54,954 nt of DNA from NCBI GenBank assembly GCA_965644315.1, contig CBFFRQ010000171.1:1-54954 (forward strand). Direction: 5' to 3'. The translations under genes and the position numbers were made by a program. The notes beneath the pieces are model-generated. The model was not told where the DNA came from. It saw nothing but the letters and a program-made list of their open reading frames with translations, and did no database searches. This stretch comes from Caecitellus pseudoparvulus. Its lineage: Eukaryota; Protista; Bigyra: Bicosoecida. Shown here piece by piece: positions 1 to 54,954 of the stretch. Every line of letters starts with the position of its first letter. Position 1 is the stretch's first letter.

Positions 1-1325
1 TAACCCTAACCCTAACCCTAACCCTAACCCTAACCCTAACCCTAACCCTAACCCTAACCCTAACCCTAACCCTAACCCTAACCCTAACCCTAACCCTAAC
101 CCTAACCCTAACCCTAACCCTAACCCTAACCCTAACCCTAACCCTAACCCTAACCCTAACCCTAACCCTAACCCTAACCCTAACCCTAACCCTAACCCTA
201 ACCCTAACCCTAACCCTAACCCTAACCCTAACCCTAACCCTAACCCTAACCCTAACCCTAACCCTAACCCTAACCCTAACCCTAACCCTAACCCTAACCC
301 TAACCCTAACCCTAACCCTAACCCTAACCCTAACCCTAACCCTAACCCTAACCCTAACCCTAACCCTAACCCTAACCCTAACCCTAACCCTAACCCTAAC
401 CCTAACCCTAACCCTAACCCTAACCCTAACCCTAACCCTAACCCTAACCCTAACCCTAACCCTAACCCTAACCCTAACCCTAACCCTAACCCTAACCCTA
501 ACCCTAACCCTAACCCTAACCCTAACCCTAACCCTAACCCTAACCCTAACCCTAACCCTAACCCTAACCCTAACCCTAACCCTAACCCTAACCCTAACCC
601 TAACCCTAACCCTAACCCTAACCCTAACCCTAACCCTAACCCTAACCCTAACCCTAACCCTAACCCTAACCCTAACCCTAACCCTAACCCTAACCCTAAC
701 CCTAACCCTAACCCTAACCCTAACCCTAACCCTAACCCTAACCCTAACCCTAACCCTAACCCTAACCCTAACCCTAACCCTAACCCTAACCCTAACCCTA
801 ACCCTAACCCTAACCCTAACCCTAACCCTAACCCTAACCCTAACCCTAACCCTAACCCTAACCCTAACCCTAACCCTAACCCTAACCCTAACCCTAACCC
901 TAACCCTAACCCTAACCCTAACCCTAACCCTAACCCTAACCCTAACCCTAACCCTAACCCTAACCCTAACCCTAACCCTAACCCTAACCCTAACCCTAAC
1001 CCTAACCCTAACCCTAACCCTAACCCTAACCCTAACCCTAACCCTAACCCTAACCCTAACCCTAACCCTAACCCTAACCCTAACCCTAACCCTAACCCTA
1101 ACCCTAACCCTAACCCTAACCCTAACCCTAACCCTAACCCTAACCCTAACCCTAACCCTAACCCTAACCCTAACCCTAACCCTAACCCTAACCCTAACCC
1201 TAACCCTAACCCTAACCCTAACCCTAACCCTAACCCTAACCCTAACCCTAACCCTAACCCTAACCCTAACCCTAACCCTAACCCTAACCCTAACCCTAAC
1301 CCTAACCCTAACCCTAACCCTAACC
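1..1325. repeat. Telomere, (TAACCC)n = (TTAGGG)n on the - strand; left chromosome end
   Basis: 220 perfect TAACCC hexamers (1-1320) plus a partial TAACC, then an abrupt transition to unique sequence. Confidence 0.99.
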
Positions 1326-4252
1326 TAACTTTCCAAATGTCAAGCTAATCACAAGTTGTGAAGTGCTAACATTGCCTAATCCAGGCGCTCGTGCACCCAA
1401 GTGTGGTGTTGCACAGTGCTTGCTGGTTGGGTGGTGCGCACCGGGGCGGGGTAGTGCGAATTCCGCACACCATCGCACCGTGGCTCCCAGTTTGCGCCCT
1501 CGGTCGGGGCATGCACCTGGGATCGACATCAAAAGCATCATTGACAAGCATCATGAACGCCCAAGTGGATCAAGTCCTGGGGGTCCTCTTCGTGGAGGGG
1601 TGCCTGAAGCGCAAGCAAGTGCTCGGCCCCAGAACAGGTGTCTTCACTGACATGCCACGTCGGGGTGCCGCACGCACCTTCGAGCTTGGAGGACCCCTGC
1701 CCAAGACTGATCATGATAGTTCATCTTCGGCACGGGACATGTGGCTCGAGGTCTATGGGGAAGCCGCCGAACGGCTGATCCCAGGGCTGAGTGCGGAATT
1801 CGGCAACGCCAATGCGGCCCTGCGCCAGGGACCCACCGGATCGCCAACCATCCTCGTCACGCTCGGAAGTGAGGGTGATTCACCAACAGTGGCACGTCAA
1901 CTTCGCATTCTTGCTGCTCAAGAGGACGACTTCGCCATTCGAGTCGGCCAAGGTGGGTTCGTCGCCGTGGCCTACACCAACACCAAGCAGTTCGCATCGG
2001 CGAAGGCGAAAGTGAAGGTGAAGGCCCACCCCACCGCCATCCAAGTGGCCCACCAAGTGACCAAGGAAGCAACCGAAATCGCCTGCCAGTCAGGTGATGT
2101 TGCCAAGGTCATGTGCCTCGTTAGGTCCCACTTCGACCATGGCCCCGTGCCAGCCCAAGCCGTCCGTCCCAGTGTCAGACAATCCGTCCCCTCCGAGGGT
2201 GATGCACCTGTCGACACCAAGACACCATCGACCTGGACTGACACTCAGCTCGACAAGGCACCGAAGAAGAAGAAGACCCGTCGAGGCAAGCGAGGAAAGG
2301 GCAAGTCAGCCGGACGATCCCTCACCTTCGAGGACGTCTTCATCAAGAACGTCCGGCCACCTGCACCTCGACCAACCTCACCACCTGCCACCCAAGGCTC
2401 ACCCAAAGATACCGTCACCACCCCTGTGGTGCATGCCATGTTGCCTTCATCAAGGGTGCAGCGGGGCGTCGACCGCAAGTGGCCGTCCCCCACCCCGTCG
2501 GGCGAGGCAAGCCCCGAGGTGCACCGGTATCGGCCGTCTGCAGCAGCAGCATGGGAGGTGATCACAAGGGTGGTGCCTCTTCATGACAGTGTGCGGACAC
2601 CCGAGCACCTGGCCGAGTACCCCATCAAGCCTGGCCCTCTGGCCGACCTGCTGTCATCGACCCACGTGTACTCTAACGTGGGGGGGCGGGCCTGTGTCCA
2701 GGCCTGTCTCGAGACGGCAGCAGGGGAGAGGGTCTTCGAGGCTGGGGACCTCCTCCTACTCCAGCATGCAGCCACCATCAACGCTGCCCAGCTTGCCTTC
2801 AAGCACATGGTCAGGCAGCTGGAGGGGGTGGTCAGTGACTCGTCCAGCTCGGACATCATGGACGTCGGCCAGAAGCCACCCTCCCCCTTCCGCTCAGACG
2901 GGCAACGGGTGGCCGTCTTCCGCAACATGCTGCACCAGCACTCGCCGGATGACACCTTCCTGGCCCCAGGTACACCACCAGTCCTGCTTCCCGGCCTGCA
3001 CCTGCTCATCGACCGCATCAACCAAGGGTACCGTGCCCCAGCCGGGCATGATGACCTTGGCCAGGCCGGCGTCGACCCCAGCCAGGTTGATGAAGAGGGT
3101 GACCAAGAGGGGCACCTCGACGGAGTGCTGTATGCCTTCGCACTTCGAGAGGTGTGGACCGACAACACGGCCCATCTGCAGCTCATCCTCGTCGACCATG
3201 ATCGAGGCAAGCTGGTGCTGTGGAACCCCGACATCCCTGACCTCCATGACGAGCTGCCCCTGCACAAGTGCATGACCCGGCTGGCAGCCGAAGGCATCAA
3301 CGTCTTGTACCGGATCTGGACCACACCCGAGGCGGGCAGTCCAGCACCCTTCCGGGACAGGCTTCGAGGGGCACTCCAGTCTCTCCGAGATGACTTCCCC
3401 CCCCTGCCTCACAAGGCCACCGACGGCACCGTGCACCCCCAGACCCTCATCGCTGGCAAGGGCACAAGGGTGGCCATGCCTCATGGGCGGATGACCCGAC
3501 AGCAGGCCGCCACCCTGGAGGCTGAGGTCAAGGACCCCCTCAAGCGGCTGGTGCCTGAAGACGGCGAGGGTCGCCTGCCCAAGGTCAAGGATGTGCCCCA
3601 CATCTCGATCGGGCAGATGGGTGGACGCCTGATGTAAGTCACCTGTGGGGGCATACTCCCTGTGCCACACATGACTGAAGCTTTGTGTCGCGACCGACGC
3701 ACATAGCTGACATCGGACATTGGAAAGTCCAACCCAACCTCACCATCACCAACCCAACATCGATACCAACACATCAGGACTCGGCTCAGTGGAAGGGGAA
3801 GGCACTTGCAGCAAGATCTGTGAGGCCGCCCCCAAACCTGAGCCGAAGGGACAGCCGGGCTGGGTCGTGTGCTTGCATCTCAGCAACACCCAGTCCGTGT
3901 CGAGTCCATATCCTCCAGCCCACACCGCCACCCAAGCCAAGCAAGTCGGGTCTCCACCCCTGGACATCGGACCGAGACGGACGAGACTGGACTGGACGGA
4001 CAAGACAAGAGTGGACCGAGACCTGGACCTACACCTCAAGACCATCCCACCGGGGCGGGCGCTGAAGCGCCAAGACAGACGGCGACTTATACAACGGACA
4101 CGAGTCTGTGCTAGTCGCAAAGCCGTGCAAGCGGTGCCGTCGTGGTGTCTGTGTCACTGCATTCTGTTGTGGCGCAGGTGGCACCACATGTCCAAGCCCA
4201 AGCTGTACCATGATGTAGCCTGCATGGAGGCAATCTGCAATGCATTGAGTAG
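1326..4252 (+). mobile_element. Unit A: telomere-terminal, RT-less retroelement unit (single protease-like ORF plus structured 3' end)
   Basis: Bounded by the telomere and by CTAACCCTAACCCTAAC (4253-4269). Its ORF is visibly paralogous to the N-terminal half of the unit C polyprotein and its last ~200 nt align with unit B. No APE or RT motifs recognisable. Confidence 0.75.
1553..3637 (+). CDS. Unit A ORF: basic/disordered N-terminal part plus putative papain-fold (Cys-His-Asn) protease domain
   Basis: Open frame 1391-3637 with in-frame ATGs at 1511 and 1553 (start uncertain). Motifs KKKKTRRGKRGKGK, YSNVGGRACVQACLET (Cys 2693), AHLQLILVDHDRGKLVLWNPD (His 3173, Asn 3224) each have a counterpart in unit C. 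Confidence 0.75.
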   Translation: MNAQVDQVLGVLFVEGCLKRKQVLGPRTGVFTDMPRRGAARTFELGGPLPKTDHDSSSSARDMWLEVYGEAAERLIPGLSAEFGNANAALRQGPTGSPTILVTLGSEGDSPTVARQLRILAAQEDDFAIRVGQGGFVAVAYTNTKQFASAKAKVKVKAHPTAIQVAHQVTKEATEIACQSGDVAKVMCLVRSHFDHGPVPAQAVRPSVRQSVPSEGDAPVDTKTPSTWTDTQLDKAPKKKKTRRGKRGKGKSAGRSLTFEDVFIKNVRPPAPRPTSPPATQGSPKDTVTTPVVHAMLPSSRVQRGVDRKWPSPTPSGEASPEVHRYRPSAAAAWEVITRVVPLHDSVRTPEHLAEYPIKPGPLADLLSSTHVYSNVGGRACVQACLETAAGERVFEAGDLLLLQHAATINAAQLAFKHMVRQLEGVVSDSSSSDIMDVGQKPPSPFRSDGQRVAVFRNMLHQHSPDDTFLAPGTPPVLLPGLHLLIDRINQGYRAPAGHDDLGQAGVDPSQVDEEGDQEGHLDGVLYAFALREVWTDNTAHLQLILVDHDRGKLVLWNPDIPDLHDELPLHKCMTRLAAEGINVLYRIWTTPEAGSPAPFRDRLRGALQSLRDDFPPLPHKATDGTVHPQTLIAGKGTRVAMPHGRMTRQQAATLEAEVKDPLKRLVPEDGEGRLPKVKDVPHISIGQMGGRLM

Positions 4253-4269
4253 CTAACCCTAACCCTAAC
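4253..4269. repeat. Interstitial telomeric tract CTAACCCTAACCCTAAC (junction A/B)
   Basis: Read directly; same strand polarity as the terminal telomere. Confidence 0.95.
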
Positions 4270-4455
4270 GGGCAGGGACCTGCCCTAGCAAGTGGCGGCA
4301 GATATAACGGGTGCAAGCCTGTGTTTGTTGCGAATCCGCGCCAAGCGGTAGCCGCTGTGGCGTCCTACATGTGCAGAGGTGCATTGTGGGGCGCCCGTGT
4401 GACGCTCAAGCTGTACGGTGCCAAGCTGTGCCGAGGTGAAATGCATTGTGAGTTG
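4270..4455 (+). mobile_element. Unit B: ~186-bp 3'-terminal fragment (heavily 5'-truncated copy or SINE-like unit) of a related element
   Basis: Flanked on both sides by telomeric tracts; aligns by eye with 4058-4252 (shared caagcggt(a)gccg, caagctgtac, aatgcattg..gagt(a/t)gctaacc) but is clearly diverged. Confidence 0.7.
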
Positions 4456-4479
4456 CTAACCCTAACCCTAACCCTAACC
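4456..4479. repeat. Interstitial telomeric tract (CTAACC)4 (junction B/C)
   Basis: Read directly. Confidence 0.95.
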
Positions 4480-7400
4480 AAAAGCGCCACTGGCAGCGCG
4501 GGGGCAGCTCAGCCGGGCACAGTCTCTGTGGCACCTGCAACGGGGGAAGAAGAGAGCGAAACGCTGCCCCACACGTGCAGCACGGCACCCCATTCCAACC
4601 GTTGTGGTGAGAGGAGAGCCTCAGGCAGCACAGTGGCAGCAAAACCCACACCAGGCTCTGCTGCACCTGGAAAGAATCAGGCGAAGGGCCTGCCATCCCC
4701 CACACCAACAGCGGAACCCTGCCTGACGAGTGTTGACAGCCACGACAGATCAGTAGATGCTGATCAGACGGACACAGCACAAAGACGTTCACCATCAGGC
4801 GAAACGGGGGGAAACACACGGCACCCTCGCACAAAGACAACAAAGCGAGGGCGGCGTGGAAGGAGAAGTGCACGTGCATTCGAACAAGGGAAGCGAAATA
4901 TGGGAAAGGTAAAAGATTGCACAGACACACGGCAAGATCATGCACCTCACTCCGCACCCGACAAACGGAAAGGGCCAAGAGTGATACACCCTTCCTGGGA
5001 GGAGATCTTGCAAACAGATATCTCTGTTCCCCCTCAAAGCGATCTCCCAACATCCAGGGTGAAAACGCCACACGCAGGAAAAGGGAGCTCACCCAGCACA
5101 AGTCAAGCTTACATCCCTGGGCTCTCAGCTGGAAAGGCAGCAACCACCACTCATAGCATTTCATTGCCAAATGCGGGTGGCAAACATACCCCAACCAGTA
5201 CACAAAGTGTCAAGGAGACCCTGCACCGGAAGCAAGGCGGGCAACACACTGGAAACACTGATAAACGGGCGGCGGCAAATATCCGCCATGACGTTTCATC
5301 ACCCACGGAAAGCAAAAAGGAACTGGACACAACTGCTCGTGCCGATCTGACCACTCAATGTCCTGCTTCGGCTCATCAGACCACTCCCAGCGCAAACGCA
5401 GAAGCGACAGCTCCGCCCCAAAGCGTTTCACCCATACCGCACAGTTCAACGAGCAAATGCTCCAAGCTCGACAGGTCGGTGAGGCCTTCGAAGGAAGGAA
5501 ACGCTGCTTCACGTACCACTGTACCGAAGAAAACCGCGAAAGCCACTGCCAAGTACGATTGGACTTCCGCGCTTGACTACAACATCAGCCTCGACGAACA
5601 GGTAGCCTTCCTTCTAGCTAAATGCCGTGAAGAACTCGAAGACCGCCCCCGTGGTGTCGAGGCGGAGGCGGCCGGGGCGCCCACCAGCCCCGCTCTCCCC
5701 GCGGAGGGCAGGCGTGGCGGGACAGGCGGGCAGGCACCTGCGGAAGTTGAGGTGATCACCACCCACCCCGGCCGAGACCGCCGACACCCCCGTGGTGTCG
5801 AGGCGGAGGCGGCCGGGGCGCCCACCAGCCCCGCTCTCCCCGCGGAGGGCAGGCGTGGCGGGACAGGCGGGCAGGCACCTGCGGAAGTTGAGGTGATCAC
5901 CACCCACCCCGGCCGGAACCGCCGACACACTCGTGGTGTCGAGGCGGAGGCGGCCGGGGCGCCCACCAGCCCCGCTCTCCCCGCGGAGGGCAGGCGTGGC
6001 GGGACAGGCGGGCAGGCACCTGCGGAAGTTGAGGTGACCACCACCCACCCCGGCCGGAACCGCCGACACCCCCGTGGTGTCGAGGCGGAGGCGGCCGGGG
6101 CGCCCACCAGCCCCGCTCTCCCCGCGGAGGGCAGGCGTGGCGGGACAGGCGGGCAGGCACCTGCGGAAGTTGAGGTGACCACCACCCACCCCGGCCGAGA
6201 CCGCCGACACACTCGTGGTGTCGAGGCGGAGGCGGCCGGGGCGCCCACCAGCCCCGCTCTCCCCGCGGAGGGCAGGCGTGGCGGGACAGGCGGGCAGGCA
6301 CCTGCGGAAGTTGAGGTGACCACCACCCACCCCGGCCGGAACCGCCGACACCCCCGTGGTGTCGAGGCGGAGGCGGCCGGGGCGCCCACCAGCCCCGCTC
6401 TCCCCGCGGAGGGCAGGCGTGGCGGGACAGGCGGGCAGGCACCTGCGGAAGTTGAGGTGACCACCACCCACCCCGGCCGGAACCGCCGACACACTCGTGG
6501 TGTCGAGGCGGAGGCGGCCGGGGCGCCCACCAGCCCCGCTCTCCCCGCGGAGGGCAGGCGTGGCGGGACAGGCGGGCAGGCACCTGCGGAAGTTGAGTTG
6601 ATCACCACCCACCCCGGCCGAGACCGCCGACACACTCGTGGTGTCGAGGCGGAGGCGGCCGGGGCGCCCACCAGCCCCGCTCTCCCCGCGGAGGGCAGGC
6701 GTGGCGGGACAGGCGGGCAGGCACCTGCGGAAGTTGAGGTGACCACCACCCACCCCGGCCGGAACCGCCGACACACTCGTGGTGTCGAGGCGGAGGCGGC
6801 CGGGGCGCCCACCAGCCCCGCTCTCCCCGCGGAGGGCAGGCGTGGCGGGACAGGCGGGCAGGCACCTGCGGAAGTTGAGGTGATCACCACCCACCCCGGC
6901 CGGAACCGCCGACACCCCCGTGGTGTCGAGGCGGAGGCGGCCGGGGCGCCCACCAGCCCCGCTCTCCCCGCGGAGGGCAGGCGTGGCGGGACAGGCGGGC
7001 AGGTACCTGCGGAAGTTGAGGTGATCACCACCCACCCCGGCCGGAACCGCCGACACACTCGTGGTGTCGAGGCGGAGGCGGCCGGGGCGCCCACCAGCCC
7101 CGCTCTCCCCGCGGAGGGCAGGCGTGGCGGGACAGGCGGGCAGGCACCTGCGGAAGTTGAGGTGATCACCACCCACCCCGGCCGAGACCGCCGACACACT
7201 CGTGGTGTCGAGGCGGAGGCGGCCGGGGCGCCCACCAGCCCCGCTCTCCCCGCGGAGGGCAGGCGTGGCGGGACAGGCGGGCAGGCACCTGCGGAAGTTG
7301 AGGTGATCACCACCCACCCCGGCCGGAACCGCCGACACCCCCGTGGTGTCGAGGCGGAGGCGGCCGGGGCGCCCACCAGCCCCGCTCTCCCCGCGGAGGG

Positions 7401-9069
7401 CAGGCGTGGCGGGACAGGCGGGCAGGCACCTGCGGAAGTTGAGGTGACCACCACCCACCCCGGCCGGAACCGCCGACACACTCGTGGTGTCGAGGCGGAG
7501 GCGGCCGGGGCGCCCACCAGCCCCGCTCTCCCCGCGGAGGGCAGGCGTGGCGGGACAGGCGGGCAGGCATCTGCGGAAGTTGAGGTGATCACCACCCACC
7601 CCGGCCGGAACCGCCGACACACTCGTGGTGTCGAGGCGGAGGCGGCCGGGGCGCCCACCAGCCCCGCTCTCCCCGCGGAGGGCAGGCGTGGCGGGACAGG
7701 CGGGCAGGCACCTGCGGAAGTTGAGGTGATCACCACCCACCCCGGCCGAGACCGCCGACACACTCGTGGTGTCGAGGCGGAGGCGGCCGGGGCGCCCACC
7801 AGCCCCATCCCACCTGCGAAAAGTACTCATGGAGAAGAAGATGTAACAGACGCCGCCAAGGCTGCCACTCACCACCCTCTTGCGGAACTTGGGGTAGAAC
7901 GGCGTGATGCTTCACTGTCACCGCGAGGCCAACAGGGCCAACGTGGCGAGTCAGCGACCGCCAGGATCGACCATCGCGAAGGGGAGCCTGTGACAACCCT
8001 CATTACGGATGCTGAGGTGTCGGATGTGCCGACCTGCGGAACTTTGTCCCCCACGACGAAGTGGCGCGAAGATGCTGCGACAGGCGACGACGACTACCTG
8101 CAAGCTGCCCACGCAGCAGTAGTACGCGCCTCCACCGCCTTTCTGGCCGCAACTCGCGATCTTGAGTCGCCCATCATCGACCTCGAAGTCTCCCAGGACT
8201 CGCTGGCTCCAGCATGCGCGGGTGCGGGCGAGGATGCCGCGGCGGGGCCGGACGAAACGCTGCCTGAGATCCGGCATCCAGGTCGCACGCGAGACCATGC
8301 GGCGTGGCTCCGCGACCACGCTGGTGCGGCAGCAACAGGCTCCAGGGACCTTCCCCGGGTCCTGGCACAGGAACACGCCCGGACGCCGACGCTTGACTTC
8401 CGCCGCACGCCCAAGGGCCACCCCCTCCATGCCCTTGGGCTTGAGAGGACCTTCGTCAACGCGACGGGCAGCTCATGCGGCCAGGCGGTTCTTCAAACGC
8501 TTCTACAAGACACCCCCAACGGAAGCATGTGGACGACGCACTTCCGACATGCGACCATCCTGGAGAACGCGTTACGCATCGCGTCGTGCCCAGGTCCGGT
8601 GGAGAGCATGAGTTCCGCAGCTATGTCACTTAGCCCATCGGAGGCGGGGGACACACTGGGACCACTGATGTCCGCGGCCAGAGCCGTCCACATGGCCAGT
8701 GCACACGTGGGCCCCGACGAGTCATGGCCACCTCGGATGCTTCTCGCATCCCTGGTCCTGCTCGTCGAACTTACGAACGAAAGTCTCGCTCTTGATGACT
8801 CGAAGCGGGCTGCGTTCGCGGTGGGGTTGATGAAGTCGAAAACGGACCAGGGCCACGTGGCCACGCTGGTCTTCGACCACGTCAACCAATGCACCACCAT
8901 CATCGATCCGGACACCCCGGACAGGGCCAGCTGGGTGGAGGTGCACGGACCTCTGCCCGAAACCGGGGAGCCACCCATGCCCCCTGCCTCGAGGCCATGT
9001 TCACGGTCTACACGTGTGTCCCGGCCTCGCACGGAAGGGAGGGCATGGTGGATGCCCGGTTACGCTTAG
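4480..9069 (+). CDS. Unit C polyprotein part 1: disordered/basic region, 47-aa tandem repeats, putative papain-fold cysteine protease
   Basis: Frame of ORF 4321-9069 (its GTG start lies in unit B and crosses telomeric repeats as LTLTLTLT; first ATG inside unit C is 4900). FVNATGSSCGQAVLQTLLQ (Cys 8476), GHVATLVFDHVNQCTTIIDPD (His 8854, Asp 8905). Homology to ORF A switches to the -1 frame at ~8965-8985. Confidence 0.75.
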   Translation, partial: KSATGSAGAAQPGTVSVAPATGEEESETLPHTCSTAPHSNRCGERRASGSTVAAKPTPGSAAPGKNQAKGLPSPTPTAEPCLTSVDSHDRSVDADQTDTAQRRSPSGETGGNTRHPRTKTTKRGRRGRRSARAFEQGKRNMGKVKDCTDTRQDHAPHSAPDKRKGPRVIHPSWEEILQTDISVPPQSDLPTSRVKTPHAGKGSSPSTSQAYIPGLSAGKAATTTHSISLPNAGGKHTPTSTQSVKETLHRKQGGQHTGNTDKRAAANIRHDVSSPTESKKELDTTARADLTTQCPASAHQTTPSANAEATAPPQSVSPIPHSSTSKCSKLDRSVRPSKEGNAASRTTVPKKTAKATAKYDWTSALDYNISLDEQVAFLLAKCREELEDRPRGVEAEAAGAPTSPALPAEGRRGGTGGQAPAEVEVITTHPGRDRRHPRGVEAEAAGAPTSPALPAEGRRGGTGGQAPAEVEVITTHPGRNRRHTRGVEAEAAGAPTSPALPAEGRRGGTGGQAPAEVEVTTTHPGRNRRHPRGVEAEAAGAPTSPALPAEGRRGGTGGQAPAEVEVTTTHPGRDRRHTRGVEAEAAGAPTSPALPAEGRRGGTGGQAPAEVEVTTTHPGRNRRHPRGVEAEAAGAPTSPALPAEGRRGGTGGQAPAEVEVTTTHPGRNRRHTRGVEAEAAGAPTSPALPAEGRRGGTGGQAPAEVELITTHPGRDRRHTRGVEAEAAGAPTSPALPAEGRRGGTGGQAPAEVEVTTTHPGRNRRHTRGVEAEAAGAPTSPALPAEGRRGGTGGQAPAEVEVITTHPGRNRRHPRGVEAEAAGAPTSPALPAEGRRGGTGGQVPAEVEVITTHPGRNRRHTRGVEAEAAGAPTSPALPAEGRRGGTGGQAPAEVEVITTHPGRDRRHTRGVEAEAAGAPTSPALPAEGRRGGTGGQAPAEVEVITTHPGRNRRHPRGVEAEAAGAPTSPALPAEGRRGGTGGQAPAEVEVTTTHPGRNRRHTRGVEAEAAGAPTSPALPAEGRRGGTGGQASAEVEVITTHPGRNRRHTRGVEAEAAGAPTSPALPAEGRRGGTGGQAPAEVEVITTHPGRDRRHTRGVEAEAAGAPTSPIPPAKSTHGEEDVTDAAKAATHHPLAELGVERRDASLSPRGQQGQRGESATARIDHREGEPVTTLITDAEVSDVPTCGTLSPTTKWREDAATGDDDYLQAAHAAVVRASTAFLAATRDLESPIIDLEVSQDSLAPACAGAGEDAAAGPDETLPEIRHPGRTRDHAAWLRDHAGAAATGSRDLPRVLAQEHARTPTLDFRRTPKGHPLHALGLERTFVNATGSSCGQAVLQTLLQDTPNGSMWTTHFRHATILENALRIASCPGPVESMSSAAMSLSPSEAGDTLGPLMSAARAVHMASAHVGPDESWPPRMLLASLVLLVELTNESLALDDSKRAAFAVGLMKSKTDQGHVATLVFDHVNQCTTIIDPDTPDRASWVEVHGPLPETGEPPMPPASRPCSRSTRVSRPRTEGRAWWMPGYA
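5650..7806 (+). repeat. Coding minisatellite, 141-bp (47-aa) unit, 15 full copies plus a partial
   Basis: cgtggtgtcgagg recurs at 5650, 5791 ... 7765 (period 141); unit RGVEAEAAGAPTSPALPAEGRRGGTGGQAPAEVEV(I/T)TTHPGR(D/N)RRH(P/T). Confidence 0.97.
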
Positions 9070-10099
9070 CTTGCGCACTTCACGGCTTGTTACGGCGCCA
9101 CCCTCCGTGTCGTCGCACGTGGAACGAGGAGGACGAGATGAAACGCGCGGGAACGCCGCTCTTCCTCCACGCCCACCGCACGTACGTGGAGGCCATCCCC
9201 CGGTCGCGTAGGGAGTCACTACCCTCGGTGGTTGACTCCTTTCCGCTATGGCGGCGGGAGATGTGGCAGCACACGCTGGGCCCGTGGCCGCATGTGACTA
9301 TACAGGCGGCCATGGGCGTGGTGTGGTCCATGCGACCTGCATCCCAGGCCATGGATTTCGTAGACGTCGTAGGAGGTCACGCTGCCCCTGGTGCTGCAAC
9401 GGGTGTTCTCGGTTCCGCGGAGGTGCCGCGGAACAGCCCTGAAGGCGCCGCGGGGCAGCCGTGCGGAACTTGGGCTGAGGGCGGCCCAGTACGCACCAGA
9501 CCCATCTCGGTGTCGCTGGCGACGTGGAACACGTGGAAGTCCCACAGCATGTACCCGGAGCTGGTGCTGTCCGCAGTTGAGTCAGTGACCCCGGATACGG
9601 CCGCCCTGGTCCTGGTGGTGACGGAGCCGGGCGGGGTGGGCATGCCGTCACTGGCCCAGCACGGCATGAGGTCGTACCGCCCACCAGTCCAACAGGACGG
9701 CGGTCGCAGCGAGGTGGCCATGATCGTGGACGATCGGCTCCGACCCAGGTTCCTACCGGAGCAGGAGAGTCAGGTGGACGGGCGCTGCCTTGTGGTGGCG
9801 GAGGTGGACGCGGTGTCACCTCCGCTGCTGGTGGTAGGCGTGTACATGCCGGTACTGCGGCCGCACAGCATCACGCGGAAGCACGCGAGAGTTAGCCCGC
9901 CTGAACAAGGTGAGGACCACCGTCCCGGTGTTCCACCTTCAACTGGAACACGGGACATGGACGTGGAACAGGTGGACACGGGCGCCCTGCCAGACCGGGC
10001 CGAAGTCTGGGCTGGCCTCGAGCTCTTGGCGAGCCGCTACGGCCCCACCCACCAGCTGGCGTTCCTTGGCGACTTCAACTGCCATCCCGGAACAGGGGG
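8969..10099 (+). CDS. Unit C polyprotein part 2: end of protease-like domain and N-terminal two thirds of APE endonuclease
   Basis: Frame of ORF 8889-10238: SLATWNT, LVVTEP, GRSEVAMIV, VVGVYMP, LAFLGDFNCH are the canonical ordered EEP/APE motifs. Confidence 0.88.
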
Positions 10100-13000
10100 A
10101 TGCAGTTCTGGGAGCGGATGGGGTGGTCCTGTCCTGGAACACCGAAGAAGCCGGCATCCGACGTCGGATCCTTCGACAGATGGACCCACCAGCACGGTCT
10201 CTTGCCGAGTCCGGGGTCAGGAAACGCGACCCACATGAAGTACGGACGGTGCCTGGACCACATATGCCTGTCCAGGCCCGTGTACGAACGCGCGGAACAC
10301 GGAAGAGTGGTGACCACCTTCAGCACGGGCGACGCCAGGTCCCCACAGGACCTGCTCCTCTCGGACCACGCTTTGGTGCATTGTACGGTCACGCTGCATG
10401 GTGCCACAGCCCCCCCAGGCCGAACACGGAACACTCGCAGGCCGGTGGCCCCATTCGAAGACCCCGGTGTGTTCCAAACCTCCACCCGGGTCACCCAGTA
10501 CGCCAGACATGCTGGCGATAGGCTGGCCCAGAGTGCCAAGAACACCCAGGGGCCGCGGGCCGGAACACCGCACATACCACCCTCCTTGGGTCACATCGGC
10601 CGAGTCCTGCACAAAGCGGCATGCGCTGTCTTCGCCAGGGGCAGGAGTTCCAGGGCCGACCATGGCCTGCGGCCGGCCCGCCGCAAACGCAACCAAAAAG
10701 TTGCAGAGGTCCGGAGACTCCGGCGCAAGTTGAGACGACTCCGAACACACCATCTGGAAGAACACCCTTCAGGTGACTCGGTTGCAAGGCGGCGTGCCCT
10801 GGCGATCTCTAGTTTAGAAGTTAGTCTCCGAGAATCGACCCTGCGCTGCAGGGCGGCTCACAACGAGGTGGCTCGCGCGAAGGCCGATTTTAAGAAGGAG
10901 ACCGCCTCCAGGCTAAGGAAGCATATCAACATGCTCGCCAAGGAGCACCCTTTCACGGCGCATCAACTCATCTGCCGTGCGCTGGGCCGAAGAGCCGGAG
11001 GCCTGGCGCCAACTGGCCTCGCGCTGCAGGCCGGCCAGGCGGTGACCGAGCCGGCCCAGGTGGTGAAAATCTTGCATTCTCAGATGAGATCTGTGATAGC
11101 ACAGCCACCCAGTACCGACTTGGACGGACTCAGTGCAGCCCACTTTGAGGGTCTGCTGCCTCCAATTTCCGCAGGGAGTGACTCGGGAGCCCTTGGAGAG
11201 CCGAAAATCTTCAACTTTGAGGCGGTCCTCAGAGCGACCAAGTCACTGCGGAAACACCGCAGCAGTGGTCTGTCGGAACTCAAGGCCGAACACTGGGCCT
11301 ACGCAGGCCCGGATGTTCTGAGATGCCTCGCAGAGACGCTACAGCACCTAGTGAAGGGAGACGGTCTCCTGCCACGGGAGCTGCACCACGGCAAGGGAGT
11401 ACTGCTCGCAAAGAAGGGTCAGACCCCCGGGGTCGCGTCGACCTACCGGCTGATCGTGTGCCGGAGCCCGCTGAGCAAGCTGGTGAACAGTGTTCTTGCA
11501 TTCAGGCTGGAACAAGCCGTCCAAGGCCTCATCACTCCGCAGCAAGCAGGGTTCTCCAGAGGCCGCGGGTGCCACGAGCACGTTTTTGCGATGCTCGAAG
11601 GACCACGAACAGCACTGAGAACAGCGACCGCGACGTGTTCCCGGGACATAAGACCCAAGAACAGCCCTCCACAGGCCGTTTTCGCCGTGTTCATCGACTT
11701 TCGAAAGGCTTTCGACTCCGTTGATCACAGGGCGTTGCGCGTGCTGCTAGACCACCTGCCGCTGGACCGCACCACCAGGCGACTCCTCGTGGATTTCATC
11801 GAGAACGCCAGCGTCTGCATCGACACGGAACACGGCATGACCGAGGCCATTCACGCGACCAGTGGCGTAGCGCAAGGAAGCGTCCTCTCGCCCCTCCTAT
11901 TCAAGATCGCGGTCGACCTGGTGTCCCGTGCGCTCTCCTTGAACCACATTCCGGGGGAGGGAACGGGGGAAAAACCGACACTGGGGGTCAAGCTACTGCA
12001 TTCAAAGGGGGACCCAGTCCACACTGGACCCCGATTCAGCCACGCGCTGTACGCAGACGACCTGGGACTCGTCGTAGACAGCGCGGACGCCGTGATCCGT
12101 GCGATCACCATCGTCAGGCGGGTCGGGGCGCTGCTGGGGCTCAGAGTCAACGCCTCCAAGTCGGCCATCATGATCATGCGACCAACACCACGACTTGCGT
12201 ATCGCATGAGCCGACTCCATGTGCAGATAGTCAGCGCCAAGAAACGCCTTGCTGCGGAGTCACAGGCGCTAACCGTCGACGGAAAGCGGATCCCTCTCAC
12301 GGACGAGTACGAGTACTTAGGAACACCGCTACAAGCCAAGCTGTTCATACAACATAAAACAGCTCGTCGACATGCCGCAACCACCTTGAGCATGGCTGGG
12401 CATTCTTCTGTGGCGATTTCTGCGGCCGAATGGCTCGCCCCATCGGCAGCGCACCGCCTTTTGAGGACCTCAGTGGTCGCTGCAGCGGACTACACGCTGG
12501 CCATCACCGGCAAGCACTCGCTCATGCCCGACCGCATGTGCGACAATGCCGTTGGCAGTGTTCTGGACAAATCCGTGTTCGGTTTTCAGCTCCATCCGAT
12601 GCGCGTCCAACACGGCGCGGTCCTTGCAGCGGCTGGTATTCCTCTGACGCACATGCGCACGATGCGAAGTCGCATTGGTTTCATAGTCCGGACACTTAAG
12701 CAGGCTGTGGTGGATTCGCCTGCTTTCAGAATCCTGATGGTGAGCGTGTGGCAGGGCCGAACGATGGTCGCGGACGTCCCGGACGAGAGGGTCCCTTCGG
12801 CCCTACTTTTGGAAGACGTAGCGGCCTCAAAGCACACCTTTTACGGTACAGGCACTCCGTGGGCGGTCAGACCCCTACTTGAGTTGCGCCTGTTGGGGTA
12901 CCACGAGGGTGTGTTCGGCGTTCTGGCCATGGCCGCGAGGTGGCACGATTTGAGCGGAAATCGGGACACCACGGCCCTACACGAAGAGATGCGATCTCTT

Positions 13001-14260
13001 CAAAAGGCCTTAAAGCTGCCCAAGAACACGGCCCAAAACGGCCCGAAGTTGTTCGTCGCAACAAGTGTTCCTGTGGCCTCTGCGAGGTTCGACAGGTCGG
13101 TTGACTTCCCGGCCACTTTCACGTTGAGGCAGCGTTTGGACCTCCTGGAGTCGTACTTGTTCATTGCACGAACGCAAAGAACAGACACGTATCGGGAGAC
13201 CATGTTCCTACCTGCTGAGTACCCGGGCCACTCGCCTCGGGGAGAAATAGGCGACAAAAGAGTGAATCCGACGCTCTCGCCGAGGCCTCACCATTTGGAC
13301 GTCCGAGCGCGAACACACGCGGAACTGCATCCTATTCCGAGTGTTCCCTGTAGTGCTTGGACTGCCTGTCACCCTGACAGAAGCCCGTTGCCGAAGGTGT
13401 TCATGCTGCAGACACAGCAGCTCCTGCATCCGGGTGCACTCCTGACACCGTATATCGCATGTCCCCTCTGTCTGGACCCCGAAATACGCGATGCGGAGTT
13501 CATTTTAGACCACATTCTGCTGGACTGCCCTTCAGTGTCTCCAGAACGTCTGGCGTTCTTCCGAGAGGCAGCGCAGAACATGCAGGACTGTGACGAAGCG
13601 GCGAAGTCAACCGCTGTGCCGAGGCGGCCGACGGCCGAGGCCCTTCGGCACCCACCTCTGAGATACGTCACCATTCCAGAAAGCCTGCACACAGCGGTGC
13701 AGGCTGGCTGTCAACTGGACACTGGAACACGTATCGCATGCCAGAACACCCGGGCGTTGCTGAAGCGGCTCGCCCTGTGTGGTCAGTGGCCCACGGGAGC
13801 ACCCGAGTGTGCGGACTGGGATCACGCAACTTGTGCTGCCCTCACGGCGCCACACATGGAACGGTTGCGTGTTCCAGTCCGAAACTCGACCCATCTACTG
13901 GACCAAGCCCCAGTGAAAGCCGCTGAAGCATTGGAGGCATTTGCTGGGCCCTTGCGGCAAAAGTTACTCCCGAATTCTGGGGGTGCCGCTGACGGCAAAA
14001 GTTTCTACTGGCCCCACGAGGTGGTCGCCGCACCTCCCGGATGGGTGCAAGTCCTGAAAACGTGCATCCGGTACTGTGGGGCCGTGTTTGATCACGTGGT
14101 AGAAGCTCAACTTCGGGGCGCAGGTGTGGAACGCGGGCAGCCCGCCGCGGACCTCGCGCGGCGAGCCCGCTACACGGCCGCCACGCCTGCTGCCTGGACC
14201 ATGCCAAGCCACCTCGCTCCCGGGCGAGATGGCGCAGCAGAGGAGCAAGAAAGTGAGTGA
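10100..14260 (+). CDS. Unit C polyprotein part 3: APE C-terminus, reverse transcriptase, CCHC zinc finger
   Basis: APE end TH..GRCLDHIC..SDHALV; RT motifs YRLI, QQAGFSRGR, FIDFRKAFDSVDH, GVAQGSVLSPLLF, LYADD (12050), GLRVNASKS, YEYLG; CPLC-x13-HILLDC at ~13460-13530. Confidence 0.95.
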   Translation: MQFWERMGWSCPGTPKKPASDVGSFDRWTHQHGLLPSPGSGNATHMKYGRCLDHICLSRPVYERAEHGRVVTTFSTGDARSPQDLLLSDHALVHCTVTLHGATAPPGRTRNTRRPVAPFEDPGVFQTSTRVTQYARHAGDRLAQSAKNTQGPRAGTPHIPPSLGHIGRVLHKAACAVFARGRSSRADHGLRPARRKRNQKVAEVRRLRRKLRRLRTHHLEEHPSGDSVARRRALAISSLEVSLRESTLRCRAAHNEVARAKADFKKETASRLRKHINMLAKEHPFTAHQLICRALGRRAGGLAPTGLALQAGQAVTEPAQVVKILHSQMRSVIAQPPSTDLDGLSAAHFEGLLPPISAGSDSGALGEPKIFNFEAVLRATKSLRKHRSSGLSELKAEHWAYAGPDVLRCLAETLQHLVKGDGLLPRELHHGKGVLLAKKGQTPGVASTYRLIVCRSPLSKLVNSVLAFRLEQAVQGLITPQQAGFSRGRGCHEHVFAMLEGPRTALRTATATCSRDIRPKNSPPQAVFAVFIDFRKAFDSVDHRALRVLLDHLPLDRTTRRLLVDFIENASVCIDTEHGMTEAIHATSGVAQGSVLSPLLFKIAVDLVSRALSLNHIPGEGTGEKPTLGVKLLHSKGDPVHTGPRFSHALYADDLGLVVDSADAVIRAITIVRRVGALLGLRVNASKSAIMIMRPTPRLAYRMSRLHVQIVSAKKRLAAESQALTVDGKRIPLTDEYEYLGTPLQAKLFIQHKTARRHAATTLSMAGHSSVAISAAEWLAPSAAHRLLRTSVVAAADYTLAITGKHSLMPDRMCDNAVGSVLDKSVFGFQLHPMRVQHGAVLAAAGIPLTHMRTMRSRIGFIVRTLKQAVVDSPAFRILMVSVWQGRTMVADVPDERVPSALLLEDVAASKHTFYGTGTPWAVRPLLELRLLGYHEGVFGVLAMAARWHDLSGNRDTTALHEEMRSLQKALKLPKNTAQNGPKLFVATSVPVASARFDRSVDFPATFTLRQRLDLLESYLFIARTQRTDTYRETMFLPAEYPGHSPRGEIGDKRVNPTLSPRPHHLDVRARTHAELHPIPSVPCSAWTACHPDRSPLPKVFMLQTQQLLHPGALLTPYIACPLCLDPEIRDAEFILDHILLDCPSVSPERLAFFREAAQNMQDCDEAAKSTAVPRRPTAEALRHPPLRYVTIPESLHTAVQAGCQLDTGTRIACQNTRALLKRLALCGQWPTGAPECADWDHATCAALTAPHMERLRVPVRNSTHLLDQAPVKAAEALEAFAGPLRQKLLPNSGGAADGKSFYWPHEVVAAPPGWVQVLKTCIRYCGAVFDHVVEAQLRGAGVERGQPAADLARRARYTAATPAAWTMPSHLAPGRDGAAEEQESE

Positions 14261-15364
14261 TAAAAGCTTGCTTTGGGTTGATAGTGCATTCTAAGATGTT
14301 ATTCCGAAATTCCCAGTGTCGTAACGCGCGGCGGGGCCGTTTTGGGTCGCGGGGTGGCGCGGTGTGCGCGGGGTCGCCGCGGCGCCCCCAACACACCAAG
14401 GCCGAAACCCGCACCCAACTCGCCCAACAGGCGCCGAACGCCTGAACAACGACGACTAACATTGAACTACCATGTTCTGAAAAGAACAAGCTTACTTCAC
14501 ATGGTGACTCACCATGCTTTGTGCAAGATATGTGTACGGAGCAAGCGAGCGCTGTGGCCCGCTTCTTTCGAGGAGCAAGTGTGAGGTGAGTGTGGTGAAA
14601 AAAAAACAAGAGGCGACAATGCATTGAACTTCCTAACCTTTGATTTGCTAACCTTTACCTTGAAGGAACTGTCGGACCAGTGCATGTGTGTCCGCTTGCG
14701 AGCCTTCAACTGCGGTTCTTTTGCCACTCGTCGGCGCATCTGCCTGAACGCGTGCATTCCGGCGGCGCTTGCGGCCAGACATGGCAGCAAATCATTCCAA
14801 GAGTATGCTCAAAACTTGCTGTGAATAGTTTAAAAGTAGAGTTTGATATCCATATCTGCACTGCTCGCCATGGTACACAAACCACTGCCAGCAAGTGGCA
14901 AATTCCGCATGCTAATAGGCTCGATAAACAACGCTCTGTTGCACACGACAGAGCGACCGTTCAAGTTTAACATCCTCTGTTAGTGTCAAGGTGACAAAAC
15001 ATGCTGCCTGCAGCACTTTTCCGTGAACTTCAAAAAATGCATTCGGCCTCCGCTGGCCTCAATGAGACACGGCCCAGCCGCCACGCCTACCCTTCATTGG
15101 CAGAGCGGGGCTGGAAGTCGCCTCGGCCGCCCCCGCATTGACACTACCTGGGTGTTGGCGGGCCCGGCCAAGATTATGGGCGGGGTTGTCGTCTTAGCAA
15201 GCTATCATGACAACCAAAAGAATGCAAATACGATCAAACACACAGGTCTGCAACTTGCAGAGTATTCCTGTACACTGGATCCTATTTGTACTCTTTTGTC
15301 GGAGAGAACTGAAACTATATTGCCTGTATCCATTCTCTGTTCATCGAAGTGTCTGGGCTGCTGC

Positions 15365-18300
15365 TCACGAATGTCGGGGATTGGCGGCGCTGCTCCTTCG
15401 TTGAGCGGATGAGGTGCACCGGCGGGTGGAGCTTGTGAGAGAAATCCGACCTCGGCTGTCATAGGACCGCCTCGCCGCCAAGGAGCCTCGCCGGGTGCGC
15501 TGCTGCTCCGTCATGTCTGCAATGTCTTCCATGTGCCCCATGTTCAGACGGCGTGTGCGCTGCAGAGGGTTCTCAACCTCTCCGCCGCCTCTGCCAAGCT
15601 CTGCCCTTTCGCTAAAGCTTGCACGCGAACAGGCATCACGGTGGGTCGAAGATGTGCCTGGTGCACCAGGCATTGAATGGCTGAGGTCTGCAAGGCCAGC
15701 TTGGGAGCTGCGCCCCGCTGCAGGAATCGGCAGGGCTGCTAGCTGGCCTGGTGTACTCTCACGGCCGGCTGGAAGGTCGAGCGTCTGATTTGCTTGCCCT
15801 GCTTGTGGTTGCGAGGCGACCTGTACCTCGGCGCCAGCTGCTTCATCACTGCGTGCAGAGGTGGGCTTCAGTTTGCCTGCAGGTAGTAGGTTGGTCGCGT
15901 TGCCTGCACTTGCCTCCGTGATGGACAGCAATGATGACTTCAGCAAGTCCAACAATGATGTTGGCTGGGCTGGGCGTGTACCTGACAGCGCCCTTGGCGT
16001 GTCTGTTGTGATGCCGCTCGTTGGCACTGCGTTGGGAGAGAATGCCACAGAGACGAGGGCGGCTCCCCTTGGACCCAAAGCCTGCAGCACGGCATCAGCA
16101 TCGCTACGTGGACTACCAGTCACCCCTTGTTGCATCATGCCACCAGGGAACGACAGCACAGTGCTCAGGCTGGTGGCCGTACTGGGGGCGGCTGGCTGGA
16201 TGCGACGACCCCTCGTCAGTCGCTGCGCCAGGGCTGATACAATGTCCACGAGCGTCGGCACTCGACTGTCCACGATCTGCCCCACGGTGCTGTCCCCTGC
16301 ACTGTCCGCACTGCCCAGCTCAGGCAACAGAGCTCGGATGCGGGCTCCGACACGAGCCAGCACTGCCCGTGCCGCTGAGCTGTACCCACGCACCACCACC
16401 AGCAGAATGGCCAGCAGAATGACACCTTGTGAAATATACAGCAGAGCATCCGTGAGTCCTCGCACACTTGCAGGTGGGCGGAGGCTGTTCACGCCCACCA
16501 AGATCACCTGCAGCAGATTGCCGCCATGGGCCATGACGTCCAGGTCTGTCAGCTCCTCCAGACACCAGGGCCGCCGCCACCGCACGAGAAGCAGGCTTCC
16601 CAGTACTACACCGCCCACCATGCACAGGCGCAAAGTGGTGTAGCCACGCGAAGCTACAGCATGCCGACTGGGCTAGCTCAGCCTCAGCGACAGCGGCCTC
16701 TGCAATGGCACTGTGCTTGTGGCCACCTGCGTGAGCCACAGTATACCGAGCTTGCACTGGTGTCATCTGGATGCGGTAGCCGTTGGACAGGAAGCCACGC
16801 ACCGTGGCGCCTCGCAATGCAGCTGTGCTCGCTCCTCGCCACTGCCGCCAAGCCATGAAGGCGACGAAACCCACACTGGCTGCCAGAATGTGCAGCACGA
16901 GGGGGAAGATGAAGGGAGCTGCGGCTTTCACGGTGCCAGCTGGCACATTGGCATCGGCCATTGCTTCATGCTGAGGTCGCAGTCCCACCAGCTCGGCGTG
17001 CAGCTGCAGCAGAGCAGGCAGCAGGCGGACGTATGCAGCCGCTGGGAGCAACAGCAACACACTGCACCACACACCACGCGCTGTCCCAGCTGCAGGCTTT
17101 GCAAGTCCCAGCGTCGTTGCCAATGCCAGGAGCAGGAAAGCGCCCAGCGCCACCATGAACAGGTTGCCGGCGTTGTGTGGGCTGGATGGGTCGCCGCCAC
17201 CTGCAGCACAGGCCACAGATGGCAGACTGGCAAAGTTGCTGGATCCAGTGATGGCAGACAGCACTGCCATGGCACCTGTGCCAGCTGAGTCAGTGCCAGC
17301 ATCGCGAGTATACAGCGTGCCGTTGAGTTTTGCGGTCGGATGGCCTGCCCACGGCCTGGCCAGCTCGCATGCGCCTGCCCACTGGTGCAGGGAGTGTGCT
17401 GACGCCTGGAGAGAGTCTGGGCCTGAGGGAGCGAGGATTGCGATCTGCGGAGATATGCCGATGAACCACAGCATGATCCGCAGTCCGCCCAAGAACAGGC
17501 AGGTGGTGAGTTTCTCAACAGACTTGGCGTACTGTTGGAGAGCAAAAACTGCCAAGGCCATCGCCATGATGACCTGCAACATAGCAGAGCCAATGGCTGC
17601 ACATGCTGGCGATAATCTAGTGTCAGGATGCTGCTCACAAACTGAACAAGGGGGCGTGGCAGCCCAGGGCCTCCCTGATTTTCCCCCGGACGTGATCGTC
17701 CCTCCAAGCGAGGCTGCCTTGGCTGGCCCTGTGGGTGTTGCTGGGCTTGTTAATGGCGTGCTCTGCGCATTTCATGCCCCTAGGACTGCCTGGGGCAGCT
17801 ATCATGACCATCCGCACAGTGCTGGGACGAGCAAGACTACCACCCCAGCATGGAGAGGAGACGGTGACGGCGTTCTCACGCAATGCGTCTGAGTTGGTCG
17901 TCGCGTCGGCACTGCTGGATGGGAAAGGTTCAGTGGACGCCGCAAAGGAAAGGGAAGCGACTGACAAACGAGGTTGGACGTTCTACAGGTTCATCGAGCT
18001 CTCTGAGGCCACGGATTACAAGCAGAAACCCTGGCAGGCACTGCACACACCGTCACAAAGGAAAACTGGGCCGTGCAGGTTGCCGCAAACACAGCCCTGG
18101 CCGGCTCTGCACACACCTTGCAGGCCAATGGCAGTCTGTGGGAGTGACTTTTCTTCTCGGCGATGTATCCAGCCCACCACACTGCCAGGCCATGCCAGCG
18201 GGACGAACCAGTCTCGCTTCATCGCTTCCACATCCTGGGCTAGGTGAAGCGATACCCACAGCAACACGGCCCAGCCGCACCACATACAGCTATAACCAGG

Positions 18301-18465
18301 ATGGACGTCGAAAACACCCAGCCACGCGCTCCCCGAGCAGGCGTGCACCGAAAGTTTCACCAGCTCCACCTCGAGGTTGGCCGCCACCGCCTCAGCTGCA
18401 AAAGCTAGAGCCGCATGGGTCAAAGGCCCGGCCGGCCACATGCAACGTGCAGCGCAACAGTACAT
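15365..18465 (-). CDS. Hypothetical multi-pass membrane protein, spread over several frames (introns or decay); boundaries uncertain
   Basis: ORFs 16320-17582 and 15365-16633 contain several hydrophobic segments followed by a low-complexity tail; 18016-18465 is Cys-rich. No clean exon structure could be assembled by eye. Confidence 0.4.
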
Positions 18466-19385
18466 AGGTGCAGAAGGGTGGACTTTCTAATATGCCTCTC
18501 TTCAGCAAGGGGGCAACCAGCTGCAGCGCTGGGCGCTGGAGCGGGGCTGGCCTTGTGCTGGGTGGTGTGAAGGGAGTTTCATCCTGAACGGCGGACAATC
18601 ACAAGCCGCTTGTGAAAAGGCCTGGAGCACGGTGGAGGCAGTACACATGCGACGAATACGCTTCACATGTCTACGTCCACCTCGCCCCCCAGCACCGGGG
18701 AACTTCACCCTGCCATGAAGTGGCGGCCAGAATGCTCAGCTGCATGGCAGAGGTTGGAGTTGGCGATGCGAAACGCGAGGCCACTCCAACACAGGGCGCT
18801 TCTGGCCGGACACGTGATTTTAATCAGACCTCCGATGTGAAACAAGTGCAAGCGGGCCAACTGGGTACACCAGGAAGGTCATTTTAGCAAAACTCTGTGT
18901 TCGTCAAGAGGAGTCCTGTAAATAAGAAGTGCTACTGGACTCTTTCATACAACTTTAATCACTGAACTCGTCAGGCTCGCTGCGTGTATCGCAGCTTAGC
19001 ATTTACTGCGCCCCGCAGGCGTGGTTGGCCTTGCAAGTTTGGGTCACGTTCGCCCAATCCACACCACACCCCCATGCACATGCACAGCGCCTGTTGCGGG
19101 CAGACGGTGATCACCTCTTTGCCGCACCAGTCACTGTCGCCTCTTGCCGAGCAAGCTGTGTCGAAAGCGTGATACAGGCACAATGTAATCGCGGTCACAC
19201 CACACTTTATCCGAAAATCACCAGGATTCATCACAGTGCGCCATCCAGTGAATCCACCCCGCTCACAGCTGCCGATTCAAGCAACTTCGGTGCGGATTTT
19301 GTCCTTGCTCACTTTCCCAATCTTCGCACGGCGTTTCCGAACCCTTCAGAGTGCAACCACCCGCTTCCATGCTCATAAATATAGA

Positions 19386-22300
19386 ATGGCCAGTAAAGAC
19401 GCGGTTGGAGCTGCTGATTCCACCAGCTATGATGATTTTGCTGTAGTCAGTGAGCCTTCCTTGCAGGCTGGCGCATCTGCGGAATTGGACGCAAGCACAC
19501 GTGGCGTGGCAGAGACTTCGCACGAGTCAATTCCCGATGAGATTCCTTGCGATGGAGATCACCTTCTGGAGATCATTGGCACAGGCCAGGTCGAAGCAGT
19601 CAGCGCTGCCCTGCAACGCAGTCAGGCCTGGGTGAGCCAGCTGGTCAGGTTTGGAGGTGACTCATGGCGCGACCCTACCTGGCCGTTGGCCATTGCGGCC
19701 AGCGCCCCGGAGGCGGCAGCGTTCGAGATCGCTCTCATGATGCAGCCGATCATGTCCAATTTCCCTGAGCAGGCTGCTGCTGCAATGGTCTGCGCGGTGA
19801 GGGCAGGGAATTGGGATCTGGTCAGATTCCTTGCACAACACGTGAAGGACGCAGAGCCCTCCATTGCCCAGGAGGCCTGCTCCGAGAGTATCGATAGCTT
19901 CATGTACCATGTGTCCACTGAATTGGATTCCGGAGTCGACGAGCGCACGTCCTCAAAGGGGTCCTCTGGCACTGTGGACTTGCTGAAGGCGCTGCTCACG
20001 GCGTGCACGTGGACCAAGAAGCAGCTGGTCAAGTTGCTCATTGTCGCGCTACGGTCAGGCCTCGCCACTTTTGTTGAAGTCCTTGTGGCAGAAGGTGCAG
20101 ATCTCACCTTTACAGACAGTTGGGGGAGATCTGCGCTGCATTTGGGTGCCCTTTCAGCTCGCCTGGCCATGGTGAGGTGGCTGCTTCAGCAGCCTCACTT
20201 TCAGAGTGCTTCTGCTGTGAATGCTCAGTCCCGGCACGGTGAAACTCCGCTGTATTCAGCGCTGCAGTCATCATTCAGCAGCGGGGCACAGAACCGTGAC
20301 GTTGTTGCCGTGTGCAAGGAGCTGTTGGAGGCAGGGGCTGATGCGAAGATTCTCGCGGCTCGCGGTCTTTCAATGCTGCACGTCGCTGCTTCGCACCGAC
20401 ACAAAGCTGCTATTCCTCTTCTTGTCAGCCATGGTGCGGATCCAAACTGCCAAGACCTTGACACGCGCAGCGCCCTTGCGTACGCAACCCTTGCCTCCAA
20501 CCCAGAATCAGGGGAAATGGTGGAAGAGCTGTTGCGGGTCGGTGTAGACCCAGCCCTGGGGTCCATGTGTCCGCTCGTGTTCACCGTTGACACCGGCACT
20601 CAGACCCGGTTTATGTCGAACACTAGTGCAAAAGAGTTCCGTGTCCTTTCTCGCGCGTGGAAGAACGAGCATGAACAGCCGTTCCCGATGCAGCTGACCA
20701 ACTGGCCGCCTTTGCTGGACGCGGTCGCTTCAGGAAGTGCTTTTGCTGCAACTCCACTCCTGAAGGCTGCCCCGCTCGTCACAAATCGGTGTGGGATTGG
20801 TGCTTTGCATGTTGCCGTGCTGTACAACCAATTGGAGCTGGCCGAGGCCTGTATCACTGCAGGCGTGTCTGTGAATGGCAGCGCTGAGGCCATGGCCCCT
20901 CCGCCGCTCCACTGGGCTGTCGAAGGACAGCATATCGAGATGGTCAGGTTCCTTTTGCGAAGCGGTGCGGATTGTTTGGGGTTAAGCCAGCGCCTCTGCA
21001 CGCCCTTGCACGTCGCTGCTGCTGTCGGGGATGTGGAGATCTGCACTGAGCTGTTGCGGGCTTGCCCTCAGGCGCTGGGAGCTCATGACATCCAAGGCCA
21101 GACACCCCTACACTACGCAGCGAGAGCAGGGGCAGGAGGCGCCGTTGGTTGCCTGCTGGCAGCTGGGGCGTCGCTAGTCACCATGGACGCCTCGGGTCGC
21201 CGCCCATGTGATTGTGCCGCCACCTCCGATCTCAAAGCTGAGCTTACACCCTTGCCACCACGCATCAGCCCTTCAGCGCTACTCCCAGCGACAGGGACCT
21301 GGTGCATAACTCAGTGGACTCCAGGTGCCCCTGAACCCCCTGCTGCTGCAGTGTTTTTATCAGCAAAGGATGCACTCCGAGCCGTTGCTGCCCTCCCTGA
21401 AGGTGTTCAAGCTGCCGCTGCCTTCTCCGCCTCGATACAGCTTGATGGCCATGCAAGCGCTGTTGGGGCAGGCGGCTTTGGTGACGTCTCTCTAAAAGTG
21501 CTCAAGCGTTCTGGCCTGCCATGCGCCGTGAAAGCCCTGCGTGTAGGTTCTGGGACGCATGCCCTTGCCGCACAGCGGGAGCTTGCATACGAAATACGCG
21601 TGCAGTCCTCCATCATCGCCCCTGCCACGCTTGCGAGAGTGCTGGGGGTGGTGCAGTCTGCGCCTGTGCCGGGCGAGGCCGCTGGGGGGTTGTCGGCTGT
21701 GGCAGAGTTTGTGCCTGGTTGCCAATGGACGTGGGTTGCGGAGGAGCTGGGACAGAATCTTCCAAGCCGTGCGAAGCTTGGGCTGGCCCTGTCGCTGCTG
21801 GAAGCCATCATGAACCTGCACAGCCAAAGCGTCGCCCATCGAGATGTACACAGTGGGAACGTCATGGTGGAAATCAACCCAGCCGGGGCGCTGCGAGCGC
21901 GGCTGGTGGACTTCGGCTTGTCGTACCCTTGGTCGCTTCGAGCCGACGGCTACGCCGCCACAGTCTTGCAGAAGCTGCACTTGGGGCTAAGCCCCCCTCA
22001 AGGATCCGCATTTGTGGTGAAGTATGCTCGGCACACCAAGGAGTGGCAGCAGCTGGTGGACTTGTTCGGAGCTGCCTGTCTGTTGACGTGGCTCGGGGCC
22101 ACAGGCGCTCCACCCTTCAGTGGGTGGATTCCTCAGCACGGGAGTTTCGCGCACTCCCTGCACCCTCTCTGGGTTGAAGGGGCCCCATTCATGCAGACAC
22201 AACTTGGGCAGGCGGTGCGGCTGCTATTGGGAGCCTGTGGTGTGACAGTCAAGCCCTCGTCTGCCGTCAACGCCAGCCAGACTGCACCCGGATCCACTGA

Positions 22301-22415
22301 AGATCAGGCTGAGTATGGCGACTTTGCATTTGAAGCCTCCCACGTGGACGCAGTTCAAATTGACAGTGTCACCGCCCTCGCTCGTGCGATGGAGCAGCTG
22401 GAAGTGGCAGAGTGA
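19386..22415 (+). CDS. Ankyrin-repeat protein with C-terminal protein kinase domain
   Basis: Repeats GRSALHLGA, GETPLYSAL, GLSMLHVAA, PPLHWAV, TPLHVAA, GQTPLHYAA; kinase GAGGFG, AVK, HRDVHSGN, DFG. First ATG at 19386 (MASKDAV). Confidence 0.9.
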   Translation: MASKDAVGAADSTSYDDFAVVSEPSLQAGASAELDASTRGVAETSHESIPDEIPCDGDHLLEIIGTGQVEAVSAALQRSQAWVSQLVRFGGDSWRDPTWPLAIAASAPEAAAFEIALMMQPIMSNFPEQAAAAMVCAVRAGNWDLVRFLAQHVKDAEPSIAQEACSESIDSFMYHVSTELDSGVDERTSSKGSSGTVDLLKALLTACTWTKKQLVKLLIVALRSGLATFVEVLVAEGADLTFTDSWGRSALHLGALSARLAMVRWLLQQPHFQSASAVNAQSRHGETPLYSALQSSFSSGAQNRDVVAVCKELLEAGADAKILAARGLSMLHVAASHRHKAAIPLLVSHGADPNCQDLDTRSALAYATLASNPESGEMVEELLRVGVDPALGSMCPLVFTVDTGTQTRFMSNTSAKEFRVLSRAWKNEHEQPFPMQLTNWPPLLDAVASGSAFAATPLLKAAPLVTNRCGIGALHVAVLYNQLELAEACITAGVSVNGSAEAMAPPPLHWAVEGQHIEMVRFLLRSGADCLGLSQRLCTPLHVAAAVGDVEICTELLRACPQALGAHDIQGQTPLHYAARAGAGGAVGCLLAAGASLVTMDASGRRPCDCAATSDLKAELTPLPPRISPSALLPATGTWCITQWTPGAPEPPAAAVFLSAKDALRAVAALPEGVQAAAAFSASIQLDGHASAVGAGGFGDVSLKVLKRSGLPCAVKALRVGSGTHALAAQRELAYEIRVQSSIIAPATLARVLGVVQSAPVPGEAAGGLSAVAEFVPGCQWTWVAEELGQNLPSRAKLGLALSLLEAIMNLHSQSVAHRDVHSGNVMVEINPAGALRARLVDFGLSYPWSLRADGYAATVLQKLHLGLSPPQGSAFVVKYARHTKEWQQLVDLFGAACLLTWLGATGAPPFSGWIPQHGSFAHSLHPLWVEGAPFMQTQLGQAVRLLLGACGVTVKPSSAVNASQTAPGSTEDQAEYGDFAFEASHVDAVQIDSVTALARAMEQLEVAE

Positions 22416-22708
22416 GGAGCTGCGTTGAATCGTGACGGGGTGCGAGGCCAGGGGCAGCGAGACGAATCGTTTGCTCTGACACTGTCAGACGTGCTCGCAC
22501 ACAATTCAGTCGGTCTGCAATAATGCCAGCTTGAGGGATTCCCTAATAAGGCATCCACTTTGCGATATTTCCGGATCGCGTCGGCTTGCAAGGCTGGACG
22601 TGCCTCGCGTATCGGAGTTGCTATTTCCGCTGCCAAGTGGCAGCGTCGGTCTGCTGCTGCGTGCAATCAGAGCAGCTATTGAAGGCCCAGGGTGGCACGA
22701 TACACACT

Positions 22709-25700
22709 ATGCAGCGGACAAAGCATGCAACCATCCGGAGGTCTGCATTCCTCGTAGTTTGCGCCCTCGTGGGCCTTTTCATGGTGAGTGGCCCACGCCC
22801 CTCCCCCTCGCACTTCTGCTGTGACCGGAAGCGCCTGAACGCGCTGTCAAGCAGGCTTGTACGCCAGCTGTTGCATCGGAAGAAACAACAAGTTCGCTTG
22901 CGTGGGGCAAGTTCGAGGAGGGCGAGAGGCAGGCAGAGAGAGAAAGGTTCAGGGAACAAGCTCAGCAAGACAACTTGCCTCCGATCGAGGCTGGCCGACC
23001 GACCCGCGTGACAAAGCAAACCACGCCTCCAGAAGTGGAAGGAGATGATGTTTATCATCACCTTGGTAAACCAGACCCAGGTATTCTTGAACCAGAGAAA
23101 GACAGGCGCTTGCTGGATACGTCTGGACCAAAAGAGCCCATCGCAACCTCCGGACATGTTGGCAAAGCTTTGCATGCAGAGACACTCAGCTCAATCGACA
23201 GACTTCAATTTGTCGACACAACTCAGTCACAACGTAAGCCGCGCAAGGCTGGTGGTCATTATGGGAACACGCCAGGCGAAGGTGATGATGGTGGGGCCAA
23301 GCCAGGCGAGGGTGGTGCTAGTACAGGGGCCAAGCCAGGTGAGGGTGGTGCTAGTACAGGGGCCAAGCCAGGTGAGGGTGGTGATGGTGTGGCCAAGCCA
23401 GACGAGCGTGATGATGGTGGGGCCAAGCCAGGTGAGGGTGGTGCTGGTGGGGCCAAGCCAGGTGAGGGTGGTGCTAGTACAGGGGCCAAGCCAGGTGAGG
23501 GTGGTGCTAGTACAGGGGCCAAGCCAGGTGAGGGTGGTGATGGTGTGGCCAAGCCAGACGAGCGTGATGATGGTGGGGCCAAGCCAGGTGAGGGTGGTGC
23601 TGGTGGGGCCAAGCCAGGTGAGGGTAGTGCTAGTACAGGGGCCAAGCCAGGTGAGGGTGGTGCTGGTGGGGCCAAGCCAGGTGAGGGTGGTGCTAGTACA
23701 GGGAGCATGACGGGCGAAGGTGATGATGGTGGGGCCAAGCCAGGTGAGGGTGGTGCTGGTGGGGCCAAGCCAGGTGAGGGTGGTGATGGTGGGGCCAAGC
23801 CAGGTGAGGGTGGTGATGGTGGGACCAAGCCAGGTAAGGGTGGTGGTGGTGGGGCCAAGCCAGGTGAGGGTGGTGCTAGTTCAGGGAGCAAGACGGGCGA
23901 AGGTGATGATGGTGGGGCCAAGCCAGGTGAGGGTGGTGATGGTGGGGCCAAGCCAGGTGAGGGTGGTGCTAGTACAGGGAGCAAGCCAGGTGAGGGTGGT
24001 GATGGTGGGGTCAAGCCAGGTGAGGGTGGTGATGGTGGGGCCAAGCCAGGTGAGGGTGGTGATGGTGGGGCCAAGCCAGGTGAGGGTGGTGCTAGTACAG
24101 GGAGCATGACGGGCGAAGGTGATGATGGTGGGGCCAAGCCAGGTGAGGGTGGTGCTGGTGGGGTCAAGCCAGGTGAGGGTGGTGATGGTGGGGCCAAGCC
24201 AGGTGAGGGTGGTGATGGTGGGGCCAAGCCAGGCGAGGGTGGTGCTAGTTCAGGGAGCAAGCCAGGTGAGGGTGGTGATGGTGTGGCCAAGCCAGGTGAG
24301 GGTGGTGATGGTGGGGCCAAGCCAGGTAAGGGTGGTGCTAGTACAGGGAGCATGACGGGCGAAGGTGATGATGGTGGGGCCAAGCCAGGTGAGGGTGGTG
24401 ATGGTGGGGCCAAGCCAGGCGAGGGTGGTGCTAGTTCAGGGAGCAAGCCAGGTGAGGGTGGTGATGGTGTGGCCAAGCCAGGTGAGGGTGGTGATGGTGG
24501 GGCCAAGCCAGGTAAGGGTGGTGCTAGTACAGGGAGCATGACGGGCGAAGGTGATGATGGTGGGGCCAAGCCAGGTGAGGGTGGTGCTGGTGGGGTCAAG
24601 CCAGGTGAGGGTGGTGATGGTGGGGCCAAGCCAGGCGAAGGTGGTGCTAGTTCAGGGAGCAAGCCAGGTGAGGGTGGTGATGGTGTGGCCAAGCCAGGTG
24701 AGGGTGGTGATGGTGGGGCCAAGCCAGGTAAGGGTGGTGCTAGTACAGGGAGCATGACGGGCGAAGGTGATGATGGTGGGGCCAAGCCAGGTGAGGGTGG
24801 TGATGGTGGGGCCAAGCCAGGTGAGGGTGGTGATGGTGGGGCCAAGCCAGGCGAGGGTGGTGCTAGTTCAGGGAGCAAGCCAGGTGAGGGTGGTGATGGT
24901 GGGGCCAAGCCAGGTGAGGGTGGTGATGGTGGGGCCAAGCCAGGTAAGGGTGGTGCTAGTACAGGGAGCATGACGGGCGAAGGTGATGATGGTGGGGCCA
25001 AGCCAGGCGAGGGTGGTGATGGTGGGGCCAAGCCAGGTGAGGGTGGTGATGGTGGGGCCAAGCCAGGTAAGGGTGGTGATGGTGGGGCCAAGCCAGGTGA
25101 GGGTGGTGCTAGTTCAGGGAGCAAGCCAGGTGAGGGTGGTGATGGTGTGGCCAAGCCAGGTGAGGGTGGTGATGGTGGGGCCAAGCTAGGTGAGGGTGGT
25201 GATGGTGGGGCCAAGCCAGGTGGGGGTGGTGATGGTGGGGCCAAGCCAGGTGAGGGTGGTGCTAGTACAGGGAGCATGACGGGCGAAGGTGATGATGGTG
25301 GGGCCAAGCCAGGTGAGGGTGGTGATGGTGGGGCCAAGCCAGGCGAGCGTGATGATGGTGGGGTCAAGCCAGGTGAGGGTGGTGCTGGTGGGGCCAAGCT
25401 AGGTGAGGGTGGTGATGGTGGGGCCAAGCCAGGTGAGGGTGGTGCTAGTACAGGGAGCATGACGGGCGAAGGTGATGATGGTGGGGCCAAGCCAGGCGAA
25501 GGTGGTGATGGTGGGGCCAAGCCAGGTGAGGGTGGCGATGGTGGGGCCAAGCCAGGCGAGGGTGGTGCTAGTTCAGGGAGCAAGCCAGGTGAGGGTGGTG
25601 ATGGTGTGGCCAAGCCAGGTGAGGGTGGTGATGGTGGGGCCAAGCTAGGTGAGGGTGGTGATGGTGGGGCCAAGCCAGGTGAGGGTGGTGATGGTGGGGC

Positions 25701-28041
25701 CAAGCCAGGTGAGGGTGGTGCTAGTACAGGGAGCATGACGGGCGAAGGTGATGATGGTGGGGCCAAGCCAGGTGAGGGTGGTGATGGTGGGGCCAAGCCA
25801 GGCGAGCGTGATGATGGTGGGGTCAAGCCAGGTGAGGGTGGTGCTGGTGGGGCCAAGCCAGGTGAGGGTGGTGATGGTGGGGCCAAGCCAGGTGAGGGTG
25901 GTGCTAGTACAGGGAGCATGACGGGCGAAGGTGATGATGGTGGGGCCAAGCCAGGCGAAGGTGGTGATGGTGGGGCCAAGCCAGGTGAGGGTGGCGATGG
26001 TGGGGCCAAGCCAGGCGAGGGTGGTGCTAGTTCAGGGAGCAAGCCAGGCGAGGGTGGTGATGGTGGGGCCAAGCCAGGTGAGGGTGGTGATGGTGGGGCC
26101 AAGCCAGGTGAGGGTGGTGATGGTGGGGCCAAGCCAGGTGAGGGTGGTGATGGTGGGGCCAAGCCAGGCGAGGGTGGTGCTAGTTCAGGGAGCAAGCCAG
26201 GCGAGGGTGGTGATGGTGGGGCCAAGCCAGGTGAGGGTGGTGATGGTGGGGCCAAGCCAGGTGAGGGTGGTGCTGGTGGGGCCAAGCCAGGTGAGGGTGG
26301 TAATGGTGGGGCCAAGCCAGGTGAGGGTGGTGATGGTGGGGCCAAGCCAGGTGAGGGTGGTGATGGTGGGACCAAGCCAGGTGAGGGTGGTGCTAGTTCA
26401 GGGAGCAAGCCAGGTGAGGGTGGTGATGGTGGGACCAAGCCAGGTGAGGGTGGTGCTAGTTCAGGGAGCAAGCCAGGTGAGGGTGGTGCTGGTGGGGCCA
26501 AGCCAGGTGAGGGTGGTGATGGTGGGGCCAAGCCAGGTGAGGGTGGTGATGGTGGGGCCAAGCCAGGTGAGGGTGGTGATGGTGGGGTCAAGCCAGGTGA
26601 GGGTGGTGATGGTGGGGCCAAGCCAGGTGAGGGTGGTGCTGGTGGGGCCAAGCCAGGTGAGGGTGGTGATGGTGGGGCCAAGCCAGGCGAGGGTGGTGAT
26701 GGTGGGGCCAAGCCAGGCGAGGGTGGTGCTAGTTCAGGGAGCAAGCCAGGTGAGGGTGGTGATGGTGGGGTCAAGCCAGGTGAGGGTGGTGCTAGTACAG
26801 GGAGCAAGCCAGGCGAGGGTGGTGATGGTGGGGCCAAGCCAGGTGAGGGTGGTGATGGTGGGGCCAAGCCAGGTGAGGGTGGTGCTGGTGGGGCCAAGCC
26901 AGGTGAGGGTGGTGATGGTGGGGCCAAGCCAGGTGAGGGTGGTGATGGTGGGGCCAAGCCAGGTGAGGGTGGTGATGGTGGGGCCAAGCCAGGTGAGGGT
27001 GGTGCTAGTTCAGGGAGCAAGCCAGGTGAGGGTGGTGCTGGTGGGGCCAAGCCAGGTGAGGGTGGTGATGGTGGGGTCAAGCCAGGTGAGGGTGGTGATG
27101 GTGGGAACAAACCAGCTTTTCCTTCCATGTCAAGTACTTTGTCAAGTCCATATGCATCTGTCAGTGCAGTTCCTTCTTCCTCTGTAAGCCCTAGTACATC
27201 ACCAACAACAACTTGCACCCCCTCGCGAACAGCCTCGTCTACTCCAGCTCCAACGAAGTCTGTGTGGGATCCTGCACCTTCTTCTTCTTCAAGGGCAGCT
27301 CCATTCCCTTCCCTTCGTCCACTGCCTTCCCAGCAGCCGGCAGTGCCGGTCCCCCCTGTCGCAAGCGCTTCTTCAGCACCCATTATTGCACCCGCACAAG
27401 ATGCTACAGTGCAGGTAGGGGACGTGTCGTCCAGTTGGGGGTGGGGCGTGGTTTTTGTGTTAATGGCTGCCATGGGTGGTGCTGCATTCGTCATGGTCCG
27501 CCGCGCTCGCTCTGGCAGCTCAGACGTCGTTTCACGCGTGCTGCGCAGTGTTCTGCCCGAGGCACTGGTCGCCCGCACGGCCCAGCACCGCAATACTCCG
27601 CCCCGAGATGCCTCTGAGGCAGCCACACTGCTACATCACACTGACGGAGATCAAGTGGGGGATGCTTCTGGGTGGGATTGGGACGATGAAGGGGATGGGG
27701 AGTGGGCGACTGTGCAGGCAGCACCAGAGCCAGTGAGTGGGGGAGTGGACACGCCGTCAGCGGTTGCTGTCCCGACAGCCACAGCAGCAGCAGTTGCGGC
27801 TGCACTGAGTGCTGAGCCTGATGGTTGGGAGGTAGACGCAGAACTGGGCTTGGATGATTCGTGGGCTGCCCCGGAGCCAGCAGCAGAGGTGCCAAGCACC
27901 ACCGGTACCGCCTTCCAGCAGCCGGTTGAGCCTGCTGGGGGCGGAGCTGACGGTGTTGCGGGGCAAGCCCCAGGTGCGGCTGCCGTGAAATTAGAAGGCG
28001 TAGCCGACGATGAGTTTGACGGGTGGGATGATGACTGGTGA
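22709..28041 (+). CDS. Type I membrane protein: signal peptide, long Gly-rich [10 protein letters not shown] repeat ectodomain, Ser/Pro/Thr stalk, TM helix, acidic Trp-rich tail
   Basis: Exon 1 22709-22783 ([25 protein letters not shown]), intron GTGAGT..GCAG 22784-22854, exon 2 continues in phase ([10 protein letters not shown]...) into ORF 22975-28041; [23 protein letters not shown] followed by RRAR; ends FDGWDDDW. Confidence 0.85.
23272..27115 (+). repeat. Coding minisatellite of 30-bp and 33-bp units ([10 protein letters not shown] / [22 protein letters not shown] variants)
   Basis: aagccaggtgagggtggtgatggtggggcc and variants repeated over ~3.8 kb, more than 100 units. Confidence 0.97.
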
Positions 28042-28042
28042 G

Positions 28043-28635
28043 TTACTCCCCAGCAGCCAAGTCTCGAATGGAGCTGCTCCCCTCCTCCACCGCATCGAGC
28101 AAGGCGGTGTAGGACGACACGACGGCGTGCAAGTGAGCGCTGTGTGCTGAAGCCGCACGGACTTGTCGAGAATGTGCACACGAAAGGTCCGCCAGCTGCT
28201 TCAATTCATGTGCAGATGGAAGTGGGCAGAGCGGCTCATGAAAGGGGCAGCCCTCCACAGCACTTGCAGCTGGCGCCCGGGCGAGGACTTTGGCTTTCCC
28301 GAGCAGCGCTGCAGTTGATTCAAGCCTAGGGAGGGCGCTCTTCAGCAACTCTATCTTCGCACTTCGGGGCAGCAAAGTGTACATAGGGCTTGTGAGCGAC
28401 CCTTGGGCAGCACCTGCGGCAACGCCAGAGAGTGCGGAAATTGGAGGATAGCCAAACGCCACCGAGCAAATGCAGGAGAATGTGCGGTGGTTCGCTTACA
28501 CTGAGAGGATGGCAAAGATGGCCACGATGCAACTTCTTTCTCAAGTCGCGTGACTCGCTCCACAGCATTGCGGCTTGCGAGCTCTTCGAGCACTTCTACT
28601 CGGCGTGAAAGGGCTTCCAGCCCTGAGGATGACAT
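28043..28635 (-). CDS. DCTN3: Dynactin subunit 3 (p22/p24)-like protein, two exons
   Basis: Exon 1 28635-28500 (MSSSGLEALSRRVEVLE...), intron GTAAGC..GCAG 28499-28414 restores frame into AKIELLKSALPRLESTAALL...LKQLADLSCAHSRQ...VVSSY; size and pattern resemble DCTN3 by eye only. Confidence 0.55.
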
Positions 28636-28904
28636 GCTGCGTGGAATGCCTGCCAACAAGCATCAGTAAGGCACGTGAACGCGATTCCGAATGGTGTCAT
28701 CGTATTCACAGTTCTGTCGATTATGTCAGTCGAATTTTACCCGCCTTGGCCCTTCGCACTGCGCTTGGCGGCGCTCAGAAACATCCAGAGACCCGCCGCC
28801 CGGCTCCGGCCCCTATCTGAGCAGCCCAGCAGCCTTCCAAACGGCTTTTGAGGCACTGCGCCCCTCCCCTTTGTACTGCGAATTCGCACACTCCATTCAC
28901 CGCT

Positions 28905-31029
28905 ATGCCTTGGCGGAGCAGCGTGAGTGTCCACTATACTTGCGGGAGCAGTCTCAACGCTAGCCCACATGCAAATCAAAGCCGGTCCCATTCACCTTCC
29001 CGAACCACGGAGCCCTGGGTGGTCTCACTCAAGGAATGCCCATCACACGCCTTGTTCACCTAGTACAAGGCCATGGAGGCAGTATCTCTGCCAGGCACTG
29101 TGGAGGATGCGCAACAGCACCAGCTGCTTGCTGACCTTGTCAGCCAACGCAAGGCCAGCATCGAAGCAAGCCGGCGCCACGGAGCCATGTTCAACGGCCA
29201 GTTCTTCCGGCAGCTGCTGCCTTATATGGAGGAGTTCAAAGTTTTGTCCAAACGCAAGGTGGACAGCCTCATGGGCAAGCCTGAGCACGTTGTGGAGCGC
29301 AGTTTGAGCACACGGGAGCTGCTGGAGCTTGCAATCAAATGGGGCATCACAGAAAGCCCAGCTGCGTTCTGGCGAGACCACAAGACCAAGCAGCAGCTGG
29401 TCCAGCGACTGCGGGAAGCAAAGGCCGAGCTGGAGTATGTCCCGCCTGAGCAGGAGGAGGGCATGATCGAAGTGGGGGAAGGGTGAGGCTGGCCATGGCA
29501 AAGATCGCGAGTCACTTCCGACGGAGCCACGCACTCTCGCGCACAGCACTACGGAGCGCACCACCCGCCGTGATGAGGAACAGGAGGAAAAGTCACGTCT
29601 TCAACGCAGACAGAGCCTGCAGGTGCTCGGGCAAGTCATGACGTCGCCGGGGTACCATGGCGACAAGTTTGGACAGCGAGGTGCGGAACTTGCTCCCCGG
29701 CGCCAGCTCTGCCCACCTCACCGTGGGCTGTGCGCTCCCATTTGCAGGGGACTACACGGAAGGGCTCATGTACTCCATCCGAAGGCGCTCAGTTGAAGTC
29801 AGCCCAGTCGCGCCGCATGCAGGCGGCGGTGCGGGGGGGGTAAGCAGCCCACGAAGGGCAATTGCAGGTCAGGCTGGCCTCGCACCTGCCCATCGCTGCT
29901 TCCCTATTCACAGTTGACCCAAGCACAGTGGAAACAACTGCAGAGTATGGAGTCGGGGAGAGATGAGGGCTCTCCAAGCAGCACAGCCCGTGGCGCCGAC
30001 AGCGATTCCCCGGGAAGCAAGGCTGATGAAAGCCGGAGCAGCCCACTACCCTCAGCCCGAGGGGCGCAGGTGCACTCGCATGAACATCCATACCTAGAGT
30101 ACGCATCCCACCAAGGCAGCGGGGGCCATGGTGGTGGGTCCCCGGTATCGCCGACTGCAGCGCGCATTCACGGTCTGCTGGCGGAGCGTGAGAAGCAGCG
30201 CCTCCCCGCACTGAAGGGCGGGCAGCTGCTCTCCCTTGAGGACTGGGTTCAGCGAAACACAGAGGCCACAGGTGCATCTCCAACTTTCCATTCACACCTT
30301 GAAGAGGCATTTGCAACTCGGAGTCTGCACCAGGCCATGGGCATGGGCGACTTGCTTGGCGACAGTGCAGTGCGTTTTGACGACCAAGGCACAGCGCGTG
30401 AAGACCCAGATAAGGCCATTCTAGCTTCAAAAATTCTGCGAGGTGCATCCTGTGACCACCCACTCCCATCACCTGACATTTTGTCCAGGTCCAAGGCCAA
30501 AGTCTCTCTGTACTCGCGTCCGCTGCAGCGCCAGCCGCCAAGCTCGGTGCAACTGACCCCCAGAGAGGCCCTGCAAGGGACGTACCCACCCATAGCAGGG
30601 CTGGTAGCAGCCAAAGAATCTGTGCGGGAGCGGTATGGGTATAGTAGCGTCGAGATTCACCAAAAAGCCCGCCGGGAGTCCGAAAGCAGGCTCGATGCTG
30701 GAGGTTCGGGCCGAGGAGCAGGCCGTCTCCAATCTCCCGCCCGAGCAAGCCCAAACAAACAGCAGGCACTGGACGGGCATTCGACGCGCACTCCTTCACG
30801 TGGGCAACGTCAAGGCCAGAGAGATCACCGGGCAGAGCAGGATGCCATGCAGGGAACTCTTGGGGCCGCCAGCGGTCCCATTCCGTCACCCATGCTGCTG
30901 CCCTCACCATCTGGGGCGATTCTGGATGCAGCCATTGGTCCCCAGTCTTCCTTCATTGCGCCCAATCTCAGCTCCCTCGGCAGCATTGGAAACCTGGCAA
31001 GTCCCGTGGCGTCTGTTGAGCGCCTTTGA
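28905..31029 (+). CDS. Hypothetical protein, multi-exon
   Basis: ORF blocks 29073-29486, ~29748-29839 and 29914-31029 bounded by GTGAGT/GTGAGG/GTAAGC donors and YAG acceptors; no recognisable family. Exon structure tentative. Confidence 0.5.
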
Positions 31030-31440
31030 GCTGGCGCAGGGCATATGGGGCCGCCACGCCCCTCCCAGCACTTGCTGAATGTCCCAAAATGCACGGGCCA
31101 CGCTTTCCCGCGGTGCCTGCACCACCCTTTGATGTTCATAACTGTACGGTAGCCGAGCCCTTGCTTGTCGTGACCGCGCCGTGAGCTGTGGCACAGGCTG
31201 GCAAGAGCCACCGGTCGCCAGTCTTGCTTTGCAAGCATTCGCCAAGCCCCACGCCGTTTAGCAGGAAGCCGGCGAGGCGCAGTCGCAAAGAGTGGGAGTG
31301 TTCCCTTGCGCTGGGCCCAGCACGACTGCCCACCTCTGCCAGGTGACTCAGGCGCCGTCGTCGACTGGGCAGCGGGGTCCGTCGCTGCTTTCACGCGCAC
31401 AAGTCACGGGAAGCTGCCCGCCGGCCCCAGGGCTTGAAGC

Positions 31441-34378
31441 ATGGCAGGCCAAGATGGGGACATTGTGGGAATCTCCACGAGAGATGGGAGGGTCACTGTG
31501 GAAGTCGATGATGAGAAGCTCCAGCAGTTCGGGCAGCTGAAGGCCATTGGTATGTGCGGAAGTAGGCCAAGAAACGGCCGCAAGGCGCCCCACCCAATGG
31601 CTTCAAGCCTTGCGCAGGAAAGGGAAAGTTCTCCACTGTGTTCCGGGCAAAGCACACCGCGACAGGTGACTTTGTGGCGCTGAAGCGCATTCAAATCTTC
31701 AACATGATGGACGAAAAGTCTCGGTGGGTGCTGCCTGGCGCTGGCGTGGTGCCTTGCTGCACTTTGCCGCTGTAGCGTGCCGCAGGGAAAAGTGCTTGAA
31801 GGAGATCCACTTGGTGCAGTCAGTTTCTCACCGGAACATCATTGCCTTCCATGACGCATTCATCGTCAACAAAGAGCTCTGGCTGGTCTTTGAGTACGCA
31901 GAGGCTGGTGACCTGAAGCGCCAGCTGCGCAAAGCACGGTGCGTGCGCCCAGCGTCTGCAGCCTCGCCTGAGCCCAGCACGGGCCCCATCCCGCCGACCA
32001 GCACTGACCCTGAAAGCATACCCCACCCCACCGGCTCGCGTGCAGGGAGCGCAATGCGCGGTTCGACGAGCGCGTGATATGGAAGTACTTTAGCCAAGTT
32101 GCAGCAGGTGCGTGCCCGGCGCTTGCCTCGCCCTGCATGCCACGCTACAGAGGTATCTGCGCGATGGCCCTTCACAGCTGTTGCACACATGCACGAGCGA
32201 CACGTGATGCACCGCGACTTGAAACCTGCCAACATCTTCCTCACCCTGAATGGGACTGTGAAGGTGGGCGACTTGGGCCTGGGCCGGTACCTGTCAGAGC
32301 ACACCCTGGAAGCCTTTAGCAAGGTAGGCACACCTCTGTACATGTCCCCTGAAGTGCTGCAGGGCAAGGGGTATGACTACAAGAGTGACGTGTGGAGCTT
32401 GGGCTGTGTGCTGTACGAGCTGGCCATGCTCATCTCCCCCTTCAAGGAGGAGGGCCTGAACCTGTACGGACTGTTCCAGAAGATCTCCAAGGGCACGTAC
32501 CCGGGCATCTCCACGCTGTACTCCACTGAGCTGCAGGACCTGGTCGCCCGCATGCTCAGCAGCGACCCCGCGGCGCGCCCCGACATGGGGGAAGTCACCC
32601 GCATCTCCTGCGCACTGCTGGAGCGCTTCGAGCAGCAGCGGCAGGCTGACCGGGCTGCCGCCCCGCCTGCATCCACTCCGGCAGGCGGAACAGCTGCCGC
32701 AGAAACAGTTGCTCAGCAGCAAGCACCTGACCCCGAGCAGGCTGCCGCTGCCGAAGTCGCAGCCGCCGCTGCCGCAGACGCTGCAGGGCCCGGCGAAGGC
32801 AAGACTGGCGACGGCAGCACCCCAACGCAGCCTACTGCAGGGGCCTCCCGTGGTCAGGCTGGGAGATCGGAACGGCAGGGAGGCGCTGGGAGTGGCGTGG
32901 CAGTGCACGCGCCTGAGGCTGCACCTGGCAGTGACCCTGCCACGACGCCCGTTGCACGTGGTGGCGCTGCGTCAGTTCCTCGTACCAGCCCGCCCAAGGG
33001 CTTCGTCGGGGAGTTGCTTGCGCAGCGCGACGCTCTGGCGCTCAGTGCACGTGCCGTCAGTCGCCTGCAGTGCCTCGGGTATGAGGTGGGGTGGGCGGCA
33101 GCCTTGGACACGCCGCCCCTGCCGCCGTACTACTTCGCAGTTCCTGATGCTGTCGGCGCTGCTGGAAGCACTGTCGCGCAGTTCCACACATTTGCATCCC
33201 TGGTGAGCTGGTGCTTGAGTATCTTGCGCGACCCACCCCGTTCTCGTGGTGCCACCTCCGTTTTAGGTCGCGCAACTGCCGATTGCATTGCATGGGGGCC
33301 GGAGGGCAAGTACGGCCCGCCAAATGTCATGGGAGATGCGGTTTGCCGCAGTTTGCAGGAGGCTGCGGGCGCACCGGCGGCGCTGGTGGATGCTTGCCTT
33401 CCACGGGACGTCGCGGCAGGCCACGGACTGGCAGTGGCGCGGTTGCTGGACTTTGCGGCACACAGCGCCCTCACTCACATAGGCTGGCGCTGGGAGGCGC
33501 CAGCCTTTCCTCCCTCGGGCGACGGCGTGGAGGAGGACGAGGGCGCTGGGCAGGAGGTGGATGGGGCTGACGGTGGTGTGGCGGAGGCGGTGGTGGGCGG
33601 CGACGGCGCCGTGGACAGCGACGAGGATGTGTTGTTCTCCGAGGAGCGCAAGACAGACCATGACGCAGGCGTTGGTGACACTGCGCGGAGGGATTTTGTC
33701 CGCTCCAATGTGTCCCCACAGGCGTGGAGCAAGGAGGTGGAGCGTGTCAAACGCAGCATTGCAGCCCGCCTCCGCAGCATGGGGTTGGTTGACGTCACCG
33801 CAGCGGCGCAAGCGGGTGGAGGCGGCTGGCGAGCCCACTTTGCAGCCACGCAGGCCAACCACGAGCGCTTGCAGCGCAGTCAGCCCAAGGACGGGCTGGC
33901 CACCGGCGCTGCGCTGGCCGCACTGGAGCGCTCAGGTGCAGGTGCAGGGGACGCGGCGGAACGCATTCGCTCAGCGGAAACCCGCATCAACGCAGAACAC
34001 AGCGGGGACGGCGGTGTCATCGGCCAGTACCGCACGCTACACGAGCAAGCCGTTACCCTGCGCGAAACAGTGCAGGCGTTGAGCGCGCAAGTGGAGGAGG
34101 GTGCAACGCATTTGGCCGAGCTGGGGGAGGAGGTGGAGGCGCTGGAGGAGGCTGTAGCAGCCCGTGGAGACAGTGTGTCTGACGCCTCCCCCTTGCAGCG
34201 CATCCGCACCGCTCTCGCTGCCCTGCGCAAGGAGAAGCAAGGCCTGGGCGTGCGACTGGGCATCGCTCTGCAGCGATGGGAGGCTGCCTGCGCCAGGGCA
34301 GCTGAAGAAAAGCGCCAGGCCGCGCGCAAGGGAGCACATGATTCAGACTTGGAGTTTGAGGATGAGGAGGCACCGTGA
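31441..34378 (+). CDS. NEK6/7-like NIMA kinase fused to an IFT57 (HIPPI)-like domain; four short introns
   Basis: Introns ~31550-31617, 31724-31785, 31939-32045, 32108-32177 give IGKGKFSTVFRA..VALKRIQIFNMMDEKSREKCLKEI..HRDLKPANIF..GDLGLGR..VGTPLYMSPE. Same final exon continues into YYFAVP..QFHTFASLVSW..WSKEVERV..WRAH..ERIRSAETRIN..SVSDASPLQRIR, typical IFT57 blocks. Confidence 0.88.
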
Positions 34379-34628
34379 TGCTCCCTTTGCCGTCCGCCTG
34401 GGATGCATGGCGGGCAGGTAGGTGCCCCTTGCCCCTAGCCAGCATCCCCCCCTCCTCGCACAGCCAGATTAAACCTTGGCTGCTCACAACTCTGAGGCAC
34501 CACAGCACACGCAGTGATTCTGTTACAAATGTACGTTTTCTTGATCGTGCTCGCCACTCTCCCAGCTCGCGACCTTGGCTGCGCTTTGGCAGGCTGGAAA
34601 GGGTGCATGCAATTTCCGCTCACCGGCC

Positions 34629-37600
34629 ATGGCCCAGTCTCCGCCCAGGTCTGCCGAAAAGGTCGGTCTGGGGCACTTGGAGGCCCTGGACAAACTTGTG
34701 CAGCAAGTCAGGGCCCTTGTTGACGAAGCCGCCCAGCAGGCATGGCAGGGCCAAGCTGAAGCCACACGGCAGTTGGCCGTGGCAAGGGCAGGCTCGCTGG
34801 ACTTTGCCTGGCCAGCAGCTCTTGGCCTGGGCTTTGCCCTGCTCCTTGGGCTGAGTGGGGACGCTTCTTACGCATTCCCATGCGCGTTACTGCTTGTCAT
34901 GGCGGCAGCCAACATGGCCCTCGTGCTGGGCCGCAGTCGCACGCTTAGGTGGGAGAGCTTGACACGGGCGGGCTTGGCGGTGCTGCGCCTGCAGCAGCAG
35001 CTGATCAGCGCCAAGGCCGGCGCCCCCGGCCCCCAGGCACCAGACAGCGTCGACGAGACTGTCTGGCGAATGCTGCAGCCCCTCATTCCAGAGTCAGGCC
35101 ACGTGCCCAAAGCCGTCGCGCACTCCCTCGTGTACCGAGGGGGATCCTGGGTCCACCTGCCCATCCACTTGCTCGTGGCGGGAGATGTCATCACACTCAG
35201 TGCAGGGGCTGCCACACCGGCAAAAGTGGTGTGCTTGGATGACCCCTTCGCACCCGACCTGGCCAAGCACCCCCCCCTGCGCTTGCGAGGCGGCACGCAG
35301 GTGCCCAATTTGTGGGCCGCCGCTGTGAAGGCCAACAGGGCGCAGCGCAAGCCTGAAGGACCTCCTCCCGCACCACGGCAGCCTGAGCCACAGCAGAGAC
35401 ACCAGCCGCGCTCGCGTTCGGTGCCTGTTGCTGCCCGTGACATTCTCACAGTGGCAGCAGACTCACGGAGGTGGCTGGTGCTGGAAACCCCCCTGCTGGC
35501 GCTGCTGCGTGCTGAGCTGCATGCGCCCCCTGTGCCTGAGCCATTGTTCATGCAGCAGCTGCGGTCGACTGTTGCAGCGGTGCACTTCACTCTGGTGTGC
35601 CTGGCGGGCTTGACGTTGCTGCTGTCTTCAGTGCGCGCGTTGCTTGCCCGCGCAGTGAGTGGGCACCCTGACGGCACGTTTAGCGGGGCTGGATTCACGG
35701 GCTGGCTGCCCGAAATTTGTATACCTGCAATGGCTGTGTGCGCGCTGTCCCCTGTCATTTGGGCTCCATGGCTCACGGCGACCGCAGAGACACTCCTGAC
35801 TGCGCACATGTGCGCGTTGCTGGAGATCACCTCTGTCAGGCGGCAGTACCAGGCTTGGACGCGCCGAGCATCGGCGTACACCACCACAAACGCAGCCCAG
35901 CTGCACCACTCTTCGGAATGCGGGGTTGACTTTGCCGCGCTACAGCGAGCTGCAGCTAGCGAGCGGGAGCTGCGTTGTTGCGCCGTCTGCGTGGGCCGGC
36001 GCTGGCGCCGCCAAGGCCCTGCTCCCCGCAGCGGCACACCCACTCCCTCAGGTAGCACACGAGGGCTGCCCATTTCCCCGTCCGTGGCTGCTCGGTTCAT
36101 CACTGTTGAGAAGGGCACCGCAGGTGGCGACGACGACGGGGGCAGCTTGGACGACGGCGCTGCAGGGAGCGTCCCGGGCATCATTCGCCTTGCAAACAGC
36201 AAGTATGTGCAGGCTTTGAGCCTGCAGAGCAGCGTGGGTGGCCTGGATGGCACTGGCCGCCCTGTCCACGTCGAGTACTGGGCCGTGCACGCCGGTCAAC
36301 TCCTGGCAGACGGCGGCATTCCTTTCAAACAAGGCACCCGCGCAGTGCGGCAAGGTGCTCACAGCACGCCAGCTTTGCCCCTGCACCACCTTGTGCGCAT
36401 GGACCGCATCACACCCCCTCAGTGCTGTGACATGCTGCACACACTGGCACGGGCAGTTTTGTGCTGCCTCCCACCTCTCCCCATCGACCAGCCTCGCACT
36501 GCCGCCCAGCATGAAATCGACCGGCATGAAAGCGCGCGCACAGTGACCCATGTGCCCTGTGCTGTGGCCATTCTGTGCGCTCCGTGTCTGTTGTGTGGGG
36601 GCCACTCGCGAACCTCTTTAGCCGCTCGCTGCACTGCGGGCTGTGCATCTCGGTGGCAGGGCTGGACCACGCCCGTGTCTGAGTGGTGGTACCGCCTGCT
36701 CTTCCGCACATGCAGGTACAGGCCGGCGATTAGCCGGCTGTGGAACCCACTGAAGGATTCCAAACACGGCAAGATGTGGACCCTCGTGCCGTGGTCCCTT
36801 CTCGCCAAGTACTTGGGAGCAGTGGTGTCTGCCCGCGCGCCACACACCTTCCAGCACCTACCAACCCTGCGTGATGTGAACGAGAGTGCTCCCCATGCAC
36901 CGCGTCTTTGCTGCTGCTCGCCCAATCCCATTGCAGCGTACTTTGCCCGCCAGCTTGCATGGCAGAACGAGCGAGTGGGGCTGGGGCAACTGCGGGTGCA
37001 GCCACCCCTCCTCTCCGCTGGCGCCCTCACAGGCCTCGGCTCCACCACGACGTTTCTCGCAGGGGACAGGCCTGCGGTGTGCCAGGACACACCTTCCGCA
37101 GAGCACGTCCTGTTGCTGCGAGGCGGGCAGGAGCAACTCATCCTGGACGTGCAGCCTGACGAGGACGCACCACACGGGTTGAGGTTTGAAGACACCCGCT
37201 GGAAGCAGCACTTGCCTGCGTTGAAGCCCCTCGGCCTGGCAGCACTGGCTGGCGCGAGGTGCGCGGCGCCCCCTTCCCTCGAGGAGGAAGCCAAGGCTCT
37301 CAAGAAGGGATCCAGGCGCGCTCGGCATGCAGCCAAGCCACGAGAGGCGCCCTCCGCTGCCGCTTCCTCTGGCCCTTCCACCGCACCTCCCCCGAAAGAG
37401 GTGCCCCCTCCACCGCTGCCGTCGGAATTTCATAGCGGCAAGGATGGTGGGGCGGCGCTTGAAGCAGCCCCAGGCCGCAAAGAGTCTGATCAGTCGGGAT
37501 TCCTGGAGGCCTTGCTGCAAGCGGAAGATGCGGGAAGTGACTACGATAACGCTGGTGGCGGCAAGTCTACGTCAGATGTCTCTCCAGCTTTGTCCGCCGT

Positions 37601-40600
37601 ATCTGCCTCCCGCCAGCGCACCAGCTCCAGAGAAAGTGCTGGCGCGGGTGAGTGGCAGGAGGGCAAGGCGGGCGCAAGGCACGCTAGATCCCGGGGTGGT
37701 GGCCCGCCCACCTCCTCTGCCGACACATCCCCAGGCGTACCCACCTCTCGTGCACCACCTGCCCACCTTACATCGGCCGCATCGCCGTCAGCCCTGGAGC
37801 CCCCCTTGCCTCCCTCTGCACACGCTCCCGATGCCACAACGCCGGCCCAGCTAAGCGTGCAGAGGCTGGCACGGGCGCTGCAAGGCATTTCCTCCCGGCC
37901 CTGGCTGCTGGCCCTGGCCCGGGAGATGGGCTTCAACCAACACGACCTGGACACCTTTGCCCACTCCCGGCACCTGTTCACCCTAGTCACGGCCCGCCCA
38001 CCACGGGGACTGCGCAGGATGCACACGTTGCCCCTACCGCTGCCTCGCCACTCTGTCGTCGCAGGGCGGGCGCCTGCCTTGGAGGCAGTGCAAGAAGACG
38101 GCTTGGAGGCGGATGAACTGGCGGTGCTGCAGAACTCCCCGCCAGCCTGGCCTCTGCTGCCCGCCAACCCCGCCCTCGTGCCCTGCACACGCGTCACGTC
38201 CGCGCTGAAGCCCAGCCTCATCAGCACCGTGCTGCGGGACACGAGGGACTCTAGCTACCACATTGCCACCCTGGGCAGCGTGGAGCACGTCGTGAACGCG
38301 TGCAGTGAGTACTGGGACGGCACGGCGCTGTGGGAGTTCTCCCAGCCCCGCAAAGCTGCAGTGCTGGACACCTGTGCGCACTGGCAGCGCGAAGACATGT
38401 TCTGCGTCGCGCTTGCGTACGACCCAGTCTCCCGCCAGCAAGCAGCGATGGTGCGTGCTCTTGAAGGCCAAGCGGCTGTGGGCGGGACGGGGCGCGACAA
38501 GGCCCTGCTCAAGGCAGCTGCGCGGCCCCCCACTGACATCGGGCTGACTGGGCACGCCCGGGCCACCTTCCTCCTGCGCTCTCCCAAGGCTCGCAATGCG
38601 AGGGGGGCACGACACCCGACTGCTCCTGCTGCAGCAGCTCCTCTTTCCAGCCAGCCCACGCAGCGCACGGTGCCTCGTCTGTGTGCACCATCTGGCGCGC
38701 CTCGTGACCTGGAGTCCCGCCTGCACGCTATCCAAGCAGGGCAAGTCCTTGCAGGCGTGGTGGCTGCGCGGTACCAGCCCCGTTCGGGCATGCAGAGCCT
38801 GATCACAGACATCTCCTTTGCTGGCGTCCGCTTCGTCTTCGCATCCAGCCGCAACTACTTCAAGGTGCGCCCGTTGGCACAGAAGCTCGGCCTGGAGACG
38901 GGGTGGAATGCTGCCATTTCGCTGCGAGATCGCACAGGTGCCCGGGCACCCAAGGAGGAGACATTGACGGAGATCGTGCGGAAGCGGCAGTTGCAGGCTG
39001 CACAGGAGGGGCAGTCCGCGGCCACGCAGGAGGGCGAGGAGGAGGAGGAGGAGGACGCCGCCGACGCCCTCGCAGCGTTCTTTGCAGATGACGCCGACGC
39101 CGACGATGTGCTGCACACTGACGAGCCCCAGCAAAGCCTCGCTGGCTCCCGCAAGCGACGCGCTCTGCCTGCCGGCAGCAGCTCAGAGGACGACGCCCCC
39201 CAGCCACTGCAGCAGGCTGCCAGGGGGGTGGTAGTGCTAACTGACTCGCAGGCAGCAGAAGTGCGAGCGGGGTACAACGAGGCAGTGCAAGGCTGGGATG
39301 CCAAGGCGCAGCTGCCCCACGGCATTTCGGAGATCAGGGAGCACCTGGCCACGCTGGACAACGTGCCGCTGCTGGTGTCCATCCTGACTGACTGCACCCC
39401 CCTCACCATCGCAGGCATGGTGCGTGTCATGCAAGAGCACGGCGAGAGTGTGCTGGTACTGACCAGTGCTCTGCGCCGTGCCAGCAGCATGTTGCAGGGA
39501 GTGGCAGACGTGGGCGTGGCGCTGGCCCCCCCCCAACCCCGCCCCCGCCCCGATGACGCCACAGTGAACCCACTACTGGCCTTTGCCACCAGCCTCTCCT
39601 GCTTGAACTCGGCCTTCGTCCTGCCCCCCACCCCCTCGCAGCACTTGCTCGTGAAACCACTCCTTGCAGAGGCGCGCCAAGCCCGCATGAATTGGACGCA
39701 GGCAGCCGCGTGGAGCATCGCCTGCCTGAGCCTCTGTGCGGTGGCTGTGCTGGCTGCGGCTGTTCTGGGCTGGGCGGCGTTGTTTCCCACATGGACCTTA
39801 CTGACATTGTGCGCGTTCCTGGGGGTTCCCATCGGTGCAGCCCTCCTAGTCACGCCGCTGGAGCCGCCAGGCATGTCCAAGTTCCGCACACCGCCCAAAC
39901 GGGACGTCCCCGTGTGGGAACGAGACGCTTCGTGGGTGGGCCCGCTCACACCCGAGGAAGGCGCCGCCATCTTACAGGTGTCCACCGACGCTGCTCGCGC
40001 CCACGCCCAGCCGGCGAACCCTGCCACCCTCATGCGCATTGCACAGCGAAACGACGCCCTGGCGGGCATGGTGACTCACCCACTGGCCTTGCCGGGGCAG
40101 AGCGCCCCCTCCACTGGTCTGCCGCTGCGTGGGCTGCTGTGGAACGGCGTGGCACCCCGGGAGCGACTGGGTCCTGACGTGCCCCTGGCTGACCGCCTCG
40201 TGTCTCTGCAGGCGGCGCCGCCCCTGCCGCCCAAGTGGTGGCACCGGGTTGGCCTGCTGCTGTGCGGGGTGCTGCCTGGCGTGCTGTGGGCCATCACAGC
40301 TGCCGCGGTCTGCATGGACTCTCTGCATAGCCCCACGCAGGTCGCTACCGATGCCAGCGCTGCCAGCCTTGTCACCAGTCAGTCCTGGATGCACATTTCT
40401 GCGGCCAAAGCAGCGGCTTTCGTTCCTGGAGCGGTAAACGCCTCGTCGACGGGCACCTTCACATTGCAGCTGCGAGGCCCTGCACATGCCTGGAGTGGCT
40501 TCCCACTGGATGGTGCACGCGTTTCTGGGTGGCTGTTGGTGGACCAGGCAACTTGCGGCGCAGGCGGCCCTGCATTTGCCGGGCAGGTGTACGCGACTGC

Positions 40601-41081
40601 AGTGGGCCTGTCCCAGCTGCTGCTGTGGGGCAGCACCGCCTCGGCGCACTTCGTCTACCGCGGCCACCCCGTCGTGCACCTGCCCCCCATGTTGAACAGG
40701 CTGTGGCTCGCAGCAGTGGCGTTTGTGTTGGTGTGGGGAGCAGTTGCGCTGGAGGGGCTGGTACGTGTCCAGCTTGCTGCTTTTGACGCGGCCTGTGTCG
40801 AGGTGCAGGGGACGTTTGCCCTGACATATGCCGGATCTGAAGTGGCCCGCACCAATCTCAGCATTGCTGACGTGTTGGGCGACGCCAGCTCTGCGGCACA
40901 CCTGGTATGGCCACTGGCGGCGCCTTGGGGCTTGTGGATTGTGGCAGCCGCGTGGCACATTTGCCTGGGGAATGCCCTGTTCATCCAGATCAAAGACGTG
41001 GAGGCCACGAGCTATGAAACTGATCAGCGCTCTCGCCGCGCCTACTTTGACACTCGCCTGGGCATGTACTCACCGCGTTAG
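34629..41081 (+). CDS. TMEM94: TMEM94 (KIAA0195)-like P-type-ATPase-related membrane protein
   Basis: LPIHLLVAGDVI, FEDTRWKQHLPALKPLGL, KLGLETGWNAAISL, LPHGISEIREHLATLDNVPLLVS, C-terminal FDTRLGMYSPR; N- and C-terminal TM clusters. First ATG 34629. Confidence 0.88.
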   Translation: MAQSPPRSAEKVGLGHLEALDKLVQQVRALVDEAAQQAWQGQAEATRQLAVARAGSLDFAWPAALGLGFALLLGLSGDASYAFPCALLLVMAAANMALVLGRSRTLRWESLTRAGLAVLRLQQQLISAKAGAPGPQAPDSVDETVWRMLQPLIPESGHVPKAVAHSLVYRGGSWVHLPIHLLVAGDVITLSAGAATPAKVVCLDDPFAPDLAKHPPLRLRGGTQVPNLWAAAVKANRAQRKPEGPPPAPRQPEPQQRHQPRSRSVPVAARDILTVAADSRRWLVLETPLLALLRAELHAPPVPEPLFMQQLRSTVAAVHFTLVCLAGLTLLLSSVRALLARAVSGHPDGTFSGAGFTGWLPEICIPAMAVCALSPVIWAPWLTATAETLLTAHMCALLEITSVRRQYQAWTRRASAYTTTNAAQLHHSSECGVDFAALQRAAASERELRCCAVCVGRRWRRQGPAPRSGTPTPSGSTRGLPISPSVAARFITVEKGTAGGDDDGGSLDDGAAGSVPGIIRLANSKYVQALSLQSSVGGLDGTGRPVHVEYWAVHAGQLLADGGIPFKQGTRAVRQGAHSTPALPLHHLVRMDRITPPQCCDMLHTLARAVLCCLPPLPIDQPRTAAQHEIDRHESARTVTHVPCAVAILCAPCLLCGGHSRTSLAARCTAGCASRWQGWTTPVSEWWYRLLFRTCRYRPAISRLWNPLKDSKHGKMWTLVPWSLLAKYLGAVVSARAPHTFQHLPTLRDVNESAPHAPRLCCCSPNPIAAYFARQLAWQNERVGLGQLRVQPPLLSAGALTGLGSTTTFLAGDRPAVCQDTPSAEHVLLLRGGQEQLILDVQPDEDAPHGLRFEDTRWKQHLPALKPLGLAALAGARCAAPPSLEEEAKALKKGSRRARHAAKPREAPSAAASSGPSTAPPPKEVPPPPLPSEFHSGKDGGAALEAAPGRKESDQSGFLEALLQAEDAGSDYDNAGGGKSTSDVSPALSAVSASRQRTSSRESAGAGEWQEGKAGARHARSRGGGPPTSSADTSPGVPTSRAPPAHLTSAASPSALEPPLPPSAHAPDATTPAQLSVQRLARALQGISSRPWLLALAREMGFNQHDLDTFAHSRHLFTLVTARPPRGLRRMHTLPLPLPRHSVVAGRAPALEAVQEDGLEADELAVLQNSPPAWPLLPANPALVPCTRVTSALKPSLISTVLRDTRDSSYHIATLGSVEHVVNACSEYWDGTALWEFSQPRKAAVLDTCAHWQREDMFCVALAYDPVSRQQAAMVRALEGQAAVGGTGRDKALLKAAARPPTDIGLTGHARATFLLRSPKARNARGARHPTAPAAAAPLSSQPTQRTVPRLCAPSGAPRDLESRLHAIQAGQVLAGVVAARYQPRSGMQSLITDISFAGVRFVFASSRNYFKVRPLAQKLGLETGWNAAISLRDRTGARAPKEETLTEIVRKRQLQAAQEGQSAATQEGEEEEEEDAADALAAFFADDADADDVLHTDEPQQSLAGSRKRRALPAGSSSEDDAPQPLQQAARGVVVLTDSQAAEVRAGYNEAVQGWDAKAQLPHGISEIREHLATLDNVPLLVSILTDCTPLTIAGMVRVMQEHGESVLVLTSALRRASSMLQGVADVGVALAPPQPRPRPDDATVNPLLAFATSLSCLNSAFVLPPTPSQHLLVKPLLAEARQARMNWTQAAAWSIACLSLCAVAVLAAAVLGWAALFPTWTLLTLCAFLGVPIGAALLVTPLEPPGMSKFRTPPKRDVPVWERDASWVGPLTPEEGAAILQVSTDAARAHAQPANPATLMRIAQRNDALAGMVTHPLALPGQSAPSTGLPLRGLLWNGVAPRERLGPDVPLADRLVSLQAAPPLPPKWWHRVGLLLCGVLPGVLWAITAAAVCMDSLHSPTQVATDASAASLVTSQSWMHISAAKAAAFVPGAVNASSTGTFTLQLRGPAHAWSGFPLDGARVSGWLLVDQATCGAGGPAFAGQVYATAVGLSQLLLWGSTASAHFVYRGHPVVHLPPMLNRLWLAAVAFVLVWGAVALEGLVRVQLAAFDAACVEVQGTFALTYAGSEVARTNLSIADVLGDASSAAHLVWPLAAPWGLWIVAAAWHICLGNALFIQIKDVEATSYETDQRSRRAYFDTRLGMYSPR

Positions 41082-41399
41082 ACCTGCTGCGCTACTGGTG
41101 CTGAACCAGAGCGCTCTGGCGAGACCTGGGGCTCTGCTCCCCCCCTCCGGCCCACCATAGCAGCCGGACAGCAGGCATTGCCCCACTTTCATCACAATTT
41201 TTCGCTCAAAACACTTGAGTTTCTCTCGCGTGCGCCAGCATGTTCCACAATCTAGGCTTGCAGGCGTTCTTGCGGAATGCTGCAGCCAACGCCAGAGCTG
41301 CGCACAGGCTGCTGAACGGCACAGCGCACCGCTTGAGCACGTGGGCAGGCAAATACACACACAGCCAAGCACATTGTCACAAGACACCCCGAGATCACC

Positions 41400-43714
41400 A
41401 TGGCGTCCGCAGCGTACGGCAGCACGTCCCTTGAGACGACAGGACGGCCTGCGAAGCGGGAGCCAGCCACTGTTGCTGCGATCATCGATGAAGGCGGATT
41501 TGGCCGCTTCCAGTTCCAGCTCCTCGGGATGTTGGGACTTGCATGGATTGCAGACAGTATGGAAGTCATGATTGTGCGTCAGCAAGCCTGCGTCGGCTGA
41601 GCTGTGTCCCGGCTTGCGGCCTTGCGTCAAGTGCACTGCAGCACGGATCAGTTGAGGGCAGCTTGTGCTGCCCAGCACCGGCTGCGTGCGGTGGCATGCT
41701 CTGAAAAGAAGCACTGGCGGAAATTACTGGTGTCCTTGTTTTCGCACTCCTCGTACCTTCCTGCCTTCGCAGCTGTCCTTCCTCGGCCCAGAGCTGACGT
41801 GTGACTGGGGCATCTCATCCGCACAGGAAGGCCTCCTGACCACCATGGTCTTCTTGGGCATGATGCTGTGAGTGATGGCTGGGCCTCGCCTGCCCGCCGG
41901 CCACCTTTGTGCCGTCCGCCTTCCCCCACACTCTTGGCCTTTGCCCACTGCACAGTGGCGCCGCAGTGTGGGGGTACCTCGCTGACGAGTATGGACGCAA
42001 GGCAGTCATCCTGGGTGCCAGCACTCTCGTGCTGCTCTCTGCACTTGGCTCAGCTGCGACCTTGGACATTGCCGGGATGTTGGCAGCCCGTGGCATCATG
42101 GGCCTTGGCATTGGCGGCATCCCCGTCGCCTTCTCGCTGTTCATGGAGTACATCCCCTCCAACACACGTGGCATGTGGGGCGTCATCATTGACGGCATCT
42201 GGTGGGCGCTGGGCAGCATTGTGCAGGCGGGCCTGGCCTTTGCCATCTTGCCAGTGTTGGGGTGGAGGTGGCTGTTGGTCATCTCTTCCACGCCCCTAGC
42301 GCTGTTCGTCGTCATCTTCTACTTCTACGGCAAGGAGTCCCCGCGTTACCTGCTCAGTGTGGGCCGGGTGCAGGAGGCAGAGGCACTCCTGGACCACATG
42401 CTCCTCACAAACGGACGCCCAGACCTCATGGGCGTCACGCTCATCCCCTTTGCGGCACCGCAGGCGCCGGCACCGCGGCCAGAGCAGGGAGAGGCAAAGG
42501 GGGACCTCGCTGCCCTCATCACCCATGGAGCGGCCCCACACGAAGAGCCACAGGCACCCGCTGCTGACACGTCCACTGAACGCACAGCGCTGCACTCGAC
42601 AGCCTTGACGTCCGAGCCGGCAGACACCTCCCCCAGGCACGACGGGACACCGAGGGGCTGCTGCGCTGCTCTTTCCGATGCGTTTGCCCAAGTGGGCAAT
42701 TGCACCAAAGGCTTCTTCGGAGGGTTGCACGCCCTATTTGCGACAAGCGACATGGCGAGGCTCACAGCGGCCCTCTGGGTGCTGTGGCTATGCAACGCCA
42801 TCTGCTACTACGGCATTGTTCTCCTCGGCAGCGCGCTGAGCTTGTCGGACCACGAGGAGGGACTCTGCCACGGCAGTCACAGCAGTCTGCAGACGGGAGA
42901 CTTCATCGACCTCCTCATTCAGTCAGCCTCCGAGCTGCCCGGCACCTTCATCGCAGCGTGGGCCATTGACTTCTCAGGCCTTGGGCGCAAGTGGCTGCAA
43001 GCTGTCATGTTCGCAGCTGCAGGTGTGGCCTTCTTCCTCATCATTCCCTTCCAAACGGGATTCTTGCGCACGGCCATCCTCTTCATTGGGCGAGGTGCAG
43101 CGCTGGGGGTGTTTTTGGTCACCTACACGTATACCCCAGAAGTTTACCCGACACACCTGCGAACGACGGGTTTCGGCCTCGCCAATTCTTTCGCACGAAT
43201 CGGCGGCATGGTGGCGCCCTTCATTGGACAGACGCTCGTCACGAGCGGGCACATCGAAGCAGCAGCTGCCATTTTTGGCGGCTTCTGCCTGCTGGCAGTC
43301 GCAGCAGCAGCGTCCTTGAAGCATGAAACTGCGAACAAGACGCTGGAGGAGGCGGCGGGCCAGACTGCCGCAGCAAGCAACAATGGGCCGGCCCACCCGC
43401 ACTCCCCCCTGGATGAGCATGAGCAGCCGCATGGGAGTCTGGCGGCCCATGATGGAGTCGCTCCAGCAGCTGTTGCTCAGCTCCTGGAGGGCGTGCATGA
43501 GCCCGCCCAACCAGCTGGTGGAGACGTGGAAGCACCGTCGCCCCCCCGCGCCAGCAGCGTTTCAGACCTTGCAGTTGAAGTCGAAGACCGCAGTGGTGAG
43601 GAAGAAACGGAAGGCGGGACCGCCTCAGAAGATGGGCACAGCTCGGCTTCGGGCAGTGATACAGCTGGCAGCCAGCACTCTGGTGACCTCTCTGAACAGC
43701 TCCTGTCACCGTAG
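41400..43714 (+). CDS. MFS transporter, SV2/SVOP-like; two introns
   Basis: Exon 1 GFGRFQFQLL..WIADSMEVMI (GTGCGT donor ~41573), exon 2 LSFLGPELTCDW..LTTMVFLGMML (GTGAGT ~41868), exon 3 WGYLADEYGRK, ESPRYL, YTPEVYPTHLRTTGFG. Confidence 0.92.
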
Positions 43715-44003
43715 GCCTCCACCCCCCTCCCGACATTGCCAAAGTGCAGTACGTTTCCAGCAGCTGGGCCAGGTCCCACTTGGTGAGCTCAGTCAAGAGG
43801 CAAAGTCCTACCCTGCTTCTCGGAGGACGACTACCCTGCGCGTCAAGACATTACAGCCCACTGCATTCGGTGCATCAAGAATTCAAACCGCCAGTGAACC
43901 GATGCAGCAACTTGGAATCCCAAATCACAGAGCTCCCCAATGGGCCCACGTGAAGGCTTGCTTTCAAGTGCTGCACCATTGTTGTCTTTGTGTCAATTTC
44001 CGC

Positions 44004-47000
44004 ATGAGTGACTCCGAACGTTGGCGGCAATCTGCTGCCGGGTATCGCCCGCCCCCTATCATCACGGAGGACACGGTACAGTCTAGCAGCAAGTCAGATG
44101 ACTCGGAAGACAGCGACTTTGAGGAAGCTGTCGCAGGCATCGCTGCAGTGGCTTCGTCCTTGCCTGCCGCGCGCGTGAAGGGACTGCCACAGCCCACCAC
44201 GCCGAGGATAACGCATGCAATGGGACCACGCGAAAAGAAGCCCTTGTCGGGCCCGATGGATGATAAGCACTTTTTGCATGGGGTTTCATCTCCTCAAGAG
44301 GCATCCGTGAACCAAGTCTTGTCGGTTGAACAGCGCACGCTGGTTCGGCCTGGCAAGACGCCTCGCGGGCTCCACGGCTCTCCACACAAGCGAGCTAGCC
44401 AGTTTCACAGCATGTACCATGAACTTCGACAGTACGCAGGGTTTTCTGACCCACACTTGACCAAATCAGCAAAGATGGCGTACCTGCACAGCTGCGTTCA
44501 AGGCGGCCTGCCTCCCCTGCCAGCTGGCGTTGTGAGGCAGGCCGTGACAACGTTCTCTGTGGGTGGAGCATCCCTGGGCCACCACAGGGCTCCATCCTTG
44601 AGCTCCGCGCTGGAGCGCATGGATGAGTTGGAAGAGCTGTCACTTCGGGGGAGCCGGTTGGGGAGTGGGCTCGTTGGGACACTGCGCGCAGTCACTTGGA
44701 CGCCACTTCTGGCAGTGGACTTGAGCTTCTGCCGGATGTCCCCGCCCTCAATCAAGCACTTGTGTTCTGGACTTAAAGTTGCAGAAAACCTGCACACTCT
44801 GTCCCTGGAATCATGCAGCCTCTCGCCAGCAGGGTCGGCGAGAGTCGTGCGGGCGCTACAGCGCTCCAAGCACCTCCGACGGCTGGTGCTGAGAAGGAAC
44901 TCCCTTCCAGACTGCATTGCCTTGGAACTTGCAGGCCTTCTCGTTGGGCGCGTCGCTGCCGAGGCTTCGTTGGATGCGCTTCGTAGCTTTCCAGCCTCGG
45001 CCGGCGCTGGGCATATCGCCTCCGCGGACGTCATGCATACAGTGAGCGCTGTCGGCATCGCCGACACAGACGATGGCACCGCTGCAGGTGCCCTCCCAGA
45101 AGACAGCACCGCCATTGCAGCACGAAAGGCTGCCCAACTGGAGCTTGACATCGGCTGGAACTCCTTTAGCCCCACTGGTACTGCGGTGTTGATTCGAGCG
45201 CTGGCTGACACTCAGGTAGCGACGCTGGATCTCAGCCACAACTCTCTCGCGTCCTCTGCTTCCAACGTAGGCGTTCTGACTCTGGCAGACTTTCTTGCAG
45301 GAACGAAATCACTGAAGCACTTGAACCTTGGGCACGCTGGCTTGCGCCTGTCGCACGGCTTGGCCCTGTCTCAATCACTCAGCGCAAACACCACGCTGAC
45401 TGGCTTGCACATGGGTGGCAATGAGCTTAACATTGACGCGCGCGGCTTCGTCATCCCGGCGTTCATCGACCACCCCAGCAGTGACAGCCTCAATCGTGAA
45501 GCGACCGACCTGCTCCTTCGCTCATTCCTGCGTGCCTCTGCCGTGCCCGGACTTGAGGCAAGCGACGACTCCAGACCGGCAACGGCAGGGGGCGGACAGG
45601 GTGCTGCTGCCGCTCGTAGGAAGGAGCACACGGCCCACTCCTCTCAGCGAAAAACTCTTGAGGAAAAGCTGGCAGAAGAGGCACGGGCTCAGGAGCACCA
45701 GCCAATCCTCATCATGGACGGGAAGGTCACTCTGCACCCGGCCATCACACGCTGGTTTGAGGCATGCGCCGCAAGCATGGGCCATGACTCGCTCTCGGCG
45801 TCTGAGCTTGCTATTGTGCATTCCAATGAGGATCATACCCTGCTGGACAGCAAGACGGGGTGTAGCGGGGATGTGGAGGAGCTGATCAAGGCTTGCAAGG
45901 GCAGGCTGACAGTGCGGGCTGAGGCCATGCTGCGGGCTTTGGGCAAAATCTCCGCCGGTATCGCGGAGTCCAGGTGTCACTGCTGGGCATGTGGATGCTG
46001 GCGCCCTTTCACGTTCAAGTACCAAGCCCCCGTTTCTGGACCAGTTGCAAGGCAGCATGTCATGCTCGTGACGTCCTTTGACAACTGGGTGCCCCAGCTC
46101 ATGCAGCCGTTAGAGACTGGGTCCACATTTACGCTGGACCGCATGGTGCCAAGTCGGGCCTTCTTCTTCTGCTTCATTGTCGATGGCAAGCTCCGAGCTG
46201 GCATGGACATGAGTGTCGTGCTAGCAGCGTCCAAGTACGATCGGTCAGCAGGCAGCTCTGTGAGTCGGGTTCTTGAGCACCTGTCCAACCAAGGCGACTC
46301 GCAGTCAAAAGGGTACTTGCCAGCAGGAGTAGACTTCCTGAACATGATGCAAAGCCCCCTATCCCAGCTGCAGCGCGCAGTGAAAACGCACAGGAAAGCA
46401 GCAGCGGCAGGGCAGGCAGGCAGCAGCACTTCGATGTCCGCTGCCTCTGCCCTCGCTGATGCTGGCCCGCACCAAGTTATGACTATGCGACATCAGTACG
46501 CCAAGGGCGCCATGAGGCGGCAGTGGGCTGCGATGGCAAGTCAGGGGAAGGCGTCAACCAGTCGCAGCAGGATCCACCGCTCCGACTCGGGGTGGGGCAA
46601 GTTGTCCAGGTCAAGGAGCAAGCTGGCTGTCCTTGCAGGGTCCCCGCACCGTAGGCGAAGCACCCGAACTCAACCCCGGGCTCGAAGAGTGTCCATGGTT
46701 GCTTTGGCCAGCTCCATCGCGTCCCCGCTCGCTTCTCCTGCTGCGGGGACTGCAGGCAGCTCCAGCGCTGGCAGGTCGGAGCTTTCGCAGGCATCGAGGC
46801 AGCATGCTCAAGACAGAACTAGACAAGAGCCGATATCGAGCTTCTTGCCCCAGAAACCGGGCACGCTCCTGGCTAGTTACGAGGGTGGGGCAATTCTGCC
46901 ACGGCAAGGCGGGGACGACCTGGTGGGCGGGTACAAGGCCCGCATCAAGTGGAGTGTTGACAACAGCATGTTCAAGGGGGCTGCACATGCTGCTGCAGAG

Positions 47001-48359
47001 CTGACCAAGCGAAGCGTAAACTCGGACTTCTCCGCAATCGGTTCCCGCCTGCAGGCACTGCTGAAGAGCGAAGCAGCCGTTGAGGCGGTCAAGGCGGTCG
47101 TGGAAGCCAACTACGCTGTGCTCGTGTCAATGTTCAAGTTCTACTGCTTGGCTGGTGCGGGCAGGGGTGGAGCCAAGGATTTCTTCAACGTCTCATGGGG
47201 GGGCATGCGGCAGCTGGTTGCAGATGGGGCTATTTGCTCCTCAGCCGCGGAGAGCCGGACGGACGTCTCCCCCGCCGACACGGACCGCGTATTTATCGCA
47301 TCCGACATCAAAGCAGAGACAGGGAAAAACAACCCTTACAGGGCCTTGTGCCGACATGAGTTTATTGAGGCAATGGTTCGGCTTTCGCTGCTGCTGTTTC
47401 CGGACTTGAAGGGGACGACGAGGGGTGCAGAGGCGCTGGAAGCCTGCCTGGCACAGCACCTTCGCCCTGCCTGCAGCTACGATCGGCTGGTCGTGGACGA
47501 AGGATTCCGGGAGACCACCTTGTGGACGGAGGAGGTCGACTTGACCATCAAGCAGTACCTGCCACTGCTCAAGAAGTTGTACGGTCGTTTCCAGTGCCCG
47601 CCTGTCATTGACTGCGCGAGCAAGGCATATGATGGCATGGACATGATTTCTTGGATCCACCTGCTGGAGCTCAGCGGCATCCTGGGGCCCGAAGGGGGGG
47701 GGCTTCAAGTCTCGGAGCACGACGCAAAGGTGGCCTTCAATTGGTCCAAGGGCCTCGTCGAAGACGAACAAGCAGCTTCGTCAAGCCACCGCGTCCTGAC
47801 CCTCCTTGAATTCTTCGAAGCTCAGGCACGCATGGCCATGCTGCTGCTGCAGGATCCTGCATTCGCGGGGGTTCCCTTCCTCACTGCTTTCATCGAGGTA
47901 CTGGAGCTCACCACGGCTCTCGTGGATGAAACGTCAGAGAGCTACTTGGATGCAGCGACCACCCGCGCACTGCGCCAGCGCAGCTCGGCGCTGTCTCTTC
48001 GGCGCGCAGGCATCCCAGTCAGGGAGGAGGCGGGCAGAAGTAGCAGCGTAACGCAGAGGCTGGCAGCAGCTGCCGCCGCAGGGAGCCCAGATGGAGCAGC
48101 TCACCTAACAGACGACTTGGAGGAGCCAGAGCAAGACGACACGTCCTTTCTGGGGCAGCTGGCTGACTTGCGGGCCGCATTCCACGAAGCAGACGAGGAC
48201 GAGAGCGGTCTGCTCAGCCCTGAGGAGACACTGCGCCTGCTCTTCGACGGGGGGGTTCCAGAGCACAAAGCACTCGCAATCATGGAGTTCATGGACTCCG
48301 ATGGCGATGGGGAAATCTCTTTCAACGAGTTCATGACCGCCTGTGCGCAGCTGGTGTGA
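44004..48359 (+). CDS. RNI-like LRR protein with AMPK-beta-type CBM48-like module and C-terminal EF-hands
   Basis: LxxLxLxxN repeats (LHTLSLESC, LDLSHNSL, LTGLHMGGN); VMLVTSFDNW..FCFIVDG; EF loops DEDESGLLSPEE and DSDGDGEISFNE. ATG 44004 chosen because the upstream part of the ORF overlaps the MFS gene. Confidence 0.8.
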   Translation: MSDSERWRQSAAGYRPPPIITEDTVQSSSKSDDSEDSDFEEAVAGIAAVASSLPAARVKGLPQPTTPRITHAMGPREKKPLSGPMDDKHFLHGVSSPQEASVNQVLSVEQRTLVRPGKTPRGLHGSPHKRASQFHSMYHELRQYAGFSDPHLTKSAKMAYLHSCVQGGLPPLPAGVVRQAVTTFSVGGASLGHHRAPSLSSALERMDELEELSLRGSRLGSGLVGTLRAVTWTPLLAVDLSFCRMSPPSIKHLCSGLKVAENLHTLSLESCSLSPAGSARVVRALQRSKHLRRLVLRRNSLPDCIALELAGLLVGRVAAEASLDALRSFPASAGAGHIASADVMHTVSAVGIADTDDGTAAGALPEDSTAIAARKAAQLELDIGWNSFSPTGTAVLIRALADTQVATLDLSHNSLASSASNVGVLTLADFLAGTKSLKHLNLGHAGLRLSHGLALSQSLSANTTLTGLHMGGNELNIDARGFVIPAFIDHPSSDSLNREATDLLLRSFLRASAVPGLEASDDSRPATAGGGQGAAAARRKEHTAHSSQRKTLEEKLAEEARAQEHQPILIMDGKVTLHPAITRWFEACAASMGHDSLSASELAIVHSNEDHTLLDSKTGCSGDVEELIKACKGRLTVRAEAMLRALGKISAGIAESRCHCWACGCWRPFTFKYQAPVSGPVARQHVMLVTSFDNWVPQLMQPLETGSTFTLDRMVPSRAFFFCFIVDGKLRAGMDMSVVLAASKYDRSAGSSVSRVLEHLSNQGDSQSKGYLPAGVDFLNMMQSPLSQLQRAVKTHRKAAAAGQAGSSTSMSAASALADAGPHQVMTMRHQYAKGAMRRQWAAMASQGKASTSRSRIHRSDSGWGKLSRSRSKLAVLAGSPHRRRSTRTQPRARRVSMVALASSIASPLASPAAGTAGSSSAGRSELSQASRQHAQDRTRQEPISSFLPQKPGTLLASYEGGAILPRQGGDDLVGGYKARIKWSVDNSMFKGAAHAAAELTKRSVNSDFSAIGSRLQALLKSEAAVEAVKAVVEANYAVLVSMFKFYCLAGAGRGGAKDFFNVSWGGMRQLVADGAICSSAAESRTDVSPADTDRVFIASDIKAETGKNNPYRALCRHEFIEAMVRLSLLLFPDLKGTTRGAEALEACLAQHLRPACSYDRLVVDEGFRETTLWTEEVDLTIKQYLPLLKKLYGRFQCPPVIDCASKAYDGMDMISWIHLLELSGILGPEGGGLQVSEHDAKVAFNWSKGLVEDEQAASSSHRVLTLLEFFEAQARMAMLLLQDPAFAGVPFLTAFIEVLELTTALVDETSESYLDAATTRALRQRSSALSLRRAGIPVREEAGRSSSVTQRLAAAAAAGSPDGAAHLTDDLEEPEQDDTSFLGQLADLRAAFHEADEDESGLLSPEETLRLLFDGGVPEHKALAIMEFMDSDGDGEISFNEFMTACAQLV

Positions 48360-48360
48360 G

Positions 48361-49525
48361 TCACTCTGCCCCCACCGTGCGCTGCCTGCTGGAGGATGAA
48401 GCGCTGGCGACACTGCCAGGGGTGTGGGGGAAACGACCAGACTCTGCCGCGAGCTTTGCAGACAGACCCAGAGCCTTGGACATGGGGCTGGGGGCCACCG
48501 GCAACGACATCTCCCGTGAAGCCAACACGTGCCGTTCGTCCGCATGAGCTGACCCCAGGCTGCCAGCCCCAGTGTGTTGCTCGTGCGTCGTGATGCTGGG
48601 CTCGGACAGGGACCGTTCAGCTACACCACCGTGGGGCGCGTCCTCGTGTGTGGTGCTTTGGGGGCTGCTCAGCCTCCCAGCTGACTCCAGCACCATGCGG
48701 GAGGGAGGAGTTGCGGGAGTCCGCTCAGCTGACCTGGCGCGCAGCAAAGGAACGCCCTCCATGGAAGCTGGCAGGGACGCCGCCTCGCCGTGCATAGAAT
48801 TCGGCGATCCCCGATCCTTTGCGGTGTACGCAGGCCTGCCTGTGCCTGTGCCCCTTGCGGAGGTGCTCTGCGGCTCAGGAGCACGAGGCGCCGAAGCGCC
48901 GCTGGCACCCCGGCCCAACATCTCATCGACCCCGATGTCCATCATTTCGAATCGCATGCATGTGTACTCCCCAACTGTGAAGGGGGCAGTGGTGGGAGCT
49001 CTGGATGTGGCGCGCCGAGGCAAGCTCCAGCAGCAGGAGAGGGCAGCGCAAGCAACGCACGGGCAGTGGTGATGACAAAGGACACGAGGGACACGAGCCA
49101 CCACGTCCAGCCAGTGGGGAAGCCACCGTAGAGGCAGGACACAACGAGGTGAAGGAAGAGCGTTGTCACGGCATAATCCCAGCATCGCTTGGCGCGCACG
49201 ACAATGTACGGCATGCTCAGTGCGCTGTGAAGGGCGAGAGGCGCAGTGTGCAGCGCTCGAAGGCTTGCATCGCAGCGGCGGGCACGCACCAGACGACGTC
49301 CGCAATGAACCAGGCAATGACCCCAGCCCAGCCAAACGATGTCAGGACAGTGACACTGTCACCGCGCAGCATGTAGTCGGGGTGCAGGGAAGTGCCCAGG
49401 CACATAGCCAGGATGACCAGAGCGGTGTAGTACGATGCGTAGAACACCAGCTGCAGTGCTCCTATGCGCCCCAGAATGACGGTGGGATTCCAGCCCTCGT
49501 TTCCGAACAGCCTTCCGCTCGCCAT
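48361..49525 (-). CDS. SYS1: SYS1-like Golgi integral membrane protein with long low-complexity tail; two introns
   Basis: WNPTVILGRIGALQ, YIVVRAKRCWDYAVT..HL..YGGFP..WTWW, (L)GEYTCMRFEMMDI; GTGCGT..CACAG introns join the three frames. Confidence 0.85.
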
Positions 49526-49942
49526 GCTGGGCGTTGGCAGGGGGTCAGCGTGGCCCGTTGGACAGCGGCAAATTCCGCAAGCCTCTCAACGGCGTGCGAC
49601 AGTTGCTCACAGGAACTGCGCGTGCTCTGCCAGGGAGCACGTAATACAGCTAGCACAGGAGGGTACAAACTGTGATCTTTGTTGCCAGCGCCGCCGCGCA
49701 GAAAGGACGCAGACGCAGCGGTGCAGTGAGCGTCACGTGGCCTCCGCTGCCCTCGACTCAGCCTGGCTTGCGCAAGGGGGCGTGGCGGCCGTGTACTGGA
49801 GGGGGCGAGTAGAGGCACCACGAACCAAGCACATTGATTTGAATTGTGGCACGGCAGGGGCAAGTGACTCTCTTAGCACAGGCCCAGCGCCATGGAGGCG
49901 CGTGAGTGCGGGAACGCGCTCCCACCTGGGCTCGCGCCAGCC

Positions 49943-52029
49943 TCACGTGAACTGGATGGACCTGAACTTGATGTCCTCGGGGACCAGCATGGCCAGGAAC
50001 TCCTCATACGACACCTTGCCGTCGCCGTCCAGGTCCGCCTCAGCAATGTACTCCTCAAGCTTCGCCTCCTCGTCGCGAGCCGTGCCCTCACCCAGGCGCG
50101 CAAATGCTGCCCGCAGCTCATCCACAGTGATCTGCCCATCCCCGTCGGCATCGTACTGCTTGAAGGCCCAGTAGACGCTGTTCTGGTGCGCCAGCATCTG
50201 CATCTCCGTCGTGGCCACTAGGAACTCCTCCAAGTCAATGACGCCGTCCGAGTCCGTGTCCAGGCGTGCCACCATGGCCGACACCTGCTCCGCCGTCGCA
50301 GCCATGCCGATCTTCTTCAGCGCCGCCTGCAGCTCCCCCACGCTGACCTTCAGGTCTGTGTCAGTGTCCATTTCCAGGAACTGCTGCCGCAGCTTCTGCA
50401 CATCGGCAGCGGATAGTGTGCTGGCCACCAGCTTCAGCGCCTCACGCCGCAGACGGTTGCGCGCGTTGAAGCGGTACATGGAGTCAATGACAGAGCGGTC
50501 CAGAGGCGCAGCAGGCGCTGTGGTGGGGTCAGATACCCACGGGTGTGCCAGGGCCTGGGCCAGGGTGTACCGCTTCCACACTGTTTTCTCCAGCAGGCCG
50601 GCCACGAGCTCCCGGGCGGGGGAGGACACACGCGCCCAAGCGGGGGAGGAGAACGACAGTTCGTCGTGCTTGATGCTGTGGTGCACTTCCTGTGGCGTGG
50701 TCGCCTTGCTTCCGAACGGCACTGTGCCCGACAGCATGAGGTACAGCAACACGCCCAGGCTCCACGCATCGCACGCCAGCGTGTACTTCCGGCGGAACAC
50801 CTCCGGTGCGATGAAGAAGGCAGAGCCGACGGCATCTGTAATGATGTCGTCTGGCCCATTCACACGCGTGCTGAGTCCAAAATCCGCCAACTTCAGCACT
50901 GCCTCGCCCTCAGTGGCCTTGAACAGAAAGTTGTCAGGCTTGATGTCTCGGTGCGCCACGCCACGCTCGTGGCAGTGCGACACGCCCAGCAACATCTGCC
51001 GAAAGAGAAACGCCGCCACCTGCTCTGAAAAACTGCGCAGCGGGGGGGGGTGTCTGAGTGCTGCGGAGGGGCCTGCTGGGCGCGAGGGGCGTCCCCACGA
51101 ACCTGTGGCAGTTGAGGATGTACTTCATGAGGTCACCTCCCGCGCAGTGCTCCATGACAATGTACACGAAGGCGTCGTCTTGCACGTGATCTGTGATGGA
51201 GATGACGCTGCTGTGCCCCGCCACGCGCTTCATGAGGGCGGCTTCCCGGTTGGCAGCCTCCCTGTCGTGGGCGAGGGATGTGCTGTCGAAGCCGATGCCT
51301 TCCCCGCTGCGCTTGGCGGGCTTGATCTTCTTGACGGCGTACTTGACACCATCCGCCACCTTGGTCGCCACAAACACCTCCCCAAACGACCCCTTGCCCA
51401 GCACCGTGCCGACGGTGTACTCCCGCCCGAAACTGGACGTCGTGCGCAGGGCCGGCCAGTCATCCCGTCTGCGGGGCTCGCCCTCCCCTGACGTGGAGGC
51501 TTCGGGGATCCACTTGCCGCCCCCACCGCTGCCGCTGCCGCCCTCAACCTTGCCTTCCTCCTCGTGCAGGGCGCGAGAGCCAGACCCAGACATGGCCATG
51601 GAAGCGGCCAGCGACGAGCCTGCAGCGCCACCTGGCGGACTCGTGCTCGTCTTTTCCTGTGATTTGTCGTCTGTTCCCTCAGAAAACGTCACACGAGCGC
51701 CACTGTGGCGCTTGGGCTTGGAGGAGGCGACCGAGCCGCCAGATGTGTCTGCGTTGGTGGACCAGGCGTGAGATGTGCGAGGTCAGCAGAAGGGCAAGCG
51801 AGAACAGCGACCAAACGAGCACACTGACACACATGCAGGCGTTCTGAATGGCACGGTGCTGCTGGTGCCGTGAAGACCACGCAGTACAAGCAGCTGGTGC
51901 AGGTACAACAGTTGCTGCGACGCCGGGCAGAAACGCTCACCAATCCCCGCACGCACCGTCTGAAGTGGCCTGCGGGTGGCCAGGCTCACTCCCAGCCACC
52001 ACAGTTGCCTTACTGCCGGAGCAACCCAT
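49943..52029 (-). CDS. Calcium-dependent protein kinase (kinase, junction, four EF-hands) with N-terminal MGCxxS acylation motif
   Basis: ATG at 52029 (MGCSGSKATV), a GTGCGT..GCAG intron restores frame into ORF 50934-51692 (LGKGSFG, YAVKKI, MEHCAGGDL); second intron to HRDIKPDN, DFGLS, GSAFFIAPE, and EF loops DTDTDLKV, DTDSDGVI, DADGDGQI, DLDGDGKV. Confidence 0.92.
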
Positions 52030-52453
52030 GCTTGATTCACTCTGCTGCCGAGCACAGCTTTGCTGCCGAGCGCCTGGCGTTCCTGCTGGCCACTGAGGCC
52101 CCCTGTTGATGGCCTTATCGCTCAGCTGTGCCGCCTGCGATAATGCAGGCTACCTACGCTGCAGGAGGAAGGCGTCTGATGAAAGATACGTCGCTGCACT
52201 GGCGTTGTCGTGATCGGGTTGTGAATTGCGCAGGGTCCACGGATGCACAGGCAAGTTTGCCAGGGAGCCCCGGTGCCGGGCACGCCACTGCGGTCGACCA
52301 CCTGCCCTTCAAACACCCAACCACAGCAGCTGCACTTTGTGAACTGCGGCCAGCCAAGCAGAGGCTTGTCCTTGGGGACACTAGGTTGGCATGACCCCGC
52401 GGCCTCGCCGCCAAGCACAGCCACTCCTTCACACCACGCCTCCGTGAGACACG

Positions 52454-53004
52454 TCACCGCCGCGTCGCTGAGACACCCAGCATACGTGCAACGGCCTTAC
52501 GCTGTGGAGAGGGACGAGGTGGCATCAAGCGGGCGCCGCGCAGAGTGCGCAAGCGGCTCACGCACGTTCGTGTTGTGGACGTAGCTCGTCTCTCCCAGCG
52601 CGTTCACGCGCTTGCGTTCCTTGGTCAACATCAAGTGTCCTCGGAAGGCGTGACTGTGCTTGAAGTGCCCCGAAGGCGTAACTTTGAAGCGCTTGGCAGC
52701 GCCCTTGCGAGTCTTGAGCTGGAAACGAAAGCCAGGCAGGGGGAGATGACCGAGAGCAGGCGCATAAGCCACACCTCGATGCTACAGTGGGCGCACCTTG
52801 TACTTGAAGCGAATTTGATCGTCGGCCACTGGCCGCCCAAGCGACGCAGCAATGTGCAGCGCTGGCATCGCGTGTGAAGGAGTGCTGACCACACTGCGAA
52901 TTCCGCAGGGCACTGGCGCTGTGAGCAGCGGAAGCTTGCCAGCACAGCGACATGGCAGCATGAACTCACGCAGCTGATGCGAATCGCACAATGGCCAACG
53001 CCAT
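52454..53004 (-). CDS. Organellar (probably mitochondrial) ribosomal protein bL35; start uncertain
   Basis: KYK|LKTRKGAAKRFKVT..G..K..H..H..K motif; last intron GTGCGT..CACAG gives RKAVARMLGVSATRR* (stop 52454). N-terminal exon phase could not be resolved. Confidence 0.8.
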
Positions 53005-53184
53005 GGTGCACAGCTGGGGCCGTCGGCGGGTAAGGCACAGACAAGACCCCTTTCCTGCGGGGTACAGCAGAGTGTGGAGTCTGTCACTGTCAAGCCCTGG
53101 GAGGTAAGCCACAGCAGGAGGGGGTATCGTGCATTTGAAGTGTGTCAAAACTGCAACTGTCACTGCAACGGGGAGATGCTTGGC

Positions 53185-54720
53185 TCAGGCCCCCTCAGCT
53201 GCGCCCACGCCGTCACACCCCAGCTCCCCCAACAGCGCCGAGGCTGTGGCATTCACACAGGCCTCCTCAGCACAGCTGTGCGACGGGGGGGGGTTCCAGC
53301 TGAGGAAGGAGGCCCCCAGCATGCCAAAGCCGCCTTGCGTCGTGAAGAGGACTCGGGCACGGCTCATGAAGAACAAGTCCATGAACACCTGCCGCTCGGC
53401 ATCAACCTCAGCCTGCCGCAGCCCCGCTGTGCGACTGACGTGCAGGGGGGTCTGGCAGCAGGCCTGCACTGTGGCCTTGTCCCACAACACGCCGGCAGCC
53501 TCTGCCCGGAAGCGCATGGAGTCGGTGACGATGGCAAGCTTGTGGCGGCAAGCGCTGTCGCCCAGCCCCGCCGCCGCTGCCCGCAGAGCAACGAGCCAGG
53601 CTTTCGCCAGGCCGTTGGCGTAGCCGTCGAAGTATGGCAGAGCCGGCACCTGCACAGGCTCCCCTTGTGAAGACAGCAGGTCCAAGCTGCCCCCGCCAGC
53701 CCGCATGTGCAGTGCAGCGTACTGTGACTCTCCGAAACTGACCTGCCACGCGGCGAACAGGCTCTGCACTGCTACGAGAGAATGCACGCTGCTGGCGCTT
53801 GCACGTTGACTACCCCATGCAGCGTGCAGAAGGGCCGCCCCACACGCATACTGGCGGTCATGTGCGCAGTGCTTCAGCAACTGAGCTGCAGCCCACTGCC
53901 AGCTGCAGTCACCTGCTGAGCTTCCGTTGCTGGACGGCAGCCACGGCTCGGCCGTGAGCAAGCGTCGATCAAACATACATCCAGTGCTGAAGTGCAGAGG
54001 CATGTGCTTGCTCGCTCCTCCATCCCGCTCTGCCTGCAACGTGCGCATGATGTCGGGATGGGCCAGGCAAGGCCTGAGTTTGCCTGGCCCGCCCCCTTCC
54101 CCGGCCGGCAACGCCTCCGGGCGAGCGACGATGTACGGCCCCGTGCCCCACGCTGATGTCACAGTGGGCTGGTGCTGTGGTGGGTTGGTCATGCTCGTGC
54201 GCAGCGCGTCGGCGGCCACCACCAGTGGGCGCTGCGTCACAAGGGCGAGGTAGGCTCCCACAGCCAGGCCGCGCACGCGGTCACCCACTCCCCCTGCAAA
54301 TGACTGCACAGTGTACACTAAGGGGGCATGTCCGGGGTGCCCCTGCACTGCAGTCTGCAAGCTGCATCTCAGTGGCGGGGGAAGGCTGTCCCACGCGTAC
54401 ACGCCAGGCGTCGGCGGGATGAAGGCAAACCCTGTCGACTCAGGGATTCCCCGAAGGCCGGCACTGGAGGCATGCAACCGCGGCAAGGTACTGGGCCATT
54501 TCCGAAACGCATGCCAGGAGCCAAAGGCCAGGAGTAGTTGCAGCACCAGTAATACTCGGCCCGAGACGCAAAGTTTTGGTGGCGTCGAACACTGCAGCTT
54601 GCGCGGCACGCCCCGACAGAGAGAGTGGGGCTGCAGGCAGCAATGCAAGGCCAAAGCTGGGCGCTCGGTTGACTGGGAGTCCTCTGTTTTCTCAGGCGTC
54701 GCTCCCATGGGTGTTGTCAT
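53185..54720 (-). CDS. GT-B fucosyltransferase-like type II membrane protein
   Basis: GGVGDRVRGL..LALVTQR, ALHMRAG, IVTDS, DLFFMSRA..T.GGFG match alpha-1,2/1,6/O-fucosyltransferase motifs; N-terminal hydrophobic anchor VLLVLQLLLAFG. Confidence 0.7.
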   Translation of the reverse strand: MTTPMGATPEKTEDSQSTERPALALHCCLQPHSLCRGVPRKLQCSTPPKLCVSGRVLLVLQLLLAFGSWHAFRKWPSTLPRLHASSAGLRGIPESTGFAFIPPTPGVYAWDSLPPPLRCSLQTAVQGHPGHAPLVYTVQSFAGGVGDRVRGLAVGAYLALVTQRPLVVAADALRTSMTNPPQHQPTVTSAWGTGPYIVARPEALPAGEGGGPGKLRPCLAHPDIMRTLQAERDGGASKHMPLHFSTGCMFDRRLLTAEPWLPSSNGSSAGDCSWQWAAAQLLKHCAHDRQYACGAALLHAAWGSQRASASSVHSLVAVQSLFAAWQVSFGESQYAALHMRAGGGSLDLLSSQGEPVQVPALPYFDGYANGLAKAWLVALRAAAAGLGDSACRHKLAIVTDSMRFRAEAAGVLWDKATVQACCQTPLHVSRTAGLRQAEVDAERQVFMDLFFMSRARVLFTTQGGFGMLGASFLSWNPPPSHSCAEEACVNATASALLGELGCDGVGAAEGA

Positions 54721-54954
54721 CAGCGCGAGGGCTGACACCACAGGTTGCCCCCTGGCCAGCTCCCTCGCCTACTTGCGCTACCGCCTTGAACAGCCCTTTT
54801 CGTGCGCACGTGCACCGACACACGATGATCACTAAAAACTGGAAACTGCACCAGTTTCTTGAAGCACTACTTGGTAGAAAACCGCTAAAAATGCAGTGGA
54901 AAGCTCACCGCCTTGCCTCGACTGCACGTGCTGCAGCTGGGGAAAACACAGCCT

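Follow-up and report, generated by a model that had tools for sequence, protein, structure and literature searches.

The start of the window (the whole stretch of DNA analyzed here, 54,954 nucleotides of the marine flagellate protist Caecitellus pseudoparvulus) carries a telomere followed by three retroelement units separated by telomeric repeats, which raises the question of how such a chain is built in a cell that also has a telomerase gene. Few lineages are known to carry telomere-dedicated retrotransposons (insects, some fungi, Giardia, Chlorella, and rotifers), and such elements are at the heart of discussions about the relationship between telomerase and retroelements. We argue below that the chain probably arose by three separate insertions of telomere-dedicated LINEs belonging to one deep clade, primed from a 3′-OH of the G-rich strand that was usually generated by an APE-type endonuclease.

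Layout of the chromosome end

The tip (positions 1–1325, plus strand, which is the C-rich strand) consists of approximately 220 CCCTAA repeats, with the tract proper, 1320 nt (about 1.3 kb), at 4–1323 and a single irregular unit, CCTAAC, at the junction with unit A. Unit A (1326–4252, +) is an RT-less coding element of 2.9 kb. It is followed by a telomeric spacer, CTAACCCTAACCCTAAC (4253–4269, +; 17 nt or 2.8 repeats), by unit B (4270–4455, +; 186 bp), by a second telomeric spacer, (CTAACC)4 (4456–4479, +), and by unit C (4480–14632, +), a near-full-length APE-RT LINE of 10.15 kb. Behind C lies a remnant (14633–14653, +) in which a degenerate telomere-like run separates two CTAACC units (14633–14638 and 14648–14653), and unique subtelomeric DNA begins after it. 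Every boundary of the telomere–A–B–C arrangement given in the preliminary description holds at base level, and so does the common orientation, the ORFs and the 3′ tails of A, B, and C all lying on the C-rich strand. The units had been taken for strongly diverged lineages living side by side, not for a recent duplication. They do belong to old lineages of this kind, and blastn and tblastx comparisons between them give no match at E < 1e-3; the kinship of A described below is visible only in protein searches against other loci.

The common 3′ terminus that had been proposed for the three units is real but short. It consists of ATGCATTG, 5 to 7 variable bases, and CTAACC; A and B have a conserved 3′ UTR of approximately 190 nt in common, whereas C shares the terminal box alone. 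The variable tail after the box is lineage specific (AGTAG in A, TGAGTTG in B, and AACTTC in C), and at minimum CTAA follows every tail, even where non-telomeric DNA comes next. No poly(A) was found at the element ends, all tails finishing in CTAA(CC) rather than in A-runs.

The elements and their relatives

Unit C had been described as the autonomous type, in line with the APE and RT domains that it carries. It is a single polyprotein frame interrupted by 1-nt deletions at 8983 (in a C run) and 10094 (in a G run). Programmed −1 frameshifting was considered and rejected, because in other copies both homopolymers are one base longer and the frame runs through without a break (up to 3394 aa); the two frameshifts may be either real or homopolymer errors of the assembly. 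The N-terminal part of the polyprotein, for which a Pfam search gave no family, contains a tandem repeat (5650–7806, +) with 15.3 copies of a 141-bp in-frame unit at 97% match. Then follow the APE-type endonuclease (approximately 9510–10400, +), which the frameshift at 10094 interrupts in the present copy, the RT core (11411–12323, +; Pfam RVT_1, E = 1e-25, 91 bits), and a C-terminal motif, Cys-X2-Cys...His-X4-Cys (13460–13528, +), which is invariant in C and in the second LINE family described below (alignment columns C1621, C1624, H1638, and C1643). The 3′ UTR (14261–14632, +) ends without poly(A) in the box CAATGCATTG (14617–14626) and the tail AACTTC (14627–14632). C differs by approximately 1% from its nearest copy, and C copies, which share their 3′ end, begin at query positions 1, 247, 274, 402, 546, and so on to 779, i.e., with variable 5′ truncation. 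Among C copies, pN/pS is 0.19 to 0.24, which indicates that their divergence built up under selection on the protein.

Unit B is identical over its whole length to at least 19 other copies, and all 14 of those for which upstream flank was read continue into a 7.6-kb APE-RT element with open frames of up to 2207 aa. Since identical copies run upstream into common element sequence, B is, on sequence grounds, an ordinary, dead-on-arrival, 5′-truncated 3′ end of an autonomous element of approximately 7.6 kb, which we refer to as the second family. Its earlier interpretation as a minimal family member is thereby abandoned, and the longer identical copies also rule out a SINE-like element.

C and the second family, whose RTs are about 30% identical, both meet the definition of APE-type non-LTR elements (LINEs), having a LINE RT, an APE domain N-terminal to it, and variable 5′ truncation. 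The Pfam profile Exo_endo_phos (cut-off 24.5) scores 33 bits in the second family and 20 in C and its copies, and the APE motifs N, E, Y, D-N-H, and S-D-H are invariant. A model of the APE domain (pLDDT 77) matches human APE1 and the TRAS1 and L1 endonucleases at E values of about 5e-10. In RT profile searches, human L1 ORF2p was the best solved relative (2e-35), and R2 matched at 1e-26 to 1e-29; a word-based protein search with the RT gave one weak match only. A tree built with the 150 best-scoring library matches has plant LINEs as the nearest named neighbors of these elements, whose stem branch is long; the sister relationship has no support (value 10). The C family and the second family form one deep clade without close named relatives. 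The Penelope-like (Athena/terminon) option raised in the preliminary description was rejected, as the best relatives are LINE RTs, an APE domain is present, and no GIY-YIG match was found.

Unit A comprises a 5′ leader (1326–1552, +), an ORF of 694 aa (1553–3637, +), and a 3′ UTR (3638–4252, +). Its protein, for which a Pfam search gave no family, shows 39 to 47% identity with the first ~600 aa encoded by the second family; with one polyprotein of that family the match is 39.5% over 610 aa and stops where the APE domain starts. Similarity to C reaches E = 0.019 at best. Hence, the earlier description of A as a non-autonomous member stands insofar as A is protein-coding and lacks an RT, but A is not derived from C; its match is to the N-terminus of B's family. 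The C-terminal domain (2642–3634, +; aa 364–694) is conserved; it is homologous to the second-family region just upstream of the endonuclease (40–47% identity by tblastn) and has a conserved Cys...His...(W-N-P-D) pattern, with Cys18 and Cys22 nearly invariant (≥90%) and His178 invariant in the family alignment. The predicted structure (pLDDT 76) points to a papain-like fold at a borderline level: the top-ranked structural matches, about 30, are papain-fold peptidases with Z scores of at most 8.3, and the best Foldseek E value is 0.015.

The 3′ end of A forms a predicted structured RNA (4069–4252, +), closed by the palindromic box CAATGCATTG (4238–4247) and followed by the tail AGTAG (4248–4252). 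An alignment of 13 lineages gave 46 predicted pairs, with compensatory changes in 22, and this covarying RNA is common to A and the second family. A is thus best described, from its sequence, as an abundant lineage that lacks an RT and has retained the N-terminal protein and the structured 3′ RNA of the second family, and it would borrow the endonuclease and RT of that family in trans.

Telomere restriction and mode of insertion

The 30.6-Mb genome has 152 matches to the tail pattern and 0 to the reversed control pattern, which is far beyond chance. Among the 100 tail sites listed, 98 are no more than 30 kb away from a contig end and have the element's 5′ end outward, and the RT matches (38 + 57) are all near contig ends wherever the length of the contig was checked. 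One interstitial fossil copy was found (C18:155165). Genome-wide mapping thus bears out the polarity and telomere targeting that had been proposed, as opposed to scattered internal copies, and these are telomere-specific LINEs, almost entirely confined to chromosome ends, in one orientation. The two relatives from other sources, L066 (a contig from a public run) and L067 (a coral metagenome contig), have no telomere flanks in the DNA examined. Copies that are 97–98% identical are present in marine-metagenome runs and in runs from a second organism.

We propose that the RNA of these elements would end in the box ATGCATTG, a tail of 5 to 7 nt, and at least CUAA(CC), an end that is read from the DNA junctions. 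CUAA(CC) amounts to one telomere repeat unit and would pair with the G-rich strand (...GGTTAG-3′), the 3′-OH of which would prime synthesis by the RT that the element encodes (target-primed reverse transcription). Priming on the G-strand would account for the polarity, in which the 5′ end faces the tip and the C-rich strand is the sense strand. As a rule, the 3′-OH would come from a G-strand nick made by the conserved APE endonuclease of the element. A full-length A cDNA would itself end in ...GTTAG-3′, and spacer-less head-to-tail joins would form when the end of a nascent cDNA primes on the next RNA. A TERT gene is present, with a 1389-aa open frame that scores 79 bits for Telomerase_RBD, and telomerase would maintain the distal TTAGGG tract.

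A possible but somewhat unlikely alternative is that the elements dispense with the endonuclease and are added to chromosome ends, in the manner of HeT-A/TART or Athena, as a back-up for end healing: CUAA(CC) would pair with the G-overhang of an eroded or repeat-less end, that end would prime the cDNA, and telomerase would re-cap it. The spacers proximal to the tails speak for this. Their median length is 12.5 nt, with at least four perfect repeats after only 31 of the 152 tails, whereas a random nick in a telomere of approximately 1.3 kb would give long proximal spacers; such random insertion is therefore argued against, and either the nick is non-random or the endonuclease frequently does not supply the primer. 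In 37 of 42 cases the spacer is no longer than 24 nt, and in five it is just CTAA. In the same direction point the joins of full-length A copies to a distal element through CTAAC alone (10/53) and the innermost C-type copies, which have a single CTAA(CC) between them and the unique DNA. Short spacers and spacer-less tandems thus bear on an old question, namely whether such elements need their endonuclease or use bare ends. The order of divergence fits as well, the youngest elements being the most distal: A and B are 100% identical to other copies over the parts compared, and the proximal C is about 1% diverged, so that strictly sequential addition is plausible.

Against end addition, all APE catalytic motifs have been retained across lineages that are only about 30% identical. 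Moreover, in about 20 of the 53 full-length A copies the telomere repeats on the two flanks are in phase, as a staggered cut that duplicates 5 bp (CTAAC) could leave them, and some copies lie between long telomere tracts. Template jumping or repeat tails carried by the RNA could also produce short spacers. We tentatively favor nick-primed insertion as the usual route.

Spread at the DNA level, by segmental duplication, break-induced replication, or gene conversion, with the elements as dead passengers, is very unlikely. It would be compatible with the identity of A and B to other copies over the compared stretches (at least 53 full-length A 5′ ends exist in the genome, and the 40 that were scored are 100% identical over a 231-nt 5′ stretch) and with the regular period of approximately 2928 nt in A–A tandems. 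Yet the 5′ junctions of otherwise identical A copies differ (CCCTAAC, CCCAAAC, CCTAAAC, and CCCAAAAAC), as do spacers and downstream neighbors from copy to copy. Together with the variable 5′ truncation points and the pN/pS of about 0.2 among C copies, a sign of divergence under selection on the protein, this argues for retrotransposition rather than DNA copying. Least credible of all is that the present chain is an artefact of long-read assembly, with copies of repeats wrongly connected across short telomere spacers: positions 4253–4479 are spanned by no contig or read, the short Logan unitigs of the source runs breaking at these repeats, and homopolymer indels of the kind that noisy reads produce are present in the contig, but similar stacks with other members and spacers occur on dozens of contigs, and the unitigs show several different continuations after the tail of A, as true multi-copy junctions would.

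The elements may be telomere parasites only. More tentatively, and with considerable doubt on our part, they could form a second, RNA-templated end-healing system beside telomerase. If so, the healing RNAs would carry a 3′ end resembling a telomerase template, and full-length cDNAs would end in ...GTTAG-3′; the elements would favor ends nearly devoid of repeats, chain without spacers, and return a telomerase-ready primer to the cell. A Drosophila-like solution would then coexist with telomerase in a distant eukaryote.

Comparison with known telomeric elements

Four features are combined here in a telomerase-bearing cell: a deep, independent LINE clade, a tail of telomere-repeat sequence, a covarying 3′ RNA handle, and an RT-less partner with a putative papain-like domain. 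Literature searches on stramenopiles and Cafeteria-like flagellates turned up no account of telomeric LINEs, and the lineage, which is separate from those of the silkworm, fruit-fly, and rice-blast-fungus telomere elements, is apparently undescribed.

In Drosophila, which lacks telomerase and telomere repeats, HeT-A, TART, and TAHRE are stacked head to tail at chromosome ends in polarized arrays, their 3′ ends facing the centromere, and the RT-less, protein-coding HeT-A outnumbers the RT-bearing elements. Polarized end arrays and an RT-less coding partner are found here too. In contrast, the array described here does not replace telomerase: a 1.3-kb TTAGGG tract (CCCTAA at the tip) caps it and TERT, with its Telomerase_RBD domain, is present. 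Moreover, the A protein is not Gag-like, having no zinc knuckles, and poly(A) is lacking. Athena/Coprina elements and terminons (reviewed in PMC6431247) are endonuclease-deficient, Penelope-like, and have a 3′ end complementary to the G-overhang; that complementarity and the polarity at chromosome ends recur here, with a LINE-type RT and an APE domain instead of a Penelope/TERT-like RT. Zepp of Chlorella is an L1-clade LINE. L1-clade elements resemble those described here in combining APE, RT, and a C-terminal Cys/His motif, and differ in having an L1-type ORF1 and poly(A).

MoTeR1 and MoTeR2 of Magnaporthe and FoTeR of Fusarium are non-LTR elements embedded in the TTAGGG telomeres of telomerase-positive fungi (PMC7367193, PMC12857005). 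As here, an RT-bearing member is accompanied by a shorter RT-less one, and stacked arrays have short telomere tracts in between. These fungal elements are members of the restriction-like-endonuclease (CRE/SLACS-like) group (PMC7367193, PMC12857005), which has its endonuclease C-terminal to the RT and no APE. The present elements differ in their RT clade and in their endonuclease, which is of the APE type and lies N-terminal to the RT.

TRAS1 and SART1 of Bombyx mori (R1 clade) are likewise APE-RT LINEs found only in telomere repeats, in the presence of a telomerase gene; in TRAS, as here, the sense strand is the C-rich strand and the 3′ junction has a constant phase. The 3′ UTR structure is important in SART1 (PMC7265360) and has its counterpart in the structured 3′ RNA described above. 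The differences are several. TRAS and SART have a zinc-knuckle ORF1 and an ORF2, whereas here there is one giant polyprotein with the papain-like domain candidate; the CCHC zinc-knuckle pattern is absent from the A protein and from the N-terminal region of C, with no Pfam knuckle either, and the tail is a telomere-repeat unit, CTAA(CC), rather than poly(A). The nearest labelled RTs here are L1-like, the RT-less coding partner is abundant, and the proximal spacers are mostly shorter than four repeats. The TRAS1 endonuclease structure (1wdu) is nevertheless among the best fold matches of the APE domain, with a TM score of 0.80 (by target) and an rmsd of 3.8.

Layout of the chromosome end

The window begins with a perfect terminal telomere of 1320 nt of CCCTAA repeats (4–1323), below which unit A (1326–4252), the 186-bp unit B (4270–4455), and unit C (4480–14632) are stacked with their 5′ ends toward the tip, each delimited by telomeric runs. 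Below the terminal tract, CTAACC recurs only in two short runs, between A and B (4253–4269) and between B and C (4456–4479), and in two single units beyond C (14633 and 14648). The + strand carries every long ORF. This order was read from the assembled contig, and the comparison at read level concerns unitigs only.

The boundaries of telomeric runs and units in the preliminary description proved right to the base, and the 3′ terminus it had described as shared was recovered: A, B, and C all end in ATGCATTG, followed by 5 to 7 lineage-specific bases (AGTAG, TGAGTTG, and AACTTC, respectively) and then CTAACC. The strong divergence it had noted was equally borne out, as neither blastn nor tblastx gave a match among the three units at E < 1e-3.

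A 3′ region of ~190 nt, in which 22 of the 46 predicted base pairs have compensatory changes, is common to A, B, and the lineages of a second APE-RT LINE family of this genome, whereas C shares only its terminal box. In most lineages, this box is a perfect 10-nt palindrome, CAATGCATTG (4238–4247 and 14617–14626, and many loci elsewhere); that of B differs (AAATGCATTG). The box may serve for dimerization or as a binding site for proteins; alternatively, the upstream unit may provide a start or a promoter through it.

Coding capacity and origin of the units

Unit C encodes a reverse transcriptase (RT; Pfam RVT_1, 1e-25), preceded by an APE-type endonuclease and followed by a Cys-X2-Cys...His-X4-Cys motif. 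Pfam scores for Exo_endo_phos, taken from uninterrupted copies elsewhere in the genome, were 20 bits in the family of C and 33 bits in the second family, and the endonuclease motifs N, E, D-N-H, and S-D-H are invariant. The APE domain, modeled with AlphaFold (pLDDT 77), was matched at about 5e-10 to human APE1 and to the endonucleases of TRAS1 and L1. Residues 123–162 of the C-family model (about 9880–10000 in the window) form a predicted low-confidence insertion of ~40 residues that is absent from the second family.

Compared with two other copies, the C copy in the window lacks 1 nt in each of two homopolymers, a C run at 8983 and a G run at 10094, which splits its polyprotein into three pieces; these deletions are either mutations or assembly errors at homopolymers. 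Programmed frameshifts were ruled out, since the two other copies lack the deletions. The analysis drew, by reference only, on natural copies that are intact, rather than on consensus or repaired frames. The polyprotein contains an in-frame tandem repeat of 141 bp (47 codons; 15.3 copies, 97% match; 5650–7806), and unitig depth is zero over 6330–6729 in all four runs, as expected of a collapsed repeat. The ATG in the box of B (4441) is in frame with the open frame of C, reading through the (CTAACC)4 spacer, and the first internal ATG of C lies no earlier than 4900.

The RT of C has 14 copies in the genome (96–100% identity). That of the second family is ~30% identical to it and falls into sublineages at 52–63% identity, with at least 50 matches. 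B had been regarded as a minimal family member, a reading that did not hold: its full length is 100% identical at 19 or more other places, which run upstream into common sequence in all 14 cases inspected. These places are the 3′ ends of ~7.6-kb second-family APE-RT elements with open frames of up to 2207 aa, and B is therefore an ordinary 5′-truncated insertion.

The 694-aa ORF of A matched no Pfam family. Its residues 96–690 are 39.5% identical to the first ~600 aa of a second-family polyprotein, and residues 364–694 share 40–47% with the segment directly before the endonuclease in ten second-family copies, the ORF ending exactly where the endonuclease would start; similarity to C is marginal (E = 0.019). 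The top-ranked structural matches (about 30) of the conserved A domain (model pLDDT 76) were papain-fold cysteine peptidases, including the C39 peptidase of PCAT1/ComA, Josephin, and phytochelatin synthase (Z up to 8.3; best Foldseek E 0.015). The domain keeps a conserved Cys and His, and a papain-fold cysteine peptidase-like nature is plausible, not proven.

Genome-wide, at least 53 full-length 5′ ends of A were found, the leader was 100% identical across 231 nt in 40 of 40 scored copies, and A is the first element below the terminal telomere in more than 20 contigs. A is very abundant and young. Unitig k-mer depth in the source run, which is not a copy number, was about 3100 over A versus 78 over the unique 5′ part of C.

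Genome-wide distribution and route of insertion

The tail pattern (terminal box, 5–7 nt, and CTAACC) occurs 152 times in the genome (119 forward and 33 reverse), and the reversed-control pattern 0 times. Rather than being scattered internally in random orientation, 98 of the 100 tail sites listed are at most 30 kb from a contig end and have the element 5′ end outward, in line with the telomere-targeting family proposed in the preliminary description. RT matches follow the same rule in all cases where the length of the contig was checked. One of the two exceptions, on contig C38, is a probable chance match; the other is an interstitial fossil (C18:155165; L031:1100–1290), 155 kb inside a 1.35-Mb contig, where CTAACCCTAA comes after a C-type tail and leads into a 73-nt fragment that shares 82% identity with the 3′ end of A. 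This fossil may mark a former chromosome end or the site of a fusion.

Several features point to retrotransposition rather than DNA duplication. Truncation points vary from copy to copy, as do spacers and downstream neighbors, pN/pS among C copies is 0.19–0.24, and A copies that are otherwise identical have several different 5′ junctions (about 20 with in-phase CCCTAAC; others with CCCAAAC, CCTAAAC, or CCCAAAAAC). Across the 53 full-length A copies (1321–1335 in the window), 1 to 5 extra A or one missing base directly before CTTTCC were seen, a pattern suggestive of untemplated addition or of start sites that vary; copies on contigs C32 and C151 carry an unrelated 12-nt filler.

The elements share one polarity, in which the C-rich strand is the sense strand, and a constant 3′ junction; every tail continues with at least CTAA, even with unique DNA next to it. 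The elements provide APE and RT, and the genome also has a TERT gene (Telomerase_RBD 79 bits; open frame 1389 aa; G000:C77:25738-26142, − strand). Judging from the DNA junctions, the element RNA would end in CUAA(CC), which could pair with the G strand (...GGTTAG-3′), whose 3′-OH would prime cDNA synthesis with no involvement of poly(A).

We consider it probable that this priming occurs at a nick, as target-primed reverse transcription with occasional chaining. APE conservation across lineages only ~30% identical argues for an endonuclease nick, as do the flanks of many full-length A copies, which are consistent with staggered cleavage and a 5-bp duplication of CTAAC. Random nicking is disfavored by the short telomeric spacers proximal to the tail (median 12.5 nt; at most 24 nt in 37 of 42 distinct junctions) and by the scarcity of four or more perfect repeats after the tail (only 31 of 152 genome-wide), where terminal tracts measure 0.3–1.5 kb. 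It is disfavored, too, by full-length A copies that have only CTAAC between themselves and the distal element (10 of 53) and by A–A tandems with a period of ~2928 nt. Priming on eroded or bare chromosome ends, successive RNAs chained on a nascent cDNA with a ...GTTAG-3′ end of its own, and RNA-borne repeat tails of variable length are three candidate explanations. Pure end addition is less likely than nick-primed synthesis with chaining.

Relatives and known telomeric elements

HMMER, run exhaustively against 1.84 billion representatives, returned 95,929 LINE-like proteins, with only two close full-length relatives, both from other organisms: P0003 (2150 aa, coral metagenome contig L067) and P0004 (3724 aa, public-run contig L066). 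Below these, scores fall to about 177 bits, the generic LINE level. A phylogeny built from 139 RT cores unites P0003 and P0004 with C and the second family in a single clade (support 99), which has a long stem and no resolved sister group; plant LINEs and an amoebozoan are its nearest named neighbors. Among proteins of solved structure, human L1 ORF2p is the best relative. L066 and L067 have no DNA similarity to the window, and telomere repeats or flanks were not found in their available DNA; in L066, two CAATGCATT boxes precede the gene. A and C (1330–5675) recur at ~97–98% identity in runs from a marine metagenome and from another labeled organism (X5, X9), and the family thus exists in related marine strains or species.

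The elements work like TRAS/SART, as APE LINEs in telomere repeats, and share polarized stacks and an RT-less partner with HeT-A/TART and MoTeR1/2. They nevertheless lack defining features of these known systems, having neither poly(A) nor a zinc-knuckle ORF1; they coexist with telomerase, carry an APE-type rather than a restriction-like endonuclease, and encode an RT of LINE rather than Penelope type. Full-text literature searches found no such system described for stramenopiles or related flagellates.

Elsewhere in the window, a single open frame (32099–34378, + strand) combines a protein-kinase C-lobe (aa 26–166) with a complete IFT57 domain (aa 321–724), which marks the source as a flagellated eukaryote. 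The frame may represent one fused gene or a pair of genes not separated by a stop, and a 99% identical 739-aa protein occurs in a public assembly.
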